Below are positions 1 to 64,000 of a DNA stretch of 64,000 bases, piece by piece. The DNA is taken from positions 63,801 to 127,800 of the forward strand of contig JAFLSG010000001.1 of assembly GCA_022511065.1 (NCBI GenBank). The letters run 5' to 3'. Under the pieces are notes generated by a model. The model searched no databases, was not told the DNA's origin, and was given only the letters and a program-made list of their open reading frames with translations. Numbering within the stretch: the first letter of the stretch is position 1; each line of letters opens with the position of its first letter. The position numbers and the translations under genes were made by a program. Source of the stretch: Prevotella sp. GTDB taxonomy: Bacteria; Bacteroidota; Bacteroidia; Bacteroidales; Bacteroidaceae.

Positions 1-1
1 T

Positions 2-310
2 GGAGAAGTTAAAATTATTGTAAGAGCAAATGACAATAATTCAGATCCAATGAGCCTCATTACAATTTATAAAATGAATGCTAAGAAAAAGCAACGTTCT
101 GTAGATTTGTCGGTTGATCATTCAGACAATCCTTTCGCGTCAAGCAAAACTTACTCGAAAGACAAAATGAAATTTCAAGGAAAGAAATATGGGTCAAATT
201 CTTATATAATCACAACAAACCTTGAAGCTGGAGAATATGGAATAATCATTCGAAACCCTAATAATGTAGATGAAAAATCCTGTATCGTTTCCTGCATAGG
301 AATAGAATAA
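2..310 (+). CDS. hypothetical protein, C-terminal part (ORF open to window edge)
   Basis: The frame of listed ORF 50..310 stays open back to nt 2 (GEVKIIVRANDNNSDP-MSLITIYK...). Low GC. A hairpin terminator follows. No family recognised. Confidence 0.4.
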   Translation, partial: GEVKIIVRANDNNSDPMSLITIYKMNAKKKQRSVDLSVDHSDNPFASSKTYSKDKMKFQGKKYGSNSYIITTNLEAGEYGIIIRNPNNVDEKSCIVSCIGIE

Positions 311-330
311 GTAAAAGTTTTTAATATAAA

Positions 331-360
331 GCCATCTGCAAACAGATGGCTTTTTGTTTT
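331..360 (+). terminator. rho-independent terminator
   Basis: Stem gccatctg (331-338), loop caaa, stem cagatggc (343-350), then tttttgtttt. Confidence 0.6.
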
Positions 361-491
361 TAGTATGATGAATGCAGTCACCTTTGCGGCGATTCTTGTA
401 AAAAGTTCATTTGTCTGCTCTGCATAGTTATTTCCTTACTTCATCAAATGAAATAATCTGCTGAAATTTTGCATTTCCACCTAATTATTAT

Positions 492-499
492 TACCTTTG
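492..499 (+). promoter_or_regulatory. Bacteroidota -7 promoter box (TACCTTTG) for leuS
   Basis: Matches TAnnTTTG, 35 nt upstream of the leuS ATG. Confidence 0.5.
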
Positions 500-533
500 C
501 AAGCTATAGGAATAATTTAAAGAGAAATAACGC

Positions 534-3356
534 ATGGATTACAATTTCAGAGACATTGAGCAGAAATGGCAAAAGCGGTGGGTGGAGAATGGTACTTACC
601 GCGTGGTGGAAGATAAGAGCAAAAAGAAGTTCTACGTGCTGAATATGTTCCCCTATCCGAGTGGTGCGGGACTTCACGTGGGTCATCCGCTCGGTTATAT
701 CGCCTCGGACATCTATGCGCGCTACAAGCGGCAGCAGGGTTATAACGTACTGAACCCGATGGGCTACGATGCTTACGGACTTCCCGCAGAGCAGTATGCT
801 ATCCAGACAGGTCAGCATCCTGAGAAGACCACCAACGAGAACATCAGCCGCTATCGCAGCCAATTGGACAAGATAGGTTTTTCGTTTGACTGGGATAGGG
901 AGGTGCGTACTTGTGACCCATCTTATTACAAGTGGACGCAGTGGGCTTTCCAGCGTATGTTCAAGTCGTATTACAGCCTTGCCTCGCAAAAGGCGCAGCC
1001 TACCATCAAACTTATTGAGCATTTCGAGTTGATGGGCACCGAGGGTATTTCTGCCGCTTGCACCGAGGAGTTGCATTTTACGGCGAGTGAGTGGGCTGCC
1101 TTTTCGGAGAAGAAAAAGCAAGAGGTGCTGATGAACTATCGTATCGCTTATTTGGCTGACACGATGGTAAACTGGTGCCCTCAGTTGGGTACGGTACTCG
1201 CCAATGATGAGGTGGTGGATGGCGTGAGCGTTCGCGGTGGTTATCCCGTAGTGCAGAAGAAGATGCGCCAGTGGTGCCTGCGTGTTTCTGCCTACGCTCA
1301 GCGCTTGCTTGACGGTTTAGAGGAGATTGACTGGACAGACTCGCTTAAAGAGACACAACGCAATTGGATTGGCCGCTCCGAGGGTGCTGAAATGGAGTTC
1401 AACGTAGCTGATTCCGACAAGCACTTCACGATCTTCACCACTCGTGCGGACACTATCTTTGGCGTGACCTTTATGGTGCTTGCCCCCGAGAGTGAACTCG
1501 TTGCTGAACTGACCACTCCCGAGCAGCAGAAGGCAGTAGATGAGTATCTGACGTATGTTAAGAAACGTACGGAGCGTGATCGCATTTCCGACCGCAAGGT
1601 TACGGGTGTGTTCTCTGGCTCTTACGCCATCAATCCATTCACGGAGGAAAGGATTCCCATTTGGATTAGTGAGTATGTGCTTGCCGGCTATGGTACGGGA
1701 GCCATTATGGCAGTACCGGCGCACGATAGCCGCGACTATGCTTTCGCCAAGCACTTCAATCTGCCCATCATACCGCTCATTGAGGGGGCTGATGTGTCAG
1801 AGGAGAGCTTCGATGCGAAAGAGGGTATCGTGATGAACTCAGCAAGCGAGAAGTTCAGTCTGAACGGACTCACCATCAAGGAAGCCATTGCCAAGACGAA
1901 GAAATACATCACCGAGACGGGTATCGGCCGCGTGAAGGTTAATTACCGCCTTCGCGATGCTATTTTCTCCCGTCAGCGTTATTGGGGCGAACCGTTCCCG
2001 GTTTATTACAAGGACGATATGCCTTATATGATTCCCAAGGAGTGCTTGCCGCTTGAACTGCCTGAAATCGATGAGTACAAGCCCACAGAGACAGGTGAGC
2101 CGCCACTCGGAAGGGCAAAAGTATGGGCTTGGGACACCAAGACAGACAAGGTGGTGGATAAGAGTCTCATTGACAACAAGACCGTCTTCCCGCTCGAACT
2201 GAATACGATGCCGGGATTTGCGGGTTCTTCAGCCTATTATCTGCGCTACATGGACTCCAAGAACGACAAGGCATTGGTAGATAAGGACATCGATCAGTAT
2301 TGGCAGAACGTGGATTTGTATGTGGGTGGTACGGAGCACGCTACGGGTCACCTGATCTATTCCCGTTTCTGGAACAAGTTCCTCTATGACTCTGGTTATA
2401 GCTGCATGGATGAGCCATTCCAGAAGTTGGTGAACCAGGGTATGATTCAGGGTCGTTCAAACTTCGTTTACCGAATCAACAATGCCGATTCAGCAAAGGC
2501 AGACCATCCCGTATTCGTGTCAGCAGGCTTGAAAGACCAATACGATGTAACGCCCATTCACGTGGATGTGAACATCGTGTCAGCAGATGTGCTCGACCTT
2601 GAGGCATTCAAGGCTTGGCGCCCTGAGTATGAGCATGCTGAGTTTATTCTCGAGGATGGCAAGTATATCTGCGGATGGGCTGTTGAGAAGATGTCGAAAT
2701 CTATGTTCAACGTGGTAAACCCGGATATGATTGTGGAGAAATACGGTGCTGACACCCTGCGTCTTTATGAGATGTTCTTGGGTCCTGTGGAGCAATCGAA
2801 GCCTTGGGATACCAACGGCATCGATGGTTGTCACCGTTTCCTCCGCAAGTTCTGGAATCTCTATCAGAATGATTTTGATGACAATACCACGCCCGAGAGT
2901 CTGAAGAGTGTTCACAAGCTCATCAAGAAAGTATCACAGGACATTGAGCATTTCAGTTACAACACTTCGATTTCTGCATTCATGATTTGCGTGAATGAAC
3001 TAACGCAACAAAAGTGCCATTCCAAGGAGCTGCTGAAAACGCTCGTTGTGCTGATTGCTCCGTTTGCCCCGCATATTGCTGAAGAACTCTGGGAGAAACT
3101 TGGAGGCGAGGGTAGTGTATGCGATGCCAAGTGGCCGCAATGGGATGAGCAGTATCTGGTGGAGAGTTCCGTCAAGCTCGGTGTTGCTTTCAACGGCAAG
3201 ACCCGCTTTGAGATGGAGTTTGCCGCTGATGCTGACAATCAGACCATTCAACAGACGGTACTGGCTGATGAGCGTGCTGTGAAATACATCGACGGCAAAG
3301 AGGTTATGAAGGTTATCATCGTCCCTAAGCGTATGGTGAACATTGTTTGCAAATAA
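534..3356 (+). CDS. leuS: leucine--tRNA ligase
   Basis: 940 aa. HIGH-type motif (LHVGHPLGY), KMSKS motif and a CP1 editing-domain layout typical of LeuRS. Confidence 0.97.
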
Positions 3357-3360
3357 GACT

Positions 3361-4290
3361 ATGACACTTGACCATAAAGTGATATGGAATGAGGTGAAAG
3401 ACTATTCTTTCATCACGCTCGGCGTAATGCTGTACTCGGCTGCCTTCACGGTGTTTCTGATGCCTTATCAGATAGTGGCTGGCGGTGTGACGGGATTGTC
3501 GGCTATCATCTACTATGCCACGGGTTTCCATCTGGAGAACACTTACTTGATTATCAATGGAATCTTGTTGTTGGTAGCCTTGCGCATATTGGGTCTGAAG
3601 TTCATGATGAAGACCATCTATGGCATCTTCATGCTCTACGCGACGCTCGCATTTTTCCAAGCCATTATGCCGACACAAGAGAGTGGACTGCCCATCAAAC
3701 TATTGGGTGAGGGTCAGGATTTCATGTCGATGGCTATCGGGTCTATTGCCTCCGGTATTGCTTTGGCAATCATTTTCCTGAACAATGGATCCACGGGTGG
3801 CACGGACATCATTGCCGCAAGCATCAACAAGTATCGCGATGTATCGTTAGGTTCGGTACTCATAGCGGCAGACTTCTGTATCATCGGCTCCTGTATGTTC
3901 TTCCCGCAATTCGGTGACTACATCGAGCGGGCGCATAAGGTGGTGTTCGGATTCTGCGTGATGGTCATCGAAAACTTTATGCTCGACTATATGATGAACG
4001 CACGCCGTCAGTCTGTGCAATTCATGATATTCACCAACAAGTGGCAGGAGATGGCTAATGCGATAGGCACGGAAACCAAGCACGGCGTGACGATTCTTGA
4101 CGGACACGGATGGTACACGGGTAAGAGTCGTAAGGTGCTTTGCGTACTGGCAAAGAAGCGTGAGAGTGTCGGCATTTTCCGTCTCATCAAGATGATTGAC
4201 CCGCAGGCATTCGTCAGTCAGAGTAGTGTCATTGGTGTCTATGGTGAGGGATTTGATCAAATGAAGGTCAGCGTAAAGAAAAAGGAATAG
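3361..4290 (+). CDS. YitT family membrane protein (DUF2179 C-terminal domain)
   Basis: Multi-TM N-terminus with GGVTGLS, and a soluble C-terminal domain. The listed start 3343 is TTG and overlaps the leuS stop, so the ATG at 3361 is preferred. Confidence 0.8.
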
Positions 4291-4297
4291 CATAATC

Positions 4298-4909
4298 ATG
4301 AAAATCGTATTCGCGACAAACAATGAGCATAAACTCTCGGAGATTCGTGCGATTCTCGGGGAAAGCATTGAAGTGCTGTCCTTAAAGGATATCAACTGCG
4401 ATGTGGATATTCCCGAAACGGGAAGCACACTCGAGGAAAATGCCCTGCAAAAGGCGCAATATATCTATGACCACTACCATATCGATGTGTTTGCTGATGA
4501 TACGGGTTTGGAGGTTGATGCGCTGAATGGTGCACCCGGTGTCTATTCCGCCCGCTATGCAGGCGGTGAGGGGCACGATGCGGAGGCTAATATGGTGAAA
4601 CTACTTCATGAATTGGGTGATAATGACAATCGAAAGGCAAGGTTTCGCACGGTAATTGCCCTCATTCAGAAAAAAGAAACCTGCCCTTGTGGGTGTGCGG
4701 GCATCAAGCAAGTAAACAAGTTTGAGGGTATCGTAGAAGGTCAAATCATCCGCGAGAAGAGAGGAGGGGAGGGCTTCGGTTACGATCCTGTCTTCCAGCC
4801 CGATGGCTATGATAAGACATTTGCGGAATTGGGTAATGAGGTGAAGAATCAGATTAGCCATCGTGCCCGTGCCGTTCAGAAGTTGGCTGATTATCTGTTA
4901 GGCAGATGA
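4298..4909 (+). CDS. rdgB: non-canonical purine NTP pyrophosphatase (RdgB/HAM1 family)
   Basis: N-terminal ATNNxHK, and FGYDPVF...ISHRARA at the C-terminus. Confidence 0.9.
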
Positions 4910-6810
4910 AGAGAATCCTTGTCCTCACGCTTTGGCTGATTGCCCTCAATACGATGGCACAGATAGGCACTTGGCGCAATTATCCAGCCTATCGCGATGT
5001 TCAGCAGATATGTGAGGCGGAGCATCATCTATTTGTCCTTGCTTCCAACGGACTCTATCAATACAACCTGAACGACCAAAGCATCACCACATACGACAAG
5101 ACGACAGGTCTCAACGACACGCATATCACACACATTGCCTGGAGCAAACAGGCAAAGAGACTGATAGCCATCTATGCGAACGCAAACATAGATCTTATTG
5201 AAACAACTGGCAATGTTATCAACATATCTGCCCTGTTTAATAAGTCTATGACGGAAGATAAGACGGTGACGGATGTGCGTATTGATGGCATCTATGCTTA
5301 TCTGGTTACAGGCTTCGCCATCATCAAGGTAAACCTGCAAAAGGCGGAAATCACCGAAACCTACACGCCTAATCACCCCGAATATCCTACTTCTTTGCCG
5401 GCAAAAGACAATACTGACTATGAGAAATATATCTCCCTTGTATCAACTCTCTCGCCTGGTGGCCCTGCCTATAATTATTTCTATGAATCCAAGTTCTTGA
5501 ATGGGAAACTCTATACGACGGGCGGATATTTCCTGCCAAGCCAACCAGATCCCCAACGGAAGGGTATCGTGCAGACTTTTAATGGAGAAGACTGGACGCT
5601 CTATGAAGAGGAAATCAGCGAGAAGACGGGCTATAAGTACGAGGACATCTGTTGCATAGATATTGACCCTACCAATGAAAGTCACGTGTTTGCGGGAGGT
5701 AAGTGCGGGCTTTATGAGTTTATGGATGGCAGGCTCATCAATTATTACAATAAGGACAACAGCCCGCTGAAGGGTGCGATGGATAGGGGTACTGAACTTG
5801 ATAATACATACGTGCTTGTGCTGGGTATCAAGTTCGATAAGAATGGAAATCTTTGGGTGCTGAATAGTCAGGCACAAGGTGTGAGTCTTTTTGAACTTAC
5901 CGCCTCGCATCAGTGGATTGACCACCATAATGACTTGTTGGCTAATGACAGTGGTGTGGGTCTGTCTGCACTCAGTTGTATGTTCTTTGATAGCCGTGGC
6001 TTGCTTTGGTTTGTCAATAACAACTGGCAAAATCCTGCCGTTTTCTGTTGCGATACCAACAATGAAATTGTCCTAAAATATGACAATTTCACAAACCAAG
6101 ACGGCACGAAATATGATGTCACTTGGGCATATTGTGCCGCAGAGGATAAGGAAGGGAATATCTGGGTAGGCACGGATATCGGACCGTTTATGATTCAGCG
6201 GAGTGAGGTAGGGCAGGAGAGTGTTGCATTCTGGCAAGTTAAAGTGCCTCGCAACGATGGCACAAACTATGCTGACTATCTGCTGAGTGGCGTAAGTATC
6301 AGTAGTATAGCCATTGATGGCGGCAACCGAAAATGGTTTGGTACGAATGGTGCAGGGGCTTTTCTCATCAGTGCCGATAACATAGAGCAATTAGAGAATT
6401 TCACCACTAATAACTCTAAACTCATTGACAACAGCATCGCCTCCATCGCCATCAATGAACAATCAGGTGAAATCTATTTCCTTACTGATAAAGGTCTATG
6501 CTCCTATCAAAGCAATGCCACCGAACCAAGTCTTGAGATGACAAAAGAGACTGTCTATGCCTATCCGAATCCCGTTACGCCTGACTATACAGGGTTGATA
6601 ACCATCACGGGTCTTACCTATGATGCTGATGTGAAAATTACAGCCTCCAATGGTGCGCTGATAGCCGAAGGTCGTAGCAACGGCGGAATGTTTACGTGGG
6701 ACGGATGTGACAGGCAGGGTAGGAGAGTGGCAAGTGGTGTCTATATGGTCATTACCGCCACTGCTGACGGCAAGAAGGGCACGGTTTGCAAGATAGCGAT
6801 TATCCGCTGA
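4906..6810 (+). CDS. secreted beta-propeller (two-component-regulator propeller-like) protein with T9SS C-terminal sorting domain
   Basis: Signal peptide [20 protein letters not shown]-terminal about 80 aa is YAYPNPV...VKITASNG...SGVYMVITA, typical of a type A T9SS CTD. ATGA overlap with rdgB. Confidence 0.7.
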
Positions 6811-6865
6811 TGCACGATGATTTAATACGTGACAGCCGATGTTTTAAGGTAATCTACGCACCTTT

Positions 6866-7813
6866 TTAAGACAATTCCAACATTCGCTCAATCGGCTTCA
6901 CCGCCAGCCTTGCCATTTCAGCATCTATCGTAATCTCCGGCGCTCCGTTCTTCAAGCAATCATACATCTTCTGCAAGGTATTCAGTTTCATATACTGACA
7001 CTCATTGCAACTGCACTCCAATCCACTCTCCGAGATTTCAGGCGGCACGGGAATGAACTCTTTTTCAGGACAAGCACGACGCATCTCGTGCAAGATACCT
7101 GCTTCTGTTGCCACGATAAACTGTTTCCTGTCGCTTTCCTTCGCATAATCAAGCATCTTGGCGGTACTTCCCTTTACATCTGCCAACGCCAACACAGGGC
7201 TTTTACACTCCAAATGCGCCATGACCACTGCATCGGGATATTGCTCCTTCAACTGGAGGATATTCGTCACGGAAAAACGCTCATGCACGTGACAACCGCC
7301 ATTCCAAAGCAGCATCTGCCTATCCGTCACCTCATTGATATAATTGCCCAAATTATAGTCAGGCCCGAAGATAATCTTCGCATCTTCCGGCAATTGGTCA
7401 ATCACTTTCTTTGCGTTTCCACTCGTTACCACCACGTCCGTCAATGCCTTCACGGCAGCCGTCGTATTCACATAACTCACCACTAAGTGGTCAGGATGCT
7501 CCTCCTTGAACGCCTTCAAATCCTCCGCCTTGCACGAATCAGCCAAAGAACAGCCTGCATTCATATCCGGACAAAGCACAATCTTGTCTGGAGAAAGCAA
7601 TTTACAGGTCTCCGCCATAAAATGCACGCCACACATTACCATCACCTTTGCATTCGTCTCCGCCGCCTTTCTTGCCAGCGCCAACGAGTCGCCCACGAAG
7701 TCAGCAATGTCCTGAATATCGCCCACCGTATAGTAGTGCGCAAGGATGATTGCATCCTTCTCCTTGCACATTCGGCGTATCTTCTGTTTCAGTTCTTCCT
7801 TTTTCAACGTCAT
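6866..7813 (-). CDS. nadA: quinolinate synthase
   Basis: 315 aa, NadA-type threefold repeat with conserved Cys ligands (CPDMNAGCS, GGCHVHERF, ECSCNEC). Confidence 0.95.
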   Translation of the reverse strand: MTLKKEELKQKIRRMCKEKDAIILAHYYTVGDIQDIADFVGDSLALARKAAETNAKVMVMCGVHFMAETCKLLSPDKIVLCPDMNAGCSLADSCKAEDLKAFKEEHPDHLVVSYVNTTAAVKALTDVVVTSGNAKKVIDQLPEDAKIIFGPDYNLGNYINEVTDRQMLLWNGGCHVHERFSVTNILQLKEQYPDAVVMAHLECKSPVLALADVKGSTAKMLDYAKESDRKQFIVATEAGILHEMRRACPEKEFIPVPPEISESGLECSCNECQYMKLNTLQKMYDCLKNGAPEITIDAEMARLAVKPIERMLELS

Positions 7814-7874
7814 ATTATTATTATCTTTTATTCTATTTCTTTTATTAAAAAATGAAATGAGTTGTATGATATGC

Positions 7875-8095
7875 TGTGGATATCTTGATAACTCTGTTTT
7901 TAACCCTTCTCAAAGCGGTTTATTATATTGTATATCAGATGAATATATCTTTTTCTCTTCCTTGTTGAAATCTGTGGAAAACTCCTTAATTCCGTGTGTA
8001 TAATCCTGTGGATATCCCACCCTATTCAGATGGTTGTTAGTAATCCGAAGTTTATTCCATCGTTTTCCACATACTTATCCACACCTTTTTCCACA
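7875..8095. other. cluster of six DnaA-box-like 9-mers (candidate oriC or DnaA regulatory region)
   Basis: Reverse orientation: TGTGGATAT 7875-7883, TGTGGAAAA 7973-7981, TGTGGATAT 8007-8015. Forward orientation: TTTTCCACA 8063-8071, TTATCCACA 8075-8083 (perfect), TTTTCCACA 8087-8095. The three forward sites are spaced exactly 12 bp apart. A tract of more than 80% AT lies at 7814-7860. Confidence 0.45.
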
Positions 8096-8207
8096 ATCTT
8101 CTTAATATCTATCCGTCACGCCACGTTCATTCAACCCCTCCATATTTTGTACCTATGGGTGCTCCGTTGCAAAAATACGAAAAAGCATTGGTTGAATTCG
8201 ATGTACT

Positions 8208-8263
8208 AAAGTTAAAAAAGGTTACTATAGTATTTAGGACTCATAAACATAGTGTTTAGGAAG
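8208..8263. repeat. left inverted-repeat arm with two TAGTRTTTAGG iterons
   Basis: aaagttaaaaaaggttactatagtattta, then iterons tagtatttagg at 8228-8238 and tagtgtttagg at 8250-8260. Confidence 0.6.
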
Positions 8264-8376
8264 TATAAGCATTATGTCTGCAAAATAACTGTTAAACATT
8301 GAAATATTATCTCATAAAGATTTTGTATTTTCACTAATTCTATTTTATTTTGCGAGTAAAATTAAATATACCTATT

Positions 8377-10425
8377 ATGACAAATCGTTATTTCTATAAA
8401 GCAAATATTGCTTCATTTTTGTCAGAAGACACTAATTCTATTTTTGGGAAAATGTCGCGTGCTGACGAAATGGATACAGTTTCTATGCAGAAATTTGCTT
8501 GGGAGCAAGAAATAACTATAATGAAACAAGTCTTTGAATCTTATAAGAATGAGCAAGGATATATATTGTTTGAATACACAATTCCTCGTTTAAATAAGCG
8601 CATAGATGCAGTTGTATTGTTAAAAGAACGTGTTTTTGTAATAGAGTTTAAGGCAGGCGAAGAAGATTTTTTGCGTCATGACGTGGATCAAGTGCTGGAT
8701 TATGCTTTAGATCTTAAGAATTTCCATCAGGGTAGTGTAGATAGAATAATTATTCCTATTTTAGTAGCAACAGAAAGCGAAGCGTACTCTCCCGAACTTT
8801 CCTGTTATGATGATGGAATATACAAACCACTTTTGACAGGTGCAAATCATTTGGATGATATTTTCCGTTTTGTACTATCTCAATCATTGCATAAAACCGA
8901 GTATGTTGTCTCTATGGATGATTGGGCGAGAAGTCGTTATGCTCCAACACCTACTATTATAGAAGCAGCACGTACACTTTATCTTAATCATAGTGTGGCA
9001 GATATCACACGTCATGAAGCAGAAGGTGCACAATTAGAGCAAACAACACGCTATGTGCAAAAGGTTATTCGAGATACAAAAGCACAAGGTAATAAAAGTA
9101 TTTGTTTTGTTACAGGGGTGCCGGGAGCAGGCAAAACATTGGTAGGCTTAAATGTAGCTGTTCAACAAGAAGAATCCCAAGATTTGGCTGTTTATCTTTC
9201 TGGTAATGGTCCTTTAGTGCAGGTGCTAACAGAGGCTTTAACACGTGATAAAAAAGAACAGGAGAAAGCTCAAGGACATAAGATAACAAAAAAGGAAGCT
9301 GAGAGAGAGGTAAAACGTTTTATTCAAATTCTCCATCGCTACCGAGACAATATGCTCAATAAAGTGAAAGTAGTAGATGGTAAATTATGTATTGACCCAT
9401 CGAAAGAACTGAAAGACAAAGAAGCTGGATATGGTGAAGTAGAAAATATTGCTATTTTTGATGAGGCCCAGCGGTCATGGGATAAAGAGCATATTGCAAG
9501 TTGGTTAAGTCGTAAGAAAGGATTTGCTAATTTTCCTATGTCAGAAGGTGAGTTTCTTATATGGTCGCTCGATCAAAGGCCTGACTGGGCTGTGATTGTT
9601 TGTTTGGTGGGAGGCGGACAGGAAATCAACACTGGTGAGGCAGGAATAGGTGAGTGGATTCGCGCACTCAATGATACGTTTCCACATTGGAATGTTTATA
9701 TATCAAATCAATTGACTGCTAAAGAATATGCAGAAGGACACGTAAAAGAGTTATTGGTTAATAATTCACGAGTAACATATACTGACGATTTACATTTGGC
9801 TGTTTCTATGCGTAGTTTCCGTGCTGAAAATTTATCTAATATGGTACATTACTTACTTGATGGAGATACAGAAAATGTAAAGAATATATATAAAGAAATA
9901 GCAGATAAGTACCCTATTATTTTAACCCGCGATCTGAATAAGGCAAAACAATGGTTGCGTCAGCGAGCACGTGGGAATGAACGCTATGGCTTGTTGGCTT
10001 CTTCAAAAGCGGAACGACTTAAACCACTTGCAATAAATGTGCGTTGTAAAACAGATATCGTGCATTGGTTCTTGGACGATATAAATGATGTACGATCATC
10101 GCTTTTCTTAGAAGATGCTGCATCAGAATTTGATGTTCAAGGCTTGGAATTAGATTGGACATGTGTAATTTGGGATGGTGATTTACGATACACATCTGAT
10201 GGATGGTCTTTCTTTGAATTTAATGGAGGAAGTAAATGGAATAATATCAAGAAGGTAGATCGTCAAAACTATCTTATCAACGCTTATCGTGTGCTTCTCA
10301 CTCGCGCAAGACAAGGAATGATTATCTGTGTTCCTGAAGGTGTATTAGAAGATAACACTCGTCTTCCTAAGTTTTACGATGACACATATAATTATCTTAA
10401 AAGTTTAGGATTTGAAGTGATTTAA
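8377..10425 (+). CDS. DUF2075-type protein: N-terminal PD-(D/E)xK-like nuclease fold plus SF1-like ATPase
   Basis: EY..RIDAVVLLKERVFVIEFK (D-ExK motif), Walker A GVPGAGKT, Walker B IFDEAQR, GGGQEIN, and C-terminal YRVLLTRARQGM. The listed start 8350 is TTG, so the ATG at 8377 is preferred. Confidence 0.8.
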   Translation: MTNRYFYKANIASFLSEDTNSIFGKMSRADEMDTVSMQKFAWEQEITIMKQVFESYKNEQGYILFEYTIPRLNKRIDAVVLLKERVFVIEFKAGEEDFLRHDVDQVLDYALDLKNFHQGSVDRIIIPILVATESEAYSPELSCYDDGIYKPLLTGANHLDDIFRFVLSQSLHKTEYVVSMDDWARSRYAPTPTIIEAARTLYLNHSVADITRHEAEGAQLEQTTRYVQKVIRDTKAQGNKSICFVTGVPGAGKTLVGLNVAVQQEESQDLAVYLSGNGPLVQVLTEALTRDKKEQEKAQGHKITKKEAEREVKRFIQILHRYRDNMLNKVKVVDGKLCIDPSKELKDKEAGYGEVENIAIFDEAQRSWDKEHIASWLSRKKGFANFPMSEGEFLIWSLDQRPDWAVIVCLVGGGQEINTGEAGIGEWIRALNDTFPHWNVYISNQLTAKEYAEGHVKELLVNNSRVTYTDDLHLAVSMRSFRAENLSNMVHYLLDGDTENVKNIYKEIADKYPIILTRDLNKAKQWLRQRARGNERYGLLASSKAERLKPLAINVRCKTDIVHWFLDDINDVRSSLFLEDAASEFDVQGLELDWTCVIWDGDLRYTSDGWSFFEFNGGSKWNNIKKVDRQNYLINAYRVLLTRARQGMIICVPEGVLEDNTRLPKFYDDTYNYLKSLGFEVI

Positions 10426-10437
10426 TCTACTTTATAA

Positions 10438-10830
10438 ATGAAACATATTGAAGTAGTTGCAGCAATTATTTCAGACGATCAAGGGCGTGTTTTTGTCACG
10501 CAGCGAGGATATGGTGAATGGAAAGACTATTGGGAGTTTCCTGGCGGTAAGATAGAATCAGGAGAAACTCCAGAAGAAGCGCTGCAACGTGAGATTTGGG
10601 AAGAATTGGAGACACGTGTTGTTATTGAACGATTAATGCATACGGTAGAGTGGGATTATCCAGACTTTCATCTGACGATGCATTGTTATTGGTGTCACGT
10701 GGAGAGTGGTAATTTAACGCTAAAGGAACATGAAGATGCTTGTTGGTTGAAACAAGATGAATTAGAAAAAATGCAATGGCTTCCTGCTGATGTAGAAGTG
10801 GTGAAGATGATTAGTAATGATGTCCTATGA
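10438..10830 (+). CDS. NUDIX hydrolase (MutT/NudG-like (d)NTP pyrophosphohydrolase)
   Basis: Nudix box GGKIESGETPEEALQREIWEELE. 130 aa. 12 nt after the DUF2075 gene. Confidence 0.85.
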   Translation: MKHIEVVAAIISDDQGRVFVTQRGYGEWKDYWEFPGGKIESGETPEEALQREIWEELETRVVIERLMHTVEWDYPDFHLTMHCYWCHVESGNLTLKEHEDACWLKQDELEKMQWLPADVEVVKMISNDVL

Positions 10831-10891
10831 ATTTTGAAATACCCCACTGTTGCAAGTATATTGCTTCCACTTGCTAAGTATAGTCTTTGCG

Positions 10892-10953
10892 CTTCCTAAA
10901 CATAGTATTTACGGGTCGTAAACGTAAATACTATAGTAACGCTTTTTAACTTT
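10892..10953. repeat. right inverted-repeat arm with iterons and an internal 11-bp hairpin
   Basis: cctaaacatag 10895-10905. tagtatttacg 10903-10913 pairs with cgtaaatacta 10923-10933. The terminal 29 nt mirror the left arm. Confidence 0.6.
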
Positions 10954-11468
10954 TAAGCGTAATTCTTCATATACTGCCGAATAACCTTGCGGGCAGCACC
11001 GAGACGATGCTCCACGCTCTTGTAACCCTCATTGAGCTCGAGAGAAATCTCGCTGACCTTCATGCCACCATAGATGTGCATACGGTAAACCTCGCGGCAG
11101 TTTTCTGGAAGGCGTAAGAGACCACGCTCCATACGCTCTACAATCTCGCGGGCGGAGAAGATGGAGTCGGTGGATGCCATCTCAGGGCAACTGCCTTTGA
11201 TGTAATGTTCAAACTCCTCAAAGGTGGAGCGGCGGCGGTAATAGTCCGTAATCTGATTGCGGACGATGGTATAGACGAGACACGGCAGGGTGACGGGCGT
11301 AATCATCTTGTCTGACGTGAGCAGGCGGAGGAAAGTGTTTTGAACAATGTCTTCCGCCTCCGTAGTATTACCGAGACGGCTACTGGCAAATGCCAGCAGC
11401 TCGTCACGGTGGTTGGTATAGTAAGCCTCGATGAGGCTGAGACTCTTCGTATCCGTGGGTTTACTCAT
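10953..11468 (-). CDS. RNA polymerase ECF sigma factor
   Basis: Region 2 (AEDIVQNTFLRLL) and region 4 (SEISLELNEGYKSVEHRL). The ATG at 11468 overlaps the GH43 stop (ATGAGTAA). An alternative start lies at 11492. Confidence 0.85.
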   Translation of the reverse strand: MSKPTDTKSLSLIEAYYTNHRDELLAFASSRLGNTTEAEDIVQNTFLRLLTSDKMITPVTLPCLVYTIVRNQITDYYRRRSTFEEFEHYIKGSCPEMASTDSIFSAREIVERMERGLLRLPENCREVYRMHIYGGMKVSEISLELNEGYKSVEHRLGAARKVIRQYMKNYA

Positions 11469-12423
11469 TGATGACTTTCTGAATGGTTCCATCTTCGTTG
11501 TAGAACAGGCGCTGCACTTTCAGCGAGCGCAGCCATGTGGTGTCGTTGGACGGAACGCAATCGTGATAGAACAGATACCACTCGCCCTTATACTCCACGA
11601 TGCTGTGGTGCGTTGTCCACCCCACAACAGGATCAAGCAGCACGCCTTGGTAAGTGAAGGGTCCGTAGGGATTATCACCCGTTGCGTAGCAAAGGAAATG
11701 CGTGTCGCCGGTGGAATAAGAGAAATAGTATTTGCCGTCTTTCTTATGCATCCATGAAGCCTCGAAGAAGCGATGCGGATCATCAGCCTTCAGCGGCTCG
11801 CCGTCAGCCCCGAGAATCACCACAGGGCGAGGCATCTCTGCAAACTGAAGCACATCGTCGGTCATGCGTGCCACACGCGAGGGGAGAGGCAATTCTTTGC
11901 CCTCGGGCAGATATTCGGCTTTCAGCGCCTTGTTGTCCTTGTACCACTGAAGCTGCCCGCCCCAGATGCCACCGAAATAGACATAGATTTGACCGTCATC
12001 GTCCTTGAAGGCGCAGGGGTCAATGGAATAAGACTTGCGGATGGGGTCAGCCTGGGGAATAAAAGGACCTTCGGGACTATCTGCCACAGCCACGCCAAGA
12101 TGGAACACACCATTGTAATCCTTGGCAGAGAAGATGAGATAATACTTGCCATCCTTCTCAACGACATCATTGTCCCACATTTGCTTCTCAGCCCAGGGCA
12201 CATCCTCCACATCGAGAATCACACCGTGGTCGGTTACATCGCCATTCTCTACATCCGTGAGCGACAACACGTGATAGTCTTTCATCTGGAAGTGTCCGCC
12301 ATCGTCATCAAAAGCCTCGCCGCTGTCGCGGTCATGGCTCGGATAGATGTAGAGACGGCCGTTGAACACATTAGCAGAAGGGTCTGCCATATAATCACTT
12401 GGGAATAGATAACGTGGTTTCAT
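11461..12423 (-). CDS. glycoside hydrolase family 43 (beta-xylosidase/alpha-L-arabinofuranosidase type)
   Basis: MKPRYLFPSDYMADPSANVFNGRLYIYPSHD... is typical of a GH43 five-bladed propeller. The start is set at ATG 12423. The listed start 12618 would overlap the upstream transporter. Confidence 0.9.
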   Translation of the reverse strand: MKPRYLFPSDYMADPSANVFNGRLYIYPSHDRDSGEAFDDDGGHFQMKDYHVLSLTDVENGDVTDHGVILDVEDVPWAEKQMWDNDVVEKDGKYYLIFSAKDYNGVFHLGVAVADSPEGPFIPQADPIRKSYSIDPCAFKDDDGQIYVYFGGIWGGQLQWYKDNKALKAEYLPEGKELPLPSRVARMTDDVLQFAEMPRPVVILGADGEPLKADDPHRFFEASWMHKKDGKYYFSYSTGDTHFLCYATGDNPYGPFTYQGVLLDPVVGWTTHHSIVEYKGEWYLFYHDCVPSNDTTWLRSLKVQRLFYNEDGTIQKVINE

Positions 12424-12430
12424 ATCTGTT

Positions 12431-13900
12431 TTAGTTTTTATTGATTTCCTGATTAAATTCCTCCTCTTCCTCTGCATACCTGCGGCGCGAAGCAAGTTCA
12501 GCCTGCATCTGCTCGTTGAACTCCTTGGTGATAGGATAGAGACACAGGGCAAGCACGCCGATACCGAATAATACTGCCGACAGCAGGCTCGATACAAGGC
12601 GTATGCCCTCCATCGCACTTTCGTTCTGCACGCTTACGCCACCCGCCACATAGCCGAAGAAGGAGATGATGATGCCCGTGATGGCACCACCCATGCCGAG
12701 TCCAAGTTTCAGGGCAAGCACCACGCCAGAGAAGCAGAATCCTGTGGCACGACGATAGTTCTCGTATTCAATATGGTCTGCCACGTCGGCAATCATCGCC
12801 CACAACAGCGGAATGGTGGGTGCGTATGACAAGGAGCGGAAGAAGTTGAGCACAAAGAGCAGACTCACGTCGGTGGGCGACGGAATGTAGAACAAAGCGG
12901 TGAAGAACGCCGTCAGCGAGAGACAGACGATAAACACCTTTTTCTTACCATACTTGTTCGCGAGGTAGCGCGAGAGGAAGATAACCCCAAAGAACTGAAC
13001 CACGGCTCCCATCGTGTTGAACGCAGAGAATCCCACCGAATAAGCCTCATCGGGGTCGCTCACCATGCTGAACATCTTGAGGAAGTCATACAGCGCTTTC
13101 TGATCCACATTGTACTGGAAATAGAAGTTCATCGCCGACCCCCACATCGAGAGCGTTACGAACAGCACGAAGGTAAGCAATGCCATTGCGTTCCACGACA
13201 TATTGGATACCGTTCCCTTGATGTCCTCCATGATGTTTATCTCCTGGCGGGGTGGCGGCTGTATGCGCTCGCGCGTCACGAGGAAGGTGATGATGAAGAA
13301 CACGAAAGCCACCACTGCGAACAGCCCGATGGTGCATACCCATCCGTGCTGAGGCGTGCTGCCCTTGCCAAAGTGATCAACCAGCGGAAGCGTCATGCCC
13401 TGCACGACGAACTGGGCAATGGTCACAGCGATGAATCGGATGGTCGTGATGCTCGTGCGCTCCTTGATGCCGCTCGTCATCACGCCGCCGAGCGAGGTGT
13501 AGGGTATGTTGTTGAAAGAATATGCCGTCATCAGCAATATATAAGAAATGGTGGCGTAGGTTGCCACGGTAGCCTTGTCCTGTATGCCGGGATTATAGAA
13601 TGCGAGCACATAGAACAGGCAGAAAGGCACAGCCGTCCATATCATCCAAGGGCGGAACTTGCCCCAACGGGTGTTCGTGCGATCGGCAAGGATGCCCACC
13701 GTGGGATCCACCACGATGGCGGCAAGACTGGCAACCATCAGGATGCTTCCGGCTACGGCACCGTCAAGTCCGAACACATCCGTGTAGAACTTCAACTGGA
13801 AAATCATCATCATCTGGAATACCAGATTCGCGGCGGCGTCTCCCAAGGAGTAGCCTACCTTCTCACCTAATGAGACATGCTGTGACGTGACTTCTTTCAT
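12431..13900 (-). CDS. glycoside-pentoside-hexuronide (GPH):cation symporter, MFS
   Basis: 12-TM MelB/XynP-like sequence (GYSLGDAAANLVFQ...). Confidence 0.85.
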   Translation of the reverse strand: MKEVTSQHVSLGEKVGYSLGDAAANLVFQMMMIFQLKFYTDVFGLDGAVAGSILMVASLAAIVVDPTVGILADRTNTRWGKFRPWMIWTAVPFCLFYVLAFYNPGIQDKATVATYATISYILLMTAYSFNNIPYTSLGGVMTSGIKERTSITTIRFIAVTIAQFVVQGMTLPLVDHFGKGSTPQHGWVCTIGLFAVVAFVFFIITFLVTRERIQPPPRQEINIMEDIKGTVSNMSWNAMALLTFVLFVTLSMWGSAMNFYFQYNVDQKALYDFLKMFSMVSDPDEAYSVGFSAFNTMGAVVQFFGVIFLSRYLANKYGKKKVFIVCLSLTAFFTALFYIPSPTDVSLLFVLNFFRSLSYAPTIPLLWAMIADVADHIEYENYRRATGFCFSGVVLALKLGLGMGGAITGIIISFFGYVAGGVSVQNESAMEGIRLVSSLLSAVLFGIGVLALCLYPITKEFNEQMQAELASRRRYAEEEEEFNQEINKN

Positions 13901-13920
13901 CTTGATAAAGTTTTTCGCTA

Positions 13921-13928
13921 CAAAGGTA
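13921..13928 (-). promoter_or_regulatory. -7 box (TACCTTTG) for the symporter-GH43-sigma operon
   Basis: The reverse complement of caaaggta matches TAnnTTTG, 21 nt upstream of the ATG at 13900. Confidence 0.5.
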
Positions 13929-14034
13929 TTAAAAACGCGCTAAACGAGCATTGTAAAATGTTACAGATATTTTTTCAAATGTTTCATTTCCCCACAAAAA
14001 AGCATGAAGTGGCGGAGATACCGAATTATTTTTA

Positions 14035-14042
14035 TATATTTG
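14035..14042 (+). promoter_or_regulatory. -7 box (TATATTTG) for the esterase-symporter-GH51 operon
   Basis: TAnnTTTG 57 nt upstream of the ATG at 14099, divergent from the promoter at 13921. Confidence 0.45.
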
Positions 14043-14098
14043 CAAAGTTTTTGATACGCTGACTTATTTTTATTCAGACCTAAAAGAAAAATACAGGA

Positions 14099-16039
14099 AT
14101 GAGAAGACCACTGCTGACCTTGGCACTCACCCTTTCCATCGTCTGCCGTGCAGCCGTCACGCTGCCGCAGCTGTTCCAGTCGGGAATGGTGATGCAGCGA
14201 GGCAAACCCATCCCCGTCTGGGGCAAGGCAGATGCCGGTGAGAACGTAACCGTGAGTTTCAACGGAAAGACCTACCGCACCATCGCCGACGCGAATGGCT
14301 GCTGGCGCATAGACCTGCCGAAGATGAAGGCGGGAGGACCCTATGCGCTGAAAGTGAACGAGGTGGAATTGAAGGATGTGCTGATTGGCGACGTATGGCT
14401 CTGCTCGGGGCAGTCGAACATTGATGTGACGATAGAGCGTGTCTATCCGCAGTATGTAAGGGAGATAGATGCGTATGAGAATCCCGCCATCCGTATGTTC
14501 CGCGTGCAGAACGAGGCGAACACGCATGGCGTGAAGGATGATATATTGCCGACACCCATCAACTGGAAGTCCGTCACGAAGCAGAATGCTTGGTCTTTTT
14601 CTGCCGTCGGCTATTTTCTCGGTCGCCGTATGTTTGAAAAGACGGGTGTGCCGCAAGGTATCATCGTGAACAGCTGGGGAGGCACGCCCATCGAGGCTTG
14701 GATTTCCGCCGACTCGCTTCAGGCAGACTATCCCTTGCTTGTAGAGAAGACCCGCATCTATCAGAATGATGAGATGGTGAAGGCGCAGCAGCGGGCAAAC
14801 CAACTTGCCGACATTCAATGGCGCAACGTGCTTGATGCAAGTGACCCCGGCATCCGTGAGGATTGGACATCGGCAGATTACGATGACTCCGCATGGCAGA
14901 CGGTCAATCAATACGACACGGAGTGGGCAAAGAAAGACGGACGTGGTGTCATCGGAAGCATCTGGCTGAGGCAGCACGTTCAGATAGACAAAGAGCACGC
15001 TGGCAAGCCCGCCCGATTGCTGCTTGGCACGCTGTTCGACAGCGACTTCACGTATGTGAACGGCAAGGAGGTGGGGCGCACTTACTATCAGTATCCTCCC
15101 CGCCGCTACGATATTCCCGAAGGTCTGCTCAAAGAGGGTGACAACGTGATTACCATACGCTTCGTAAACAAGTATGGCATGGTGCATTTCATCAAGGAAA
15201 AGCCTTATATGTTAGTGTTCGGAGATGACCGTTTCAACCAAAACCCTCTTCCTGCTGATAAGATGCCACTTTATGAAAATTGGAAGCATCATTATGGCGC
15301 TAACATGCCATCTTGTCCAAGCGCGGATGTATCCTTGCAAAATCTGCCCACGACGCTCTACAATGCCGTGCTTTATCCCCTTGCCCCCTATGCCCTGTCG
15401 GGCGTTGTATGGTATCAGGGTGAATCGAACACGGGTAACCCCGCCCCATACGCTGATCTGCTGAAGAAGATGATGGGCAACTGGCGCGATCGCTGGGGGG
15501 ATGCTCAGATGCCATTCGTCATCGTGCAGTTGGCAAACTTCATGGAACCGAGTGAACAACCGCAGAATAGTGGTTGGGCAAGGCTCAGAGAGGCACAGCG
15601 CACAGTGGCAAAGGCAGATGAAAGGGCAGAACTTGCCGTTATCAACGACTTGGGCGAGACGGTGGATATCCATCCGCTTCGCAAGCGGGAAGTGGCTGAG
15701 CGTATCGGTCTGTGCTTCGATCGCCTGCTATATAATAATAAGGTGATGCTTTCGCCGGAGGTTGTATCGGGGGCCGTTGCCGATGGAAAGGTCGTGCTGA
15801 CGCTCGATCAACCCGTTCAGCCGGGTGCGATATATGAGTTTGAGATTGCAGGCGGCGATGGGCTTTTCCGCTCCGTGGAGGCTATTGCAGAAGGCAGTCG
15901 CATCACGCTGACACCCCAGTCCCTTACCAGTGCGCCCCTCACCGTGCGCTATGCCTGGAAGGATAACCCCATCAAGGCAAATGTCCGCTCGCTCAGCGGA
16001 TTGCCCATGTCATCATTTGAACTAATAATCAATCAATAA
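14099..16039 (+). CDS. sialate O-acetylesterase-like (SASA/SGNH) carbohydrate esterase
   Basis: Signal peptide. GDVWLCSGQSN and VVWYQGESN motifs. Confidence 0.85.
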   Translation: MRRPLLTLALTLSIVCRAAVTLPQLFQSGMVMQRGKPIPVWGKADAGENVTVSFNGKTYRTIADANGCWRIDLPKMKAGGPYALKVNEVELKDVLIGDVWLCSGQSNIDVTIERVYPQYVREIDAYENPAIRMFRVQNEANTHGVKDDILPTPINWKSVTKQNAWSFSAVGYFLGRRMFEKTGVPQGIIVNSWGGTPIEAWISADSLQADYPLLVEKTRIYQNDEMVKAQQRANQLADIQWRNVLDASDPGIREDWTSADYDDSAWQTVNQYDTEWAKKDGRGVIGSIWLRQHVQIDKEHAGKPARLLLGTLFDSDFTYVNGKEVGRTYYQYPPRRYDIPEGLLKEGDNVITIRFVNKYGMVHFIKEKPYMLVFGDDRFNQNPLPADKMPLYENWKHHYGANMPSCPSADVSLQNLPTTLYNAVLYPLAPYALSGVVWYQGESNTGNPAPYADLLKKMMGNWRDRWGDAQMPFVIVQLANFMEPSEQPQNSGWARLREAQRTVAKADERAELAVINDLGETVDIHPLRKREVAERIGLCFDRLLYNNKVMLSPEVVSGAVADGKVVLTLDQPVQPGAIYEFEIAGGDGLFRSVEAIAEGSRITLTPQSLTSAPLTVRYAWKDNPIKANVRSLSGLPMSSFELIINQ

Positions 16040-16044
16040 TCATT

Positions 16045-17451
16045 ATGACAACAGACACGACAAAAGGCTTTTATAAGCTTTCATGGCTCCAGCGCATCGG
16101 CTTTGGCTCGGGCGACCTGGCGCAGAATCTGATTTATCAGACCATCAGCATGTATTTGCTGTTCTTTTACACAAATGTTTATGGACTCGATCCTGCCGAT
16201 GCGGCGACTATGTTCTTGGTCGTGCGGCTTGTTGATGTCCTTTGGGATCCGCTTGTGGGCACCTATGTGGATAAGCACAACCCGAAACTTGGTAAGTATC
16301 GTGCTTATCTCGTGCTTGGTGGTATCCCGCTGACGGGTTTTGCCGTCCTTTGCTTCTGGAACGGTTTTGCGCCCTCGTTGGTTTATGCTTATGTCACATA
16401 CGTGGGCATGTCGATGCTTTACACGCTCATCAATGTGCCTTACGGCGCACTGAACTCATCGCTGACGCGCGACACTGATGAAATCACCACCCTCACCTCC
16501 GTGCGTATGTTCCTTGCCAATGTCGGCGGGTTATGCGTGGCTTCGGGTATTCCCCTCGTGGTGGCACTCTTTGCGCCGAAAGATGCGGCGGGCGAGGCGA
16601 TTATCAGCACACCAGAGGCAAGCAGTGCATGGTTCACCACGATGGCTATCTATTGCGTCGTCGGGCTGCTGCTGCTATTCTTCTGCTTCTCGCAGACAAA
16701 GGAGCGCGTAGTGATGGACAACAAGGATATGGCTGACGTGAAAGTGTCTGACCTTTGGACGGAGTTTGTTCGCAATCGCCCCTTGCGCGTGGTGGCTTTC
16801 TTCTTTATCACCGCTTTCGCCATGATGTCAGTCGGCAATGCTGCCGGTAGTTATTACATGACCTGCAACCTGCAGGCCACGAGCGATCAACTCGCCATCT
16901 TCATGGGTCTCGGTTCCGTGCCGGCATTCATCTTTATGCCCCTTGTGCCTGCCATTAAGAAGAAGGTGGGTAAGCGTGGCATGTTCAACATCTTCCTGAC
17001 CGTTGCCATCGTGGGTATGGCTATTCTCTACGTGGTGAGTGTCGTGCCGTCGCTCAAGTCGCAGATGTGGATTGTCTATGTCGCCCAGTTCATCAAGTCC
17101 ACGGGTGTCATCGTGGCAACGGGCTATATGTGGGCACTCATCCCTGAGGTCATCTCATACGGTGAATACACTACGGGCAGACGCATTTCCGGTATCGTGA
17201 ACGCCTTGACGGGCATCTTCTTCAAGGCAGGTATGGCACTCGGTGGTGTTGTTCCTGGCGCAGTGCTGGCATACGTGGGCTTCAATGCAGCCGCCACGCA
17301 GCAGACAACCTTCGCCGAACAAGGCATCTTGTGGCTTGTCTGCGTCATCCCCGCCCTGCTGTTGGGACTCGCTATGTTCATCATCTCGAAGTATGAACTG
17401 ACCGATGAGGTGATAGATGATATCAACAAGAAAATCGAGCAGCGCGGATAA
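16045..17451 (+). CDS. GPH family sugar:cation symporter, MFS
   Basis: 12-TM. GFGSGDLAQNLIYQ. Paralogous in type to 12431..13900. Confidence 0.85.
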   Translation: MTTDTTKGFYKLSWLQRIGFGSGDLAQNLIYQTISMYLLFFYTNVYGLDPADAATMFLVVRLVDVLWDPLVGTYVDKHNPKLGKYRAYLVLGGIPLTGFAVLCFWNGFAPSLVYAYVTYVGMSMLYTLINVPYGALNSSLTRDTDEITTLTSVRMFLANVGGLCVASGIPLVVALFAPKDAAGEAIISTPEASSAWFTTMAIYCVVGLLLLFFCFSQTKERVVMDNKDMADVKVSDLWTEFVRNRPLRVVAFFFITAFAMMSVGNAAGSYYMTCNLQATSDQLAIFMGLGSVPAFIFMPLVPAIKKKVGKRGMFNIFLTVAIVGMAILYVVSVVPSLKSQMWIVYVAQFIKSTGVIVATGYMWALIPEVISYGEYTTGRRISGIVNALTGIFFKAGMALGGVVPGAVLAYVGFNAAATQQTTFAEQGILWLVCVIPALLLGLAMFIISKYELTDEVIDDINKKIEQRG

Positions 17452-17484
17452 AACCGCCTGCTCACCAACCAAAACAATGATGAC

Positions 17485-19980
17485 ATGAGAAAGATTAGGA
17501 AAACCTTGGCGCTTGCCGTGGCTATGTTTGCCGTGGCAGGTGCCTATGCGCAGACGGGCAATGCCCGGGTGTTTATCTATTCCCCTAATGAGCGGGAAGG
17601 ATTGCATATTGCTCAGGAGACAGGTGGGGGCTGGCAGGAAATCGGTCAGCTCTGCGCAAGTGACTATGGCACGTGGGGTGCTGAAAAGAAGATGTACCAC
17701 CCCTCACTTGCCCGTGCAAAGGATGGTACGTGGCGATTAGTCTTCCAAATAAACAACGTGACGCCTGCTTTTGCGGCTGCCTATAGTCGTGACTTGGTGA
17801 CTTGGCGTCCGCAAGACTATCCCTTTGTATCGGCGAGTCCTTGTCAGAAGCCTGTGATTGTCGCCAATGAAGATGGTACGTTTGATATTCATTACAAGAC
17901 CTCCAATGGTAAGCGTGTGGTGTCTGCTTCCAATGATTTCCGCAAATTTGGTCGCGATAGTGAGAGCCGTTTGGATGAGAGTGCATGGGCTCGCGATACT
18001 GCTACCGTTGGTGGGAAGTTGCAAGAGGGTTGTCTTTTTGAGGTGACTCCAGAGGAATTGACTACCGTCACCTCCCATTTCACCAGAATGAAGGAAGACG
18101 CTCGTTTGAGTGCCGAGCGGATGCACGATGATGCTTCAAATCCTATCCTTCCCACCGCTCCGCTCACCGCCACGCTTACTATCACGGGCGAGGAAAAAGC
18201 AATCAGCGACAAGTTGATTGGTATTTTCTTCGAGGATATCAGTTACGCGGCTGACGGAGGGCTTTACGCAGAGTTGATTCAAAACCGCGACTTTGAATAT
18301 ACCGCCGCAGACCGCAAGGAATGGAATGCCACCACCGCCTGGCATTCGCCAAGTCCGATAAAGATTGCCACCGATAATCCGCTGAGTGTGAATAATCCGC
18401 ACTATGCACTGCTTACCGATACACCCATCACCAATGAGGGATGGGATGGCATTGCCGTCACGAAGGGAAAGAAATATGATTTTTCTATGTTTGTGCGCGG
18501 TTTGAAGAACTTTACTGTCCGCCTTGTAGGGCAGAGCGGTAACGTGATTGCCGAGACTTCCGTAAAGGCAAAGGGTAATGAGTGGAAACAATATACCGCC
18601 GTGCTTGAAGCAAAACAGACGGACGACAAGGCTCAGCTGACGGTTATCCCGCAGAAAGGCGGAGAAGTGGCTGTGGATATGATCTCCCTTTTCCCACAGG
18701 AAACGTTTATGAACCGCAAGAATGGACTTCGCAAGGACTTGGCACAAGTGATTGCTGACCTGCATCCCAAGTTCGTGCGTTTCCCAGGAGGCTGTATGAG
18801 CCACGGAAATGGTTTGGAAAACATCTACCATTGGCATCATACCGTGGGCGCATTGCAGGATCGCAAGCCTGACTTTAACATCTGGCACTATCACCAGACG
18901 CGTGGTTTGGGTTTCTTTGAATATTTCCAGTTCTGCGAGGATATTGGTGCAGAACCGCTGCCCGTATTGGCGGCAGGTGTGCCTTGCCAGAATTCCGCCA
19001 ATAATGCTGATGGCATCGGCGGGCAACAAGGTGGCATACCGATGGAAGAAATGCCTGCCTACATACAAGAATTGCTCAACCTGATAGAGTGGGCTAACGG
19101 AGACCCTGCCACATCGGAATGGGCAAAGATGCGCGCAGATGCAGGTCATCCCGCCCCATTCAACCTCAAGTATATTGGTATCGGCAACGAGGATATCATC
19201 GGAACGGTCTTTGAGGAGCGTTACGAAATGATATGCCGTGCCATCAGGGAGAAATATCCAGAAATCAAGATATGTGGCACGGTAGGTCCCTTCCATACCC
19301 CCTCTGCCGATTATCTTGAGGGTTGGGACTTCATCAAGAAGCACCCGGAACTGCAGGATATGACCGACGAGCACTATTATGAGTCCACGGGTTGGTTCAT
19401 GCACCACCGCGACTACTATGACAACTATGATCGTTCACTGCCAAAGGTGTATCTCGGAGAGTATGCAGCCTCCACAAAAGTGAAGCGCCCAAATGTGGAG
19501 ACGGCACTGGCTGAGGCTATCTATCTGACGGACATTGAGCGCAACGGCGATGTGGTGGAGATGACCAGTTATGCACCGATGCTTGCCAAGGACGGCCATC
19601 ACAACTGGGATCCCGACATGATTTATTTCTCCAATACGGAGGTAAGACCCACGCCTGCTTATGAAACGCAGCGATTGTTCTCCGTATATGGCGGCGACCG
19701 CTACGTTTCCTCACACATAGACATCGCTCCAGAATTGCGTCATCGTGTGGCATCGAGCCTTGTATATGACTCTAAGACGGGCAAGAGATACCTGAAACTC
19801 GTGAATGCCCTGCCTGTTGAACTGACGCTCAATGTGCATGGCATTGCTATCCCAGAGGGTGCTAACACGGAAGGTTTCAGTGGCAAACCCGAAGATCAGC
19901 AGGTGGAAATGAAGCATGGCAAGGCAGAAGGTAGCAAGGTTACGCTCGCCCCGTATGCCTTCCAGGTCATCACGCTCTGA
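17485..19980 (+). CDS. alpha-L-arabinofuranosidase, GH51 with N-terminal accessory domains
   Basis: Signal peptide. RFPGGCMSHGN, IGIGNEDI and LGEYA catalytic-region motifs. Confidence 0.85.
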   Translation: MRKIRKTLALAVAMFAVAGAYAQTGNARVFIYSPNEREGLHIAQETGGGWQEIGQLCASDYGTWGAEKKMYHPSLARAKDGTWRLVFQINNVTPAFAAAYSRDLVTWRPQDYPFVSASPCQKPVIVANEDGTFDIHYKTSNGKRVVSASNDFRKFGRDSESRLDESAWARDTATVGGKLQEGCLFEVTPEELTTVTSHFTRMKEDARLSAERMHDDASNPILPTAPLTATLTITGEEKAISDKLIGIFFEDISYAADGGLYAELIQNRDFEYTAADRKEWNATTAWHSPSPIKIATDNPLSVNNPHYALLTDTPITNEGWDGIAVTKGKKYDFSMFVRGLKNFTVRLVGQSGNVIAETSVKAKGNEWKQYTAVLEAKQTDDKAQLTVIPQKGGEVAVDMISLFPQETFMNRKNGLRKDLAQVIADLHPKFVRFPGGCMSHGNGLENIYHWHHTVGALQDRKPDFNIWHYHQTRGLGFFEYFQFCEDIGAEPLPVLAAGVPCQNSANNADGIGGQQGGIPMEEMPAYIQELLNLIEWANGDPATSEWAKMRADAGHPAPFNLKYIGIGNEDIIGTVFEERYEMICRAIREKYPEIKICGTVGPFHTPSADYLEGWDFIKKHPELQDMTDEHYYESTGWFMHHRDYYDNYDRSLPKVYLGEYAASTKVKRPNVETALAEAIYLTDIERNGDVVEMTSYAPMLAKDGHHNWDPDMIYFSNTEVRPTPAYETQRLFSVYGGDRYVSSHIDIAPELRHRVASSLVYDSKTGKRYLKLVNALPVELTLNVHGIAIPEGANTEGFSGKPEDQQVEMKHGKAEGSKVTLAPYAFQVITL

Positions 19981-20013
19981 TGCTTTCAGATACTCTCTGA
20001 TACTCTTATGCAT

Positions 20014-20056
20014 ACCCTATGCACGCGTATATATGTGTGCATAGGGTCATTTTTTT
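20014..20056 (+). terminator. rho-independent terminator after GH51
   Basis: accctatgcac (20014-20024) pairs with gtgcatagggt (20037-20047), followed by a T7 run. Confidence 0.65.
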
Positions 20057-20118
20057 GTACTGCGAGTGTCACAAATCCCCTTTTTCTCCGTATATAAGAT
20101 AAAGACGAAGAAAATAGA

Positions 20119-20799
20119 ATGACAGCAGAGGAATACATACGGCAGGCGACAGCAATCCGGCAGCGGGTGCTCGACACGACTCGGAAGTGTCTCGGCGACA
20201 CGGATGAGGCGGAAGACATCGCACAGGATGTGATGCTGAAGCTATGGCTGATGCGCGATGAACTGCGGCAACCCGTAGATGGTATCGCCGCCGTGATAAC
20301 ACGCAACCTCTGCATTGACCGACTTCGTAAGCAGCAGCCGACAACGGACATCACGCAGTTGGCGGAGGCGGAAGACCCAGGTGATGACGGAGAGCAGATA
20401 GAGCGCATGATGCAAGTCATTGATACGCTGCCATCCACACAGCGCACTATTCTCCGCATGCGCCATTTGGAAGGCATGGAGATGCGGGAAATTGCCTTGG
20501 TACTTGGTTCTACGGAAGTGGCTGTACGGAAGACGCTCAGCAGGGCGCGCATGGCAGTGCGCAGGAAACTGCTCGCCCTGTTGGCAGCCGCCTGTGTGGT
20601 AGGTGCAGTCATTATGGTAGGATTACGATGGGCAGTCGGCAGTGATACAGAAGACGAGTGCGTGGCGTACGTGTATGGCAGGAAATGCACGGATGAGGCT
20701 ATCGTGATGCAGGAGATGAGGCGCACGATGGGCGAAGTGGTTGAGGACAGTCCAGAAGCCACGGTGGAAAGTCAGTTAAATGAATTATTTGGAGATTGA
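20119..20799 (+). CDS. ECF sigma factor with C-terminal transmembrane helix and about 48-aa extracytoplasmic tail
   Basis: Region 2 (AEDIAQDVMLKLW), region 4 (REIALVLGSTEVAVRKTLSRAR), then LLALLAAACVVGAVIMVGL. Confidence 0.8.
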   Translation: MTAEEYIRQATAIRQRVLDTTRKCLGDTDEAEDIAQDVMLKLWLMRDELRQPVDGIAAVITRNLCIDRLRKQQPTTDITQLAEAEDPGDDGEQIERMMQVIDTLPSTQRTILRMRHLEGMEMREIALVLGSTEVAVRKTLSRARMAVRRKLLALLAAACVVGAVIMVGLRWAVGSDTEDECVAYVYGRKCTDEAIVMQEMRRTMGEVVEDSPEATVESQLNELFGD

Positions 20800-20802
20800 G
20801 AT

Positions 20803-21255
20803 ATGAGACGAAGATTGAAGTTATTGGCCATCCTTTTTGCGGCGGTATTGCTGTTGCCAATGGCGGTTCACGCCCAGAGCGGGCTGAACATCAATCCGCT
20901 CTTTGAGGGCAAGGTGGTGCGGCAGAAGCAGATGGTGGAGACACGGGTGAAGGGTAAGATGCTGAGCAAGTATCGGCTGACATACTTCCGAAGCGTGCGC
21001 TTCGAAGGCACTAAAAGGGAAATAGAGCGCGTTCATCAATTGGTGGAATTGGATCGCCGCACATCGGCTGCGCAGTCGGCAGAGAATTGGTTCGACCGGG
21101 AGAGTCACTCAAAGGAAACGCTCATGATGCAACTTTCCCCGAAGGACGGGCAAAATCGCTTCTTGAGTTATAGGCGCAACGGCAATATGGTGACCGTGGT
21201 CTATATGGAGGGCGCACTCGATTCGTTTGACGCATTGAAGGAAATACTGAAATAA
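20803..21255 (+). CDS. secreted hypothetical protein (sigma-operon partner)
   Basis: Signal peptide MRRRLKLLAILFAAVLLLPMAVHAQ. 4-nt gap after the sigma gene. Confidence 0.5.
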   Translation: MRRRLKLLAILFAAVLLLPMAVHAQSGLNINPLFEGKVVRQKQMVETRVKGKMLSKYRLTYFRSVRFEGTKREIERVHQLVELDRRTSAAQSAENWFDRESHSKETLMMQLSPKDGQNRFLSYRRNGNMVTVVYMEGALDSFDALKEILK

Positions 21256-21270
21256 AAGCATAGGAAGAAT

Positions 21271-22143
21271 ATGAAGAAACTATTGACACTGTGTTTGCTG
21301 ACGGCGGCGCTCGCGGCAAACGCGCAGGGAAACGACACGCTGACCATCCACGGTCCGCGCAAGGTGAGAATCATCACAGGTGACTCCATCCAGAAAGTAA
21401 AGGTGTATGGCAGTGAGAACGACAGCCAATATACCTATGAGACGAGCATCCAGTTGGTGGATTCCAACTATGTCAGTGAGACATTCATCAATAAGGACTG
21501 GGGCTTTACGCTTGGTAGTGGTCAGGGGCGGAATGGCTCTGGCCTGCGCGCGAGTCGATTTGTCAGTTCCCACTTCGGGGTAGGGCTTTGCACAGCCGTA
21601 GGGGCTGATAACCCTGTATCAGTGCTTGTCGGCAGTTCGTGGGAGCTGTTTTGGACAATAGCCGAGGCAAATCGTTTCTTCGCCGGCAGCCATCACGGAT
21701 TTTCTATGGGCTTCGGCATCGGATGGCGCAACTATCGCATGACGGATTTTAATCGTTTCGCTAAGGCGGATGATGGCATAATCTATACCGAACCTTATCC
21801 CGCTGGCAGCGAACCAAAATTCTCGCGCATCAAGGTGTTCAGCCTCAACGTGCCGCTGATGTGGAAGTACCGTTTTGCGCGTTCCGGCACATTCTCGCTC
21901 GGCGTAGTCCTTAACTTCAACACCTACGGTAGCATCAAGACCCGCTATGAGGATGCAGACGGAAAATCGCACAAGGATGTAGCGAAGCATATCCACCAAA
22001 AGCCCTTCACGCTTGACCTTATGGGCACTTTGAACATCTATGGCATCGGTGCCTATTGCAAGTATTCCCCAATGAGCACCCTCCAGTCCGCCTACAGCGA
22101 TAACAGCAATTTCCAATCTCTCTCCTTCGGGGTGTATCTGTAA
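21271..22143 (+). CDS. putative outer-membrane beta-barrel protein
   Basis: Signal peptide ending ANAQ, alternating beta-strand pattern, C-terminal ...LSFGVYL. Confidence 0.5.
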   Translation: MKKLLTLCLLTAALAANAQGNDTLTIHGPRKVRIITGDSIQKVKVYGSENDSQYTYETSIQLVDSNYVSETFINKDWGFTLGSGQGRNGSGLRASRFVSSHFGVGLCTAVGADNPVSVLVGSSWELFWTIAEANRFFAGSHHGFSMGFGIGWRNYRMTDFNRFAKADDGIIYTEPYPAGSEPKFSRIKVFSLNVPLMWKYRFARSGTFSLGVVLNFNTYGSIKTRYEDADGKSHKDVAKHIHQKPFTLDLMGTLNIYGIGAYCKYSPMSTLQSAYSDNSNFQSLSFGVYL

Positions 22144-22432
22144 GAAGCCGAGTTATCCTACTCCTTTCCTTTCGGGATATTGATTAAAAAATCCCTGCCA
22201 AAAGTTCCATTGATTGGATGCGTTGGCAGGGATTTAAATTGGGGAACTATATATCTAATTGGCAGACTTCAAGCGGTAATAATGAATATATTGGCAACCT
22301 GAAATAGATTTTTTCGCGTAACAAGACCTCCATAGGGTGTATTCGTTTTGTAACCACACCATATACAACCAGTATTTTCTATATATACAAATTGTATATA
22401 GGGTAGTTACAAACCGCATACAGGCTCCATTC

Positions 22433-22510
22433 GCATCGTTTGAAGCCTCCAAACGCATTGAATTCAGCCTTCAAACGACCCGAATTCAGCCTCCAAACTT
22501 TTGGCTTGGA
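22433..22510. repeat. REP-like GCCTCCAAAC/GTTTGGAGGC hairpin cluster, locus 1
   Basis: cgtttgaagcctccaaacgcattgaattcagccttcaaac (22437-22476) is 39/40 identical to 58492-58531. Confidence 0.7.
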
Positions 22511-22574
22511 AATGGAACGGTATTTGATACCGATTTTTTCAGCATAAAAAAGCGCATGAAACGGGAAAAATACG

Positions 22575-22582
22575 TACCTTTG
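22575..22582 (+). promoter_or_regulatory. -7 box (TACCTTTG) for the M48 peptidase gene
   Basis: TAnnTTTG 39 nt upstream of the ATG at 22621. Confidence 0.5.
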
Positions 22583-22620
22583 TTGCCGCAAACGAAATTC
22601 AACTTATAACTTTTAGCATT

Positions 22621-23415
22621 ATGTTAAGAAAACAATTGATTCTGTTGGTTGGCCTGCTGATATGCGGCGCAACCGCAACACACGCTCAACTGAAAATCGG
22701 AAACCGCACAATCAACACCTCGAAAGTAGCTAAGGCAGTCGGCAACGTGGGCAGTGCCATCACGCTCTCTGATGCAGACATCGCCCGCATGAGCCATGAG
22801 TCGGTGGTGTGGATGGACGAGCATAACCCAATCGATACCACGGAATATGATGCTCGCCTGAAGCGCCTTACTGCCGGTATTACAGAGGTGGACGGGCTGC
22901 CGCTGAACTTCAAGGTCTATTATGTGATTGACATCAATGCTTTCGCTTGCGGCGATGGTTCTATCCGCGTGTTCTCCTCGCTGATGGACATCATGGATGA
23001 TGACGAGCTGATGGCTATCATCGGCCACGAGATTGGTCACGTTGTGCATCACGATGTGAAGAACGCCATGAAAAATGCTTATTTGGCTTCTGCCGCTGTT
23101 AATGCTGCGGGCGCAGCTGGTGGCGTGGTGGGTAAACTATCCGATTCTCAGCTTGGCGACTTGGCAACTGCACTCATGGATGCCAAGTTCTCGCAGAAGC
23201 AGGAGTATGCCGCCGATGAATACGGTTTTGAGTTTGCGGTGAAGCATGGTTTCAGCCCTTATGGCATGGCAAACGGACTCAACAAGTTGGTTGAGTTGTC
23301 AAAGGGTGCCAAGGCTTCCGCGATTCAGAAGATGTTCTCATCGCACCCCGATAGTGAAAAGCGTGCTGTTCGCATGAAGGAGAAGGCTGACGAGTACGTA
23401 GCTAAGAATAAGTAA
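22621..23415 (+). CDS. M48 family metallopeptidase
   Basis: Signal peptide. HEIGHVVHHD zinc motif. Confidence 0.85.
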   Translation: MLRKQLILLVGLLICGATATHAQLKIGNRTINTSKVAKAVGNVGSAITLSDADIARMSHESVVWMDEHNPIDTTEYDARLKRLTAGITEVDGLPLNFKVYYVIDINAFACGDGSIRVFSSLMDIMDDDELMAIIGHEIGHVVHHDVKNAMKNAYLASAAVNAAGAAGGVVGKLSDSQLGDLATALMDAKFSQKQEYAADEYGFEFAVKHGFSPYGMANGLNKLVELSKGAKASAIQKMFSSHPDSEKRAVRMKEKADEYVAKNK

Positions 23416-23437
23416 TCCAGCTGCTCACAAGTTTATT

Positions 23438-23980
23438 ATGCGGAAATTCTTTGCCATCCTATTTTTGGGAATCATTGCCTGCGTGAGCATCGACTACTGG
23501 TCGCCCCGTGACAAGTTTGCAGACTATGGGCAGACATTGCGGGAGCAGATTAACAGCGACCGGTTTTGTGCCTTTGAAGACCGGGATTGCGGTTTCGTGG
23601 TGCGCTATCCTTCTTTCTTTTCCAAGGAAGTGGAGGGCGAGGATGCAAGTTTTGGCCACCACCGCTTTGCCTATCACGATGCGCAAATTGACTCCGTGCT
23701 GGAAACCTCGGTGATTCCCAATCGCAGTCGTCTCTCTCCCAAGGAAATGATGGCGAAGGTGGCTGCGGAGAGATATGCCGCTTACACGGAACTAAGGCGT
23801 GACTCGTTCGTCATTGCCGGAACGCTTCACGAAAACGGAGGTTTTATTGACGGCTATGGCTATCGGGCAAAGTATGTGCTCCGCAACAATGCGTGGTATG
23901 TGCTTGCATTCTATTATCCCAAGGCTTACGAGCATTCCTTCGAGCGGCTGCTGAATGCAGTGGATGTGTGGGAAGGATAA
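23438..23980 (+). CDS. membrane-anchored hypothetical protein
   Basis: N-terminal TM helix (FFAILFLGIIACVSI). No recognised family. Confidence 0.45.
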   Translation: MRKFFAILFLGIIACVSIDYWSPRDKFADYGQTLREQINSDRFCAFEDRDCGFVVRYPSFFSKEVEGEDASFGHHRFAYHDAQIDSVLETSVIPNRSRLSPKEMMAKVAAERYAAYTELRRDSFVIAGTLHENGGFIDGYGYRAKYVLRNNAWYVLAFYYPKAYEHSFERLLNAVDVWEG

Positions 23981-23984
23981 GAAA

Positions 23985-24016
23985 ACAGCCGTAGGTGTTC
24001 CCTGCGGCTGTTTTTC
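23985..24016 (+). terminator. rho-independent terminator
   Basis: acagccgtagg pairs with cctgcggctgt, followed by tttttc. Confidence 0.6.
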
Positions 24017-24035
24017 TTCTATAAGAGGTTTACTT

Positions 24036-24140
24036 TGATTGCAATGCCATTCGGTGGTCATAAGATGCCATTTTATTGTCATAAGATTGCTTCTTATGGT
24101 AACAAGATGGCATCTTATCGTGGCAAGGCGCCACATTATT
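24036..24140. repeat. tandem array of five 21-nt phased palindromic units (family 1, array A)
   Basis: Units begin at 24036, 24057, 24078, 24099 and 24120, for example gtcataagatgccattttatt and gtaacaagatggcatcttatc. Confidence 0.8.
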
Positions 24141-24156
24141 CAAATCGGCGATAGCC

Positions 24157-25341
24157 TTAATTATCCTCTGCAAAAGCTGCTGACTCTGCTTCGGCAATGA
24201 TTTCCTCGCGAGTCTTCTCCTTTGGTGTGATGGAGAGGTCGGAGAGGTCAAATTCATTGTCAAGGGCATCGGAAGTGGTAGTTTTTGAGGTAGGGATGCT
24301 TTTAGCTGTTTTATGAGCAGTCGAAGAGTCGGATATTTCAGTCGCTTTGGCGGCGGGAGCACCCGCTCTGCTATTGGAATTAGAAGCCTTACTACCAGAA
24401 ACAGAGGCTTTGAAATCAGAGGCAGCCGAAGATGCATCAGCATCGTTGGCATTACCGCCAGAAAAAGACTGCTCACCCGAAACGGCATGCTCTTGCGAAA
24501 TTATGAAATCCTCGGACTCCTGCTCCGTACTCGGGACAGCCATCGCAGGCTCCTCCTCCATCTTCGTGCGCTCGGTCTTGGCGGCGAAGATAGAGTCAAT
24601 GAATTGCGGTTCGCGACGAAGACGCTGCAAAGTATCCTTGGACGCACGCTGCTGAGCCTCTTTCTTGGAGTAACCCATACCCTTCTCACCCTCTACGCCT
24701 TCCAAGAGTACTTGGAAACTGAAGATGGGACTGCCATTGTCGTCCTTCTTCTGCTTCAGCATGCGGAACTCTATACGGACACGGTTTTTCTGAGACCACT
24801 CCAACAACTTGGACTTGAAATTGACTTCCTTGAAGGCCACCTTGTCGATGTTGATATACTTGCCAAGCACACGGTTCTCCCAGAACCACATACAGGCATC
24901 GTAGCCGCGGTCGAGATAGATGGCGCCGACAAGCGCCTCGAAGGCATTACCCTCTACATAACTATTATGAGAGGTAGAATGACCTGCAGAAAGCAGCAGA
25001 TTGCCGAGACCCATCTCGTTGGCTAATTTTCCGAGCGTCTCACGCGATACAAGTTTCGAGCGCGTATTGGTCAGAAAACCCTCACGCTTGCCCTCATAAT
25101 GCTTATAGACTACATAGCCCACTGCTGCATCGAGAATCGCATCGCCAAGGAACTCCAATCGCTCGTTGTTCAAAGGCCTGCCCTTCTCGTTGCGCTTGCG
25201 GATGCTCTTGTGCATCAACGCCTGCTTGTAGTAGTCAATGTTGCGCGGGTAAAAGCCCAGAATCTCGTATAGTGAAGAAAAAAGCTCCTTCTCCTTACGG
25301 AAAGGGAGCTTTAAGCGGTCGATAAAGTTATCAGGCCTCAT
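24157..25341 (-). CDS. rnc: ribonuclease III with about 140-aa low-complexity C-terminal extension
   Basis: NERLEFLGDAILD signature and a dsRBD. The start is set at ATG 25341 (MRPDNF...). The listed start 25413 would overlap fabF by 83 nt. Confidence 0.85.
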   Translation of the reverse strand: MRPDNFIDRLKLPFRKEKELFSSLYEILGFYPRNIDYYKQALMHKSIRKRNEKGRPLNNERLEFLGDAILDAAVGYVVYKHYEGKREGFLTNTRSKLVSRETLGKLANEMGLGNLLLSAGHSTSHNSYVEGNAFEALVGAIYLDRGYDACMWFWENRVLGKYINIDKVAFKEVNFKSKLLEWSQKNRVRIEFRMLKQKKDDNGSPIFSFQVLLEGVEGEKGMGYSKKEAQQRASKDTLQRLRREPQFIDSIFAAKTERTKMEEEPAMAVPSTEQESEDFIISQEHAVSGEQSFSGGNANDADASSAASDFKASVSGSKASNSNSRAGAPAAKATEISDSSTAHKTAKSIPTSKTTTSDALDNEFDLSDLSITPKEKTREEIIAEAESAAFAEDN

Positions 25342-26593
25342 ACTTCTTGAACACCACGCAAGCATTATGGCCACCGAAGCCGAACGTGTTGCTAAGTCCG
25401 GCACGCACTTCACGCTTCTGGGCCTTGTTGAATGTGAAATTCAGGTTGTAGTCAATCTCAGGATCCTCATCACCCTCCTCGTGGTTGATGGTCGGGGGAA
25501 CGATATCGTTCTGCACGGCAAGCACAGTCACCATAGCCTCCACCGCACCGGCAGCACCAAGCAGGTGGCCTGTCATAGACTTCGTGGAAGAGATATTGAG
25601 CTTGTAGGCTGCATCGCCGAACACCTCCTTGATGGCTTTCGCCTCGGAGATATCACCCACGGGTGTGGATGTTCCGTGAACGTTGATGTAGTCGATATCC
25701 TCGGGCTTCATACCTGCATCCTCAAGTGCGGTCTGCATCACGAGTTTCGCGCCAAGTCCCTCAGGGTGAGAGGCCGTGATATGATGCGCATCGGCACTCA
25801 TACCGGCACCAACCATCTCCGCGTAGATCTTTGCGCCACGAGCCTTCGCATGCTCAAGCTCCTCAAGAATGAAACAGCCTGCACCCTCGGCGATTACGAA
25901 TCCGTCGCGGCTTGCGCTGAACGGACGGCTTGCCCGCTGCGGGTCATCGTTGCGGGTGGAAAGCGCGTGCATAGCATTGAAGCCACCTACGCCAGTAGCA
26001 CAGATAGCAGCCTCGGCACCACCTGCCACGATAGCGTTTGCCTTGCCCAGACGAATGAGGTTGAAGGCATCGGCCAGCGCGTTGGAAGAAGATGCACAGG
26101 CAGAAGCCGTGATGTAGTTGGGACCGTGAAGGCCATACATGATGGAAATCTGTCCGGCAGCAATGTCGGCAATCATCTTCGGGATGAAGAAGGGATTGAA
26201 CTTGGGACCATCAGCCTCGTGCTGACCGTAATACTTCACTTCGTCCTCAAAGGTCTTGATACCGCCGATGCCCACGCCATAGACTACACCGATGCGATTT
26301 CTGTCTTCCTTCTCAAGATCCATCTTGCTGTCCTCCATTGCCTGCTTGGCGGCAATCATCGCAAGCTGCGTGTAGCGGTCCATCTTGCGTGCCTCCTTGC
26401 GGTCAAGGTAGTCATTGATGTTCAGGTTCTTCACCTCGCAGGCGAATGTCGTCTTGAAATTGGTTGTATCGAAACTTGTGATGGGGGCTGCTCCGCTCAC
26501 GCCGTCGAGCAGGTTCTTCCACATCTCCTCAGGAGTGTTGCCGACAGGCGTTACTGCGCCGAGTCCCGTTACAACTACTCTTTTTAATTCCAT
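25331..26593 (-). CDS. fabF: beta-ketoacyl-ACP synthase II
   Basis: 420 aa. Active-site region ACASSSNA, HGTSTPVGD and GFGGHNA. Confidence 0.95.
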   Translation of the reverse strand: MELKRVVVTGLGAVTPVGNTPEEMWKNLLDGVSGAAPITSFDTTNFKTTFACEVKNLNINDYLDRKEARKMDRYTQLAMIAAKQAMEDSKMDLEKEDRNRIGVVYGVGIGGIKTFEDEVKYYGQHEADGPKFNPFFIPKMIADIAAGQISIMYGLHGPNYITASACASSSNALADAFNLIRLGKANAIVAGGAEAAICATGVGGFNAMHALSTRNDDPQRASRPFSASRDGFVIAEGAGCFILEELEHAKARGAKIYAEMVGAGMSADAHHITASHPEGLGAKLVMQTALEDAGMKPEDIDYINVHGTSTPVGDISEAKAIKEVFGDAAYKLNISSTKSMTGHLLGAAGAVEAMVTVLAVQNDIVPPTINHEEGDEDPEIDYNLNFTFNKAQKREVRAGLSNTFGFGGHNACVVFKKYEA

Positions 26594-26623
26594 GATTGTT
26601 TGATTGGGGGTTTTATAAAAAAA

Positions 26624-26699
26624 GAAAATCGGGAATTATGATTACTCCGACATTCAGACCGAGGCCGAAGCAAGTCATAATTCCCAATTTCCGATTTTC
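26624..26699 (-). other. long intercistronic stem-loop between acpP and fabF
   Basis: gaaaatcgggaattatga (26624-26641) pairs with tcataattccc (26675-26685) and ccgattttc (26691-26699). Confidence 0.5.
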
Positions 26700-26717
26700 A
26701 ATGATTGGATTTGAAAA

Positions 26718-26954
26718 TTATTTTGCGTTCTCCTCGATGTAAGCGATGGCGTCGCCAACGGTGCCGATCTTCTCAGCCTTGTCGTCGGGAATAGAGATAC
26801 CGAACTCCTTCTCGAACTCCATAATCAGCTCTACGGTATCCAGTGAATCTGCGCCCAGATCATTGGTGAAACTTGCCTCAGCCTTTACTTCTGCCTCGTC
26901 AACACCGAGTTTGTCAACGATAATTGCCTTTACTTTGCTTTCAATTTCTGACAT
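26718..26954 (-). CDS. acpP: acyl carrier protein
   Basis: 78 aa. [14 protein letters not shown] phosphopantetheine site. Confidence 0.95.
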
Positions 26955-27163
26955 AATTGTAATACTTTAAAGTGTTAATAATGATTTTGCTATCTTGAAA
27001 AAAGCCGGCTTTTGCCGTTTTCGGGGTGCAAAGTAACACATTTTCTTCCACTTACGCAAGCATTTTGATAAAAAACTGACCCTGTTTTGCACACAAACGG
27101 GGTATTTGTGCATAAAATAAAATGAAAAAACACGCTTTTCTTGTCTATTTGAAAAAGTTTCAG

Positions 27164-27171
27164 TAGTTTTG
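27164..27171 (+). promoter_or_regulatory. -7 box (TAGTTTTG)
   Basis: TAnnTTTG 22 nt upstream of the ATG at 27193. Confidence 0.45.
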
Positions 27172-27192
27172 CCGGACTAAATGAAATGAATT

Positions 27193-27798
27193 ATGTCACT
27201 CGCAGAACAGGCAAACCTAATTTTCACGCGGGCTGTCAATGATTATCACCTGACTGACAACATTGACACCCCCATACGGAATCCATACCCGAAGGACACC
27301 ATCGAGCACAGCCTCTATCTGAAATGCTGGATCGATACCGTCCAGTGGCATTACGAGGATATCATCCGCGACCCGCACATTGCGCCCATCGAGGCGCTCT
27401 CGCTGAAGCGCCGCATAGACCGCAGCAATCAAGACCGCACGGACTTGGTGGAGGAGATAGATGCCTATTTCCGCAAGCAGTACAGCGATGTGAAGCCGCT
27501 GCCGGATGCCCGTCTCAACACGGAAAGTCCTGCTTGGGCGATTGACCGTCTGAGCATCCTTGCACTGAAAATCTATCACATGCAGGAGCAAGTGGAGCGT
27601 AAGGATGCGTCTGCTGAGCATATCAGCCGGTGTCAGGCGAAGTTGGATGTGCTGCTCGAGCAGCAGAAAGATCTCTCGCTTGCCATCGACCAACTCTTGG
27701 AGGACATCGCTGCCGGGCGCAAGTATATGAAGGTGTATCGGCAGATGAAGATGTATAACGACCCAGCCACCAACCCCGTTTTATACAATAAGAAGTGA
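27193..27798 (+). CDS. hypothetical protein, DUF4254-like (GT9-associated)
   Basis: About 200 aa, overlapping the start of the GT9 gene (GTGA). The family assignment is from memory of this conserved pairing in Bacteroidota. Confidence 0.55.
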   Translation: MSLAEQANLIFTRAVNDYHLTDNIDTPIRNPYPKDTIEHSLYLKCWIDTVQWHYEDIIRDPHIAPIEALSLKRRIDRSNQDRTDLVEEIDAYFRKQYSDVKPLPDARLNTESPAWAIDRLSILALKIYHMQEQVERKDASAEHISRCQAKLDVLLEQQKDLSLAIDQLLEDIAAGRKYMKVYRQMKMYNDPATNPVLYNKK

Positions 27799-28844
27799 AA
27801 AGGGAACACATACTCGTCATCAGATTCTCCGCATTGGGCGATGTGGCGATGACCGTTCCCGTGGTGTGGGCGGTAGCAACCCAGTATCCTGACATCCACA
27901 TCACCGTCTTGAGCAAGAAGACGGCGCGGCCGCTCTTTGAAGACCTCGCCCCAAACGTGAGCTTCATGGAGGCCGACCTGCAAAAGGAGTATCGCGGCAT
28001 CAAGGGTCTCAACGCGCTCTACCGAAGATTGGTTGCCAAGCAATTCACCAAGGTTGCCGATTTGCATAGCGTGCTTCGCTCCGATTATCTGCGTATGCTC
28101 TTCAATCTGGGCAGGTATCGCGTGGAGCATATTGACAAGCATCGCGGTTTGCGCCGTCAGTTGGTGTCTGATAAGAATAAGGTGAAGCAACAACTTCCCA
28201 CCTCCTTTGAAAACTATGCCGATGTATTTGCCCGTCTTGGCTATCCCGTGGAGATAAATCAGTTCCACTCTATCTTCCCCGCCGAGGGAGGCAACCTAAA
28301 CCTGCTTCCCAAGGAAGTAGGCCCCAAGAAGGACTTCGAGCAGTGGATTGGCATCGCGCCCTTTGCCGCACATAAAGGAAAGGTGTATCCGCTTCAGTCG
28401 ATGGAGGAGATTATCTTTCAACTGACAAGAAAGTACCCAAAAGCACGTATCTTCTTCTTCGGTCGCGGCAGGCAGGAAACAAAGTATTTCGGTCTCTGGT
28501 GCGCTCAATACCGCCAATGCCTCAACGTGGGCAAGTATTGCGAGAACATATACCAAGAACTGATTCTGATGAGCCACCTCGATGTGATGCTCTCCATGGA
28601 CTCCGCCAATATGCACCTCGCTTCGCTTACCGCCACACCCGTGGTCAGCATCTGGGGGGCCACCCATCCTTACGCAGGGTTTATGGGCTTCAAGCAGTCA
28701 GAAGAGAATGCCATCCAAACCGACCTCGATTGCCGCCCGTGCAGCATTTTCGGAAACAAGCCCTGCCGCCGTGGTGACTATGCCTGCCTTGAGGGTATCA
28801 AACCCGAGCAGGTTATTGAGAGAGTGGGGGCGGTGATAGGGTAG
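27795..28844 (+). CDS. glycosyltransferase family 9 (LPS heptosyltransferase-like)
   Basis: ILVIRFSALGDVAMT N-terminus and a C-terminal GT-B region. GTG start. Confidence 0.85.
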   Translation: MKREHILVIRFSALGDVAMTVPVVWAVATQYPDIHITVLSKKTARPLFEDLAPNVSFMEADLQKEYRGIKGLNALYRRLVAKQFTKVADLHSVLRSDYLRMLFNLGRYRVEHIDKHRGLRRQLVSDKNKVKQQLPTSFENYADVFARLGYPVEINQFHSIFPAEGGNLNLLPKEVGPKKDFEQWIGIAPFAAHKGKVYPLQSMEEIIFQLTRKYPKARIFFFGRGRQETKYFGLWCAQYRQCLNVGKYCENIYQELILMSHLDVMLSMDSANMHLASLTATPVVSIWGATHPYAGFMGFKQSEENAIQTDLDCRPCSIFGNKPCRRGDYACLEGIKPEQVIERVGAVIG

Positions 28845-28890
28845 TGCATAGAAGAATATAACGGGAAAATTTCCGATTGGCGGAAAAGAT

Positions 28891-29535
28891 ATGCAGAAAG
28901 AGCGCGACAAGGCGGAATCATATCGCAAGGCGGCATACGAGGGTGACGCGAAGGCGATGAACAATCTCGGCGTGTGCTATCATCGTGGCTCCGGCGTGCG
29001 TGAGAACCATGAGCTGGCCTTTGAGTGGTACATGAAGGCGGCATTGCTTGATGATGTCTATGGCTGCTTCAACGTGGCGGAGTGCTATTACAAGGGTGAC
29101 GGGGTAGAGAAGAGCGTTGAGAAGGCTTTCTTTTGGTATCTGAGAGCTGCTGACAAGGGTGACGTGCAATCGCAGGTGAACGTGGCGAATGCCTACTATC
29201 TCGGGCAAGGCACGGAGGTGAGCCATGAGAAGGCTTACTTATGGTATCGCGAAGCTGCGTTTCAGGGGCACATCCAGTCGCAAAAGAACTGTGGCGCGGC
29301 GCATTGGAACGGCGACGGGGCGGAGAAGAATCTGGAGGAATGTGCTTTCTGGTATGAGCTTGCGGCGCATGGCGGCGATGCCCAGGCTCAGTTCATCATC
29401 GGTTGGTTTCACATGACGGGCAACGGCGTGAAGCAGGATGAGAAAGTCGGTCTTAAATGGATTCGCAAGTCCACCTTCCAAGGTTATCAGCCCGCCATCG
29501 ACTATTGCAAGGAGCACGGTTATAAGTGGTATTAG
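28891..29535 (+). CDS. Sel1-repeat (TPR-like) protein
   Basis: Five or more repeats of A..WY.KAA.QG...AQ..LG.CY..G.GV. Confidence 0.85.
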   Translation: MQKERDKAESYRKAAYEGDAKAMNNLGVCYHRGSGVRENHELAFEWYMKAALLDDVYGCFNVAECYYKGDGVEKSVEKAFFWYLRAADKGDVQSQVNVANAYYLGQGTEVSHEKAYLWYREAAFQGHIQSQKNCGAAHWNGDGAEKNLEECAFWYELAAHGGDAQAQFIIGWFHMTGNGVKQDEKVGLKWIRKSTFQGYQPAIDYCKEHGYKWY

Positions 29536-29544
29536 ACCCGTCAG

Positions 29545-29610
29545 GCGTTTGGAGCGTGCAAACGCATCGTTTGGAGGCTGATTTCACCCCATTTGGAGGC
29601 TCCAAACGGC
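29545..29610. repeat. REP-like GTTTGGAGGC hairpin cluster, locus 2 (inverted relative to loci 1 and 3)
   Basis: gcgtttggagcgtgcaaacgc, cgtttggaggctg, and the perfect palindrome tttggaggctccaaa. Confidence 0.7.
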
Positions 29611-29641
29611 AGGGGTGCAGGCGTTGAGCATATCGCTCGCC

Positions 29642-29725
29642 AAACACAACCTACCTTGCGGTAATAATAAGGTGCCATCTTATGCGCGTAAGATGCCTGC
29701 TTATCCGCATAACATGCCTTGTTAT
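29642..29725. repeat. family-1 21-nt units, array B (3-4 units)
   Basis: aataataaggtgccatcttat (29663-83), gcgcgtaagatgcctgcttat (29684-704) and ccgcataacatgccttgttat (29705-25). Confidence 0.7.
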
Positions 29726-29769
29726 TCATTTATCCAACATCCCTGTTTTGCTTTTCCGAAACTTATGCG

Positions 29770-29777
29770 TATCTTTG
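29770..29777 (+). promoter_or_regulatory. -7 box (TATCTTTG) for the alkD-like gene
   Basis: The gcgtatctttgc context is also seen at 40817 and 58753. 28 nt upstream of the ATG at 29805. Confidence 0.55.
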
Positions 29778-29804
29778 CGCAAGATTAAATGACGAGGGTT
29801 TATC

Positions 29805-30824
29805 ATGGCAATGACGGCAAAAGAGATTATCAGCTACATGGAAACGCTCCGCGACGAAAAGCAGCGGAAGATACTAATGCGCTTCTTCAAGACGGCACCA
29901 GGGGAGTACGGCTATGGCGACGAATTTCTCGGTATCAAAGTGCCGCGTACGCGGGAGGTGGTGAGAGTGGCAAAGGATTTGGCATTGAGCGAAGTGCCAG
30001 AATTGCTGATGAGCCGTTGGCACGAGGTGAGGCTCTGCGGTCTGCTGATACTTGTCGCAAAGTTTGAAAAGTTGGCGACGAAGCGGTTGGAGAATGATGT
30101 GGAGGCGACTCGCAAGCGTGATGAAATTGTGAAGCTCTATCTGAAATACGCCGAGCGTGCGAATAATTGGGATTTGGTGGACTTGTCCGTTCATAAGATT
30201 ATTGGGCATTGGTTGTTGTTACCGACCTTTCTCGGTAGCATGCCCGAGTATTCACCTGATGGGTTATCATGCGTGAATAAAGGGATAGATTCCAAATCTC
30301 CAATGGAGGATTTAGCATATTCAAGGGTAGGTGAAGAATTCAAAGGGTCTGGTGAAATATTCAGAGAATTAGATGGGGCTTTCAAAGAGGCAGATAGAGG
30401 ACTCATAGAATCAGATTCTAATTTCCCAAAATTAGATGAAAAAACTCAGATGACGAACGGAGAACCTCAAAAAGTAATCCCAAGCCTTAATCGAGCTTAT
30501 AAGCTGACCATCCTCGACTCGTTGGCTCAAAGCCCCTGTCTGTGGCTTCAGCGCATGAGTATCGTCAGTTCTTGGAAGACCTCTCAGCAAGGCGACCCGT
30601 CTTGGTGTCTGCGCTATGCGGAAATTCATCTTCACCATTCCCACGACCTGATGCACAAGGCTGTCGGCTGGATGCTCCGCGAGATGGGTAAGCGTGTCAG
30701 TATGGATCTGCTCCGCGATTTCCTTCGTCAGCATGCCCACGAAATGGCGCGTACCACGCTCCGCTATGCCATAGAGAAGATGTCTGAGCAGGAACGAAGG
30801 ATGTGGATGGCAAAGCCTACTTGA
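29805..30824 (+). CDS. DNA alkylation repair protein (AlkD-like HEAT-repeat glycosylase family) carrying an internal insertion
   Basis: FFKTAPGEYGYGDEFLGIKVP..., NNWDLVD and HKAVGWMLRE are typical of the family. 339 aa against roughly 230-240 aa expected. Confidence 0.75.
   Translation: MAMTAKEIISYMETLRDEKQRKILMRFFKTAPGEYGYGDEFLGIKVPRTREVVRVAKDLALSEVPELLMSRWHEVRLCGLLILVAKFEKLATKRLENDVEATRKRDEIVKLYLKYAERANNWDLVDLSVHKIIGHWLLLPTFLGSMPEYSPDGLSCVNKGIDSKSPMEDLAYSRVGEEFKGSGEIFRELDGAFKEADRGLIESDSNFPKLDEKTQMTNGEPQKVIPSLNRAYKLTILDSLAQSPCLWLQRMSIVSSWKTSQQGDPSWCLRYAEIHLHHSHDLMHKAVGWMLREMGKRVSMDLLRDFLRQHAHEMARTTLRYAIEKMSEQERRMWMAKPT
30234..30506 (+). repeat. in-frame 21-nt (heptad) periodic low-GC insertion inside the alkD-like gene
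   Basis: Codons for F/L/Y recur every 21 nt (30318, 30339, 30360, 30381, 30402, 30423). Units include ttcaaagggtctggtgaaata, ttcagagaattagatggggct and ttcaaagaggcagatagagga. Confidence 0.6.
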
Positions 30825-31334
30825 CCTCACATCAACCAGATTGAAACAAAGGTTGCTTATCAGCCTATTTTTGCACAGGCAATAGCATAGCGGTAGCGAA
30901 AAATAGCGTAAATACTGCCTTTCCATATCATACCAAAAATAGGAGAACGACCTTCCCAGGCCGTTCTCCTTCGTGTTAATCATAGTACCACTTGTAAGTA
31001 GTCCGCTACCGTTATCACCGGTTTAAGACATCCAAGTGAACATCCTTGCTGCTTCAGTAGCAGTTTATTTTTATCTGGTGCAAAGATAATATAATACATT
31101 GAAATAACCAAACAAATTTATAGGTTATTTCAAAAATAACATTTGTTTGAAAAGTTTTATTTCGTTTAACGTAAATAATTGAATATCAATACTATTATGT
31201 TTTAACTTTGTATATTTTACACTTATTTGAAAACCAATGTATAAACATTATATTTTTATACATTTTATTACCTATTATCAATACGTATGTAGCTAAAACG
31301 GAGGGAATTCCTTTGTTTTCACAGGATTTTGCAG

Positions 31335-31342
31335 TAACTTTG
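31335..31342 (+). promoter_or_regulatory. -7 box (TAACTTTG) for metG
   Basis: TAnnTTTG 32 nt upstream of the ATG at 31374. Confidence 0.5.
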
Positions 31343-31373
31343 TACCCAAATTAATAAATACGTATTCAGACAA

Positions 31374-33440
31374 ATGGCAGACAAGAACTTTAAGCGCACC
31401 ACCGTGACGGCAGCATTGCCATATGCCAACGGCGGGGTGCATATTGGACACCTGGCGGGAGTGTATGTGCCCGCTGACATATACGTGCGTTACCTGCGAT
31501 TGAAAAAGCGCGAGGTGATGTTCATCGGTGGAAGCGACGAGCACGGCGTGCCTATCACCATCCGCGCACGCAAGGAGGGCATCACGCCGCAGGACGTGGT
31601 GGACCGCTACCACGAGATGATCAAAAAGAGTTTTGAGGACTTCGGCATCTCGTTCGACATCTACAGCCGCACAACCTCGGAGACGCACCACAAGTTTGCC
31701 GCCGAGTGGTTCCGTAAGCTCTATGACGACGGGAAACTGACGGAGGAGACGACCACGCAACTCTACGACGAGGAGGCAAAGCAATTCCTGGCTGACCGCT
31801 ACGTGACGGGTGAGTGCCCCCACTGCCACGCTGAGGGCGCTTATGGCGACCAGTGCGAGAAATGCGGGCGCGACCTGAGTCCCACGGAGCTGATTAACCC
31901 GAAATCGACCATCAGCGGCTCCACGCCTGTGCTGAAGGAGACGAAAAACTGGTATCTGCCACTGAACGAGTATCAGGAGTGGCTGAAGCAGTGGATCCTG
32001 GAGGAGCACAAGGAGTGGAGGCCCAACGTATATGGGCAATGCAAGTCGTGGCTCGATATGGATCTGCAGCCGCGGGCGATGACGCGCGACCTGGACTGGG
32101 GCATCCCCGTGCCTGTGGAGGGTGCTGACGGTAAGGTGCTCTATGTATGGTTTGACGCACCTATCGGCTACGTGTCGAACACCGTGGAACTCTGTGGGAA
32201 GCAGCCGGAGCGATGGGGCGCGTGGGAGAAGTGGTGGCAGGATGAAGAGACGAGGCTAGTACACTTCATCGGCAAGGACAACATCGTGTTCCACTGTGTG
32301 ATCTTCCCCGTGATGATGCGGGCGCACGGCAAGTATATTATGCCCGACAACGTGCCCGCCAACGAGTTTCTGAACCTGGAGAACGACAAGATCTCCACCT
32401 CGCGTAACTGGGCGGTGTGGCTGCACGAATATCTGGTGGATATGCCCGGAAAGCAGGATGTGCTCCGCTACGTGCTGACCGCCAATGCCCCGGAAACGAA
32501 AGACAACAACTTCACCTGGAAGGACTTCCAAGACCGCAACAACAACGAACTGGTGGCCGTATATGGCAACTTCGTGAACCGTGCGCTGCAACTGACGAAG
32601 AAATACTGGGGGGGCGTGGTGCCTGTGTGCGGAGAACTGCAGGATATCGACCGCGCGGCACTCGATGAGTTCAAGGACGTGAAGGAGAAGGTAGAGAGTC
32701 TGCTTGAGCAGTTTAAGTTCCGCGATGCACAGAAAGAGGCGATGAACCTTGCGCGCATCGGCAACAAGTATATCACCGACTGCGAGCCGTGGAAGGTGGC
32801 GAAGACGGACATGAAGCGCGTGGAGACCATCCTCTACATCTCGTTGCAGCTGACCGCCAATCTTGCCATCGCCTTCGAACCTTTCCTGCCCTTCTCCTCA
32901 AAGCGCCTCCGCGAGATGCTTAACATCAAGCACTTCGAGTGGGAGCAGTTGGGCGGCACCGACCTACTGAAGGCGGGTCACCAATTGGCAGAGCCGAGCC
33001 TGCTGTTCGAGAAGATAGAAGACGCGACCATACAGGCGCAACTCGACAAGCTTGAGGCCACGAAGAAGGCCAACAAGGCGGCAGCCTACAAGGCAGCGCC
33101 CATAAAGGACACCGTATCGTTTGAGGACTTCGAGAAACTCGACATTCGCGTAGGTCTCGTCAAGGACTGCCAGCGGGTGAAGAAATCGAAGAAGCTCCTG
33201 CAGTTCACCATCGACGATGGTTCGGGTACCGACCGCACCATCCTCAGCGGCATTGCCGCCTTCTATGAGGATCCCTCCGCATTGGTGGGCAAGCGTATCC
33301 TCTTCGTTGCCAACTTCGCCCCCCGCGCGATGATGGGTATCGAGAGCCAGGGTATGATCCTCTCCGCCGTGGATGCTGACGAGAGCCTCAGCGTGGTGAC
33401 GACTACGAAAGATGTGAAGCCGGGGAGTCAGGTGGGGTAA
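31374..33440 (+). CDS. metG: methionine--tRNA ligase (with C-terminal tRNA-binding domain)
   Basis: HIGH ([10 protein letters not shown]), the KMSKS-equivalent KISTS, a CxxC zinc knuckle and a Trbp111-like C-terminus. Confidence 0.97.
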
Positions 33441-33452
33441 CAGACGAAAAAG

Positions 33453-35273
33453 ATGCAGGCGATAATCTTGGCGGCGGGTATGGGCCGCAGGTTGGGAGAC
33501 TACACGCGGGACAATACGAAATGTATGGTTCCTGTGAATGGCGTGAGGCTCATCGACCGTCTGCTGAATCAGTTGGCACAGCAGCCATTGGAGCGAGTAA
33601 CCATCGTCGTAGGCTACAAAGGGCAGGAACTGAAGGACTATATAAGTCATCGCTACGATGACCGTCTGAGAATCGAGTATGCTGAGAATCCTGTTTATGA
33701 CAAGACCAACAACATCTACTCGCTGGCGTTGGTGAAAGACAGGTTACAGGAAGACGACACGCTACTAATAGAGAGCGACCTCATTTTCAGTGACCGTCTC
33801 ATCCCCATGATTGTTGAGAATCCCTATCCAAACCTTGCGCTGGTTGCGAAATACGAAGCATGGATGGACGGGACGATGGTGCGCATAGACCACGACAACA
33901 ACATCATCAACTTCGTACCCAAGAAGGCTTTCCGATACGAGGACGTTGGCCAGTATTACAAGACGGTCAATATCTACAAGTTCTCCCGCGAGTTCTCCCG
34001 TCAGAAGTACGTGCCATTCCTCGATGCCTATAGCAAGGCAATGGGCAACAATGAATACTATGAGCAGGTGCTGCGGGTCATCACGCTGATTGACAGCGTG
34101 GATCTGAAAGCGTTGCCGATTGGGAATGAGAAATGGTATGAGATAGACGATGTGCAAGACTTGGATATTGCCGAGACGATCTTTGCTGAAGGCGACGAGA
34201 TGCTGCGTCGGTTTAACTATCGCTATGGAGGCCACTGGCGCTTTCCGAAGATGTTGGACTACTGCTATCTGGTGAATCCCTATTTCCCGACGCCGCGTAT
34301 GAAAGACGAGTTGCGTTCGAATTTCGATAAACTGCTCACGGAATATCCTTCGGGTATGTCAGTGATGCAACTATTGGCTGGGAAATATTTCGGCATTAAG
34401 TGCGACTATACGGTTGTGGGCAATGGAGCGGCAGAACTCATCAAGAGCCTGATGGGGCGGCATGAGGGGAAGATAGGAGTCGTCTATCCCACGTTTGAAG
34501 AGTATCCCAATCGGCTCAGGAAGGAAGACATCATTTCCTATTTCCCCGACAATCAAGACTTGAAATATACAGCGGAAGACTTGATAGGCTTCTTTGCCGG
34601 CAAAGGCATCAAGACGCTGCTGATTATCAACCCCGACAATCCCTCGGGTAATTTCATACCCCAAAGCGGGCTGCTGCGGCTTTGTGAATGGAGCAAAGCG
34701 CAGAATATCAATCTCGTAGTAGATGAATCGTTCGTTGATTTCAGCGATGACTTCGAGAACAATTCGTTGATACACGATGAGATTCTGGAGCAATATCCGC
34801 GATTAGTGGTGATGAAAAGCATTTCCAAGTCATACGGCGTACCAGGTCTTCGTCTGGGAATTATGGCGAGTGCCGACACCAAACTGATTCAGCAGGTAAA
34901 ACGTGATGTGGCCATCTGGAATATCAACTCGTTTGCCGAGTTCTATCTGCAAATCTTCGGAAAGTACGAGGCAGACTATCATAAGGCGTGCCATCAATTT
35001 ATCAAAGAGCGGAATCGCTTTGAGAAGATGCTGCGCCAAATCTCTTACTTGAGGGTGATACCCACACAGGCTAATTACTTCTGCCTTGAGGTGATGAATA
35101 AATTCACTACCGAAGAACTCACAAAGCGATTGTTGGCTGACTATGAGATAATGATTAAGGATTGCAACTCGAAGAACTACCTGAGAGGAAAGAACTATAT
35201 CCGAGTCTCTATCCGAAATAGCGCTGATAATAATCAACTGTTTGCGGCACTTAAAGAGTTAGACGAGCAATGA
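33453..35273 (+). CDS. bifunctional LicC-like nucleotidyltransferase / class I-II PLP aminotransferase (CobD/HisC-like) fusion
   Basis: N-terminus MQAIILAAGMGRRLG (NTP-transferase). C-terminus NPDNPSGN...SKSYGVPGLRLG (PLP lysine region). Confidence 0.8.
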   Translation: MQAIILAAGMGRRLGDYTRDNTKCMVPVNGVRLIDRLLNQLAQQPLERVTIVVGYKGQELKDYISHRYDDRLRIEYAENPVYDKTNNIYSLALVKDRLQEDDTLLIESDLIFSDRLIPMIVENPYPNLALVAKYEAWMDGTMVRIDHDNNIINFVPKKAFRYEDVGQYYKTVNIYKFSREFSRQKYVPFLDAYSKAMGNNEYYEQVLRVITLIDSVDLKALPIGNEKWYEIDDVQDLDIAETIFAEGDEMLRRFNYRYGGHWRFPKMLDYCYLVNPYFPTPRMKDELRSNFDKLLTEYPSGMSVMQLLAGKYFGIKCDYTVVGNGAAELIKSLMGRHEGKIGVVYPTFEEYPNRLRKEDIISYFPDNQDLKYTAEDLIGFFAGKGIKTLLIINPDNPSGNFIPQSGLLRLCEWSKAQNINLVVDESFVDFSDDFENNSLIHDEILEQYPRLVVMKSISKSYGVPGLRLGIMASADTKLIQQVKRDVAIWNINSFAEFYLQIFGKYEADYHKACHQFIKERNRFEKMLRQISYLRVIPTQANYFCLEVMNKFTTEELTKRLLADYEIMIKDCNSKNYLRGKNYIRVSIRNSADNNQLFAALKELDEQ

Positions 35274-36274
35274 GGGTCTGTATTTGCGGTGGCGGGAATT
35301 TAGGGCATGTTGTAGCAGGGTTCATCGCTGCCCAGAATCTGCATGAGGTCATTTTATTCACTCGCCGACCAGAGCAATGGAGTCGCCAGTTGGTTGTGGC
35401 GACTCCTTCGGGTGAGGAGTTATCGGGGCAACTTTATGGTATTTATAGCGACCCGCAAAAAGCAGTTAGCGGTGCAGACATTGTGCTGCTTTGCCTGCCA
35501 GGGTTCTCAATACACGAGGTGCTTTTGCAGATAAAGGATTACCTGAAACCATCAACTGCCGTCGGGAGTGTGGTCAGCAGTACAGGCTTCTTCTTCGAGG
35601 CGATGAATGTGCTGCCGCCAACAACTTCCCTGTTTGGTTTCCAGCGTGTGCCATTCATCTCCCGTCTTGTGGACTACGGCCATCGGGCACGATTATTAGG
35701 TTATAAGGATTGTCTCCATTTGGCAATAGAGCGACTGAATGAAAAAGAAGAGTTGCGCTCGGCATTGGAAACAATGCTCCGCACTCCGATTCGATTGTTG
35801 AACAATCATTATGAGGCCAGCCTCTCCAACAGTAATCCGTTGCTCCATCCGTCGCGCCTTTATTCTCTTTGGCACAACTGGCATGAAGGGGAAGTCTATT
35901 CGCGCATTCCTCTTTTCTATGAGGAATGGACGGAAGAGGCAGCCCGACTTTATATCGATATGGACAACGAATTGCAGGCTTTGCTGCAAGTTCTTCCCGT
36001 TGCACCAGGATGCGTCATGCCTATATTGGAATTTTATGAAAGTCACGATGCAGAATCACTGGCCCGAAAACTGCGCAGCATTACAGCCTTCAAGGGTATT
36101 GCCGCCCCGATGCGGAAAGTAGATGAAGGATATGTTCCCGACTTTAACAGTCGTTATTTTCGGGAAGACTTTCCTTTCGGCTTAGAGATTCTCGCCCGTT
36201 TGGCACAAGAAAAAGGAATCCCCGCACCGACAATAGACCGTGTTTGTGAGTGGGGAATGAGTTGTTTAAACTAA
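35270..36274 (+). CDS. NAD(P)-dependent octopine/nopaline (opine) dehydrogenase family protein
   Basis: Rossmann N-terminus ICGGGNLGHV. Family assignment by overall resemblance. ATGA overlap with the upstream gene. Confidence 0.6.
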   Translation: MRVCICGGGNLGHVVAGFIAAQNLHEVILFTRRPEQWSRQLVVATPSGEELSGQLYGIYSDPQKAVSGADIVLLCLPGFSIHEVLLQIKDYLKPSTAVGSVVSSTGFFFEAMNVLPPTTSLFGFQRVPFISRLVDYGHRARLLGYKDCLHLAIERLNEKEELRSALETMLRTPIRLLNNHYEASLSNSNPLLHPSRLYSLWHNWHEGEVYSRIPLFYEEWTEEAARLYIDMDNELQALLQVLPVAPGCVMPILEFYESHDAESLARKLRSITAFKGIAAPMRKVDEGYVPDFNSRYFREDFPFGLEILARLAQEKGIPAPTIDRVCEWGMSCLN

Positions 36275-36285
36275 CTTGTAAGACA

Positions 36286-37095
36286 ATGCAACTATCCATC
36301 ACCCCCGAAGAACTTCGCCAGCGATTCAATCCTGACGACTCCCTGTTGAGACGGCAACAGATGCGGATGCTGGAAATCCTTTTGGAGGTGGATCGTATAT
36401 GCAAGAAACATAAGATACCGTATTGGCTGGGCAGCGGAACATTGCTCGGAGCGATGCGCCATCGTGGTTTTATTCCGTGGGATGATGACCTCGACATTGA
36501 GATGCTTTGGGAAGACTATCAGCGGCTGCTGAAAGTATTGCCCGTGGAACTGCCACCTAATATGGCACTGCAATGCACACAGACGGATCGCAACTATTTC
36601 TATTTCTATGCAAAGGTGCGCGACCGCCGCTCTCATTTAGAGGAAGTCAATCGGTATGATCGTTTCTGGAAGGAACAGGGTGTTTACATAGATGTATTTC
36701 CCGTTCATCGCCATCCAATATGGCTTCATCTGCTGTCGGAGAAATTGCAAGGGCATGTCTATAAGATCATAAGGCAAATGGGCGAAGATGACAAAGAGAT
36801 GTGGAAAGTAAGGCTTATTACCCGAATGAACGAAAAGGTGCTTTACCCGATGATGCGTGCCTTCAGCCGATTACTGAAAGCAAAAGGAACATTGGGCTTT
36901 GGTATTCCCTTTCACTCACCCCGCCCGATAGAGACTATTCTGCCGCTAACTGAAGCAGAATTCGAGGGGCATACGTTTCCCGTGCCCAATGACAGCCACA
37001 CCCTCTTGACCTTATTATATGGCGACTATATGCAACTGCCCGATGTGAACAAATTACAATTGCACGTAGGGAAATTAGAGATTTACGACGAATAG
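36286..37095 (+). CDS. LicD family phosphotransferase
   Basis: YWLGSGTLLGAMRHRGFIPWDDDLDI motif. The ATG at 36286 is preferred over the listed GTG at 36250. Confidence 0.8.
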   Translation: MQLSITPEELRQRFNPDDSLLRRQQMRMLEILLEVDRICKKHKIPYWLGSGTLLGAMRHRGFIPWDDDLDIEMLWEDYQRLLKVLPVELPPNMALQCTQTDRNYFYFYAKVRDRRSHLEEVNRYDRFWKEQGVYIDVFPVHRHPIWLHLLSEKLQGHVYKIIRQMGEDDKEMWKVRLITRMNEKVLYPMMRAFSRLLKAKGTLGFGIPFHSPRPIETILPLTEAEFEGHTFPVPNDSHTLLTLLYGDYMQLPDVNKLQLHVGKLEIYDE

Positions 37096-37101
37096 GCAAA
37101 T

Positions 37102-38547
37102 ATGGCGGAAAGTCTGAAGGAGAAAACGGCGAAAGGATTGTTCTGGGGAGGTATGAACAACAGCGTGCAGCAATTGCTTGGATTGTTGTTCGGCATCATC
37201 CTCGGGCGCATCCTCTCTCCTACTGACTATGGTATGATTGCGATGATCAGTGTCTTCTCGCTGATAGCAACAGAATTGCAGACGGGAGGATTCAAGACGG
37301 CATTGACTAACCTGGACGATCCATCGCCCAATGACTATAACGCCGTATTCTGGTTTAATATTCTTATGGGCAGCGGATTGTATGTTATCTTGTTTTTCTG
37401 CGCCCCACTGATTGCAGCCTATTACCACACACCCGAACTCATCCCATTATGCCGCTACGCATTTCTCGGATTCGTATTCTCCAGTTTTGGTGCAGCACAA
37501 TCGGCCTATCTTTTCAAGAACTTGCGCGCCAAGCAACAAGCCAAGGCGGGTATGACGGCGGTGTTGCTCTCAAGCACCATCGGCGTTACGATGGCTTGGA
37601 AGGGATATAGTTACTGGGCATTAGCCACCCAGACAAACATCTACGTGCTGACTTGCACCCTGCTCTACTGGCATTATTCCCCGTGGCGACCCTCGTGGCA
37701 CGTGGACTTCACACCGATTAAGCGAATGTTCCGCTTCAGCAGCAAGATACTGGTGTCGGGCATACTGACCTGTATCAACAACAGCGTGCTTAATATCCTG
37801 TTGGGACGCTACTATTCTGCACAAGCTACGGGTTATTATAACCAAGCCTATCAATGGAACACCAAATGCTATTACATGCTGCAAGGAATGCTCACGCAAG
37901 TTTCACAACCAGTAATGGTAAGTATTCGTGATGACCATGAGCGGCGTTTACGTGTGCTGCGTAAACTGATGCGCTTCACCGCTTTTATCAGTTTCCCCCT
38001 GTTGTTCGGTTTTGGATTGGTGGCAAAAGAGTTGATAGTGATAACTATCAGCGAGAAGTGGCTTGATAGTGTTCAACTATTACAATTGTTGTGCATTAGC
38101 GGAGCTTTTATGCCGCTGAACACAGTTATGTCGAACACGGTTATAAGTTGTGGACGGAGTGGCATCTATCTCTGGTGTACCGCTGTCTTAGGCGCGCTGC
38201 AAGTCTTGCTGATGATAAGCATCTATCCATTGGGCATTCAGACGATGGTGGCTGCCAATGTAGCACTTAATATCTTATGGGTGTTCGTATGGCACTACTT
38301 CACGCAACGGCTAACGGGCTATCGGCTCACGATGCTACTGAAAGATATTATACCCTTTGCCTTTGTTGCCGTGGCTGTACTTGCGGCTACTTACGAAATT
38401 ACACGTTGGATTAATGCGCCCTTTGCACTAATGATGGCAAAGATTATCATTGCCGCCCTGCTATATTATACGGTGATGAAAATAGCACGCGTACGCATTT
38501 TGGATGACTGCATAGATTTCCTTTTGCGCCGGCATACGCACTATTAA
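37102..38547 (+). CDS. oligosaccharide flippase (Wzx/MOP superfamily)
   Basis: 481 aa, about 12-14 TM helices, N-terminus typical of polysaccharide biosynthesis proteins. Confidence 0.8.
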   Translation: MAESLKEKTAKGLFWGGMNNSVQQLLGLLFGIILGRILSPTDYGMIAMISVFSLIATELQTGGFKTALTNLDDPSPNDYNAVFWFNILMGSGLYVILFFCAPLIAAYYHTPELIPLCRYAFLGFVFSSFGAAQSAYLFKNLRAKQQAKAGMTAVLLSSTIGVTMAWKGYSYWALATQTNIYVLTCTLLYWHYSPWRPSWHVDFTPIKRMFRFSSKILVSGILTCINNSVLNILLGRYYSAQATGYYNQAYQWNTKCYYMLQGMLTQVSQPVMVSIRDDHERRLRVLRKLMRFTAFISFPLLFGFGLVAKELIVITISEKWLDSVQLLQLLCISGAFMPLNTVMSNTVISCGRSGIYLWCTAVLGALQVLLMISIYPLGIQTMVAANVALNILWVFVWHYFTQRLTGYRLTMLLKDIIPFAFVAVAVLAATYEITRWINAPFALMMAKIIIAALLYYTVMKIARVRILDDCIDFLLRRHTHY

Positions 38548-39629
38548 CGCCCGAATAGATATTTCTTGAAAAATGGGCTGATGCGCAGAATATTGCTGGT
38601 GATGATGCAGAAGCCAATAATAAGCAATGCCACAACTACCGACATTGTTGTATCAATCACAAAGTTATGCTTATGCTCGTTAAAGAAAGTACCTATATCC
38701 GGTAGATTGGGCATAAAGAAGAAATGCAGTACATAGATATCAAGCGTGCGCCTGCCGATATATTGCAAAGAACGTCCAATCCAAGTTTGCTGCGAAAAAT
38801 AGTCCTGATAATGGCGGAAGTACATAAAGGCGATGGTCAATAGACAGAACATTGCCAGCGTTCGAGGAATGTTAGTCCACTCCATACGCAGCGTATGCCA
38901 TTTCAGCACATCCATCGTTGAGAGAATCACAATCACGATGAGCACAGGGAAGAACCATCGTGAGTCCATAATACGCTGCGTCTGACTCCAGTAGCGATGC
39001 ACGATGTTGCCATAGAGGAAGAACGGGAAATAACGAAACAATTCCACTACACTGGAGTAGCACATGAATTCGTTGGGAGTTCCCTTGTATCCCTGCGCCC
39101 ATGAGAATGTGCGCGGCAGATAGCACGTTTCATAGCATAAGAGAGAGATAATCAGCAATATCGTGATGGGCAGCCATGACGGAAGCCGCAGCTTACTTTC
39201 AATATAGCAGAACACATAATATATCAGCAACATATACAATAGCACCAACGTAAACCAATAACCGCTTTTCATCGATGAATGAAGCCCCTCTAACACCGAC
39301 TCCCAAAAGTGAGCGGGAATCAGAGCCATGAAAAGCGTGAAGAATACTACCGTAGGCACTAATTGCACACGTATTTTCTTTAGCGAGAGGTCACGCAATA
39401 CCCGCACATTCCATACCAATCCTGCCTTGTAAGCTAAGAAGCCGCTGATGAAGAAAAACAGCGGCATACGGAATAGCAGCAGAAACGGTAGTGAGGATGA
39501 TAGCTTAGGAAGCTGAAAAAAGGCTTGTTGCGCTACATGATTGGCAACCACCAGTATCATCGTAAATCCCCGCAATGCGTCAAGCCAGTGAAGGCGTTGC
39601 TTTTTCTCTGTAATCTTAGCTTCTAACAT
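38544..39629 (-). CDS. acyltransferase family 3 (O-acyltransferase) membrane protein
   Basis: WLDALRGFTMILVVANH N-terminus, about 10 TM helices. Confidence 0.8.
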   Translation of the reverse strand: MLEAKITEKKQRLHWLDALRGFTMILVVANHVAQQAFFQLPKLSSSLPFLLLFRMPLFFFISGFLAYKAGLVWNVRVLRDLSLKKIRVQLVPTVVFFTLFMALIPAHFWESVLEGLHSSMKSGYWFTLVLLYMLLIYYVFCYIESKLRLPSWLPITILLIISLLCYETCYLPRTFSWAQGYKGTPNEFMCYSSVVELFRYFPFFLYGNIVHRYWSQTQRIMDSRWFFPVLIVIVILSTMDVLKWHTLRMEWTNIPRTLAMFCLLTIAFMYFRHYQDYFSQQTWIGRSLQYIGRRTLDIYVLHFFFMPNLPDIGTFFNEHKHNFVIDTTMSVVVALLIIGFCIITSNILRISPFFKKYLFGR

Positions 39630-39707
39630 TGTAACAATATTGTCTATTGGCCGGCAATATTACATAATTTTTTTGTAAATCACAAACACTTACATCAAAA
39701 TTTTGCT

Positions 39708-39715
39708 TATCTTTG
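39708..39715 (+). promoter_or_regulatory. -7 box (TATCTTTG)
   Basis: TAnnTTTG 33 nt upstream of the ATG at 39748. Confidence 0.5.
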
Positions 39716-39747
39716 CACAGCAATAGTGCTAAAAAACATATAAACAG

Positions 39748-40773
39748 ATGAAGCATCCCTACAAGACCGACATCGCAGTATTGTTATTGTTCTTCACCCG
39801 TTCCGACACGTTTGCACGGGTGTTTGAGGAAGTGCGCAAGGCGCGCCCATCGCGGCTGTTTCTATATCAAGATGGGCCGCGCAATGAGAAAGACATGGCG
39901 GGCATTGAGGCTTGTAGGCAGATTGTCAGTGATGAGAACATCGATTGGGAGTGCGAGGTGCATCGCAACTATCAAGAACACAACCTCGGATGCGATCCTT
40001 CGGAATATGTATCACAAAAATGGGCATTCTCAATTGCTGATAAGTGTATCGTATTGGAAGATGACGACGTGCCTACCCAATCGTTCTTCCCTTTCTGTAA
40101 GGAGATGCTCGACCGTTATGAACACGACGAACGCATTACGATGATTGCAGGCTTCAATGTCGATGAAATTACATCCGATGTACCCGATAGCTATTTCTTC
40201 ACCTCTGCCTTTAGTATCTGGGGATGGGCATCATGGCGGAGAGTGATAGACCAGTGGGATGGTTCTTATTCGTTTATTCATGATGACTACAATATGAAGC
40301 AACTTGCAGCATTGGCACAGCAACGTAAATATAGATCCAATATGCTTCAGATGTTTCATGATCATAGTCAAAGTGGAAAGGAATATTATGAAACCATCTT
40401 CTGGGCATCTATGCTTTTCCAATCCGGCCTTGCCATCATGCCAACGAAGAATCAAATTAACAACATCGGACTGATGGCAGACTCTACCCACTTCTCCGCA
40501 GAACTGAAGACCACGCCTCACCGCCTGCGCCGCATCTTCACCATGCAGCGCCACGAACTTGATTTTCCGCTCAGACATCCGAAATACATCATTGAGAATG
40601 TCGGTTATCTCGACCGCCTCTACCGCGTGAATGCATGGAATCATCCGTGGATAAAGGTGCAGAACTCGCTTGAAGAGCTTTGGCTTAGCCTGCGATATGG
40701 CAATTTCTCACACATCACCCGCTCCGTTGCTCGCCGCATCCGCAAGTGGATGGGAATCGAGCGGCATCATTGA
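39748..40773 (+). CDS. putative GT-A fold glycosyltransferase-like protein
   Basis: N-terminal IAVLLLFFTRSDTF...LFLYQDGPR and a VLEDD motif resemble GNT-I/HlpA-like transferases. Weak assignment. Confidence 0.45.
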   Translation: MKHPYKTDIAVLLLFFTRSDTFARVFEEVRKARPSRLFLYQDGPRNEKDMAGIEACRQIVSDENIDWECEVHRNYQEHNLGCDPSEYVSQKWAFSIADKCIVLEDDDVPTQSFFPFCKEMLDRYEHDERITMIAGFNVDEITSDVPDSYFFTSAFSIWGWASWRRVIDQWDGSYSFIHDDYNMKQLAALAQQRKYRSNMLQMFHDHSQSGKEYYETIFWASMLFQSGLAIMPTKNQINNIGLMADSTHFSAELKTTPHRLRRIFTMQRHELDFPLRHPKYIIENVGYLDRLYRVNAWNHPWIKVQNSLEELWLSLRYGNFSHITRSVARRIRKWMGIERHH

Positions 40774-40816
40774 GTGTTGCACAAAACTTTGCAACCGAGT
40801 TGCAAAAACTTCTGCG

Positions 40817-40824
40817 TATCTTTG
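40817..40824 (+). promoter_or_regulatory. -7 box (TATCTTTG) for the RND operon leader gene
   Basis: gcgtatctttg context, 52 nt upstream of the ATG at 40876. Confidence 0.5.
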
Positions 40825-40875
40825 TCGGCAAGATTGCACCGTTCGCGAGAGCGGAGCATCAATACATACCGCAGG

Positions 40876-41295
40876 ATGAGAAGAACAATTTCCACATTTT
40901 TCGTGCTGTTCGCCAATGTCGTCATATTGGCGCATGCTGTTGTTCCGCATCATCACCACAACAAGAGTTTCGCCGCCGTTGTCAATATTTTAGGCGGTCA
41001 TGCCGATGAGGAGCGATTTCATGCTCAATGCGCCAACTCGCACCATCATGACAACGATTCGGGCGAGTGTCTCATCAACGAGGCTTATGCGCCGGCTAAG
41101 GAGGCATTTGAGCAGAATAACATGCCTGGTTACGATGATAACCAGCCTGGTTATGATGCTGACTTTGGCAGGTATATCGTTGTAGCGCAGCCGGAGGTGA
41201 CTGCATACGCATATCGGCAACAACCATACGATGATGACGACCATCTTGCGCCTATATATCGCACTAACGGACTCCGTGCGCCGCCTTTTTGCTGA
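40876..41295 (+). CDS. His-rich membrane-anchored small protein (probable metal-binding, RND-operon associated)
   Basis: MRRTISTFFVLFANVVILAHAVVPHHHHNK...SHHHDNDSGEC. The start is set at the first ATG after the promoter; the listed ORF starts at 40774. Confidence 0.5.
   Translation: MRRTISTFFVLFANVVILAHAVVPHHHHNKSFAAVVNILGGHADEERFHAQCANSHHHDNDSGECLINEAYAPAKEAFEQNNMPGYDDNQPGYDADFGRYIVVAQPEVTAYAYRQQPYDDDDHLAPIYRTNGLRAPPFC
41116..41157 (+). repeat. two family-1 21-nt units in frame inside the His-rich gene (array D)
   Basis: aataacatgcctggttacgat and gataaccagcctggttatgat. 41138-41154 has perfect palindromic arms ATAACCAG-C-CTGGTTAT. Translated as NNMPGYD DNQPGYD. Confidence 0.7.
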
Positions 41296-41369
41296 TTCCC
41301 TTTCATTGCCTGCATAAGGCAGATTATTCAGAATCAACAAAAAGACAAGCACTAATAATGTCCTGAAAA

Positions 41370-42869
41370 ATGAAAATACAACATAGGGTTGCAACACTGC
41401 TTACGGCAGTGGCTGCGGTGGTGTGCATCAGTTGCCGGCATAGCCACGGGGATGAGGATATACATCATGAAAGCATACAACTGACGGCATACAGCGACGA
41501 CTTTGAGGTGTATGCCGAAGCGATGCCATTCGTGGCGGGCGAGCAGAGTGAGATAACGGCGCATTTCACGCACTTGAAGGATTTCAAGCCATTGGAGACG
41601 GGGAAAGTGACCGCAAGTCTGACCGTTGGGGGCAAGACCACGCAGCAGACGATGGATGCGCCTTCACGCCCAGGCATCTTCCTCTTTACGCTGATACCAG
41701 AAGCGGAGGGGAAAGGGTTGCTAAGATTCGACATCGAGACGGAAGCGGGCGGAACACGAGTCGTTATGCCTGAGATTGAGATATTTGCAAAGAGGCAAGA
41801 GGCCCTGCATGATGCCGCAGAGAGAGCCGTCACGGGCAGCAATGCTATTGCGTTCCCCAAGGAGATGAGTTGGAAGACTGACTTTTCCGCCGTTCTCTGC
41901 CGCAAGCAACCTTTTGGGCAGGTTATCCGCACGATGGCACAAGTGCAGCCCTCGCAGGGCGACGAGCGTATCATATCGGCAAAGGCAGGTGGCATCGTAA
42001 CAATTTCCGGCACGGGTGTGGCGGAGGGTAAAGCCATCAATGCAGGCCAGACCTTATTATATATAGAGAATGGCAATATGGCTGACAACAATATGGCGGT
42101 GCGCTATCGTGAGGCCGAGAGCAGTCACACGTTGGCGAAGCAGACGTATGAGCGCAAGAGGGCACTTGCGGAAGACGGCATCGTATCGCAAAGCGACCTG
42201 CAGCGGGCGAAGGCTGACTATGAGGCCGCGGAAGCCGCCTACAATAACCTGCACAAGAATTTTCCGACGGGGCGGCAAGTTGTCACATCGCCTATTGGCG
42301 GATTCGTAAGCCGATTGTTCGTCCGCAATGGTGAATATGTGGAGGCGGGTCAGCCGGTGGCAACCATATCGCAAAATCGCACGCTTCGCATCAAGGCGGA
42401 AATTCAATCGAGATACTATCCCCTGCTTGGCAATATCATGGATGCGCATCTTCGGATTCCGCGTAGCGGAGAGACTTACGATATGGAAAGTCTGAATGGT
42501 CGGATGGTGTCATACGGCAAGTCGGTTGAGGCGGATAGTCCTCTGCTTCCCGTTCTGTTTCAAGTAGATAACAAGGCGGGATTGTTGCCGGGTGAGTTCG
42601 TTGAGATGTTCATCAAGACGCGCGGCACGCAACTTGCGATTGTCGTGCCGAATGTGGCAATCGTTGAAGAGATGGGCAATCATTTCGTGTTCGTGCAACT
42701 CACGCCAGAGTTGTTTGAGAAACGTGAAGTGCGCATCGGGCAGACCGATGGCGTGGATACGGAAATATTGAGCGGGCTTGACGGCAGCGAGAGAATCGTA
42801 GCCAAGGGCGCGATGATGGTGAAACTCGCACAGGCGACGGGCTTTGATGCGCACGGTCATTCACACTAA
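41370..42869 (+). CDS. efflux RND periplasmic adaptor subunit (CzcB/CusB-like) with N-terminal extra domain
   Basis: Lipoyl, beta-barrel and alpha-hairpin regions (RAKADYEAAEAAYNNL). Lies upstream of the RND pump. Confidence 0.85.
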   Translation: MKIQHRVATLLTAVAAVVCISCRHSHGDEDIHHESIQLTAYSDDFEVYAEAMPFVAGEQSEITAHFTHLKDFKPLETGKVTASLTVGGKTTQQTMDAPSRPGIFLFTLIPEAEGKGLLRFDIETEAGGTRVVMPEIEIFAKRQEALHDAAERAVTGSNAIAFPKEMSWKTDFSAVLCRKQPFGQVIRTMAQVQPSQGDERIISAKAGGIVTISGTGVAEGKAINAGQTLLYIENGNMADNNMAVRYREAESSHTLAKQTYERKRALAEDGIVSQSDLQRAKADYEAAEAAYNNLHKNFPTGRQVVTSPIGGFVSRLFVRNGEYVEAGQPVATISQNRTLRIKAEIQSRYYPLLGNIMDAHLRIPRSGETYDMESLNGRMVSYGKSVEADSPLLPVLFQVDNKAGLLPGEFVEMFIKTRGTQLAIVVPNVAIVEEMGNHFVFVQLTPELFEKREVRIGQTDGVDTEILSGLDGSERIVAKGAMMVKLAQATGFDAHGHSH

Positions 42870-42887
42870 ACAAGGGAGGACATTCTG

Positions 42888-45800
42888 ATGGATTTTATCA
42901 ACCATATCATCCGATTCTCCCTTCGCAACCGGCTGTTTGTGCTGATAGGAGTGGTGTTGCTCATTGCGGGCGGTATATACTCCACGCAACAGATGGACAT
43001 CGATGTGTTTCCCGACCTGACGGCCCCCACCGTGTTCGTCATGACTGATGCGCGCGGAATGGCAGCTGAAGAGATTGAGCGATTGGTTACTTTCCCGATA
43101 GAGACGGCGGTGAATGGGGCGACCGATGTGCGTCGCGTGCGTTCAACATCGATGCAGGGCTACTCATTCGTATGGGCTGAGTTCGACTGGGGCACTGATA
43201 TCTTTCGGGCAAGGCAGATTGTGAGTGAGAAAATGGTGGCGCTAAGCGACGAACTGCCTTCGGGGATTGTACCCATACTCGCCCCGCAATCGAGCATCAT
43301 GGGCGAAATACTGATGATTGGTCTGCAGGCGGACAGCACTTCGATGATGGATTTGCGCACGCTGGCTGACTGGGTCATCAAGCCCGCTATCCTCGCCACG
43401 GGCGGCGTATCGCAAGTATCAAACATCGGTGGCGAACTACGGCAATATCAGATACTCGCAGACCCGCAGCGGATGGATGCATACGGCGTGACGCTTGATG
43501 AGTTGGAGGCCGTAGGGCGTACATTCAGTAATAACTCCGTGGGGAGCGTGATTCGCGATTACGGAAATGAATATGCCTTGCGTGGCATAGCCCGCGAGAC
43601 GGATTTGGATGCCCTTGGCAATTCATTGGTGAAGATGAAGGGCGGGAAGCCCATCGTGCTTGCGGATGTGGCTGACGTGGTTATCGGCAGTGCGGTTAAG
43701 ATGGGAAACGCATCGCAGAACGCCAAGCCCGCCGTCATCCTCGCCGTGTCCAAACAACCGAACATCAACACATTAGAAGTGACGCGCGCCATCGAGGCAA
43801 ATCTGCGAGAAATACAAAAATCCCTGCCCGCCGATGTACGAATGGACTCCCGCATCTTCCGGCAGGCGGATTTCATCGAGGCATCGGTCAGCAATGTCGG
43901 GCGGTCGCTCTTGGAGGGCGCATTGTTTGCGGTCGCCATCCTTTTCATATTCCTCGGTAGTTTCCGCACCACACTTATTTCCATCATCGCCATCCCTCTC
44001 TCGTTGCTTGGCACGTGCTTAGTGTTATGGCTGCTGGGTATGAACATCAACACGATGACGCTCGGCGGCATGTGCATCGCCATCGGCTCGTTGGTGGATG
44101 ATGCCATCATAGATGTGGAGAATGTTTATAAGCGATTGCGGCAAAATCATGCATTGCCAAAGGATGAGCGACTATCGACCTTCACTGTCGTCTTTGAGGC
44201 TTCCAAGGAGATTCGCGCCTCCATCCTCAATGCCACACTGATTATTATGGTGGCATTCGTACCCTTGTTCTTCTTGTCGGGCATGGAGGGCAGGATGCTG
44301 AAACCCCTCGGCACGGCATATATCATCGCTCTTTTCATGTCGTTGGTGGTGGCGATGACGGTTACGCCCCTGCTTTGCCAAACGATGTTGTCGGGCGACA
44401 AATATCTGAATAGGAATGAAAAAGACAGTCGGCTTGCGAGAAGACTGTCCGCCCTGCATCTCAAATCACTCACGTGGGTACTCGCCCATAGGCGTAAGGT
44501 GGTGTCTGCCACGCTGATACTCTTTGCCGTAGCGGTGACGATGCTCGCCACGATGGGGCAGAGTTTTCTGCCCGAGTTCAACGAAGGCTCGGCGGTGATT
44601 ACGGCGGTGACCAAGCCCGGCGTATCGCTCGATGTGAGCGACCAATTGGGCAATATGATTGAACAGGAAGTGATGAAAGTGCCTGAGGTTACTGGCACGG
44701 CAAGGCGAACGGGGCGCGGAGACTTGGATGAGCATTCGCTATCGGTGAACGTGACGGAGATAGATGTGCGCTTTGATTTGAAAGGGCGCGACAAAGAAGC
44801 GGTATTCAATGATATGCGTGAGCGGATGGCAACGATTCCCGGTATCGCAGCCACCATCGGACAGCCCCTCGGCCATCGTATCGACCACATGCTATCGGGC
44901 ACGCGCGCCAACATCGCGATAAAATTGTTCGGCACGGATTTGAGCCGTCTGTATATGCTCGGCAATCAGATTAAGCATGCCATCGACGATGTGGACGGGC
45001 TTGTGGATGTCAGCGTGGAGCAACAAATAGAGACCCCACAACTTCAAGTGCGCGCCAATCGAGCCGCCTTGGCAAGGCACGGCATCACGATAGAAGCATT
45101 CAACAGATTCATTGAGGCAGCATTCGCGGGCGAGAAGATTGCAGATATCTATGAGGGGCAGCGCAAGTTTGATGTTGTGTTGAGACTCAACGGCAACTAT
45201 ACGGAGAGCATCGAGGGTGTGCGCGACGCATTGATTGATGCGGGCAACGGGCGGAAGATTCCGCTCAGCGAAGTGGCGGAAATCGTATCCGTGGGCGGTG
45301 CCAGCACGATAACCCGTGAGAATGTGCAGCGCAAGTTGGTGGTGTCTGCCAACGTGTCCGGTCGTGATGTCGGCAATGCGGTGGCTGACATCCGTCGGCA
45401 GATTGATGAGCAAATTAAGTTGCCAGAGGGCTATCGCATTGAGTATGGTGGGCAGTTTGAGAGCGCCCGCAATGCCTCTCGCATCCTTGTCGTGGCCACC
45501 ATCCTTGCCATCGCCATCATCTTCCTGCTGCTCTACGGAGAGTTCAAGGATGCGAGGCTGTCGGCACTCGTGTTGCTCAACCTGCCCTTTGCGCTGATTG
45601 GCGGCGTATGGGCAGTGTTCCTCACCTCCGGCATCGTCAGCATCCCCTCCATTATCGGCTTCATCACCCTCTTCGGCATCGCCACACGAAACGGCATCCT
45701 GCTCATCTCAAGGCTCCGCCATCTGCGCGAGGAGGGTATGCCCCTGCGCGATACGGTGATACAAGGTTCGGCTGACCGCCTGAATCCTATCCTGATGACT

Positions 45801-45980
45801 GCCCTCACCTCCGCCCTCGCCTTGGTGTCCTTGGTATTCAACGGTGACAAAGCGGGCAACGAGATTCAGAGTCCGATGGCGGTGGTTATCCTCGGCGGAC
45901 TGCTCACCTCCACCCTGCTCAACATCTACGTAATGCCCGTAGTCTATGAATGGTTTGCGGGAAGGAAAAATGGAAAATAA
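42888..45980 (+). CDS. CusA/CzcA family heavy-metal efflux RND transporter
   Basis: 1030 aa, 12-TM RND architecture. The AIGSLVDDAIIDVEN motif is typical of the HME family. Confidence 0.93.
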   Translation: MDFINHIIRFSLRNRLFVLIGVVLLIAGGIYSTQQMDIDVFPDLTAPTVFVMTDARGMAAEEIERLVTFPIETAVNGATDVRRVRSTSMQGYSFVWAEFDWGTDIFRARQIVSEKMVALSDELPSGIVPILAPQSSIMGEILMIGLQADSTSMMDLRTLADWVIKPAILATGGVSQVSNIGGELRQYQILADPQRMDAYGVTLDELEAVGRTFSNNSVGSVIRDYGNEYALRGIARETDLDALGNSLVKMKGGKPIVLADVADVVIGSAVKMGNASQNAKPAVILAVSKQPNINTLEVTRAIEANLREIQKSLPADVRMDSRIFRQADFIEASVSNVGRSLLEGALFAVAILFIFLGSFRTTLISIIAIPLSLLGTCLVLWLLGMNINTMTLGGMCIAIGSLVDDAIIDVENVYKRLRQNHALPKDERLSTFTVVFEASKEIRASILNATLIIMVAFVPLFFLSGMEGRMLKPLGTAYIIALFMSLVVAMTVTPLLCQTMLSGDKYLNRNEKDSRLARRLSALHLKSLTWVLAHRRKVVSATLILFAVAVTMLATMGQSFLPEFNEGSAVITAVTKPGVSLDVSDQLGNMIEQEVMKVPEVTGTARRTGRGDLDEHSLSVNVTEIDVRFDLKGRDKEAVFNDMRERMATIPGIAATIGQPLGHRIDHMLSGTRANIAIKLFGTDLSRLYMLGNQIKHAIDDVDGLVDVSVEQQIETPQLQVRANRAALARHGITIEAFNRFIEAAFAGEKIADIYEGQRKFDVVLRLNGNYTESIEGVRDALIDAGNGRKIPLSEVAEIVSVGGASTITRENVQRKLVVSANVSGRDVGNAVADIRRQIDEQIKLPEGYRIEYGGQFESARNASRILVVATILAIAIIFLLLYGEFKDARLSALVLLNLPFALIGGVWAVFLTSGIVSIPSIIGFITLFGIATRNGILLISRLRHLREEGMPLRDTVIQGSADRLNPILMTALTSALALVSLVFNGDKAGNEIQSPMAVVILGGLLTSTLLNIYVMPVVYEWFAGRKNGK

Positions 45981-45983
45981 GTT

Positions 45984-47630
45984 ATGATTATGAGAGAAAA
46001 TATGATAAGCAGTAGCCTGAGGGTGATAACCAGGCTTGTTATGATGATAAAGTGCCTGGTTATGACGATAAGATGCCTGGTTAAGATGATAAGATGCCTG
46101 GTTAAGATGATAAGATGCCATGTTATGGCAATGGAAGAAATAAATGTTGTTATGAACGGTATGAAATCCTTAACACTTGATGTGAAAGCATCTGCAAGTG
46201 ATTTGATAGCAGAGGCAAGGGGGGTAAAGGTATCAGTAGGCGGTAAGGGGCTAATTGCAGGCGGTAAGGGATTGCTTGCTGGCAACAAGGATTTGATTGC
46301 AAGCCGCAGGGATTTGATAGCAAGCAGCATAAGGCTTGCAGCAATCGTTGTCTTTTTGTTTGTGATGCTGCCCGTTTCGGGGCAAAATATGTCTGCCGTT
46401 ATGCAAGGTACTTTCACCGATGAGCCAAGTGCTCCTATTACTGAGCAGAATGCTTCAACAATTGGGCAAATGACTCCTATAACGATGCAAGATGCTCTCG
46501 CAACAAGCAAAGATGTCTATACTCCTATATTAAAGACAATCGAACAAAACAGCCTGACGCTCGATGCGCTAAAGAAACAAGCGGAGGCACGGAAAACCGG
46601 CAACAGGACGGGGCTCACCCCCGCCAATCCAGAAGTTGAGTTCGGTTATTTGTGGGGCAACCCTGTTGCCATCGGCAACCGAAAGGATATCAGCGTCCGC
46701 CAGACATTCGATTTCCCCACGGTGTATGCCCAGCGGAGCAAACTGGCGGATGCACAAGATGACAATGCGGAATATGAATATCGCGCGCAACGCGCTGACT
46801 TGCTGCTTGCGGCAAAAAGAACCTGCATCGAACTGGTTTATTATAACGCTCTGAGCGCACTCTATGCCGAGCAAACCGAAAATGCTCGCCAGATTATGAA
46901 TGCCGTTGAGAAGATGCGGCAGGCGGGCGAGGCGAACATATTGGAGTATAATAAGGCGGTGCTGAACCACACGAACATCAGCGGTGAACTGAATCGCACG
47001 AATCTTGAGCGCCGTCGTTTGCTCGCTGAACTGACAAGGATGAACGGTGGACAGCCGATAGTGTTCGATTGCGCATCCTATGGTTCCCACGCCCTGCCCG
47101 CTGACTTCGATAGTTGGTATGCCGAGGCTGAGGCCAATGCTCCTGCACTCCATTATCTCAAGGCGCAGGCAGAAGCAAGCAATCGGCAGGTCAGTCTGAC
47201 GAAAGCCTCAACGCTTCCGAAGTTTTCGGTGGGTTATATGGGCGAGTTCGTGACTGGTGAAAAGTTTCAGGGCATCACCGTGGGTATGAGCATCCCCCTT
47301 TGGGAAAACAAGAACAAAGTAAGACAAGCCGAAGCCGAGGCGCGAACGGCCGTACAACTTGCGGAAGATGCTCGGATGCAGTATTATAACCGCCTGAAAA
47401 GCCTCTATGCTGAAATCGCAGGCCTGCAGGAGAATGTGCGGCAATACGATGCCGTGCTTCAGCAGAACGACAATGCCCGTTTGCTCCTCAAAGCCTATCA
47501 AAGCGGTGAGATTTCCCTCTTGGAATATCTGCTCGAAATGGAATATCATTTCACCGCGCTTGATAAACGGTTGCAGGCAGAGCGAGATTTGGAGTTGGCA
47601 TTGGCGGAATTGAATGCTTATCAGTTATAA
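45984..47630 (+). CDS. TolC family outer-membrane efflux protein (CzcC-like); true start uncertain
   Basis: The mature part (from about 46386) is TolC-like with two repeat halves. The signal-like h-region RLAAIVVFLFVMLPVSGQ lies about 120 codons into the ORF. The only in-frame ATGs upstream of it lie in or before the repeat arrays. Confidence 0.75.
   Translation: MIMRENMISSSLRVITRLVMMIKCLVMTIRCLVKMIRCLVKMIRCHVMAMEEINVVMNGMKSLTLDVKASASDLIAEARGVKVSVGGKGLIAGGKGLLAGNKDLIASRRDLIASSIRLAAIVVFLFVMLPVSGQNMSAVMQGTFTDEPSAPITEQNASTIGQMTPITMQDALATSKDVYTPILKTIEQNSLTLDALKKQAEARKTGNRTGLTPANPEVEFGYLWGNPVAIGNRKDISVRQTFDFPTVYAQRSKLADAQDDNAEYEYRAQRADLLLAAKRTCIELVYYNALSALYAEQTENARQIMNAVEKMRQAGEANILEYNKAVLNHTNISGELNRTNLERRRLLAELTRMNGGQPIVFDCASYGSHALPADFDSWYAEAEANAPALHYLKAQAEASNRQVSLTKASTLPKFSVGYMGEFVTGEKFQGITVGMSIPLWENKNKVRQAEAEARTAVQLAEDARMQYYNRLKSLYAEIAGLQENVRQYDAVLQQNDNARLLLKAYQSGEISLLEYLLEMEYHFTALDKRLQAERDLELALAELNAYQL
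46002..46127. repeat. family-1 21-nt units, array C1 (six units)
   Basis: atgataagatgcctggttaag occurs twice, plus variants. The array begins 22 nt after the czcA-like stop. Confidence 0.8.
46239..46343. repeat. second 21-nt tandem array (C2, five units, different sequence family)
   Basis: ggcggtaaggggctaattgca, ggcggtaagggattgcttgct, ggcaacaaggatttgattgca, agccgcagggatttgatagca and agcagcataaggcttgcagca. Confidence 0.75.
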
Positions 47631-47690
47631 GCCTATCCGTGTCGCCGAGATTACGGTTTGATACATTGTTGCTTTGCTATAATTAAGCAT

Positions 47691-48233
47691 CTATATCTCT
47701 ATCCGCTGGATCTCGCCGAATTCTACCAAATGATCCCACGCATTGGCCTCGCCGAATAAACCGGCGTAAAGACCGGCAGCGATGAGGACACCGCCGTGGG
47801 CGAAGATGGCGATGCGAGGGTTTGCTTGGTCAGCATAGGAGGCTTTCAGCTCATCGAGAAATGCATTGACGCGCCTGCGGACATCCACGAAACTCTCGCC
47901 ATTGGGCGTGGGCAAGTGCATGTAATCCTTATACCACTCGTCAAGACATGGGTCGGTGATATCGTTGTACTTCATCATTTCCCAGTCGCCAAAGTCCATT
48001 TCCCGCAAACGGTCGTCAAGGTGAGGATTAGAGTAGCCGCAATAGGCGGCGAGCTTGCGGGCGCGAGTGAGTGGCGAGGCATAGATGGCATCGAAGGGGA
48101 GATAGGGCGCAAGATTCTGCTTGGTGACTTCCGCCTCTTGTTCAAACGTGTCGCGAACCGCTACGTCACTTGCACCGTAGCATATCCCTGGTTCCACATC
48201 TACGCTGGTGTGTCTGACTAAGATAACTTCCAT
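47691..48233 (-). CDS. cobC: alpha-ribazole phosphatase (histidine phosphatase family)
   Basis: MEVILVRHT catalytic His motif. Lies in the cobalamin locus. An alternative start lies at 48260. Confidence 0.8.
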   Translation of the reverse strand: MEVILVRHTSVDVEPGICYGASDVAVRDTFEQEAEVTKQNLAPYLPFDAIYASPLTRARKLAAYCGYSNPHLDDRLREMDFGDWEMMKYNDITDPCLDEWYKDYMHLPTPNGESFVDVRRRVNAFLDELKASYADQANPRIAIFAHGGVLIAAGLYAGLFGEANAWDHLVEFGEIQRIEI

Positions 48234-48234
48234 T

Positions 48235-49248
48235 TTATGATTTTCGTTTAATGATGACATAGATGATGACGGGTGCGCCGATGAGCGGAGTCACGGCATT
48301 GAGGGGAATCACGCCACTCTCTCCGGGAAGGAAGCAGATGAGATTGCAGAGCAATGCGACGGCAGCCCCGCAGAGGATGGTGGCGGGCATCAATTGTCGG
48401 TGATTGTCGGTGGTAAGTAGCAGACGGGCGATGTGGGGTACTGCCAAGCCGATGAATGCCACGGGACCACAAAAGGCGGTGGTAACGGCGGTTAGCACGC
48501 CCGTCACGATGAGCATCGCATTGCGCACCCGCAGGATGTTCACGCCGAGATTCTCTGCATATTGGTCGCCCAGCATCAGGGCATTGAGTGGCTTGATGAG
48601 CAGCAAGGAGCCGGCAAGCCCTGTTAGTGTAGCCACCGTGAATAGTGGGATGTCTGCCATCGCCACGCCTCCGAAAGAGCCCATGCCCCATACAACATAC
48701 GACTTCACGCCCTCATCGGTAGCAAAGAAGTTTAGCAGCGAGATGGCGGAGTTTGAAATGTAGCCAATCATAATGCCGATAATGAGCAGCATCACGTTGT
48801 TGCGCACGAGGGCAGAGAAGAGGAAGATGACCGCCATCACTGCCATAGCCCCGAGGAATGCAGCAAGAAGGATGGCGGCAAAGCCACTGAACTGGAGGGT
48901 TCCAACGGAGAGTCCACCGCCAAAGAGCAGCATAACGAGTGCCACGCCCAAGCCTGCCCCACTATTGATGCCAAAGATGCCCGGGCCTGCCAACGGATTG
49001 CGGAAGATGGTCTGCAACATCAGTCCGCTGACGGCGAGCGCACTACCGCAGAGCAAGGCGGTAATCGCCTGTGGCAAGCGCGACTGGAGTATGATGAAAC
49101 GCCAGGATGCTTTTTCCGCCTCATCGCCCATCAGAATGCGCACCACGTCTTCCACAGGGATGGAAACCGAGCCTAACAACAGGTTGAGCGCGAAGAGCAC
49201 TACAATCAGGATGCCCAGACCGATGCAGTATAATATCCCTTTATTCAT
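48235..49248 (-). CDS. FecCD-family ABC transporter permease (B12/iron-siderophore type)
   Basis: 337 aa, about 9-10 TM helices, typical BtuC/FecCD sequence. Confidence 0.9.
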   Translation of the reverse strand: MNKGILYCIGLGILIVVLFALNLLLGSVSIPVEDVVRILMGDEAEKASWRFIILQSRLPQAITALLCGSALAVSGLMLQTIFRNPLAGPGIFGINSGAGLGVALVMLLFGGGLSVGTLQFSGFAAILLAAFLGAMAVMAVIFLFSALVRNNVMLLIIGIMIGYISNSAISLLNFFATDEGVKSYVVWGMGSFGGVAMADIPLFTVATLTGLAGSLLLIKPLNALMLGDQYAENLGVNILRVRNAMLIVTGVLTAVTTAFCGPVAFIGLAVPHIARLLLTTDNHRQLMPATILCGAAVALLCNLICFLPGESGVIPLNAVTPLIGAPVIIYVIIKRKS

Positions 49249-50782
49249 CTGTCAGTATTTGGTAAATCCGTTGCATATCCACGTGGCGGCGCACGTGGTC
49301 AGCAAGCTTATCGTATTGCGTTTCCTTAAACGCTTGGTAGTTAAACGTGTCGCGGCGCTCCTTAATCTTGTCGGCAAACGGTTGCAGGAGATAATCCACA
49401 AACTCGCTGTTGTCGAGAATGCCGTGGATATATGTGCCCATACATTTGTTGTTGGCAAGATATCCGTCCTCACGCCCATCATCAAGCAGCGCAAGAGGGG
49501 AGGGCTTTGCATCGCCTAAAGGTCGCGTCTCACCCATGTGAATCTCATAGCCTTTCATACCGCCCAGCCTTGCTGATAGCATAGGGCACGCAAACCTCAC
49601 CTGCCTTGTCACCTTCTCTCCGCTGATGACTGTGCTTGTCGGCAAAAGCGATAACCCCGGCAAGCGCTCGATACTACCCTCCTTATGCTCCGGGTCGCAC
49701 ACTTCCACGCCCATCATCTGGTAACCGCCACAGATGCCGAGTATCGTCCTGCCCTCACGATGGGCGCGCACGATAGCCTGCGCCATCCCACTACGGCGCA
49801 ATTCGTAGAGATCGTGAAGCGTGGATTTCGAGCCGGGCAGGATGATGATGTCCGCCTTTAGGATATCCTCTGCGCTGTTCGTATAGAGCAGATGCACCCG
49901 GGAATCTTGTTCAAGCGCGTCAAAGTCCGTGAAGTTAGAGAGATGGCGCAACAAGACAACAGCCACATTCACCTTGCCGATTTCAGCCATCATGGATTTC
50001 TGTGCCAATCCCAAGTTGTCCTCTTCTTCGATATGGATGTCGCGATAATAGGGAATCACGCCCAGCACGGGCACCCCGCAGATATCTTCAAGCATCTGCC
50101 TGCCCTCGTCAAAGAGCCTTATGTCTCCCCGAAACTTATTGATGATGATACCCTTAATCCGTTTCCTGTCTTCATCATCCTGCAAGGCGATGCTACCATA
50201 TACGGAGGCGAAGATACCCCCGCGGTCGATGTCACCCACGAGTATCACGTCAGCATCGGCATGGCGCGCCATCGGCATATTCACGAGGTCGGTATCTTTC
50301 AGGTTGATTTCCGAGATGCTTCCCGCCCCCTCCATCACAATCGGATTATAGCGCGCGGCAAGGCGATGGAAGGCTGCGGTCACTTCCTCCCTGAAATGAT
50401 ACTTGGCATTGCCTCCCTTGTCGCGGCAGCGCCAGAAGTCATAAGCATCGCGGTTGCCTATGGGCTTGCCGTTGAGGATTACCTGACTTGTCTGGTCTGA
50501 CACGGGTTTCAGCAGCAAGGGATTCATATCCGTGTGGCAGGGCACGCCAGCAGCCTCGGCTTGCACGGCTTGCGCCCGCCCAATCTCAAATCCCTCTGGC
50601 GTGGCGTATGAGTTGAGTGCCATATTCTGCGCCTTGAAGGGAGCGGGCTGATAACCATCTTGCCTGAATATGCGGCAAAAAGCCGCCGCAATGACGCTCT
50701 TACCCACATCGCTGCCCGTACCCGCAAACATTACGGGGTGCAATCTGGGTTTCTTTGGGTGCGTATTGCCGGCCTTTTTCAT
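49241..50782 (-). CDS. cobQ: cobyric acid synthase
   Basis: 513 aa. P-loop-like GTGSDVGKS and a C-terminal GATase (ICGGYQMMG). Confidence 0.95.
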   Translation of the reverse strand: MKKAGNTHPKKPRLHPVMFAGTGSDVGKSVIAAAFCRIFRQDGYQPAPFKAQNMALNSYATPEGFEIGRAQAVQAEAAGVPCHTDMNPLLLKPVSDQTSQVILNGKPIGNRDAYDFWRCRDKGGNAKYHFREEVTAAFHRLAARYNPIVMEGAGSISEINLKDTDLVNMPMARHADADVILVGDIDRGGIFASVYGSIALQDDEDRKRIKGIIINKFRGDIRLFDEGRQMLEDICGVPVLGVIPYYRDIHIEEEDNLGLAQKSMMAEIGKVNVAVVLLRHLSNFTDFDALEQDSRVHLLYTNSAEDILKADIIILPGSKSTLHDLYELRRSGMAQAIVRAHREGRTILGICGGYQMMGVEVCDPEHKEGSIERLPGLSLLPTSTVISGEKVTRQVRFACPMLSARLGGMKGYEIHMGETRPLGDAKPSPLALLDDGREDGYLANNKCMGTYIHGILDNSEFVDYLLQPFADKIKERRDTFNYQAFKETQYDKLADHVRRHVDMQRIYQILTDE

Positions 50783-50833
50783 CTATCTTCCTAATCAGGG
50801 CGTTTATCTTCTTCTCTCAATATCGTGTGCCGC

Positions 50834-53098
50834 CTACAAATTGATGGAGGCAGAAAGTTGCTTGGCGCTGACGGTCAGGGTAGCCTTCCCCTTCGGGCTG
50901 TTGTGGCGGATTACTGCCAATGCACGGCCTTTCCAAGCATGGTGGGTCGCGTCAAAATACGGCTCCTCACTCTTGATGTCCGCATTGCCTGCCCCTAATA
51001 GCGTGCCGTTGCCACGAACATTGAAAGTAAGTTCATCGTCAGCCTCGGGCACGAGATTACCTTGTGCATCGACAATCTCAACGGTCACAAACGTGAGTTC
51101 ACGACTCTTACCGCTTTCAGCCGTGAGCCTGATAGCGGCGGGCTTGCCTGCCGTCTGCAAGGTAACAGACTCCCCACCGGCTTCCGCACGAAGCGTACCG
51201 GGAGTATAGGGCAGGGTAAACAATGCCATCATCTTCTCAGTAGGCTGCTCGGCAATGAGTTGGTCGTTCAGATACAACTTGACAGACGGCAGAGGACTAT
51301 AAACCTCCACGGTGATTTCCTTGCCTTCCCAACCTTCCCAAGTCCAGCTTTCAAACGTTGGGTGCGTGCCCCAGAGGGTGGTCTTAATGCTCCCGTGATA
51401 CCCCTCCGGCTCACGGACAGCCATATAGATTTGCTCAACAGGCATTTTATTCGCATAAGATGCCTTGTTATCATCATAAGATGCCATCTTATCAGCGTCA
51501 GCAGGCTTGCTGTTCCAGAGGATGGAGCGATAGTGACTGACAGGCTTGCGCAGACCCGTCAGATCCACGTCACCGCAATAGGCAGCGTGCCACGGATAGA
51601 GCGGACGCTCCCAATGCTCGCCCGGAGCATCCCCCTCGTAATACCACCGCCCGATGCCCGACTCGCCAAGATAGTCAAGCCCCGTCCACACAAAGTCGCC
51701 AATCACGTAAGGGAGCCGCGTCGTGCGCTCATAGTTCTCCCAAGTATCACGCGCATAGGATTCCGTCTGCATCATCACCCGATTGGGCACGCGCTCGTGG
51801 TCGCTCTCAGCCTTGCGCATCATATAGTTGTAGCCTACGATATCGTGCTCGGCGGCAAGCGGGTCATAGATGTCCCAGTCGGCATCCCACGCGGCGAGGG
51901 CGGAGGTTACGGGGCGGTCGTCGAGCGTCTTGATGTATTGTATCATCTTGTGGGCGGTCTTGATGACCTCTATTTTCTTGCGCTCAATCACCTCGTTGCC
52001 GATAGACCAGCAGAAGATGCTCGGATGATTGCGGTCGCGGCACACCATCGCCTGCAGGTCATGCTGCCACCACTCGTCAATCAGCGTGGAATAGTCGTGG
52101 TCGTTCTTTGCATCGCGCCAGCCGTCGAAAGCCTCGTCAATCACCAGCAGACCCAATTCGTCGCACGCATTCAGAAACGCCTCTGAGGGCGGATTATGTG
52201 AGGTGCGCACGGCATTGAAGCCTGCCTCTTTCATCAGCCGAGCCTTGCGATACTCGGCATCATCGTAGGCTGCCACGCCAATGATACCGTTGTCGTGATG
52301 CAGGCACGCGCCGTTGAGATTCAAGGGCTTACCGTTCAGCAACAAACCCTTTTCCGCAGAATATTCTATCGTGCGGATGCCGTAGGTAACGGGAATCTTG
52401 TCGCCTTCAGCCTCAATCTCCGTATGGTAGAGATAAGGATTATCGGGCGACCACAACTGGGGATTGTCAATGTGGATTGTGCGCTGAATGGGTTCATTCG
52501 TGCCGTCTTCACGGACAAGCATCGCATTCAGTTCAACGGTGTGCGTATCGGGAGTTCTCACCTGGACGCTCCAGTCATCAATGTATGTCTTGCCTGTGGT
52601 CACCATCCATACGTTGCGATAGATGCCGCTCCCCGCATACCATCGGCAGTTCTTTTGCCGTGAATTATCCACGCTTACCGTCACCTCGTTCTTGCCAAAA
52701 TGGAGGTAAGGCGTGGCATCCACCCAGAAGGATGAGTATCCGTAGGGCCATCCGCCGGCAAGATGACCGTTCACATAGACCTTTGAATCCATATACACGC
52801 CCTCGAAGTAGAGCCTGATTTTCTTGTCCTGATATTCCTTGCCGAGTGTCAGCACGCGGCGATACCATCCCTTGCCAGTCGGCAGGTATCCGCCATCGTT
52901 TCCTGCCGGGGTGGCGGCATCGAATCTTTGCAGGATGCTCCAGTCGTGAGGCAGGGTTACAGGCTGTGCCTTCGTGAAATCACTATCGTTCAAAACGAAC
53001 TGCCAGCCGTCGTTCAGCAGCTGTTTACGGGCGGCTTCTTTTGCCCCTATTGCCGTGGTCAGCAGCACCATAAAGCAGAGGATAATACCTTTTTTCAT
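50834..53098 (-). CDS. glycoside hydrolase family 2 (beta-galactosidase-like)
   Basis: Signal peptide. NAVRTSHNPPS and WSIGNEV catalytic motifs. Confidence 0.9.
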   Translation of the reverse strand: MKKGIILCFMVLLTTAIGAKEAARKQLLNDGWQFVLNDSDFTKAQPVTLPHDWSILQRFDAATPAGNDGGYLPTGKGWYRRVLTLGKEYQDKKIRLYFEGVYMDSKVYVNGHLAGGWPYGYSSFWVDATPYLHFGKNEVTVSVDNSRQKNCRWYAGSGIYRNVWMVTTGKTYIDDWSVQVRTPDTHTVELNAMLVREDGTNEPIQRTIHIDNPQLWSPDNPYLYHTEIEAEGDKIPVTYGIRTIEYSAEKGLLLNGKPLNLNGACLHHDNGIIGVAAYDDAEYRKARLMKEAGFNAVRTSHNPPSEAFLNACDELGLLVIDEAFDGWRDAKNDHDYSTLIDEWWQHDLQAMVCRDRNHPSIFCWSIGNEVIERKKIEVIKTAHKMIQYIKTLDDRPVTSALAAWDADWDIYDPLAAEHDIVGYNYMMRKAESDHERVPNRVMMQTESYARDTWENYERTTRLPYVIGDFVWTGLDYLGESGIGRWYYEGDAPGEHWERPLYPWHAAYCGDVDLTGLRKPVSHYRSILWNSKPADADKMASYDDNKASYANKMPVEQIYMAVREPEGYHGSIKTTLWGTHPTFESWTWEGWEGKEITVEVYSPLPSVKLYLNDQLIAEQPTEKMMALFTLPYTPGTLRAEAGGESVTLQTAGKPAAIRLTAESGKSRELTFVTVEIVDAQGNLVPEADDELTFNVRGNGTLLGAGNADIKSEEPYFDATHHAWKGRALAVIRHNSPKGKATLTVSAKQLSASINL
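51430..51492 (-). repeat. three family-1 21-nt units in frame inside GH2 (array E)
   Basis: tcgcataagatgccttgttat and catcataagatgccatcttat. 51476-51492 has perfect arms ATAAGATG-C-CATCTTAT. Translated as DKMASYD DNKASYA NKMPVEQ. Confidence 0.75.
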
Positions 53099-53196
53099 AA
53101 AAATTCAATTTTTAGTTATTTTTGCAAAGGTAGGCAGTTTCCTATAATTCTCCAACTTTTGCACCCATTTATTTCAAACATTATAGGATTTTTTCT

Positions 53197-53204
53197 TATC
53201 TTTG
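53197..53204 (+). promoter_or_regulatory. -7 box (TATCTTTG) for the ABC ATPase-cobD-cobS-cbiB operon
   Basis: TAnnTTTG 12 nt upstream of the ATG at 53216. Confidence 0.5.
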
Positions 53205-53215
53205 CACCAAGAAAT

Positions 53216-54004
53216 ATGCGAGAGGAAACCATACAGCTCCAGCATCTCAGTATCGGCTACCGGGTGAAACACGGCATAAAGACGGTGGCTGCCGGCATCA
53301 ATGGCACCATTTATAGTGGCGAACTGACTTGTCTGTTAGGGCCTAACGGCGCAGGGAAATCCACCCTGCTGCGCACACTCTCCGCTTTTCTGCCGAAGAT
53401 TGGCGGGGAAATCGTGATAGAAGGCCGTGAGCTTGCCACTTATTCCGACAAGGAAATGAGTAGGAAGATTGGTGTGGTGCTGACGGAAAAGCCTGATGTA
53501 AGGAATATGACCGTGCGCGAACTCGTCAGTCTCGGGCGCTCTCCATACACGGGTTTCTGGGGCACATACTCGAAAGAGGATCTCAGAATCGTGGATGAGG
53601 CTATCAGCAGCGTGGGCATTTCGGCTTTGGCAGGGCGGATGGTACACACGTTAAGCGATGGTGAGCGGCAGAAGATGATGATAGCGAAAGCGTTGGCGCA
53701 GCAGACGCCGGTCATCTATCTCGACGAGCCTACTGCATTTCTCGACTACCCCAGCAAGGTGGAGGTGATGCAATTGCTGCGCCGCATCAGCCGAGAGGCG
53801 GGGAAGACTGTGTTTCTATCCACGCACGATGTGGAACTGGCATTGCAACTTGCCGACAGGATTTGGCTGATGGAACAGGGGGGAGCGTTGGCGATAGGCA
53901 CTCCGCAGGCATTGGCGGAGCAGGGGGCGTTGGGGCGCTTCATCGAGCGGAAAGGGATTACTTTCGATAGCGAGACATTGGCAATTAAGATTATCCGACA
54001 ATAA
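53216..54004 (+). CDS. ABC transporter ATP-binding protein (FecE/BtuD type)
   Basis: Walker A GPNGAGKST, signature LSDGERQ, Walker B IYLDEP. The start is set at ATG 53216, downstream of the promoter box. Confidence 0.9.
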   Translation: MREETIQLQHLSIGYRVKHGIKTVAAGINGTIYSGELTCLLGPNGAGKSTLLRTLSAFLPKIGGEIVIEGRELATYSDKEMSRKIGVVLTEKPDVRNMTVRELVSLGRSPYTGFWGTYSKEDLRIVDEAISSVGISALAGRMVHTLSDGERQKMMIAKALAQQTPVIYLDEPTAFLDYPSKVEVMQLLRRISREAGKTVFLSTHDVELALQLADRIWLMEQGGALAIGTPQALAEQGALGRFIERKGITFDSETLAIKIIRQ

Positions 54005-54028
54005 TAACATATAATAACAGAGATACCT

Positions 54029-55063
54029 ATGATTAACGGACATGGTGATGACGCATTCCGCTACGGCGGGAAAATCAAGATGGACTTCAGCACAAACGTC
54101 TATGGCAGGGCTGACCTTTCCGGGCTGAAGGCGCACTTGATGGAGCATTTCGATGTGGTGGCCCACTATCCAGAGCCTGAGCCTCGTGCGCTTGAAGAAC
54201 AGTTGGCGGCGAAGTTAGGCATTCAGAAGAATGCGGTGATGGTGACGAGTGGTGCCAACGAGGCCATCTATCTCATCGCACAGCTATATCGTGGCTGGGC
54301 TTCCGTGATTCCAGAGCCTACTTACAGCGAGTATATGGATGCGTGCAAGGCGCATGGGCACGTCATCTCCCACGATTCCAACGACGACTTGGAAGTGTTG
54401 CCCGACGATCGTATCTACTGGCTCTGCAATCCCAACAACCCTACGGGCAATGTGATGCTGAAAGCCCTGTTGGTGCATATCGTGCGCAAGCATCCCCGTT
54501 ATCTCTATGTCATCGACCAGTCATACGCCGACTATACGCTTAGTGCGATGATTAAGCCTGCCGAGGTGAGCGATTGCTATAACCTGATGCTGATTCACTC
54601 GCTTTCCAAAAAATACTGTATCCCTGGTCTGCGGCTTGGTTATATCACGGCCTCTCCGATAATCATCGACCGCCTGCGCCAGATTCGTCAGCCGTGGGCG
54701 GTGAATGCGCTTGCGATAGAGGCGGGCAAATATCTCATCGAGAACGACCCGCAGATGATTCCCGACCTGACGGAATATCTCACGGAAGCTCGTCGTCTGC
54801 ACAAGAAGTTGGCAGAGACGGAAGGGCTGATGGTGATGGACAGCGCCACGAACTTTATGCTCGTGCATATTGACGAGGGCGATACCAAGGAGATGAAGGA
54901 GTGGCTGATTGAGCGCTACGGCATCCTGATTCGTGATGCATCTAATTTCCGTGGGCTTGACAATCATTGTTTCCGTGTCACCGCGCAAACGCCAGAGGAG
55001 AATGATGCGCTTGTTGATGCGGTGGTGGAGTATCGGAAGTGGAGACTTAATAATAAGGTGTAA
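54029..55063 (+). CDS. cobD: threonine-phosphate decarboxylase / class I-II aminotransferase (cobalamin biosynthesis)
   Basis: NPNNPTGN, SLSKKYCIPGLRLGY. Lies in the cobalamin operon. Confidence 0.85.
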   Translation: MINGHGDDAFRYGGKIKMDFSTNVYGRADLSGLKAHLMEHFDVVAHYPEPEPRALEEQLAAKLGIQKNAVMVTSGANEAIYLIAQLYRGWASVIPEPTYSEYMDACKAHGHVISHDSNDDLEVLPDDRIYWLCNPNNPTGNVMLKALLVHIVRKHPRYLYVIDQSYADYTLSAMIKPAEVSDCYNLMLIHSLSKKYCIPGLRLGYITASPIIIDRLRQIRQPWAVNALAIEAGKYLIENDPQMIPDLTEYLTEARRLHKKLAETEGLMVMDSATNFMLVHIDEGDTKEMKEWLIERYGILIRDASNFRGLDNHCFRVTAQTPEENDALVDAVVEYRKWRLNNKV

Positions 55064-55839
55064 TGGAAGTAAACATCGACCAGACCCGTTGGTACGACCG
55101 CATCTGGGCATCTTTCATCTTCTTCACCCGCCTGCCGTTCTGGCGGCTCCGCCAACCGTCAAAGGCTTGCTATGCGACGGTTGTAGAGCATTGGCCGCTG
55201 GTGGGATGGCTCACGGGTGGCGCAATGGCTGCCACGCTTTATTTCGGCAGTCGTGTGATGCCGTGGGAAATCGCCGTGCTTGCTGCCATCATCCTGCGGC
55301 TGCTCATCACGGGGGCGCTGCATGAAGACGGGCTTGCCGACTTCATCGACGGCTTTGGCGGAGGCAACACAAGGCAGCGCATCCTTGACATCATGAAGGA
55401 TTCCCGCATCGGGACATACGGTGTCCTTGGTCTTATGCTCTATTTGGCATTGCTGTTCTTTTCCCTTCGTGCGCTCTCGCCGGAGATGGCTGCGTTGGCA
55501 GTATTGGCTGCTGACCCGTATTCCAAGATGATGGCGAGTCAGTTGGTCACGATGATGCCCTACGCACGCAACGAGAATGAGGCGAAATCGGGCATCGTCT
55601 ATCGCAAGATTTCGATGTTTTCAGGCGTGAGCCTTGCCGTGCAGGGCTTGCTTCCGATGGGTTTGCTCATCTGGCTGACGGGCATAGCGTGGGAAACCAT
55701 CATCTTTATCCCCGCCCTTGTGATGTATTTCCTCTATCTGCTTATCTGGCGAAAGATTCACGGTTACACGGGCGATTGTTGCGGAGCCGTCTGCCTGTTG
55801 GTTGAATTGGCGGTCTATCTGACTTTGGTAGTAGGCTGA
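55063..55839 (+). CDS. cobS: adenosylcobinamide-GDP ribazoletransferase (cobalamin synthase)
   Basis: Polytopic. HEDGLADFIDG motif. TAATG coupling to cobD. Confidence 0.9.
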   Translation: MEVNIDQTRWYDRIWASFIFFTRLPFWRLRQPSKACYATVVEHWPLVGWLTGGAMAATLYFGSRVMPWEIAVLAAIILRLLITGALHEDGLADFIDGFGGGNTRQRILDIMKDSRIGTYGVLGLMLYLALLFFSLRALSPEMAALAVLAADPYSKMMASQLVTMMPYARNENEAKSGIVYRKISMFSGVSLAVQGLLPMGLLIWLTGIAWETIIFIPALVMYFLYLLIWRKIHGYTGDCCGAVCLLVELAVYLTLVVG

Positions 55840-56798
55840 TGGGCGCACTTTCTTTGTCAGTGAGCGCAGTGGCTGTATTGATTGGTTGGTTGCTTGATTT
55901 GCTGTTGGGCGATCCTCGTTGGTTGCCACATCCTGTTGTCGGCTTTGGCCACATGATTTCCTTTGTCGAGCATCGGCTGAATAAGGGTTGCCATCGGCGA
56001 CTGAAAGGGGCGCTTCTCGCCGTCTTTCTGATAGCCTTCGTCTTTTTCCTTACTTGTCTTATTCGTCATGCGCTGTCTCTTCTGCCGTGGGGAACTTCCG
56101 TTTGGATGCTCCTTTTCGATGCTGTCATCGTGTTTTATTGTTTGGCGGGAACGACACTTGTTCGCGAAGTGCGCGATGTATTCCTTGCGCTCGACCGCTC
56201 TCTTGAAGAGGGGCAGCGGCAGGTGGCACGCATTGTAGGCAGAGACACCTCTGAACTCTCTGCGCAAGAGGTGCGCACCGCTGCTTTGGAGACATTGGCG
56301 GAAAATCTCAGCGACGGCGTGATTGCCCCGCTTTTCTGGCTTGCCCTGTTGGGTACGCCGGGCATGTTGGCTTACAAGATGGTGAACACACTCGACTCCA
56401 TGATAGGCTATCGTATTGTGCGCTATCGCGATTTCGGTTGCGTGGCTGCTCGTATTGACGATATGGCGAACTACATCCCGGCGCGGCTCACCGCCTTATT
56501 GATGGTCGTGGCGGGGATGATGACCGCCGGCAGCCGCCTGTCGGTCTTTCGTTTCGTGTGGAAATACGGCCGTTGCCATGCCAGTCCCAACAGCGGTTGG
56601 CCCGAAGCCGCCCTTGCCGGGGTGCTCGATTGTCGCTTCGGAGGTGCGCATTATTACTTTGGGGAACTTTTTGACAAGCCTTATATCGGGGAGCATCACC
56701 GCGAACTGACCACAGCCGATATGCAGACGGCAGTGCGAATCAATCGGACGGCGGAAGTTTTGATGCTGCTGCTGGTTCTGCTTAGAAGTATTTGGTGA
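55839..56798 (+). CDS. cbiB: adenosylcobinamide-phosphate synthase
   Basis: LLGDPRWLPHPV N-terminus and SPNSGWPEAA motif. Confidence 0.9.
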   Translation: MGALSLSVSAVAVLIGWLLDLLLGDPRWLPHPVVGFGHMISFVEHRLNKGCHRRLKGALLAVFLIAFVFFLTCLIRHALSLLPWGTSVWMLLFDAVIVFYCLAGTTLVREVRDVFLALDRSLEEGQRQVARIVGRDTSELSAQEVRTAALETLAENLSDGVIAPLFWLALLGTPGMLAYKMVNTLDSMIGYRIVRYRDFGCVAARIDDMANYIPARLTALLMVVAGMMTAGSRLSVFRFVWKYGRCHASPNSGWPEAALAGVLDCRFGGAHYYFGELFDKPYIGEHHRELTTADMQTAVRINRTAEVLMLLLVLLRSIW

Positions 56799-57825
56799 TG
56801 TGGGCATCATCGAAGTTACCCATCTCATTGACCATGCGGACGGCGGAGTCAATGAGCGGATAGGCACAGAGTGCGCCGGTGCCCTCCCCTAAACGAAGCC
56901 CGAGGGCGAGCAGGGGGCGGGCATCAAGCAGGTCGAGCATCCGCCGATGACCGCCTTCATCGCCGCAATGCGTAAAGACCATATAGTCGCGGGCGGCAGG
57001 GTAGAGGCGCACGGCAGCGAGCGCACACGCCGTCATGATGAAGCCGTCTATTAATATAATAAGGTGTCTTTCGGCAGCGCGGAGCATCGCTCCGATGGCG
57101 GCAACCATCTCGAATCCGCCGAAATGCGCAATGATGTCAGCAACTTGGTGGCGGTCGTGCGGTAGTGCTTCCACGGCTTTCCGAAGCACTTCCCGCTTGT
57201 GGCGGATGCCTGCGTCATTAAGTCCTGCGCCCGCCCCGATGCACTCATCAAGGGGAATGCCCCCGAAAAGGCTCATCCAGATGCTCGATGGTGAGGTGTT
57301 TCCAATGCCCATCTCGCCGATGCTCACCACGTTGCAGCCTTCGTCGATGCAATCATCCACAAGCGCCGCACCTATATTCATGGCTTGCTGAAACGCTTCC
57401 CCATCCATTGCCGGCTCGTGAAGAAAGTTCTTGGTGCCAAGGGCAATCTTGCGGTCGATGATGCCGGGAACACTCGACAAGTCGTAATCCACGCCCACAT
57501 CCACGATTTTGAGGCTGATGCCGTGCTGCCTGCAAAACAGATTCACCCCGCCACCGCCTTTTGTAAAGTTAATCATCTGCTGCCACGTCACTTCGCGCGG
57601 GCTTACGCTGACCCCTTCGCGCTCAATGCCGTGGTCGCCGCCAAGCAGCAAGTGGCACGGATGCGAGAGCCGCGGCGTGAGTGTCTGCTGAATCAGGCAT
57701 ATCTGCATAGCCACCTCTTCAAGCATACCCAACGAGCCTTTCGGCTTGTTCAGGTTGTCAATCTTCTGCTGAACGGCGTGCCTCATCGCCTCATCCACGG
57801 GTCTTATGTCGAATGTCCTCATCAT
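56782..57825 (-). CDS. cobT: nicotinate-nucleotide--dimethylbenzimidazole phosphoribosyltransferase
   Basis: KPKGSLGMLEE, EMGIGNTS. Confidence 0.95.
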   Translation of the reverse strand: MMRTFDIRPVDEAMRHAVQQKIDNLNKPKGSLGMLEEVAMQICLIQQTLTPRLSHPCHLLLGGDHGIEREGVSVSPREVTWQQMINFTKGGGGVNLFCRQHGISLKIVDVGVDYDLSSVPGIIDRKIALGTKNFLHEPAMDGEAFQQAMNIGAALVDDCIDEGCNVVSIGEMGIGNTSPSSIWMSLFGGIPLDECIGAGAGLNDAGIRHKREVLRKAVEALPHDRHQVADIIAHFGGFEMVAAIGAMLRAAERHLIILIDGFIMTACALAAVRLYPAARDYMVFTHCGDEGGHRRMLDLLDARPLLALGLRLGEGTGALCAYPLIDSAVRMVNEMGNFDDAHITKYF

Positions 57826-58328
57826 TTTATCTTTACGGGAATGCCGCTAACCATCAGAATCACCTCGTCCGCCTGTCGCGCGATGTATTGGTTCATCCAC
57901 CCTTCAAGGTCGGTAAACCGCCTTTGCACGGCACTTTCGCTCACACCGCCGCTGCCTATCTCGTTGGTTACGAAGATAAACGTGGCATCCTGCGCCGTGA
58001 ATCGGTCGAACTCCGCCTTTGCCGCCTCAAGCGAGGCATCCACATCCGATGTCTCCGTGAAGAAGTTCGTCAGCCAGAGCGTCACGCAGTCTATCAGCAC
58101 CACGCGCCCACTCACGTCGTGTCTGCTCAAAAACTTCTCCTCTTCGATGTTCGTCCATTGTTCGCCGCGCCGTGCCTGATGCCTGCGCACGCGCTCGCGG
58201 AACTCATCATCCCAGATGTGAGCCGTCGCCATATAGACAGGATTTACTGACAGCGAGAGTGCCATCTCTTCCGCCCGTCTGCTCTTTCCCGAGCGCTGCC
58301 CGCCGGTTATCAGTATGATTCGTTTCAA
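57822..58328 (-). CDS. cobU: bifunctional adenosylcobinamide kinase / cobinamide-phosphate guanylyltransferase
   Basis: P-loop GGQRSGKS at the extreme N-terminus. The start codon is TTG (caa at 58326-58328). Confidence 0.9.
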   Translation of the reverse strand: MKRIILITGGQRSGKSRRAEEMALSLSVNPVYMATAHIWDDEFRERVRRHQARRGEQWTNIEEEKFLSRHDVSGRVVLIDCVTLWLTNFFTETSDVDASLEAAKAEFDRFTAQDATFIFVTNEIGSGGVSESAVQRRFTDLEGWMNQYIARQADEVILMVSGIPVKIK

Positions 58329-58351
58329 GTCGCTTTTCGGTTATTGGAGGG

Positions 58352-58359
58352 CAAAGGTA
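58352..58359 (-). promoter_or_regulatory. -7 box (TACCTTTG) for cobU-cobT
   Basis: Reverse complement of caaaggta, 24 nt upstream of the start at 58328. Confidence 0.5.
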
Positions 58360-58408
58360 GTTTTTTTCGTTCAAATCACCAAATATAGATAATGATAAAT
58401 GTGTGTAT

Positions 58409-58471
58409 CGGATGGCTGATTATTTGGTGAAGATGCCGTCTTGTCATCGTAAGATGGCGGTGTGTGATGTG
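58409..58471. repeat. degenerate family-1 21-nt units (array G)
   Basis: aagatgccgtcttgtcatcgt (58430-50) and aagatggcggtgtgtgatgtg (58451-71). Confidence 0.55.
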
Positions 58472-58480
58472 GACAGGGGT

Positions 58481-58554
58481 TGAATTCAATGCGTTTGAAG
58501 CCTCCAAACGCATTGAATTCAGCCTCCAAACAAGTCGTTTGAAGCCTCCAAACG
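58481..58554. repeat. REP-like GCCTCCAAAC hairpin cluster, locus 3
   Basis: Three copies of (c)gtttgaagcctccaaac(g). 39/40 identical to locus 1 over 40 nt. Confidence 0.7.
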
Positions 58555-58600
58555 AAAAACATGTATCTTGATGCTCTGAGTATTCTGCCGAAATACTCCC

Positions 58601-58663
58601 TGTATTCAGCCTATATACATGTTGTATATGCCCAGAATACTGGGTGTATATAGGCTGAATACA
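58601..58663. repeat. perfect 18-bp inverted repeat with nested hairpin
   Basis: tgtattcagcctatatac (58601-18) pairs with gtatataggctgaataca (58646-63). The loop contains cccagaatactggg. Confidence 0.7.
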
Positions 58664-58752
58664 ATGCAGATATATCCGGCAAAGTCTATACCATAACCAC
58701 CGAAACTTTTTGAAATCATTGGAAAAAGTTTCTTTATTTCTCCGAAAATGCG

Positions 58753-58760
58753 TATCTTTG
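58753..58760 (+). promoter_or_regulatory. -7 box (TATCTTTG) driving the riboswitch transcript
   Basis: gcgtatctttgc immediately upstream of the riboswitch. Confidence 0.55.
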
Positions 58761-58761
58761 C

Positions 58762-58950
58762 AGCCGCGATACCGCAAGAGGTGTCGCCCGTGAAGGTTCG
58801 CTTAGCCGCGATTAAATGGGAATGTGAGTGTGAATCTCCGACTGTCCCGCAGCTGTGAACTCCTTTATGTCGCTCAAGCAACAAACCATTGCCCGTTTGG
58901 ACGAGAAGGCGCTTGAGGGTGGAGGAAAGTCAGAAGACCTGCCTTTATCG
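58762..58950 (+). promoter_or_regulatory. cobalamin (B12) riboswitch
   Basis: AAAUGGGAAUGUGAGUGUGAAUCUCCGACUGUCCCGCAGCUGUGA core, CCAUUGCCC...GAGAAGGCG, and the B12 box AGUCAGAAGACCUGCC at 58928-58943. Confidence 0.85.
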
Positions 58951-59205
58951 GAAAAATGCCGGATGCTCTCGATGTAAGAGCGCGAGGCGATACGGGAAAT
59001 ATTTCGGGACAAAGGGAGCGGCGGCAGCCGTGCCACATCTTGCTTGGGCGTGCCGGTCACATGGTTGGCTCGGGGCGCAAAGCCTGGAGTGATACGTGTA
59101 TTATTATATAGGTATTGACGGAGATCCTGTCGTGAGATAGCATCTCCTTCGTTAAAAAATGAGTTTGTATGCGGCGGAAGCCGATGATATATGGCAAAAT
59201 TAACG

Positions 59206-59213
59206 TAACTTTG
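59206..59213 (+). promoter_or_regulatory. -7 box (TAACTTTG) immediately upstream of the nuclease-helicase ATG
   Basis: TAnnTTTG ends 8 nt before the ATG at 59221. This implies a leaderless or very short leader mRNA, or a downstream start. Confidence 0.4.
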
Positions 59214-59220
59214 CGCGCTG

Positions 59221-62200
59221 ATGAAGATAGAAGAATTGTTTGAGCGGTGTGCGCGTTTGGCGGAGGTGGCCGAGCCAACGGCAGATGCCAACCGCTATAT
59301 GCACGAGACACTCGTGCTGTGCTGTGCCGAAGGGCTGCACAATTCAGGGCAGGCCTACGGCAATGTATTCTCGCAGGTGGATTATCTCTGCAAGCAGCAC
59401 GAAGTGCGCACAAGCGACAGGATTGCCATCCAGACGATGCGGCGGCACTCAAACCATCCGACGCCACTCAGCAGGGAAGACCTGATGTACGATGTCCGTG
59501 CGCTCTGCCTGCTGATTTCCGCCGTCTTCTCGGTGGATATTCCCGGCAATCTCGTGCGACTTATTCCCACGGAGAACAAGCCTTCGGCGCATCGGGCGGG
59601 CATCGACCACAAATATGTGCGCTGCATCGTCAGCCGATGGAATGACCAACTGATCTATGCAGACACGGACGACGGGGAGATTGCCATTGACTACACCTAC
59701 AATGAAAACGGTGCGGACTTCGGTTATCTGAAGAAATTGCTGTGCGAGGGGATGCAGTTGAATCTGTTGGACTGCAAATTAGTGCGCGCAGACGAGGCTG
59801 CTGATTGCGACGATAAAGAGGCTGATTACAATGATAAGGAGGCATCTTATGATAATAACCAGGCTTCTTACGAGGGGATGCAAATACTCCGCCCCGGCCT
59901 TGTGGTGGTGGAGCCGGATTTCATGGTGGATATTTCCGCCATTGCCCGCTGCTTTACCGACTACGGTCATCACCCGCTGCTCTACACCACGAACCGCCTG
60001 AAGAAGCGGGCTGTGACGCAGCCCATCCTCTTGGGAAACTTTGCGGGTACGGCTTTGGACGGGATTATCAACAGCGATGCGTTTCAGATGGGTGACGCCA
60101 TCACAAACATCTTTCGCGAACAGGCGCTGCAATTCTCTTGCCTGAACGATTTCGACGGCGGACAATTCAAGGAGGATGCCAGTCAGCAAGTGGGGCATAT
60201 ACAAGAGGCAGTGCAGGTGTTTTTTAGTGAGCATGACCGCTATCAGGCGCTCTTGGAACCGTCATTCGTCTGCGAGCGTTTGGGACTTCAGGGGCGTGTC
60301 GATCTGATGACCGCCGACATGAAGCTGTTAGTGGAGCAGAAAGCGGGCAAGAACATGAACATAGAACACCCCTCCGAGGGCAACCAGCAGCGTGAGGACC
60401 ACTACGTTCAGCTGCTATTATATTATGGTGTGCTGCGCTATAACTTCGGGATTTCCGACGAGAAAGCAGACATTCGCCTGCTTTATTCCAAGTATCCCGC
60501 CCGCGAAGGCTTGATGGTCGTGAACTTCTACCGCCAACTATTCCGCGATGCCATCAAGTTTCGCAACCAAGCCGTTGCCACGGAATATATGATGGCACGG
60601 GAGGGATTCGGTAAGATTCTGCCCCATCTTGCACTCCCGACCATCTACGGTGGTGCGAAGCGAGATACCTTTTTCACCCGGTTTATCGAGCCGGAGTTGT
60701 TGGAGATAGAACGGCATCACGCCGCCCTTTCGCCCTTTGAGCGTACCTATTATACCCGTATGATGACCTTTGTCTATCGCGAGCAGCTTTATGCAAAGGT
60801 CGGTTCGCAGGAAGGTAAATCCGCTTCGGTGGCTGATCTCTGGAACATGCCGCTGCACGAAAAGCGTGATACGGGTAACATCTATACCGACTTGACCATC
60901 ATTGACCGCCAGCAGTCTGCCCCCCATCGCGGCTATGACGTGCTGACTTTCGCCATTCCCGAGCAGGGAAGCGACTTCCTTCCGAACTTCCGCCGCAACG
61001 ATATGGTGTATCTTTATGCCTCGGAGGGCGAACCGGATGTCTGTAAGAGCATCTTGTATAAGGGTACGATAGCGCAGATAGGGGAGGGCGAGGTCATGGT
61101 AAGGCTAAACGACGGACAGCAAAATCCGAATGTATTCCCACAGGAACGGAAGTACGTGATAGAGCATGGAGACTCTGACCTGACGACGACGAGCAACATC
61201 CGCAGTCTGCACGAACTGATGTCGGCGCAGCCTTCGCAGCGGAATCTGCTGCTCGGGCAGCGTGCGCCGGAGGCGGATATGGCGCAAACGCTCTCCAAAA
61301 ACTATCATCCCGACTATGACGAGGTGCTGCTGAAAGCCAAGCAAGCCAAGGATTACTTCCTGTTGATTGGGCCTCCTGGTACGGGAAAGACCTCGAAAGC
61401 ACTGCGCTATATGGTAGAGGAAGCACTCACTACAGGCGGCGAGGCGCTTCTGCTGCTGAGCTATACCAACCGCGCTGTGGATGAAATCTGCGCGATGCTC
61501 AGCGGTGCGGGGTTTGATTACGTGCGGATTGGCAGGGAAAGCTCGTGCGACCCTCGCTTTGCCAGTCATCTGCTGGAGCATCAGTTGGGGGAGAATCCGA
61601 AACTGGATGATGTCCGTCGCCGGCTCTTACAGGTTCCTATCATCGTGGGAACCACCTCGATGATTCAGGCAAACGCCTCCATTTTCGCGCTGAAACCGTT
61701 CGGACTGGCAATTATCGACGAGGCTTCACAGATATTAGAGCCGAACTTGGTAGGCATCTTGTCGAGTGTGCGGAAGTTCATACTGATAGGCGACCACAAG
61801 CAATTGCCCGCTGTCGTGCAGCAGCCGGAGGCGGAGAGCAAGGTCGCGGACGAGTGTCTGCAAGCCATCTGCCTGACCGATTGCCGCCATTCGCTCTTCG
61901 AGCGGCTGCTCCGTTGGGAGCGGAAGTGCGGGCGTGAGCAGTTTGTTGGCGTGCTTCGCAAGCAGGGGCGCATGCATCCGGCGATAGCGGAATTCCCTTG
62001 CAGGATGTTCTATGCTGCCGAGCAATTAGAGCCTGTGCCTTGCGAGCATCAGCAAGAAACGTCGCTCGGCTACGACTTAGCGGCGGAAGACGCATTGGAT
62101 GAACGGCTCAAAGCGCAGCGTATGCTGTTCATTCCCTCGGAAGATGAGCGGGGAATCGGCATCCCATGCTCCGACAAGGCAAACCTTTCGGAAGCGCGCA

Positions 62201-62598
62201 TCGTGGCAGACTTGCTGCGGCGCATCCATCGTTTCTACGGGGAACGCTTCGATGCAGACACGACGGTGGGCGTGATTGTGCCTTACCGCAACCAGATAGC
62301 GATGATACGCAAGGAGGCGGAGAAGCTGGGAATTGCGGAATTGGCGGGTGTCACGATTGACACCGTGGAGCGCTATCAGGGTTCGCAGCGCGATGTAATC
62401 ATCTATTCATTCACCGTCAGCCACGGCTATCAGCTTGATTTCCTGACCGCCAACAGCTTTGAGGAAGAGGGCAAGACGATAGACCGCAAACTGAATGTGG
62501 CCATTACTCGCGCCCGCTGCCAACTGCTGCTGACGGGCAATGAGCGCATACTCCGCCAGAACGCCATATTCGATGAACTGATAAATTTCTGTAAATAA
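59221..62598 (+). CDS. PD-(D/E)xK nuclease plus SF1 (Dna2/Upf1-like) helicase fusion protein
   Basis: GRVDLM...LVEQKAGK (D-ExK), Walker A GPPGTGKT, DEASQ, GDHKQLPAVV, RMHP, TVERYQGSQRDVIIYS, LNVAITRAR. Confidence 0.85.
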   Translation: MKIEELFERCARLAEVAEPTADANRYMHETLVLCCAEGLHNSGQAYGNVFSQVDYLCKQHEVRTSDRIAIQTMRRHSNHPTPLSREDLMYDVRALCLLISAVFSVDIPGNLVRLIPTENKPSAHRAGIDHKYVRCIVSRWNDQLIYADTDDGEIAIDYTYNENGADFGYLKKLLCEGMQLNLLDCKLVRADEAADCDDKEADYNDKEASYDNNQASYEGMQILRPGLVVVEPDFMVDISAIARCFTDYGHHPLLYTTNRLKKRAVTQPILLGNFAGTALDGIINSDAFQMGDAITNIFREQALQFSCLNDFDGGQFKEDASQQVGHIQEAVQVFFSEHDRYQALLEPSFVCERLGLQGRVDLMTADMKLLVEQKAGKNMNIEHPSEGNQQREDHYVQLLLYYGVLRYNFGISDEKADIRLLYSKYPAREGLMVVNFYRQLFRDAIKFRNQAVATEYMMAREGFGKILPHLALPTIYGGAKRDTFFTRFIEPELLEIERHHAALSPFERTYYTRMMTFVYREQLYAKVGSQEGKSASVADLWNMPLHEKRDTGNIYTDLTIIDRQQSAPHRGYDVLTFAIPEQGSDFLPNFRRNDMVYLYASEGEPDVCKSILYKGTIAQIGEGEVMVRLNDGQQNPNVFPQERKYVIEHGDSDLTTTSNIRSLHELMSAQPSQRNLLLGQRAPEADMAQTLSKNYHPDYDEVLLKAKQAKDYFLLIGPPGTGKTSKALRYMVEEALTTGGEALLLLSYTNRAVDEICAMLSGAGFDYVRIGRESSCDPRFASHLLEHQLGENPKLDDVRRRLLQVPIIVGTTSMIQANASIFALKPFGLAIIDEASQILEPNLVGILSSVRKFILIGDHKQLPAVVQQPEAESKVADECLQAICLTDCRHSLFERLLRWERKCGREQFVGVLRKQGRMHPAIAEFPCRMFYAAEQLEPVPCEHQQETSLGYDLAAEDALDERLKAQRMLFIPSEDERGIGIPCSDKANLSEARIVADLLRRIHRFYGERFDADTTVGVIVPYRNQIAMIRKEAEKLGIAELAGVTIDTVERYQGSQRDVIIYSFTVSHGYQLDFLTANSFEEEGKTIDRKLNVAITRARCQLLLTGNERILRQNAIFDELINFCK
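59791..59871 (+). repeat. family-1 21-nt units in frame inside the nuclease-helicase (array F)
   Basis: gacgataaagaggctgattac, aatgataaggaggcatcttat and gataataaccaggcttcttac. Translated as DDKEADY NDKEASY DNNQASY. Confidence 0.7.
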
Positions 62599-62633
62599 AG
62601 ATAGATAACTGCATTGATGTCACGGAATTTACT

Positions 62634-62641
62634 TACCTTTG
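62634..62641 (+). promoter_or_regulatory. -7 box (TACCTTTG) for the TonB-dependent receptor
   Basis: TAnnTTTG 57 nt upstream of the ATG at 62698. Confidence 0.5.
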
Positions 62642-62697
62642 CGCCCGCTTGCCGGTTCACTGGTCTGCACCGTCTTCAGAAAAAGGTGCTGGCAAGG

Positions 62698-64000
62698 ATG
62701 AATAAAATGCAAAGAAACTGCGGGTTGCTTGTTCTGATGACCTCTCCAATAACTGCCCTCGCTGACGGGCAATCCCTTCGCAACGACACGATTGTGGAGA
62801 AGACTCACTATCTTCAGGAGGTGACGGTGACGGAGACCCGTCGCCATCACGAGGTGACGAGCACCGCCCCCCTGCACATTCTCGACAGGAAGGAAATGCT
62901 GAGCCTCGGCGTGACCGACATCGCCGATGCGCTGCACCGCATTCCCGGCGTGACTTTGCGCGACTATGGCGGTGCGGGAGGCATGAAGGTGGTGTCCGTG
63001 CGCGGCTTCGGTGCGAAGCATACGGGGGTAAGTTACGACGGCATTGCACTGAGCGACTGCCAGAGCGGTGAGATTGATCTCTCGCGCTATTCGCTTGACA
63101 ACGTGGAGCAACTATCGCTTGTCATCGGTGACAATGACGACATCTTTATCCCTGCCAAGAATGCAAGTACCCCGGCGCTACTGAACATTCAGACCATCGG
63201 ACTGCCCACGGGCGATACCCGTCCGCATCTGACGGCACAGTTGAAGGCAGGCTCATTCGGTTATGTCAGCCCCTTCCTACGCTATGAGCAGAATCTCTCC
63301 GACAAGTTTGCTTTCTCGGCAGCGGGCGAATATACCTACGCAGAGAATGACTATCCCTTTGAACTCCGCAACATTTCGATTGTCACGCACGAGCGTCGCA
63401 CGAACAGTCGGATGAACGCGGGGCACGGAGAACTGAACTTTGTATGGAATGCCGATGCCTTCAACAGGCTTGGCGGTAAGATATACTACTATGACAACGA
63501 CCGGCAGTTGCCGGGACAAGTGAGGTATTACACCGACCTCAACAAGGAGATGCTGCACGACCGCAACTTCTTCGGACAGTTGCAGTATCAGACACACAAC
63601 CGCACGGGCTGGTCGCTGAAGTGGAATGGCAAGTTCAATTGGAATGCCTCCATCTATAAAGACCCGCTGTATTCCGGCGGTGTCAATGACGCAAGCTACT
63701 GGCAGCGCGAGGCATATACCTCGGCGGCGGTGCTGTATGCACCTTCGGAGCAATGGGCTTTCGACTACTCCGCCGACTACAGTTTCAACAATCTGAACAG
63801 CGTGGCATTCCGCACCATCAATACACGGCCTTACCGTCATACGCTATTGCAGTCCGCCACCGCGAAGTATCGCAACGGTCGGCTGACGGCATTGGCACGC
63901 CTGTTGCACTCCACCTACCTGAATGACGCGAAGGATGGCGAGGGTGCGCGCAATATGCGGCGACTCTCTCCCTCGCTCTCACTCTCCTATCGGTTAGTTC
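62698..64000 (+). CDS. TonB-dependent receptor, BtuB-like (3' end beyond the window)
   Basis: Not in the ORF track because there is no stop in the window. I translated 434 codons by hand with no stop. Plug-domain motifs are present: DIADALHRIPGVTLRDYGGAGGMKVVSVRGFG and IDLSRYSLDNVEQLSLV. Confidence 0.85.
   Translation, partial: MNKMQRNCGLLVLMTSPITALADGQSLRNDTIVEKTHYLQEVTVTETRRHHEVTSTAPLHILDRKEMLSLGVTDIADALHRIPGVTLRDYGGAGGMKVVSVRGFGAKHTGVSYDGIALSDCQSGEIDLSRYSLDNVEQLSLVIGDNDDIFIPAKNASTPALLNIQTIGLPTGDTRPHLTAQLKAGSFGYVSPFLRYEQNLSDKFAFSAAGEYTYAENDYPFELRNISIVTHERRTNSRMNAGHGELNFVWNADAFNRLGGKIYYYDNDRQLPGQVRYYTDLNKEMLHDRNFFGQLQYQTHNRTGWSLKWNGKFNWNASIYKDPLYSGGVNDASYWQREAYTSAAVLYAPSEQWAFDYSADYSFNNLNSVAFRTINTRPYRHTLLQSATAKYRNGRLTALARLLHSTYLNDAKDGEGARNMRRLSPSLSLSYRLV

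Follow-up and report, generated by a model that had tools for sequence, protein, structure and literature searches.

A candidate anti-phage gene pair, an Nhi-like nuclease-ATPase and a Nudix hydrolase, between inverted-repeat arms upstream of nadA in a rumen Prevotella

A low-GC two-gene segment and its arms

The window analysed here, the whole 64-kb stretch of DNA from a rumen Prevotella, contains a segment upstream of nadA (8208-10953) which is the GC minimum of the window, with 36.4% GC compared to 51.2% in the rest of the window and about 15 points under the genome. A first-pass annotation made from the sequence had already described 33-38% GC in sampled lines against 50-55% in the flanks, and two genes 12 nt apart without a transposase or integrase. 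Both descriptions agree with our analysis: the two genes make up the coding content, and no transposase, integrase or other notable ORF was found inside the segment among the ORFs of the window. Furthermore, no Rfam family matched the cassette or its arms, and no invertase gene adjoins the segment. The following features were assigned:

6866-7813, minus strand: nadA, from Pfam and strain comparison; conserved flank to the left of the variable site
8170-8177, minus strand: -7 promoter box of nadA, Bacteroidetes-type, TATTTTTG, just outside the left arm
8208-8320, plus strand: left repeat arm (LE), with outer core 8208-8236 and 11-mers at 8228 and 8250
8377-10425, plus strand: Nhi-like/PDC-S41 gene, 682 aa, from Pfam, PADLOC, BLASTP and the N-terminal model
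8572-8652, plus strand: nuclease catalytic motif of this gene, with E66 (8572-8574), D77 (8605-8607) and E90-F-K92 (8644-8652)
9115-9138, plus strand: Walker A, GVPGAGKT (aa 247-254), invariant in homologues
9454-9474, plus strand: Walker B, IFDEAQR (aa 360-366), invariant in homologues
10438-10830, plus strand: MutT/NudG-type Nudix gene, 130 aa, from PF00293, TIGR00586, PDC-S07 and PDB 3gwy
10831-10953, minus strand: right repeat arm (RE), with outer core 10925-10953, hairpin and 11-mers at 10903 and 10923(rc)
10953-11468, minus strand: ECF sigma factor, from Pfam and strain comparison; right flank in this strain type

The right arm ends at 10953, a base that also closes the stop codon (third position) of the sigma-factor gene. 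The core arms are identical at 27 of 29 positions (0 matches in 100 shuffles), as had been annotated, and the core repeat has no other copy in the 64-kb window. The repeats reach further inward than had been described: when the copies from all strains were aligned with gaps, the arms came to about 115-125 nt, with about 113 nt on the left and about 123 nt on the right, with an identity of 93% in the outer 29 nt and about 70% in the remainder. An inner repeat (I2, 8233-8263 and 10892-10922) is 77% identical, and a core of 16 identical bases is common to both arms. Five copies of the 11-mer TAGTRTTTASG had been claimed, four of which are exact (8228, 8250, 10903 and 10923(rc); 0.05 expected), but no match was obtained for the fifth at 10895(rc) even when one mismatch was allowed. 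The 11-mers are spaced in a 22-nt phase (family D1). The right arm carries a perfect 12-bp hairpin (10902-10934) followed by a T-run, which is terminator-like on the plus strand, and in this window a 22-bp deletion has taken half of the hairpin seen in other strains out of the left arm. When TAnnTTTG was searched, the nadA -7 box was the sole match. Pairing of the 5' and 3' arms at the RNA level was ruled out because the likely promoter sits within the inner edge of the left arm, and hairpin ends of the IS200/IS605 type were ruled out because the two ends are inverted rather than direct.

The large protein and its Nudix neighbour

The ATG at 8377 was taken as the start codon of the 682-aa gene because the N-terminus is conserved across homologues. 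The protein consists of a PD-(D/E)xK nuclease fold (about aa 1-175), a linker and a DUF2075 SF1-type ATPase (aa 240-653), and Pfam HMM searches confirmed both annotated domains, with PF09848 (DUF2075/SLFN-g3_helicase) at 6.2e-73 over profile positions 1-353 of 354 in the large protein and NUDIX PF00293 at 4e-22 in the small one. The nuclease motif that had been read as IDAVV..VIEFK is real: E66, D77, E90 and K92 are invariant across 25 homologues, and the motif aligns with EYE..D..ECK of the Nhi-like protein of Bacillus cereus. Modelling of the N-terminal domain (pLDDT 77.9) led to PD-(D/E)xK nucleases as top Foldseek matches, with Cdn1, McrC, NucS, Can1/2, Card1 and Cas4-like proteins ranked best (best E 6.6e-4, probability 0.99). 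The full-length AlphaFold model reached a pLDDT of 58, and its Foldseek matches to SLFN14, Upf1 and RecD were below significance. Searched against PDB sequences, the large protein retrieved nothing meaningful, be it as a single sequence or as a 25-sequence profile, and a peptide-pattern scan of genome contigs for homologues yielded 6 loci only.

BLASTP against B. cereus WP_139849292 gave an E value of 2e-60 with 27% identity, aligning aa 6-676 of 682 to aa 12-602 of 611, and tblastn against the same locus gave 1e-51. Over the stretches given in the supplement, WP_139849292 is near-identical to gene 2729017301 of B. cereus FSL H8-0482, the anti-phage protein designated as 'Nhi-like, verified' (Millman et al., 2022). 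The two proteins share the layout of PD-(D/E)xK nuclease, linker and DUF2075 domain with 98% of the length alignable, have the catalytic motif, Walker A/B, GxGQEIxxGE and LTRxRxG in common, and are both found in defence contexts. Unlike the Bacillota protein, the one from Bacteroidota has an insertion in the ATPase domain (aa ~290-350), which adds about 70 aa to its length. Its gene has a Nudix gene behind it, but the near-identical B. cereus plasmid copy that was examined has no Nudix neighbour. The first-pass annotation had also compared the protein with Nhi (SERP2475) of Staphylococcus epidermidis, which gives nucleic-acid immunity (Bari et al., 2022). Nhi shows the same single-polypeptide combination of PD-(D/E)xK nuclease and SF1-type helicase overlapping DUF2075, but similarity is detectable only in the P-loop region, where the PADLOC Nhi model matches aa 228-277 (2.4e-5). 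Judged from sequence, the large protein belongs to the Nhi-like family as a distant, full-length homologue.

Profile searches place the 130-aa protein among the Nudix NTP pyrophosphohydrolases of the MutT/NudG type. It reached 100.9 bits with TIGR00586 mutT (cut-off 97.9), and PDB matches were the putative CTP pyrophosphohydrolase 3gwy (7.6e-26) and MutT 1mut (3.8e-15). Applying the consensus GX5EX7REUXEEXGU, the Nudix box was located at aa 37-59 (10546-10614), where R51, E52, E55 and E56 are kept and the last G is replaced by E; the box is intact in 16/16 pairs examined. A regulator of nadA of the NrtR type was ruled out because the protein is of the 130-aa catalytic MutT type and has no DNA-binding domain.

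Both proteins match PADLOC phage defence candidate models over their full length, PDC-S41 at 8e-268 and PDC-S07 at 6e-50. These candidates were obtained by guilt-by-embedding (Payne et al., 2024), and the catalogue keeps the two as separate single-gene models without operon adjacency; nothing on PDC-S41 or PDC-S07 was found in the supplement of the Payne preprint. Neighbours of homologues of the large protein include Kiwa, Hachiman, Dam and Dcm methylases, Vsr, RecQ and SF1-DUF559 helicase-nucleases, and homologues also occur on plasmids. The earlier description of the pair as defence-like is thus supported by the homology to the verified Nhi-like protein, the PADLOC matches, the neighbours in defence islands and the recurrent pairing with Nudix genes.

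This pairing became apparent when the co-occurrence of the two genes was analysed. A Nudix gene lies directly downstream on the same strand in 17/82 homologue loci, with gaps of -8 to +51 nt, several of them being -4 or -1 nt, and stop and start codons often overlap. It is found within 5 kb in 7 further loci, and 58/82 have no Nudix nearby. When neighbours were clustered, Nudix was by far the commonest (23 loci; any other cluster at most 6), and a MazG-like NTP pyrophosphatase neighbours the Nhi-like homologue in 3 loci. The divergence of the nuclease-helicase and that of the Nudix protein are uncorrelated (Mantel r = 0.05, p = 0.26), so the two do not behave as a co-evolving complex. No link between DUF2075 and Nudix was found in the searched literature, and the combination of Nhi-like and Nudix genes is recurrent and undescribed as a pair.

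Seen across a large Bacteroidota-rich branch of the homologues, a Nudix gene directly follows the Nhi-like gene in about a fifth to a quarter of the loci (an association of 21-29% by raw locus counts).

Strain variation at the nadA site

Comparison with other strains revealed at least four alternative arrangements upstream of nadA. Same-species strains with flanks of 96-99% identity lack the cassette or carry another island instead, which supports the view that these are not core genes. L029-31 and L038 are without the two genes, and L038 retains a lone left arm directly upstream of nadA. A type II restriction-modification island occupies the site in L039, with a C5 methyltransferase (MTase_II, 7e-81) and REase-like proteins (REase_II, 2e-45) detected by PADLOC; the nadA gene downstream of this island is 96% identical at the nucleotide level. 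L039 and L041 have an intact nadA with its promoter but no arm, which makes the arm dispensable for nadA; the -7 box of nadA is retained in every strain variant. In other strains, which lack the cassette, a segment of about 17.9 kb (10954 to about 28837) is inverted, with the sigma factor as its first gene. Homology with the cassette-free strains stops at 10954, one base past the tip of the right arm, and only this end is base-precise as a breakpoint. A clean empty site in the interval between nadA and the sigma factor, for which the first-pass annotation had suggested a search, was not among these arrangements, which show the inversion, the lone left arm or another island. Rearrangement by a single event (inversion, replicative transposition or deletion) was rejected, because the junction DNA is unique to each strain type (122 nt compared to 45 nt). 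Between strains, the divergence of the cassette matches that of its flanks, indicating a long-established element rather than one that moved in recently. The site upstream of nadA is a strain-variable defence hotspot.

The annotation had further proposed a mobile cassette bounded by the inverted repeats. The exact breakpoint on the right and the better-conserved outer 29 bp, a pattern also seen at transposon ends, are in line with this proposal, but a target-site duplication, a clean empty site and a second copy were not found, and L038 keeps its left arm alone. At the arm ends no duplication was visible, with the flanks reading ...GATGTACT on the left and TAAGCGTA... on the right. Searching by nhmmer gave no second arm copy in 1.1 Mb of homologue loci, a 26-nt core pattern had 0 matches in JGI metagenome contigs and IMG/VR, and a 135-nt arm had no blastn match in the PLSDB plasmids. 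Relatives carrying the genes, which were to be inspected for the repeats according to the annotation, lack them outside the species, with flanking repeats at 0/74 other homologue loci. Taken together, these data only weakly suggest that the cassette is mobile as a unit.

Mobile insertion cassettes, or transporter IS, are IS-derived elements without a transposase that hold passenger genes between terminal inverted repeats. The Prevotella segment resembles them in its cargo between inverted repeats, the lacking transposase, the better-conserved termini and the foreign composition. It differs in its arms of more than 110 nt, and no target-site duplication, parent IS, second copy or evidence of transposition was found for it. 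We infer a transposon origin of the arms: most probably they are what is left of the ends of a non-autonomous transposable cassette or of a recombination site.

Possible origin and function of the module

From the homology of the large protein, the recurrent Nudix neighbour, the variable site and the arms, we consider it probable on balance that the segment represents an anti-phage module of two genes gained by horizontal transfer, composed of an Nhi-like protein and a Nudix accessory, with arms that are relics of the transposon type and with its place in a hotspot. Two other explanations are less probable but deserve serious attention. The genes might be two independent single-gene defence candidates that lie side by side without a functional link, as the separate PADLOC models, the 58/82 loci without Nudix and the low Mantel correlation would suggest; moreover, the verified Nhi-like protein acts alone, and a stand-alone Nudix cassette has been reported as protective against phage. 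However, it would then have to be explained why the Nudix gene, where present, is nearly always in position +1 on the same strand with the short gaps mentioned, why it is about four times commoner than any other neighbour cluster, and why a non-homologous pyrophosphatase, the MazG-like protein, is a neighbour in 3 loci. We regard independent genes as rather unlikely. A comparably low probability is assigned to the arms being local structural or regulatory DNA or a by-product of rearrangement, with one copy as native DNA upstream of nadA. L038, with its left arm but no genes, would fit this explanation, as would the arm sequence being found nowhere else in the loci, metagenomes, IMG/VR and PLSDB searched, the right-arm hairpin and T-run between convergent genes, and the lacking target-site duplication and transposase. 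Yet a recent duplication predicts uniform divergence, whereas the outer 29 bp are far better conserved than the rest; the tip of the right arm is the exact synteny breakpoint, and L039 and L041 do without the arm.

Invertons with inverted repeats at their ends are common in Bacteroidales, and the arms share 16 identical bases, which would suit a site-specific invertase that flips the 2.7 kb between the repeats in order to switch expression. Such phase variation is very improbable: the six contigs spanning an arm all have one orientation without hybrid arms, there is no adjoining invertase gene, and the region upstream of the genes lies inside the repeats, so that flipping would not uncouple a promoter. 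Even less credible is a housekeeping repair pair of the core genome, consisting of a MutT sanitiser and a repair helicase-nuclease. The Nudix protein does pass the NCBIfam MutT equivalog cut-off, but this explanation is contradicted by the strain comparison, which found the genes missing from same-species strains, as well as by the low GC and by homologues in defence islands and on plasmids.

If the segment is an acquired anti-phage module as favoured above, it would have arrived by horizontal transfer and lodged in the hotspot upstream of nadA, the arms having brought the genes in, and in this lineage the element would by now have become fixed and be in decay. Defence activity of the large protein is something we infer from its homology to the verified Nhi-like protein, to which it is only 27% identical. 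By analogy with Nhi and Nhi-like proteins it may recognise and degrade phage DNA, possibly modified phage DNA; phages escape from Nhi-like by loss of a phage DNA methylase, which hints at sensing of modified DNA. The Nudix protein would hydrolyse (d)NTPs to (d)NMP and PPi, and may serve as a modular accessory of the nuclease-helicase, either by removing phage-specific or non-canonical nucleotides or by lowering the dNTP supply. Phage DNA synthesis would then be starved while the nuclease-helicase cuts phage DNA. This putative substrate and role recall known anti-phage enzymes acting on the nucleotide pool, and the integron cassette brc167, reported as conferring phage resistance, is also a Nudix protein; in contrast to brc167, the protein described here is of a minimal 130-aa MutT/NudG type and coupled to a nuclease-helicase.

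A more far-reaching proposal, to which we give little probability, is that the Nudix partner, or the MazG-like one at other loci, forms an integral part of a widespread Nhi-like subtype as its second effector or sensor, hydrolysing phage-specific modified dNTPs or a nucleotide signal, and that the long arms mark a so far undescribed vehicle that carries defence genes in Bacteroidota without a transposase. If true, nucleotide-pool surveillance would be coupled to a nuclease-helicase. Nhi-like has been verified as a defence family, but its mechanism is poorly worked out, and the pairing offers the concrete, cheaply tested hypothesis that hydrolysis of particular (modified) dNTPs may be part of Nhi-like immunity or may tune it. 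In addition, the hotspot upstream of nadA should be useful for mining the immunity of gut and rumen Bacteroidales.

The nadA-proximal cassette and its immediate flanks

The cassette has a GC content of 36.4%, against 51.2% elsewhere in the window, and is the lowest-GC stretch within the 64 kb. It holds two genes 12 nt apart and no transposase-like gene, as the first-pass annotation had described. The window lies within a metagenomic contig of 333 kb (ENA ERZ27293306), and the sigma factor and NadA encoded on either side of the cassette share 74% and 84% identity, respectively, with proteins of Prevotella aff. ruminicola/P. ruminicola, indicating a rumen Prevotella as the host.

Left flank, minus strand: nadA
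8170-8177: Bacteroidetes-type -7 box of nadA, TATTTTTG, some 30 nt beyond the left arm
8208-8320: left arm
8377-10425: gene of the large protein (682 aa)
10438-10830: gene of the small protein (130 aa)
10831-10953: right arm, whose last base is the third base of the ECF sigma factor stop codon
10902-10934: perfect 12-bp hairpin in the right arm, followed by a T-run
Right flank, minus strand: ECF sigma factor gene
58777-58960, plus strand: cobalamin riboswitch (Rfam RF00174, 83 bits)

The spacer upstream of nadA (7862-8100) carries several direct and inverted copies of TGTGGATA / TATCCACA and TGTGGAAAAC / GTTTTCCACA (families D12, I5, I6 and I9), which could be a regulator-binding array for nadA. 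Two further repeat families occur in the window, an intergenic REP-like one on AGCCTCCAAAC / GTTTGGAGGCT (22444-22498, 29546-29608, 58492-58554; also in the same-species contigs L029 and L031) and one with the palindromic unit TAAGATGCCATCTTAT (15257-15314, 24060-24119, 46017-46079, 51439-51507, 59801-59870).

A nuclease-ATPase and a Nudix enzyme

Pfam assigned aa 240-653 of the large protein to PF09848 (6e-73; DUF2075, currently named 'Schlafen group 3 helicase domain'), and a match to the PADLOC phage defence candidate PDC-S41 spans its full length (8e-268). A tblastn search of plasmids led to full-length relatives on Bacillus cereus-group megaplasmids (E = 1e-51). Among them is WP_139849292 (611 aa; locus L122), which, over the stretches that Millman et al. 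(2022) give in their supplement, is near-identical to the 'Nhi-like, verified' protein of B. cereus FSL H8-0482. BLASTP aligned the large protein with WP_139849292 over aa 6-676 (2e-60) at only 27% identity, with shared PD-(D/E)xK nuclease (FEY..R.D..(L/V)L..... (V/I)IE(F/C)K), Walker A (G.PGAGKT) and Walker B (I.IFDEAQR) motifs and two further common motifs, G.GQEI..GE and AYRV.LTR.R.G. Residues E66, D77, E90 and K92 as well as both Walker motifs are invariant across 25 homologues, and the fusion of a PD-(D/E)xK motif to a DUF2075 ATPase read from the sequence at first pass is borne out. The top-ranked Foldseek matches of an AlphaFold model of aa 1-235 (pLDDT 77.9, pTM 0.75) were PD-(D/E)xK nucleases (Cdn1, McrC, NucS, Can1/Can2, Card1, R.BspD6I and a Cas4-family protein; E-values from 6.6e-4, probabilities up to 0.99); the full-length model was poor and gave no significant Foldseek match. 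In a library of 50%-identity representatives, 934 proteins, one per cluster, reach E <= 1e-30; of the 150 matches listed, most align over nearly the full length.

According to the literature, Nhi-like has the domain organisation of the Staphylococcus epidermidis nuclease-helicase Nhi, an N-terminal nuclease followed by DUF2075, and phages are reported to escape it by loss of a phage DNA methylase. The Nhi-type design proposed earlier holds through full-length homology to the verified Nhi-like protein, whereas the PADLOC 'Nhi' model itself matches only the P-loop surroundings (2.4e-5). The large protein is shown to have the architecture and conserved catalytic residues of a nuclease-ATPase homologous to a verified defence protein. 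It can be named a distant Nhi-like/PDC-S41 protein, and the defence reading is supported.

The small protein matches NUDIX PF00293 (4e-22), the NCBIfam MutT equivalog (100.9 bits, cut-off 97.9) and the candidate PDC-S07 (6e-50), and is also similar to the NudG model (pyrimidine (d)NTP diphosphatase). Among solved structures the closest is the putative CTP pyrophosphohydrolase 3gwy (7.6e-26); E. coli MutT gives 3.8e-15. Its Nudix box (aa 37-59) retains R51, E52, E55 and E56. The MutT-type call stands, and the protein is, as judged from its residues, a catalytically intact PDC-S07 Nudix enzyme of MutT/NudG type in the same operon-like unit.

PDC entries are candidates from 'guilt-by-embedding' within BREX, DISARM and type I restriction-modification systems, and the surroundings of homologues agree with the defence-like character claimed. 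Homologues of about 80% identity adjoin Kiwa (KwaA/KwaB) with a Dam-type methylase (L020-22) or Hachiman (HamA and helicase) with a methylase (L028); others lie together with RecQ-like and SF1-DUF559 helicase-nucleases and Fic (L010-19) or beside an AAA ATPase and an S8 peptidase (L027). A homologue with 44% identity is carried by an 81-kb plasmid of Persicobacter (CP012865; region L123:3995-8406), where it is preceded by Fic and directly followed by IS21 istA/istB, with no Nudix gene at this locus. One island holds two Nhi-type paralogues, as a second, different nuclease-DUF2075 protein (L106:3935-5887, 650 aa; PF09848 5e-93, PADLOC Nhi 1e-13) is encoded about 0.4 kb downstream of a PDC-S41 homologue.

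Repeat arms and strain arrangements

The outer 29 nt of the arms (8208-8236 and 10925-10953) match at 27/29 positions as noted at first pass, and are the only two such sites in the window at up to 3 mismatches (0 in 100 shuffles). The arms proved longer than these 29 bp, since they match end to end when eight strain copies are aligned with gaps, with 93% identity in the outer 29 nt and about 70% in the remainder; a second ungapped block (8233-8263/10892-10922) is 77% complementary. Four of five reported TAGTRTTTASG copies are exact (8228, 8250, 10903 and, on the reverse strand, 10923; expected 0.05), and the one at 10895(rc) does not match even with one mismatch allowed. Direct repeats in 22-nt phase lie within the arms (family D1). 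Compared with L009 (1786-1807), L038 and L040, the window lacks 22 bp at 8256-8257, which in the other strains complete a hairpin CATAGTGTTTA...TAAACACTATG. This hairpin corresponds to the one in the right arm, and the two arms differ there by a compensatory G:C to A:T change; the loss suggests decay of the window's left arm.

Same-species contigs with flanks 96-99% identical to the window showed at least four arrangements. L009, L040, L032 and L033 resemble the window and have the same arms. In L029-L031 (sigma factor 99% identical) homology stops at 10954, one base from the right-arm tip, and 122 nt of unique DNA lead to window 28883 onward. In L038, a contig of 39.7 kb from the sample that also gave L009, the end of a glycosyltransferase gene (window 27743-28837) is joined to the reverse complement of window 8305-534, leaving the left arm (8208-8305, hairpin complete) beside nadA, with both genes and the right arm missing. 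The L029-L031 and L038 junctions are the two expected from an inversion of 10954 to about 28837 with the genes absent. The inverted segment of about 17.9 kb begins with the sigma factor and ends with the glycosyltransferase-9 gene; one breakpoint is exactly at the right-arm tip, and the other falls between 28837 and 28883. The junction DNA is private to each strain type (45 nt in the window; 122 nt, with a promoter-like TAnnTTTG box, in L029-L031), so no single event could be found that derives either type from the other. L041 diverges at about 8097, and in L039 the match to the window breaks off some 17 nt beyond the left arm, where its cargo instead comprises C5 methyltransferase and REase-like proteins (PADLOC MTase_II 7e-81, REase_II 2e-45). 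Upstream of nadA, L039:1-7605 encodes the C5 DNA methyltransferase, a 771-aa HATPase_c_3 protein, a 419-aa AAA_5/REase-like protein and three small ORFs without matches. In the Logan assembly of SRR13619851, contigs L002 and L024 break inside the right arm and overlap by about 27 nt (10925-10951), probably reflecting strain heterogeneity at the junction in that sample.

Alternative defence cargo thus marks the site upstream of nadA as a hotspot, and the cassette does not belong to the core genome; a housekeeping role of its genes, present in some strains and missing from L029-L031 and L038, is unlikely. Between strains the cassette genes are 96.2-98.5% identical, similar to flanking genes (96-97%), indicating that the cassette is older than the strain split. 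That it is a mobile, iteron-bearing element, as first proposed, is only partly supported. Termini far better conserved than arm interiors, phased subterminal repeats and a right terminus that is an exact breakpoint argue for former transposon ends; against this, no target-site duplication was found at the cassette ends, no clean empty site in same-species contigs, where L038 has a lone arm, and no second copy of the arms in the window or 1.1 Mb of retrieved loci (nhmmer), in JGI metagenome contigs or IMG/VR (exact 26-nt degenerate core), or in PLSDB. The inverted-repeat score of the window is 24.5 (shuffle maximum 13); the 74 other homologue loci reach at most 13.5, none having flanking inverted repeats that score higher than its shuffled sequences. 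Support for a transposon is thus incomplete: the arms are about as likely to be relic ends of a transposon as local DNA of hairpin or terminator-like type. An inverton is unlikely.

Nudix and MazG-like neighbours of Nhi-like proteins

Co-occurrence was followed in 82 evaluable loci with large-protein homologues (45-84% identity), mostly from rumen and gut metagenomes. A homologue of the small Nudix protein lies directly downstream on the same strand in 17 of them (gaps -8 to +51 nt, several -4 or -1) and within 5 kb in 7 more; the short contigs L027 (84% identical) and L080, additional to these counts, show the start of this Nudix gene. When all genes within three genes of the homologue were clustered, Nudix led (23 loci), with SF1 helicase-DUF559 (6), UvrD-like helicase, HNH and Vsr (5 each), and RecQ-like and RhuM (4 each) behind. 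The Nudix box is intact in 16/16 full pairs. In three loci (L093:4632-4964 and two more, same cluster) a MazG-like NTP pyrophosphatase (PF12643, 2.8e-22), unrelated to Nudix and of the same chemistry, neighbours the Nhi-like gene and seems to take the place of the Nudix partner as a non-homologous substitute. In three loci (L065:2807-3799, L072, L117) the mechanically called Nudix ORF continues, as a putative fusion, into about 200 aa of C-terminal domain that has a weak CdiA_C toxin-domain match below the cut-off (25.8 vs 26.6 bits).

The main rival, that the nuclease-ATPase and Nudix genes are independent neighbours, is the less likely explanation. The two proteins show no correlated divergence (Mantel r = 0.05, p = 0.26), and the near-identical B. 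cereus plasmid copy (L122) has no Nudix neighbour, unlike the window's gene; on the other side stands the recurrent association. We read the Nudix enzyme as a frequent, swappable accessory and not as an obligate co-evolving subunit. In the mechanism proposed, the large protein would use ATP to degrade the DNA of invaders, perhaps with a preference for modified DNA like that suggested for Nhi-like, and the Nudix enzyme would hydrolyse particular (d)NTPs, either phage-specific/modified or of the general pool, which may reinforce restriction or limit collateral damage. Phage resistance has been reported from a Nudix integron cassette, and no paper on DUF2075 and Nudix together was found in the literature searched. 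The Nhi-like protein with its Nudix enzyme is a two-gene form of a known defence family in which the pairing is new. The lead that can be tested lies in the association of Nhi-like proteins with Nudix or MazG enzymes and not in the repeats.

Follow-up and report, generated by a model that had tools for sequence, protein, structure and literature searches.

Dispersed 21-nt phased palindromic repeats of an uncultured Prevotella form short tandem arrays between genes and, in frame, inside them

We study a family of short palindromic repeats, here called family 1, in a 64,000-nt stretch of DNA (the window) that comes from the chromosome of an uncultured Prevotella sp. MAG. The gene content of the window is that of an ordinary chromosome: leuS, metG, an acpP-fabF-rnc cluster, genes for sigma factors and glycosidases, an operon for RND efflux, and cobalamin genes. 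The array with which we begin, array A, lies between two convergent genes, as an earlier note on this DNA had it: a 180-aa lipoprotein-like ORF (23438-23980, plus strand) and rnc (24157-25365, minus strand), whose product matches the Pfam RNase III and dsrm domains. The C-terminal third of rnc (24157-24620) encodes a Ser/Ala/Glu-rich low-complexity tail of about 150 residues past the dsRNA-binding domain, and the called length of RNase III runs from 393 to 402 aa across strains. Between the two genes, the hairpin at 23986-24010 is plausibly a bidirectional terminator: it folds with -24.0 kcal/mol on the plus strand and -21.4 kcal/mol on the minus strand (z about -8) and has U-runs on both strands. 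In contig L004 a double substitution changes the stem from CCGTAGG...CCTGCGG to CCGAAGG...CCTTCGG with the pairing kept, a compensatory change which supports a functional terminator hairpin. Array A occupies the rnc side of the spacer, between the rnc stop codon (24157-24159) and this terminator. Contigs L004 and L005 both stop inside array A. Contig L003, which lacks the array, was considered as an empty site and rejected, since it carries a different downstream gene (for a membrane protein) and so reflects either a rearrangement or a chimeric contig. The features discussed below are as follows.

23986 to about 24010-24015, both strands: putative bidirectional intrinsic terminator, a hairpin common to the 180-aa ORF and rnc
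24039-24139, no strand assigned: array A, three strong units (24060, 24081, 24102) and decayed edges at 24039 and 24123, in the rnc 3' UTR
29646-29725, no strand assigned: array B, three strong units (29667, 29688, 29709) and one decayed, intercistronic between a Sel1-repeat gene and a DNA-alkylation-repair gene, both on the plus strand
41096-41154, plus strand: array C, two strong units and one weak, in frame in a DUF6769 gene (40876-41295)
46005-46126, plus strand: array D, five strong units and one decayed, mostly arm hybrids, filling the 180-nt spacer between the stop of an AcrB-type pump gene (45980) and the NCBI start of a TolC-family gene (46161)
51434-51513, minus strand: array E, two strong units and two weak, in frame in a GH2 glycosidase gene (50834-53098)
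59792-59871, plus strand: array G, two strong units, one weak and one decayed, in frame in an SF1 helicase-like gene (59221-62598)
15258-15316, plus strand: SASA site, a good unit at 15258 (21 bits) and a doubtful one at 15300 (16 bits), in a sialate O-acetylesterase-like gene
58407-58465, no strand assigned: decayed trace of three units in 21-nt register (3-8 bits), upstream of cobU
contig L035, 5583-5667, outside the window: array of four units between convergent lgt and mutS

The unit of family 1 is a 17-nt consensus palindrome, ATAAGATG-S-CATCTTAT or its variant with the ATAACCAG arm, which together with a 4-nt linker makes a phased unit of 21 nt. We take the census of units with a symmetrised position weight matrix (PWM) and count those of 14 bits or more. 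By this measure the window holds 19 units against 0.47 per shuffle, and a search with the pattern ATAASNNGNCNNSTTAT, allowing at most one mismatch, likewise finds 19 matches (shuffles: mean 0.25, maximum 2). TRF reports period-21 arrays at 24044-24118, 29667-29725, 41117-41158, 46025-46119, 51454-51494 and 59800-59843. The dispersed family that the earlier note proposed is therefore real, and it occupies seven clear loci and one decayed locus in the window. Two details of that proposal need trimming. The recurrences it listed are genuine with the exception of 58409-58471, which is a mere decayed trace, and its count of five units for array A is generous: the three strong units there score 22-24 bits, but the two edges are badly decayed, at -11.5 bits (24039) and 3.3 bits (24123). 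The edge units of arrays are decayed. Including 18 kb beyond the ends of the window, we find about nine arrays in 82 kb, or about one per 9 kb, with roughly four of the nine loci intragenic. Family-1 arrays recur in independent assemblies from other samples and so are no assembly artefact.

Comparison of the units with one another shows what is kept and what is free to vary. Positions 1-4, 8, 10 and 14-16 are almost invariant, and the inner arm is variable, with GATG, CCAG and CAAG types. The two arm variants described earlier exist, and hybrids between them are real and common. Perfect symmetry is rare, with 2 of 20 units, and the palindrome therefore belongs to the consensus. Covariation between the two arms of a unit is not significant (complementary pairing at 51 of 80 inner positions, where random re-pairing of arms gives 46.6 +/- 4; P = 0.16), and single-unit hairpins are thus not maintained by compensation. 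The unit ends are ATAA and TTAT, and between them stand linkers as different as GATG, TGTC, GGTA, GCGC, CCGC and CATC, among others. Although its sequence is array-specific, the linker is always 4 nt long, and neighbouring units are sometimes identical (46068 and 46089), a combination that points to local duplication. Overall, adjacent units share 200 matching positions as direct copies and 169 as inverted copies, and we reject a BIME-like alternating orientation since neighbours are mostly closer as direct copies. An all-against-all comparison of the 80-nt flanks of eight arrays revealed neither common flanking sequence nor terminal inverted repeats nor target-site duplications, the only matches being chance ones of 7-9 nt.

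Now we consider the copies inside genes. The earlier suggestion that arrays can live in frame within genes holds, with clean insertions in the GH2 glycosidase (judged against more than 100 homologues) and the helicase (about 50). All coding arrays are read in the frame xAT-AAG-ATG-SCN-NNN-TAT, which gives D/N-K/N-M/Q-P/A-S/G-Y and hence heptads such as DKMASYD, DDNQPGY and NDKEASY. In full, array C encodes NNMPGY DDNQPGY, array E encodes SKPADA DKMASYD DNKASYA NKMPVEQ, and array G encodes ADEAADC DDKEADY NDKEASY DNNQASY. In the GH2 glycosidase the array amounts to an insertion of about 21 aa at a loop which, in the alignment, is only 3-5 aa long in 118 of 120 homologues. Residues 534-551 of the AlphaFold model (pTM 0.84) have pLDDT below 50 and no secondary structure, and the inserted loop is predicted on this model to be disordered. 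An insertion in the same loop of the GH2 homologue P0002 was set aside, as it is no 21-nt repeat. The helicase homologues, collected by exhaustive HMMER search, align as residues 1-187 and about 220-496 and break exactly at array G, where the window protein has an insert of about 28 aa; in some 50 homologues this place is a short variable linker between the motifs EGMQLNLLDC and P.L.VVEPDF. The SASA site is less clear-cut: the esterase has about 10 extra residues relative to PDB 9h4u and 9ega, and the doubtful unit at 15300 overlaps natively conserved residues.

These coding copies could be read the other way round, with the heptad D-D-K-M-P-G-Y selected at the protein level for the function of its hosts and the intergenic copies being dead remnants. 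That every coding copy uses the one hydrophilic frame is what such selection would give. Yet the hosts (GH2 glycosidase, helicase, DUF6769 protein and esterase) are functionally unrelated, the inserts occupy variable loops, with disorder predicted, the intergenic arrays have stops in that frame or lie beyond terminators, and the conservation is palindromic at the level of DNA. A synthetic query of concatenated heptads matched no protein family, a result for which composition filtering is possibly to blame. We find this reading hardly credible.

Around array G the sequence holds two further observations. An exact 11-nt direct repeat, GAGGGGATGCA, stands at 59746-59756 and 59872-59882, with a spacing of 126 nt (6 x 21); it brackets the helicase insert together with the LNLLDC motif and resembles the left arm of the unit, GATAAGATGCC. 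This repeat could be a microhomology footprint of the origin of the array, or a decayed unit. We do not take it for a target-site duplication, since the conserved host motif LNLLDC lies between its copies. The helicase-like gene, of 1125 aa, lies downstream of a cobalamin riboswitch (58777-58960, 83 bits) and is followed by genes for a TonB-dependent receptor and a periplasmic binding protein (BtuB/BtuF-like); it is unusual for a B12-regulated operon to begin with a helicase gene.

How widely is the family spread? We scanned a two-unit pattern against GTDB genomes (one per species, 185,579 in all), viral contigs and JGI metagenome contigs. The GTDB species genomes give nine matches, all of them single chance matches, and the viral contigs give one chance match. 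Among 17 matches in the metagenome scan, the only true arrays are those of L016, L018 and L026, which are sister types: they keep the 17+4 geometry and the ATAA/TTAT ends and differ in the inner arms. The seven-unit array of L026 adjoins a terminator hairpin between convergent ORFs, as array A does. Phased-array loci in other Bacteroidota-like contigs lie at L039 7615-7791, L026 1103-1250, L016 7254-7487 and L018 1-134. One of the related species compared below, a common Prevotella, carries, downstream of rnc, a 23-nt array of the 18-nt palindrome TTATCCAACGTTRGATAA, and 21-nt arrays found elsewhere are built on RTAAGTAGGCCACTTAY (+GAAA) and ATAAGTCAACGAGTTAT (+TGGA). The nearest relatives are about 70-75% identical in GH2 and about 92% in FabF. 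Because the neighbourhoods of the GH2 orthologues are not conserved, we compare relatives at the genes themselves and at the rnc-fabF cluster only; within this scope family-1 units are absent from the 45 kb that surround GH2 orthologues (about 70-75% identity), and none lie downstream of rnc in three related Prevotella loci with 92%-identical FabF. The scan of related genomes that the earlier note called for thus gives a lineage-restricted family, with matches at chance level in 185,579 species.

Within the lineage the arrays are constant. Array length is identical in 6-16 near-identical strain variants of the three intragenic host proteins, and the sequence of array C is unchanged in 16. In L042, a strain of about 96% identity, arrays A and B stand at the same places with the same numbers of units and differ by point substitutions only, which have accumulated about as fast as in the non-coding DNA beside them. 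The sampled strains, a small sample of 96-100% identity, show no polymorphism of family 1 in presence or copy number, and the VNTR behaviour for which the earlier note proposed a test does not appear: unit numbers are the same in every strain sampled. Being fixed in strains and missing in relatives and GTDB species, the family is lineage-specific and not a hypervariable VNTR. L042 (SRR16767955) also joins window position ~31262 straight to ~23433, with the DNA-alkylation-repair and Sel1 genes now upstream of the 180-aa ORF, either by a rearrangement or as the head-to-tail junction of a 7.8-kb block. Arrays as breakpoints of the rearrangement are rejected, as the positions do not coincide.

Quantitative inspection of the repeat periods reveals a second regularity. 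A scan of periods from 9 to 33 finds tandem arrays in the window at 21 (seven regions) and 22 (five regions), with zero or one at any other period. Every intragenic array in the window has a period of 21 nt, and the 22-nt arrays are all intergenic. The latter belong to other families of 17-nt palindromes, GTTTGRAG-S-CTYCAAAC and CTAAACATAGTRTTTAG. This quantisation at 21/22 bp, with the 22-bp families kept out of genes, would be a clean natural case of a reading-frame filter on selfish DNA. The constancy of the 17+4/5 geometry across unrelated families is more than slippage alone explains and could point to a protein with a fixed footprint. One version of this idea is that the 17-bp plus 4-5-bp geometry, in at least four unrelated families of this genome and in sister families of other uncultured Bacteroidota, comes from a single copying machine with a footprint of two helical turns. 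Such a machine, be it a structure-specific nuclease, a transposase or a templated repair pathway, would paste palindromes into intergenic DNA and ORFs alike. We hold it to be unlikely, but worth stating for what it would mean: if true, it would be a lineage-specific generator of new enzyme surface loops, and a dedicated mobilising activity, if real, would be of a new kind for the phylum.

The same geometry also invites the binding array that the earlier note suggested. Here a dimeric or nucleoid-associated protein would sit on each 17-bp palindrome, all on one face of the helix, and the two-turn spacing would build a higher-order complex, as at iterons or BIME-gyrase/IHF sites. Phased operators of this type would make sense of half-sites that share a consensus without unit-by-unit compensation and readily form hybrids (independent half-site recognition), of a linker fixed at 4 nt but variable in sequence, and of unrelated palindrome families that share the 17+4/5 geometry with periods of 21-22 only. 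The arrays, however, occupy 3' UTRs, spacers between cistrons and ORFs, not promoters, and many units are degenerate and drift about neutrally between strains. Among the genes of the window, no candidate binding protein lies near the arrays, nor any transposase, integrase, rep gene or DNA-binding gene, and a replication origin context is absent around them. Finally, close relatives with the same housekeeping genes lack the family, which implies that any function is dispensable and species-specific. On balance, we consider phased operators a decidedly unlikely explanation.

Next to DNA-level properties stands the behaviour of the transcribed arrays. The minus-strand RNA of array A folds with -42.5 kcal/mol (z = -5.2), its units pairing with each other, and the other intergenic arrays fold with z = -3.5 (B), z = -7.0 (the lgt/mutS array) and z = -9.4 (L026). 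The complementarity of units to one another lets the intergenic arrays form long inter-unit hairpins. Hybrid units alone give no fold. Weak folds are the rule in the intragenic arrays (z = -1.1 to -2.6), so the hairpin property is not universal, and the fold of array D is weak or not significant. Hairpin prediction, which the earlier note called for, thus gives strong folds for intergenic arrays A and B and not for array D and the intragenic arrays.

It is plausible that intergenic arrays in 3' UTRs act at the RNA level. A stronger claim would be that the family as such is a selected RNA element whose hairpins protect 3' ends, aid termination, uncouple cistrons or feed RNase III, as those of functional REPs do. 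The intergenic arrays all lie inside predicted transcription units and their folds beat shuffles (z = -3.5 to -9.4); a stop codon on one side and a bidirectional terminator on the other enclose both array A and the array of L026; and the bias in location is REP-like (PMC3733652). Several results do not fit. Compensatory covariation within units is absent, the folds of array D and of the intragenic copies are weak or fall short of significance, relatives do without arrays at the same loci, and Rfam has no match at the arrays, its one match in the window being the cobalamin riboswitch. We rate a selected RNA element, too, as unlikely.

To place the family among known systems, we compare it with the short repeats that it resembles most. 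REPs, known from Enterobacteria, Pseudomonas and others, are short imperfect palindromes of high copy number which form species-specific families, occur as singletons and tandem clusters, have one end marked by a conserved tetranucleotide, GTAG or CGTC, and lie mostly in transcribed regions between convergent or unidirectional genes, with few inside ORFs (PMC3733652). Family 1 resembles REP/BIME in that a 17-nt palindrome, slightly under the usual 20-40 bp, is dispersed in 19-20 strong units, and in that adjacent units can pair into larger hairpins. It differs in having AT-rich outer arms on a 17-nt unit, with no GTAG/CGTC tag conserved at its units, in being strictly phased head-to-tail with a 4-nt linker where REPs are variably spaced and often form inverted pairs, and in having about four of nine loci inside genes. 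REPIN-RAYT systems have a cognate single-copy RAYT gene (a Y1/HUH transposase) with repeats on its flanks; no RAYT gene is seen among the genes of the window and its 18-kb flanks (82 kb).

From the same phylum comes BrickBuilt, a MITE of Porphyromonas gingivalis with a dispersed 23-nt tandem repeat at 19 loci (PMC4596501). It shares with family 1 restriction to a species and arrays of units of about two turns, without spacers and with a copy number that varies per locus; but BrickBuilt has conserved leader and tail flanks and small inverted-repeat ends and is always intergenic, whereas family 1 has a period of 21, palindromic units, unshared flanks and in-frame copies in GH2, helicase and DUF6769 genes. 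Rickettsia palindromic elements (RPE) lie in frame in unrelated housekeeping and metabolic genes, where their peptide segments are tolerated (PMC10969869). The GH2 and helicase arrays are similar in being in-frame palindromic insertions absent from nearly all homologues; an RPE, though, comes as one piece of some 100-150 bp whose encoded peptide is conserved, and family 1, in a different lineage, is a 21-nt unit repeated two to six times. We found no description of the family-1 element in the literature, but the earlier note's remark that it was aware of no such element in Bacteroidota needs qualifying in view of the 23-nt repeat of BrickBuilt (PMC4596501), with REP and RPE as counterparts elsewhere (PMC3733652, PMC10969869). 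Since defining features of REP/BIME, BrickBuilt and RPE each fail, family 1 is a new variant and a member of none of them.

Two further systems share single features with family 1. MIRUs of mycobacteria are classic VNTRs made of non-palindromic units of 46-100 bp, in tandem at many loci and often between cistrons; the likeness is one unit family tandemly repeated at many loci, although the copy number of family 1 is constant among the sampled strains. Plasmid iterons are direct repeats of 17-22 bp phased at about 21-22 bp on one face of the helix and clustered at the origin beside a rep gene, while family 1 is palindromic, dispersed among chromosomal housekeeping genes and has no rep gene with it.

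Taken together, we think it somewhat more probable than its opposite that family 1 consists of lineage-specific, non-autonomous palindromic repeats, selfish or near-neutral, and that they are the Prevotella counterpart of REP/BIME, BrickBuilt and RPE. The copied module would be the 17-bp quasi-palindrome or a short run of units, with nothing else attached. Seeds would have been placed at many chromosomal sites in the ancestor of the species, be it by transposition, template switching or gene conversion, and each seed would then have grown locally in 21-bp steps of tandem duplication, presumably by slippage, or by unequal exchange, helped by its self-complementarity; the arrays would now be decaying through point mutation. 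Inside ORFs, selection would act as a filter, such that only periods that are a multiple of three, in a stop-free hydrophilic frame, persist, and the surviving copies would give their hosts disordered loops of heptads where the protein surface tolerates them. The intergenic arrays, in transcribed 3' UTRs and spacers, would pair into hairpins and may incidentally stabilise or terminate transcripts. The placement of intergenic arrays, between convergent pairs (A and L035) or unidirectional genes (B and D), fits the REP pattern (PMC3733652); arrays C, E and G and the unit at 15258 are inside ORFs. Counted against the selfish-repeat reading are the lack of polymorphism of family 1 among the sampled strains, the constant 17+4/5 geometry across unrelated families, the weak folds of intragenic arrays and the fact that no mobilising enzyme, donor copy or insertion intermediate is seen in 82 kb.

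Small palindromic repeats are well studied in Proteobacteria and hardly at all in gut and rumen Bacteroidota, and uncultured Prevotella are seen here to carry dense, species-specific populations of them. It is important to note the practical side of this: the repeats break short-read assemblies, equip 3' UTRs and operon spacers with strong RNA hairpins, and put heptad loops of 14-28 residues into enzymes such as the GH2 glycosidase and the helicase. Their units could serve as strain- or species-specific markers.

Finally, the window contains repeats of other kinds beside family 1. The 22-nt family GTTTGRAG-S-CTYCAAAC occurs at 22412-22510, 29546-29608 and 58478-58563, mixed with a GAATTCA arm variant; each of these loci is intergenic and lies about 30-300 nt from a family-1 unit or array. 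The third family, of 22-nt period and palindrome CTAAACATAGTRTTTAG, has one locus (8221-8291) between the divergent nadA and a Schlafen-like helicase gene and one (10847-10934) between convergent NUDIX and sigma-factor genes. Inverted-repeat modules TGTATTCAGCCTATATACA / TGTATATAGGCTGAATACA (19 nt, 100% complementary) at 58579-58667 and 22338-22422 share repeat-rich intergenic regions with the 22-nt arrays. In the DNA-alkylation-repair gene (29805-30824) an in-frame 21-nt array at 30317-30459 is made of units of TTCAAAGGGTCTGGTGAA type, with heptads EFKGSGE IFRELDG AFKEADR and so on. In the window this array, which lies inside a conserved domain, exceeds its L042 counterpart (96% identity) by 37 aa, a strain difference which indicates that arrays of such kind are gained or lost in units of the period. 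Another in-frame 21-nt array, of about seven heptads (ASDLIAE ... GGKGLIA GGKGLLA GNKDLIA SRRDLIA), stands at 46194-46340, within the N-terminus annotated for the TolC-family protein and before the apparent signal peptide; the start codon of this gene is uncertain, with NCBI placing it at 46161 and the ENA gene call giving 535 aa.

Follow-up and report, generated by a model that had tools for sequence, protein, structure and literature searches.

Introduction

Among the closest described counterparts of the sequence analysed here are the Rickettsia palindromic elements (RPEs; PMC10969869, PMC3733652). RPEs and the insert that we describe have much in common: both are of about 100-300 nt, lie in frame in a housekeeping gene at a position compatible with the protein fold, and encode a peptide without a homologue. 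Unlike the insert, however, RPEs are palindromic, are grouped in sequence families and number in the tens, spread over unrelated genes and intergenic DNA, whereas the insert is non-palindromic and single-copy in all data that we searched. REPs are likewise documented inside genes, many of which serve DNA repair, and related genes sometimes carry them at one and the same site (PMC3733652); different REPs, for example, occupy about the same site in recB of two Xanthomonas species (PMC3733652). The intragenic GTAG-/CGTC-tagged REPs (Di Nocera et al. 2013, PMC3733652) resemble our insert in having a DNA repair gene as host, but the insert lacks a REP's hairpin and does not reach its copy number.

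Another kind of counterpart is found in the in-frame coding tandem repeats of bacterial genes, which arise through slippage during replication or unequal recombination and consist, as the insert does, of head-to-tail units whose length is a multiple of three. Coding minisatellites also resemble it in their surface or disordered position, in the length differences between close alleles and in their relaxed constraint; unlike typical cases, the insert has old and strongly diverged units, and its alleles do not differ by whole units. Coding tandem repeats are usually discussed for surface proteins; the host of the insert is a cytoplasmic repair enzyme.

The predicted fold of this host protein is that of Bacillus cereus AlkD and the HEAT-like-repeat glycosylase superfamily (PMC1874660; PDB 3BVS, 5UUF). 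The active-site residues of AlkD are Trp109, Asp113, Arg148 and Trp187, of which Arg148 lies in a WLQR motif and Trp187 in a GWVLRE motif (PMC1874660).

Here we analyse the insert as it occurs in the window, by which we mean the whole 64-kb stretch of DNA under study, from an uncultured rumen Prevotella. Events of this kind are known, and the insert adds an example to them. We propose that it is, on balance probably, a locally generated coding minisatellite that resides in an insertion-tolerant loop as a nearly neutral, disordered passenger.

Results

An AlkD-family gene carries an 88-codon in-frame insert

The gene and the features needed to describe its interruption are as follows (window coordinates).

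29805 to 30824, plus strand: AlkD-family putative alkylpurine DNA glycosylase gene (PF08713, HEAT-like repeat, 339 aa)
30168 to 30182, plus strand: W122-D-L-V-D126 motif, at the N-terminal end of the helix preceding the insert
30234 to 30497, plus strand: lineage-specific in-frame insert of 88 codons (264 nt), residues 144-231, from loop comparison of 204 orthologues
30552 to 30554, plus strand: R250, equivalent of AlkD Arg148 (W-L-Q-R), downstream of the insert

The Pfam DNA_alkylation profile (PF08713) matched the 339-aa ORF with 155.1 bits (cut-off 21). This match consists of two stretches, the second of which pairs residues 233-326 with profile positions 121-213, indicating that the domain is interrupted by the insert. 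By phmmer, B. cereus AlkD structures showed weak similarity to the window protein, in its C-terminal part only (E ~5e-4), with R250 (WLQR) and W289 (GWMLRE) pairing directly with the WLQR and GWVLRE motifs of AlkD. R250 is invariant in the orthologues, as is the WDLVD motif (W122, D126) in 50 orthologues; going by this motif, W122 and D126 are presumed to be the equivalents of AlkD Trp109 and Asp113. Moreover, when an AlphaFold2 model built from 50 homologues was used as a query in Foldseek, the top 8 matches were all AlkD structures (probability 1.00), with target-normalised TM scores of 0.68-0.75; the best matches, to B. cereus AlkD, scored 0.75. As modelled, the window protein has the AlkD-like alpha-alpha superhelix fold, and its glycosylase activity is putative. 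Both proteins keep the W-x3-D, W-L-Q-R and G-W-x-L-R-E motifs, at a sequence identity of only ~15%, but unlike AlkD the window protein has ~85 extra residues between the presumed equivalent of Asp113 and that of Arg148.

To delimit the insert, we compared 204 orthologous sequences (120 protein clusters and 84 gene-bearing loci, 80 of the 84 from GTDB species representatives), almost all of them from uncultured rumen Prevotella or Prevotellaceae. Between the anchors 'HWLLLP' and '[IV]LD', the window protein has 95 residues and most orthologues have 11 (typically 'SNLGDRDYKIK'), which places the insert at residues 144-231, where it replaces about three residues ('DRD') of the minimal-loop orthologues. 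The initial annotation of this DNA had reported an in-frame insert of ~270 nt in an AlkD-like gene encoding an unusually long protein. Its account is upheld by the 88 inserted codons, by the split PF08713 match, by the lack of the insert in most orthologues and by a length of 339 aa against mostly 250-262 aa in the orthologues. Of the limits that it had given, 30234 and 30506, the start is exact and the end lies 9 nt too far, as the insert stops at 30497.

The low GC content noted at the same time was also evident: the insert has a GC of 0.40, as against 0.52 for the remainder of the gene and 0.39 for the noncoding DNA of the window, and its GC3 of 0.31 compares with 0.65 for the remainder of the gene. 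The only 88-codon stretches in the window with a GC3 of 0.33 or less are the insert and those of a low-GC island at 8377-10830. The composition of the insert is noncoding-like. In a six-frame check, the gene's own frame alone was open across the insert, with 7-12 stops in four of the other five frames and 1 stop in one minus-strand frame. The encoded residues are net acidic (17 D+E against 11 K+R), those of the core net basic (32 against 41). We considered an intron or structured RNA and rejected it: no Rfam match at E <=1 was found within 29000-31500, and the locus has instead a conserved frame with in-frame indels, which argue for translation of the insert. On the minus strand of the insert, promoter-like hexamers (6, against 3.8 +/- 1.8 in shuffles) were not in excess. 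Such hexamers are placed at 30442-30415 and 30385-30356 of this strand.

A degenerate 21-nt array forms the core of the insert

The periodic part of the insert corresponds to the following feature.

30276 to 30443, plus strand: core of a degenerate 21-nt (7-codon) tandem array of eight units, from the unit identity matrix and shuffle test

When 30234-30506 is compared with itself at lags of 21, 42 and 63 nt, base identity is 0.433, 0.394 and 0.405, respectively, whereas most other lags give ~0.22-0.33. The lag-21 value was not attained by any of 5000 codon shuffles, although each shuffle was scored by its best multiple-of-3 lag (null mean 0.331, sd 0.016), and the lag-21 peak is absent from the remainder of the gene. 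The units are in register, with a DNA consensus of approximately TTCAAAGAGTTAGATGAAAAA and pairwise identities of 5-13 of 21 bases, mostly 10-13. They encode heptads such as FKGSGEI, FRELDGA, FKEADRG, LIESDSN and FPKLDEK, an amino-acid pattern that follows from the 21-nt repeat in the DNA. In a position-weight-matrix scan, consecutive unit pairs scored 26-36 inside the array and the best pair elsewhere in the window ~15; Tandem Repeats Finder reported only 2.2 copies within the insert (30319-30363). The periodicity that had been ascribed to the whole interval is therefore real, as judged by the shuffles, but does not extend to its outer blocks: the first two and last three 21-nt blocks of 30234-30506, which flank the array, are not recognisably repeated.

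The insert is confined to one clade and varies in length among its alleles

Only one tight clade, with a core at least 96% identical to that of the window, carries the insert. The next relatives (core at most 86% identical) have short or unrelated loops, and no homologue of the insert was found at the loop position in orthologues outside the clade. A homologous domain shared by orthologues at this position, looked for as evidence against an insertion, was not found either: homology with the 'GRDIDSKEFRRQGVVP...' fillers of other lineages was rejected on local alignment against shuffles (p >=0.08 for all 12 fillers tested).

Within the clade, the full-array form is present in the window (339 aa) and in L001 (338 aa), and a shorter form of 300-302 aa in eight protein clusters, five of which were seen as DNA (L002 and L085-L088). 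The two forms are distinguished by one segment.

30342 to 30452, plus strand: net 111-nt segment, carried by the window and L001 and lacking in the 300-302-aa alleles

The boundaries of this segment depend on the alignment (DNA alignment and seven-allele protein alignment) by ~12 nt either way. It encodes 37 residues and is the most periodic part of the insert; the 300-302-aa alleles read 'DVCSYA' in its place. The intragenic length differences, of 3 nt and 111 nt, are all in frame. The larger one amounts to 5.3 units, not a whole multiple of 21 nt, and its junctions are diverged; a clean gain or loss of a single 21-nt unit inside the gene was not observed among the seven alleles. The allele contigs share synteny with the window and were assembled independently, which makes an assembly error unlikely. 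A core tree of the seven insert-bearing alleles was poorly resolved (bootstraps <=0.76) and did not group the window with L001, although both share the array. Either the array was ancestral and then partly deleted, or it moved between alleles by recombination. Alleles that have the 111 nt and alleles that lack it appear to occur side by side in one species-level population.

Dispersed repeats occupy the same loop in other Prevotellaceae

Across the 204 aligned orthologues, the HWLLLP-ILD loop is the only recurrent site of internal indels, with one sequence having a 4-residue insertion elsewhere. Most orthologues carry the minimal loop and many lineages independently carry fillers. These fillers are mutually unrelated, and three of them contain dispersed repeats that are found elsewhere too. 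The L010 loop holds two copies of the palindrome GGAGACGCAAAATTTTGCGTCTCTAC, beginning GGAG/GTAG; this palindrome, GGAGACGCAA(A/G)ATTTTGCGTCTCTAC, is read in frame as 'GDAKFCVST' and recurs between convergent genes of another species (L073:1576-1604). In being a palindrome pair that begins GGAG/GTAG and is intergenic elsewhere, it resembles the GTAG-tagged REPs. The L021 loop holds a hairpin, CCCCCTGTTTAGGGGGA (in frame 'TPSGSPCLGG'), that recurs five times within the next 3 kb; it is found in a GHMP-kinase gene, in duplicate in an NTP-transferase gene and where a DUF559 gene ends. In L013, the loop contains a 57-nt tandem duplication (95% identity), each copy of which holds a 30-nt element found again further downstream in L013 as well as in L012, L019 and L047. 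Finally, in L007 and L009 the native 'G-x-ELD-x-H-x-D-x-K' loop is internally duplicated. From the fillers of L010, L021, L013 and L007/L009 we conclude that tandem duplication and in-frame capture of dispersed repeats both occur at this loop.

The window also has a dispersed repeat of its own, family 1, a 21-nt unit with the 17-nt near-palindrome ATAAGATGCCWNNTTAT. Its occurrences are listed here.

24059 to 24142: family 1, intergenic
29666 to 29728, plus strand: family 1 array of three units, intergenic, outside the insert and ~80 nt upstream of the start codon of the AlkD-family gene
41117 to 41158: family 1, in frame in a DUF6769 ORF, 'NMPGYDDNQPGYD'
46025 to 46129: family 1, intergenic
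51454 to 51494: family 1, in frame in a GH2 ORF, 'DKMASYDDNKASY'
59800 to 59843: family 1, in frame in a helicase-like ORF, 'DKEADYNDKEASYD'

Precedents of this kind raise the question of whether the insert itself goes back to a small selfish repeat of the dispersed type, be it RPE-, REP- or MITE-like or a diverged family 1 array, that landed in frame, decayed and lost its features. We consider this, the main alternative, unlikely, though it deserves some weight: the same loop holds dispersed repeats in L010, L021 and L013, family 1 shares the 21-nt unit length, lies in frame in the helicase-like, GH2 and DUF6769 genes and has one array 80 nt upstream of the AlkD-family gene, intragenic REPs are on record with many in DNA repair genes (PMC3733652), and the composition of the insert is noncoding-like. 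We therefore examined the insert for the features that define RPE-, REP- and MITE-type elements (PMC10969869, PMC3733652). It is inserted in frame with the host protein intact (88 open codons, a core under purifying selection). Its single-stranded DNA, however, folds at -22.6 kcal/mol against a shuffle mean of -22.75 kcal/mol (z = 0.04) and is not palindromic. Neither terminal inverted repeats nor flanking direct repeats or a target duplication were found, and the sole inverted pair, 10 nt at 90%, has its arms at 30183 and 30455, not at the insert ends. No second copy was detected in the 64-kb window, to which the search of the source genome was confined (blastn, tblastn and a two-unit profile scan), in the 589 kb of the window and related loci besides orthologous positions, or in JGI metagenomes; plasmids gave no match, and phages a single 23-nt match with E = 0.07.

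Relatedness of the insert unit to family 1 was rejected as well, since their profile similarity is at chance level (p = 0.44); a family 1-like array at 59812 scores 13.7 with the insert profile, and chance hits reach 15.2. With no palindrome, no terminal repeats and no other copy in these data, the likeness to Rickettsia palindromic elements that the initial annotation had drawn is not supported for the insert, and the recurrence of its unit elsewhere, which was to be searched for, failed to appear in the window or the 589 kb; the distinctness of the unit from family 1, which had been noted as well, stands. The dispersed-element explanation thus rests on precedent in the orthologues and on composition, not on features of the insert itself. 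Taken as an analogy, the comparison with RPEs does hold elsewhere, namely for the dispersed repeats in the same loop of other species and for family 1 in three unrelated genes.

The insert is predicted to be a disordered loop and its sequence evolves under relaxed constraint

In the AlphaFold2 model, pLDDT is ~90 in the core and below 50 for residues 146-221. The low-confidence loop sits between the core helices 122-136 and 230-241 and contains one short low-confidence helix (residues 183-199). In the model, W122 and D126 fall where helix 122-136 begins, and R250 near the start of helix 246-261. Because the insert exits from the C-terminal end of helix 122-136, we infer from helix topology and secondary structure that it should project from the solenoid edge opposite the catalytic residues. 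Its product is probably an acidic, Gly- and Ser-rich disordered loop.

We next compared substitution rates among the seven insert-bearing alleles. The dN/dS ratio is 0.03-0.15 for the core and 0.39-1.91 for the insert, with similar dS in both. The low ratio of the core indicates that the host enzyme is under strong purifying selection with the insert present, and the high ratio of the insert indicates that its sequence is almost unconstrained. A dN/dS near 1 leaves room for selection on length, charge or disorder.

Such selection would be expected if the insert were a functional module, for example an acidic flexible arm for DNA binding or partner recruitment, an explanation that we hold to be decidedly improbable. 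At least seven diverged alleles have kept an open frame across 88 AT-rich codons, but this is expected of a neutral insert too, because a frameshift or stop would inactivate a gene under selection. The net negative charge of the insert beside a net positive core would suit an arm of this type, yet dN/dS is ~0.4-1.9 across the insert and 37 of the loop residues are present or absent within one clade. Likewise, many lineages have independently acquired fillers at the same site, but most orthologues have the minimal loop, and the fillers of other lineages are unrelated in sequence, three of them being plainly repeat DNA.

A HMMER search of 1.84 billion representative proteins, a library that can hide sporadic insertions and from which the window's own insert is also absent, returned nine weak hits, all to repetitive WD40-type or adhesin-like proteins. 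An origin of the insert by capture of part of a foreign coding gene, such as a WD40-repeat or adhesin gene, is nevertheless very improbable: both the WD40 hits ('FSPDGLSIVSG...PFKGH' against 'YSPDGLSCV...EFKGSG', E = 2e-7 and weaker) and that to a repetitive adhesin-like protein (E = 1.9e-9) sum 4-9 weak matches to repeats of one protein, which inflates their E-values, identity is 26-38% over ~35-60 residues, the insert alone yields no Pfam domain even at E = 10, and WD40 repeats do not have an internal 21-nt periodicity. The sole match to a viral contig (L089) was discarded, as it consisted of an 8-residue search pattern read in a frame that is not coding and runs antisense to a genuine ORF.

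Discussion

The explanation that we favour, a locally generated coding minisatellite, starts from what is observed at the locus: an insertion with 21-nt periodicity, an open frame, low model confidence in the loop, relaxed constraint, indel polymorphism and no other copies in the data searched. An AT-rich stretch would first have entered the loop between the W122/D126 helix and the next outer helix, and a 21-nt unit within it would have been copied in tandem, head to tail, through slippage of replication or through unequal recombination. As 21 is a multiple of 3, each gain or loss of a unit would keep the frame. The copies would then have decayed to ~50-60% identity and the array would have been partly deleted in some alleles, with the loop drifting almost neutrally toward a noncoding-like composition while the enzyme remained under strong purifying selection. 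We infer slippage as the generating mechanism, and the loop would be neutral for enzyme function. The first ~40 and last ~55 nt of the insert are non-periodic, and slippage therefore cannot explain the arrival of the first sequence. Since a GC3 of 0.31 is hard to obtain from adjacent coding DNA (0.65), the seed is likely to have been AT-rich, which would fit a foreign or mobile origin too.

A broader proposal is that rumen Prevotellaceae carry several RPE-like families of small repeats that regularly insert in frame into housekeeping genes, that the AlkD loop is a recurrent landing site for them and that the 21-nt array of the insert is a diverged or private relative of family 1 amplified in place. 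We regard this combination as distinctly unlikely; if true, it would establish an RPE-like system in Bacteroidota and make the AlkD-family gene a natural record of repeated in-frame colonisation.

Under the minisatellite explanation, the insert provides a small example of a bacterial enzyme that gains a disordered loop from repeat DNA with its function retained. The site of insertion is structurally permissive in AlkD-type glycosylases and may be of use for tagging or engineering. Of greater interest than the insert itself are the loop hotspot and the in-frame repeats in neighbouring genes. Prevotellaceae are an abundant gut and rumen group, and in different rumen members of it this loop has been filled, on separate occasions, with tandem duplications or with dispersed hairpin repeats. 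Together with the in-frame repeats in unrelated genes, this independent filling suggests that the settling of repeats in frame within coding genes, known best from Rickettsia, may be common among gut and rumen Prevotellaceae. In the family 1 array 80 nt upstream of the AlkD-family gene, the window, L002 and L085 have three units each, and L001 and L086 have two, with a clean 21-nt gap; this one-unit difference is direct evidence that 21-nt units are gained or lost in this population.

A dispersed 21-nt repeat lies between genes and in frame within them

The initial annotation had likened the insert in alkD to the Rickettsia palindromic elements (RPEs). The behaviour it meant is that of family 1, whose 21-nt unit includes the 17-nt near-palindrome ATAAGATGCCWNNTTAT and whose short arrays occupy both intergenic sites and in-frame sites in three unrelated genes of the window, where the encoded peptide is approximately D-K-M/E-P/A-G/D-Y-D:

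24059-24142, intergenic array
29666-29728, intergenic array upstream of alkD
41117-41158, array in frame in a DUF6769 gene
46025-46129, intergenic array
51454-51494, array in frame in a GH2 gene
59800-59843, array in frame in a helicase-like gene

The array upstream of alkD holds either three or two units, a difference of exactly one 21-nt unit, when the window is compared with the loci of its close relatives (L001, L002, L085 and L086).

The window also contains another repeat family (22444-22498, 29548-29610 and 58492-58553), which has a period of ~22 nt and the palindrome CGTTTGGAGGCTCCAAACG at its centre. The gene before alkD is a Sel1-repeat gene, and one array of this family lies just beyond its downstream end.

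Other elements occupy the AlkD loop of related genomes

In L021, a locus from MAG RUG12019, the hairpin element GACCCCCTCTGGCTCCCCCTGTTTAGGGGGA (4107-4170, 5731-5760, 6018-6050 and 6163-6200) is in frame and read as 'TPSGSPCLGG' in a GHMP-kinase gene, an NTP-transferase gene (twice), the end of a DUF559 gene and the insertion-prone AlkD loop. Two of these hairpin-bearing genes terminate in 'DPSNSP(V/A)', endings that hint at a further repeat at gene 3' ends.

The AlkD loop of L010 carries two copies of the palindrome GGAGACGCAAAATTTTGCGTCTCTAC with a second hairpin between them, all in frame, in one species (3427-3533). The same palindrome is found in another species between convergent genes, where it starts with GTAG (L073, 1576-1604). 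In L013 the loop (1658-1779) contains a 57-nt tandem duplication with 95% identity, and each copy includes a CT-rich element of 30 nt whose occurrences are spread over four genomes (also L013 2260-2289, L012 5820-5849, L019 3-34 and L047 2313-2344).

Several relatives encode an AlkD domain fused to a C-terminal extension of ~300 residues, giving proteins of 549-601 aa (P0010, P0011, P0042, P0075, P0079, P0087, P0099, P0104 and P0118; ORFs in L019, L024, L035, L049 and L059). A Pfam search with the extension of two of these proteins, P0010 and P0099, returned no significant match.

Compositional outliers in the window

A low-GC island at 8377-10830 contains a 682-aa ORF followed by a small ORF. 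The GC3 of the 682-aa ORF is ~0.25 versus 0.61 +/- 0.09 for the genes of the window, and the island is probably acquired DNA. Separately, a very AT-rich intergenic stretch (31050-31300, GC 0.18-0.30) separates alkD from the next long ORF (31374-33440, +), and the region's best promoter-like matches fall within it.

Follow-up and report, generated by a model that had tools for sequence, protein, structure and literature searches.

A cobalamin riboswitch leader cut off from classical targets, upstream of a helicase gene and btuB in Prevotella

The locus and its aptamer

The window, that is, the whole 64-kb stretch of rumen Prevotella DNA analysed here, carries on its plus strand a cobalamin riboswitch leader, the gene of a DNA2-like helicase and the 5' part of a gene for a BtuB-like receptor (Table 1). 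Each of the three is preceded by a predicted sigma-ABfr -7 element (at 58753, 59206 and 62634) that matches TAnnTTTG, a motif enriched in the window (45 occurrences vs 29 +/- 5 in shuffles). A first-pass annotation had described an apparently orphan riboswitch with its own promoter, followed by 277 nt of non-coding DNA. The promoter box, TATCTTTG, is in place; the gap between aptamer and helicase ATG, however, measures 260 nt (58961-59220) and holds a conserved expression platform instead of plain spacer. The box ascribed to the helicase gene (TAACTTTG) is also present, at 7 rather than 8 nt from the ATG, a distance that predicts a near-leaderless helicase mRNA.

The aptamer matches RF00174 along the full covariance model (83.1 bits, cut-off 31.5; E 5.5e-19; positions 1-189 of the 189 in the model), and both cmscan and the leader alignments reveal the B12 box and the conserved core (GGGAA, a GCCACUG-like motif and AGUCAGAAGACCUGCC). 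Judged by this match, 58777-58960 is a genuine B12 riboswitch, with corrinoid binding predicted. When the whole window was scanned against Rfam at gathering thresholds, no second cobalamin riboswitch appeared. It follows from this single match that cobU/cobT and the ABC-cobD operon, as already suspected, and also the cobQ-btuC operon, are without one. The receptor gene had been placed some 3.7 kb later behind another -7 box, and it lies there: its start is most likely ATG 62698, 3.74 kb past the aptamer and behind TACCTTTG, an inferred position since the gene caller chose the in-frame ATG 62617. The riboswitch does stand apart from any classical target.

Table 1. Leader modules and downstream genes, with positions in the window
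Feature	Position	Strand	Remarks
TAnnTTTG -7 box of the riboswitch leader, TATCTTTG	58753-58760	+	putative Bacteroidota promoter
Cobalamin riboswitch aptamer (RF00174)	58777-58960	+	83.1 bits, full model 1-189
P13-like hairpin	58958-58988	+	GCC / GCUCU-[CGAUGUA]-AGAGC / GGC
GC-rich linker	58989-59091	+	about 62% GC; lineage-specific; without ORF or homolog
AU-rich box, ATACGTGTATTATTATATAgGTaTTGAC	59092-59119	+	
12-bp hairpin, GGAGAUCCUGUC-GUGA-GAUAGCAUCUCC	59120-59147	+	GNRA loop, one C.C mismatch
U-rich tail UUCGUU and A run, then ~50 nt of unassignable junction	59148-59205	+	
-7 box of the helicase gene, TAACTTTG	59206-59213	+	7 nt 5' of ATG 59221
DNA2-like SF1 helicase	59221-62598	+	1125 aa; Pfam AAA_11, AAA_12, AAA_19, AAA_30
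-7 box ahead of btuB, TACCTTTG	62634-62641	+	
BtuB-like TonB-dependent receptor, 5' part	62698-64000	+	Plug domain

A conserved expression platform

What fills the 260-nt stretch is a conserved expression platform, shared by a class of Prevotella leaders that has so far been seen in rumen Prevotella. It aligns module by module with the leaders of loci L107, L109, L123/L126, L124/L131 and L128, and the leader's promoter box is kept and aligned, as TA[ACT]CTTTG, in seven homologous leaders. The first module, the P13-like hairpin, is probably the switching helix. Its loop (CTCGATGTAAG) is invariant across seven leaders while the inner stem covaries (CCCT/AGGG, CGCTCT/AGGGCG, GCTCT/AGAGC), and RNAalifold offers an alternative helix in which the AGGGC arm pairs with the P1 3' tail, GCC(C/U)U. 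The loop L13 (CGAUGUA) has no complementarity to L5 (UCCCG), so that, in contrast to the classical btuB platform, an L5-L13 kissing loop is not evident. Neither in nor just after P13 is there a start codon, the first gene starting 230 nt beyond it. The GC-rich linker that follows is missing from six homologous leaders in the alignment and has no homologs by six-frame tblastn or Rfam E-value scan; it is unique within the window, which speaks against a repeat or MITE.

Further downstream, GTATTATTATAT of the AU box is invariant in 30 aligned copies, some of them non-coding and others within ORFs that read the box in two different frames, which places its conservation at the nucleotide level. Two other readings of this element were considered. 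As an internal promoter (TAAGTTTG) it is weakened by the missing final G in the window and many other copies, and, if the riboswitch-led operon of Xylanibacter ruminicola KHP1 holds the element, by late operon genes being as B12-repressed as early ones. As a leader peptide (RVLLYKF..GGAVVRQHLL, read through AU box and hairpin) it fails, since L091, L116 and L122 use another frame (MKYVYYYISL) and window-type leaders are non-coding there, with in-frame stops.

The 12-bp hairpin is stable (-16.6 kcal/mol, z -4.6), is found with 71.7 bits by a covariance model (R1), and carries an SD-like GGAG in its 5' arm and a GUG within its GNRA loop; Bacteroidota seldom use Shine-Dalgarno sequences. A divergent copy in L037 retains the pairing through a different outer stem (GGCGGA/UCCGCC). 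Directly after this hairpin, 72 nt 5' of the helicase ATG, homology to related leaders stops. The remaining stretch (59148-59205) resembles neither the related leaders nor the DNA 5' of helicase orthologs; it contains a 14-codon ATG ORF (59159-59203), and a supposed likeness of 59165-59195 to the receptor gene start of L109 was not supported by alignment. A terminator scan made no call at the hairpin's tail (4 T in 8), and UUCGUU is a weak U-tract, which counts against attenuation.

Taken as a module, AU box and GNRA hairpin are apparently undescribed. The Rfam E-value scan of the platform returned only noise (E about 2), which disposes of a known RNA family, and the ORFs in 58961-59220 (at most 67 aa) have no Pfam match and, by tblastn against 87 loci, self matches only, so that a gene remnant or small protein was rejected as well. 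Two viral matches to the hairpin are chance hits in coding sequence without AU box. Exact matches to 23S rRNA (GTCGTGAGACAG, CTCGATGT) had raised the idea of an rRNA mimic, and gapped alignment proved equal to shuffles (z 0.1-0.5).

The same layout is found in a second strain, L083, whose aptamer scores 88.4 bits, so that the arrangement is older than the strain split. Across 445 nt the two leaders differ at 6 positions (1.3%), the mean of 445-nt windows over 12.8 kb being 19.6 and only 2.2% of such windows being equally conserved. Four of these differences fall within the 184 nt of the aptamer and one within the linker, and a T>C at 58755 hits an 'n' position of the TAnnTTTG box. Genes differ by 3-5% and the intergenic DNA beside the leader by >10%, with a 66-nt indel. 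With all modules and the promoter box intact in the window, and the leader among the best-conserved stretches, it is probably functional, an argument based on two strains with mosaic identity.

Neighbouring genes and the leader in other genomes

The helicase protein has an SF1B core (Pfam AAA_11 and AAA_12, E 4e-24 and 5e-30), and its best solved relative in the PDB is DNA2, in the helicase domain only (E 1.7e-29). PADLOC matches its helicase part to MkoA and, weakly (E 0.001), a Cas4-like PD-(D/E)XK region at aa ~327-448 to Cas4; Pfam finds no domain in aa 1-693. The gene occurs at none of 80 BtuB-ortholog loci, and by this comparison it is foreign to the site. Most of the orthologs examined have a -7 box close to the start: it lies 6-7 nt 5' of it in L139, L141 and L084, L140 has a near-match, and in L087 the distance is 26 nt. 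A btuD-like ABC ATPase gene follows the helicase gene directly in four further Prevotella contexts, and cobD comes next in three of them, a recurrent linkage to B12 genes.

The receptor has plug and barrel domains; its best NCBIfam match is TonB-B12, below that model's cut-off, and TIGR01779 gives 92 bits vs a cut-off of 600. Beyond the window, as the context of locus L001 shows, btuB is followed by genes for a BtuG-like DUF5074 protein, BtuF (Peripla_BP_2) and a PfkB kinase, and btuB-btuG-btuF synteny holds in 80 loci. The two loci read among those of the closest BtuB orthologs (L007 and L071) have an ORF of 290-292 aa directly 5' of btuB, that of L007 being PD-(D/E)XK nuclease-like. Neither the helicase N-terminus (BLASTP E 0.84) nor the 372-aa gene after the helicase gene in L084 proved homologous to this pre-btuB nuclease gene. 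Loci L062 and L066 have a riboswitch, acyl-CoA carboxylase genes and then btuB, spanning 4-6 kb, a precedent for long riboswitch-led operons.

Copies of the leader's hairpin were sought by an exact 19-nt pattern, from which decayed copies would escape; 51 metagenome stretches were found, with a true copy in 44, and 20 of the 44 have a cobalamin aptamer (confirmed or nhmmer-detected) at a distance of 80-320 nt upstream. The platform's usual neighbour in rumen metagenomes is a TonB receptor gene of another family. In relatives the leader ends 15-30 nt short of a start codon, which belongs to such a receptor gene, to a LysR gene or to a 133-aa ORF without annotation; in L123, L126, L110 and L109 the gene is that of a 724-aa TonB receptor, with its start 18-26 nt past the hairpin. 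Intact orphan leaders (RF00174 79-97 bits, full model) without co-directional cargo also occur, in at least five other genomic contexts, and their aptamers score as high as cargo-linked ones. In L124/L131 a GH5 gene converges on the leader and ends 74 nt past it, a second hairpin lying in the gap; in L138 the stop of a convergent LuxR/hemerythrin gene lies 8 nt past the hairpin; in L037, on the minus strand, the next gene carries its own TACTTTTG box; and in L088/L092 amidase and integrase genes come next. The AU box and hairpin also turn up in an interval flanked by cbiK and a second receptor gene, with the nearest aptamer ~3.5 kb away.

Function of the leader and comparison with known systems

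Our preferred reading, to which we give a probability of roughly 0.4, is that a complete and maintained B12 leader had its cargo replaced by rearrangement and now attenuates read-through into helicase-btuBGF. The leader unit (58753-59153) would comprise promoter, aptamer, P13-like switching hairpin, AU box, GNRA hairpin and U-rich tail; a rearrangement would have swapped its former cargo, the helicase gene arriving with its own near-leaderless promoter. With B12 bound, the transcript would be shut off at or before the hairpin, leaving an RNA of ~390 nt, and with B12 scarce, polymerase would continue into helicase-btuBGF. A B12-repressible component would in this way be added over constitutive helicase and btuB promoters, and B12 control of the helicase would be a by-product of read-through to btuBGF. 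The transcript ends, the read-through and the effect on btuBGF we infer from sequence. Read-through is physically possible because the gap between helicase stop and btuB has no terminator-like site, and many Gram-negative cobalamin riboswitches act at the level of transcription (PMC12121620). In X. ruminicola KHP1, transcripts of a riboswitch-led six-gene operon fall 25- to 75-fold with B12 (PMC11575231). On the other hand, the hairpin could equally be taken for a sequestered ribosome-binding site or for a terminator, and a translational switch could not act on the helicase gene, which is 72 nt away and has its own leaderless promoter. Given the good -7 boxes at helicase gene and btuB, the riboswitch's contribution could be negligible, and the intact leaders without a co-directional gene (L124/L131, L138) imply that leader conservation need not depend on a cis target.

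These orphan leaders, in several independent contexts, give some support to a stand-alone B12-gated non-coding RNA, an option that the first-pass annotation had also listed and that we consider unlikely on balance. Here 58766-59153 would be a transcript of its own, its 3' module made or exposed only at low B12. Since the same AU box-hairpin module stands at the 5' ends of corrinoid-receptor mRNAs and in B12 operons, the RNA could titrate a module-binding factor, in the manner of EutX/Rli55; at convergent sites, by analogy with AspocR, it could be an antisense RNA. The module's occurrence far from any aptamer and the strong conservation of the leader between strains fit as well. So does KHP1, whose riboswitches at 1604149-1604333(-) and 2792551-2792735(+) (PMC11575231, Table S5) have aptamers nearly the same as the window's, by eye and on aptamer sequence only, which makes two of its four riboswitches window-type by sequence; the remaining two correspond to B12 operons, and the authors place only two of the four directly before B12 genes (PMC11575231). 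The trans factor or target is hypothetical, however; the orphan leaders could all be recent rearrangement products around a repeated, recombination-prone element; the exact-pattern search is biased against decayed copies; and ordinary cis control has a co-directional operon to act on in the window. A broader version, in which the leader belongs to a whole family of stand-alone B12 sensor RNAs in rumen Prevotella, is likewise unlikely. In it, the 3' module would copy the one at the 5' end of corrinoid-receptor mRNAs, and the RNA would act in trans as a B12-dependent decoy or, at convergent sites, in antisense.

The leader may instead be a recent relic that lost its receptor gene by rearrangement and has no present role, intact through recency or recombination homogenisation. 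The junction of ~50 nt that can be assigned to neither side, a cob-cluster gene order that differs in every relative examined, the integrase beside one orphan leader and the mosaic identity between strains would all suit such a history. What makes it rather improbable is that, since the strain split, the leader has changed by 1.3% where genes changed by 3-5% and neighbouring intergenic DNA by >10%, that modules and promoter box are all intact, and that orphan aptamers score no lower than cargo-linked ones.

It had further been proposed that the riboswitch once belonged to btuB and that the helicase gene was dropped in between. A cobalamin riboswitch is present at 49 of the 80 BtuB-ortholog loci, directly before btuB in ~40, the helicase gene is present at none, and L075/L076 (cobU on the minus strand, then riboswitch-btuB) look like the window minus the helicase gene. 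The foreign origin of the helicase gene therefore stands, but the leader is of the wrong type: btuB-linked leaders have a GGG-rich P13 loop and an ATG within 15-35 nt, without AU box or hairpin, and at none of the 80 loci does model R1 detect a copy ahead of btuB. The window aptamer aligns with at most 59 bits to btuB-linked leaders, vs 88-106 bits to leaders of the other receptor family, the LysR gene and the orphan sites. The 20 closest BtuB orthologs (66-75% identity) have no riboswitch in the available flank, which is <1.3 kb upstream in several; the sole riboswitch of L019 is divergent and 1.5 kb away. We regard a former btuB riboswitch as improbable. Adaptive B12 control of the nuclease-helicase, the third earlier proposal, is very improbable: the gene is the first past the leader and is recurrently linked to btuD-like ABC ATPase and cobD genes, but none of nine other helicase contexts in Prevotella has a riboswitch, the gene's own promoter is retained, 7 nt ahead of the start codon, and leader homology stops short of the gene.

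Rumen and gut communities are shaped by B12 exchange, with Prevotella as a dominant corrinoid consumer. For annotation, the locus is a caution: a riboswitch beside a helicase gene and upstream of btuB need not have either as its evolved target. The AU box and SD/GUG hairpin characterise one subclass of B12 leaders in Prevotella and also sites within B12 operons, and may show how Bacteroidota couple a riboswitch to expression. With recurrent intact orphan leaders, riboswitch-controlled regulatory RNAs in Bacteroidota become a testable question, and a cultured relative that carries the window's aptamer type, X. ruminicola KHP1, has public RNA-seq with and without B12.

With known cis-acting cobalamin leaders (RF00174; btuB of E. 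coli and of Bacteroides/Prevotella) the window's leader shares the full-length aptamer with its B12 box, a promoter of its own, a P13-like hairpin behind P1 and a position at the edge of a cob/btu cluster. It differs in having no target start codon behind the platform and in its additional conserved AU box and GNRA hairpin, unmatched in Rfam. EutX of Enterococcus faecalis and Rli55 of Listeria monocytogenes are riboswitch-containing regulatory RNAs, in which a dedicated promoter precedes a B12 aptamer and a non-coding stretch, with a hairpin at the end. The window shares this architecture, along with a downstream module that resembles sites on regulated mRNAs, and several window-type relatives are without any downstream gene; in contrast, it has no ANTAR-type protein or eut genes, belongs to a different phylum and has a co-directional operon downstream. 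Finally, AspocR is a B12-riboswitch-controlled antisense RNA of Listeria (PMC11575231). The leaders of L138 and L124/L131 are directed into a gene that converges on them, at its 3' end, where read-through would be antisense and B12-dependent; the genes downstream in the window are co-directional, so that an AspocR-type mechanism would not apply there. If the trans-RNA reading is true, this leader would be a Bacteroidota counterpart of EutX, Rli55 and AspocR, and the AU box-hairpin a new regulatory RNA motif.

Riboswitch and gene order

The cobalamin aptamer of the window is an ordinary RF00174 member. It was the only match when the 64 kb were scanned with Rfam at gathering thresholds, and in that scan cobU, cobT and the ABC ATPase-cobD-cobS-cbiB operon were all without a riboswitch. 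Rfam scan, gene calls and box positions bore out the first-pass annotation in its description of riboswitch, boxes and gene order, bar small offsets.

Features of the riboswitch-btuB region (window coordinates)
Feature	Position	Strand	Remark
ABC ATPase-cobD aminotransferase-cobS-cbiB operon			farther left than cobU/cobT
cobT	56782-57825	-	left of riboswitch
cobU	57822-58328	-	left of riboswitch
Bacteroidota -7 box TATCTTTG	58753-58760	+	5' of aptamer
RF00174 cobalamin riboswitch	58777-58960	+	83.1 bits, full model
-7 box TAACTTTG	59206-59213	+	5' of helicase ATG 59221
Helicase ORF, 1125 aa	59221-62598	+	AAA_11/AAA_12 domains
-7 box TACCTTTG	62634	+	ahead of btuB
TonB-dependent receptor (btuB)	start 62698	+	100 nt past helicase; ATG 3' of TACCTTTG box chosen

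The chosen btuB start yields a normal signal peptide (MNKMQRNCGLLVLM...); the gene caller's start is an in-frame ATG at 62617, 18 nt past the helicase stop and upstream of the box. Past btuB, the source contig encodes a DUF5074 (BtuG-like) protein, a BtuF-type binding protein and a PfkB kinase. The -7 boxes of the helicase and of the ABC-cobD operon (53197-53204, ATG 53213) lie just 7-8 nt ahead of the start codons, which suggests leaderless or near-leaderless mRNAs for both. The divergent region between cobU and the riboswitch (58478-58667) contains two copies of a hairpin, one of them a 17-bp palindrome around GTTTGAAGCCTCCAAAC, along with an inverted repeat of 19 bp without mismatches (58601-58619/58645-58663). 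The short hairpin recurs at 22438-22454 and, with two mismatches, at 29591-29607, and resembles a dispersed REP-type repeat.

Compared with a second strain (L083), the leader (58753-59197) shows 6 differences in 445 nt. Windows of this length across the 12.8 kb common to both strains average 19.6 differences, and 2.2% of them are as conserved. The intergenic DNA just 5' of the leader is more than 10% different, with a 66-nt indel in the palindrome region. The sole promoter-box change falls on a degenerate position. This position and the low divergence point to purifying selection on the leader, in a comparison of two strains only whose identity is mosaic.

A conserved expression platform

The 260 nt between aptamer and helicase had been called a non-coding stretch. 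They hold no credible ORF, in keeping with that label, but as judged by alignment they are a conserved expression platform. The first lead was the similarity of 59098-59148 to an intergenic site in L022/L023 (L-numbers denote comparison loci from relatives or metagenomes), a site within a riboswitch-led operon, flanked by cbiK and a second TonB receptor gene. A wider search, using a pattern derived from the hairpin, returned 51 metagenome stretches (44 true copies) with the consensus ACGTGTATTATTATATAAGTTT, 5-8 nt, GGAG(G/A)TGCTGTC-GTGA-GACAGCATCTCC and a U-rich tail. In 20 loci this AU-box/hairpin element has a cobalamin aptamer 80-320 nt upstream on the same strand, and in ten the distance is about 3.5 kb, the operon-internal site; eleven upstream aptamers were confirmed by Rfam (62-97 bits).

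Seven leaders can be aligned with the window one module at a time: promoter box, aptamer, P13 hairpin (loop CTCGATGTAAG invariant, stem covarying), AU box and hairpin. Among them, only the window has P13 and AU box separated by a GC-rich linker (about 105 nt), and homology stops directly past the hairpin. In L123/L126, L109 and L110 the hairpin is followed, 18-26 nt later, by the start of a TonB receptor of 724 aa that shares only about 24% identity with the window BtuB; in L107 the equivalent ORF stops at 134 aa. Next to the platform comes a LysR gene in L128, and in L104 a LysR gene preceded by an unannotated ORF of 133 aa. In L037 (9436-9949) and L128 (1132-1832) a pair of full-length cobalamin riboswitches is arranged back to back, one on each strand and 140-320 nt apart, and platform type differs within each pair.

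The hairpin is stable, with a folding energy of -16.6 kcal/mol (z -4.6) for the window copy and -23.5 kcal/mol for the common form. Its variation (A-U/G-U and G-C/G-U alternations) is consistent with RNA pairing on this strand, and a divergent copy in L037 keeps GUC-GUGA-GA(U/C) with an outer stem (GGCGGA/UCCGCC) that is wholly different yet paired. Formal covariation statistics would be biased, as the copies were retrieved with the 3' arm fixed by the search pattern.

The 5' arm is a canonical Shine-Dalgarno (SD) sequence (GGAGGU), 7 nt ahead of the loop GUG. From this GUG, the receptor ORF of at least ten contigs continues into a signal peptide (VRQHLLLALLLAGCLGAQAQ...). Here the GUG in the GNRA loop appears to be the receptor's start codon, in a structured SD-type start site; the Bacteroidota seldom use SD sequences. 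TonB-receptor ORFs with this apparent start occur in L094, L096, L102, L106, L118, L120, L133, L134 and L136, and gene callers would carry them upstream through the AU box (M..RVLLYKF..). The other copies, including the window's, read GUG AGA UAG, an immediate stop, with an ATG 15-30 nt downstream. Being read in two different frames or not at all, the AU box is conserved as nucleic acid.

RNAalifold pairs the P1 3' tail (GCC(C/U)U) with the P13 3' arm (AGGGC), plausibly a switching helix. Pairing is also conceivable between the P13 loop AUGUA and UACGU, with which the AU box begins; no covariation between the two was seen. The P13 loop CTCGATGT (window 58968-58975) is identical to E. coli 23S rRNA 2499-2506 (L148 rrlH 2558-2565), and the common hairpin apex, GTCGTGAGACAG, matches 2592-2603 (L148 2651-2662), in the same order; the window apex (59129-59140), GTCGTGAGATAG, has one mismatch to this form. 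When the whole platform was aligned to 23S with gaps, the score was no better than for shuffles (z 0.1-0.5), and the matches may be coincidence.

Helicase, btuB and leaders in relatives

The best solved relative of the helicase is the DNA2 helicase domain, and a weak Cas4-like signal lies at aa 327-448. Full-length homologs number in thousands, the nearest outside the species being 65% identical. L083 has the window's layout, with a 97% identical protein and an 88-bit aptamer; in nine other contexts (L084/85/86, L087, L139, L140, L141/142, L143, L144, L145) the gene has no riboswitch ahead of it. A -7 box lies 6-7 nt before the start codon in L139, L141 and L084, as in the window, with a near-match in L140, and 26 nt ahead in L087. 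Such closeness in orthologs suggests that the helicase is a self-contained, near-leaderless unit. A btuD-like ABC ATPase follows 11-58 nt 3' of it in L087 (8001-13327), L139 (122-5408), L141/142 (L141 6001-11099) and L144 (5001-9492), and a cobD aminotransferase comes next in the first three. This pair sits 5 kb left in the window, whose arrangement is therefore a lineage-specific rearrangement in a plastic cob/btu neighbourhood. The linkage of this DNA2-like enzyme to B12 salvage genes is conserved.

The closest BtuB orthologs come from rumen Prevotella MAGs (55-75% identity). The helicase is missing from all 80 BtuB-ortholog loci, whose flanks were covered to at most 10 kb; 49 of the loci have a cobalamin riboswitch, directly ahead of btuB in about 40. 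In these btuB-linked leaders the loop of the P13 hairpin is GGG-rich (CUCGAGGAAAG or CUCUGGGGUUAGG), and the ATG comes within 15-35 nt of the hairpin. No riboswitch was found in the available flank (several with <1.3 kb upstream) of the 20 closest orthologs (66-75%), all searched with an nhmmer profile and eight with Rfam. In L019 the sole riboswitch is divergent, 1.5 kb away from btuB. In the two loci read, L007 (9129-10007) and L071 (9105-9977), a 290-292-aa ORF stands immediately 5' of btuB. That of L007 overlaps the btuB start and has PD-(D/E)XK motifs (IDMV, DWK, QQNLY), a weak Cas4 match and no detectable relationship to the helicase; a TACCTTTG box lies 5' of it. In L066 (5963-9875), L062 (4077-9932), L050, L055 and L058 biotin carboxylase, BCCP and carboxyltransferase genes stand between the riboswitch and btuB (which begins 10 nt after them in L066). 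Judged by this gene order, B12 appears to control an acyl-CoA carboxylase in these Prevotellaceae/Bacteroidaceae MAGs.

Intact leaders without co-directional cargo recur elsewhere. In L124/L131 the end of a convergent GH5 gene lies 74 nt past the leader, beyond a second hairpin; the ORF on the upstream side seems, by its N-terminal sequence, to be MutY-like. In L138 a convergent LuxR/hemerythrin gene has its stop 8 nt past the hairpin, near cobS-cobU-cobT and cbiB. In L037(-) a helix-hairpin-helix protein gene with its own TACTTTTG box lies 60 nt past the leader. In L088/L092 an amidase and a phage-type integrase lie 3' of the leader, in L088 (native 2417-4594, minus strand) as an Amidase_2 gene and the integrase within 1-1.6 kb. 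The related L117 leader, with different downstream DNA, is probably an orphan too (its contig ends 494 nt downstream). The leader end may act as a hot spot for integration or recombination. In the cultured relative Xylanibacter ruminicola KHP1 only two of four predicted riboswitches directly precede B12 genes, according to the authors who described them (PMC11575231), and two of the four have almost the window's aptamer sequence.

Possible functions and known systems

Our leading reading (probability about 0.4) is that B12 gates attenuation at the leader, and that read-through would continue into the helicase and btuB-btuG-btuF. It is ranked first because no terminator was found between helicase and btuB, and because L062 and L066 have long riboswitch-led operons with the carboxylase genes between riboswitch and btuB. 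It also draws on KHP1, where transcripts of a six-gene riboswitch-led operon are 25- to 75-fold lower with B12 (PMC11575231), and on the common action of Gram-negative cobalamin riboswitches on transcription (PMC12121620). A stand-alone RNA acting in trans or antisense, for which the orphan leaders and the reuse of the AU-box/hairpin module speak, is doubtful and comes second; a relic leader, placed third, is similarly unlikely. That the helicase dropped between btuB and its own riboswitch, as the first-pass annotation had proposed among its options, is less probable still: the window aptamer scores at most 59 bits against btuB-linked aptamers, but 106, 99, 90 and 88 bits against those of L128, L123, L107 and L109. 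B12 control of the DNA enzyme, another of those options, is scarcely credible.

Unlike the classical btuB-type platform, the window's has neither L5-L13 complementarity nor an adjacent start codon. The platform and its conserved module have no matching Rfam family, and no description of the module was found in the papers on cobalamin riboswitches cited here. EutX/Rli55 and AspocR are the closest functional analogies, although no candidate for a defining partner was found for the window leader. Were the orphan leaders shown to act as regulatory RNAs, their interest would extend beyond this window, and the AU-box/hairpin, if a true new motif, would be of wider interest than the window leader itself.
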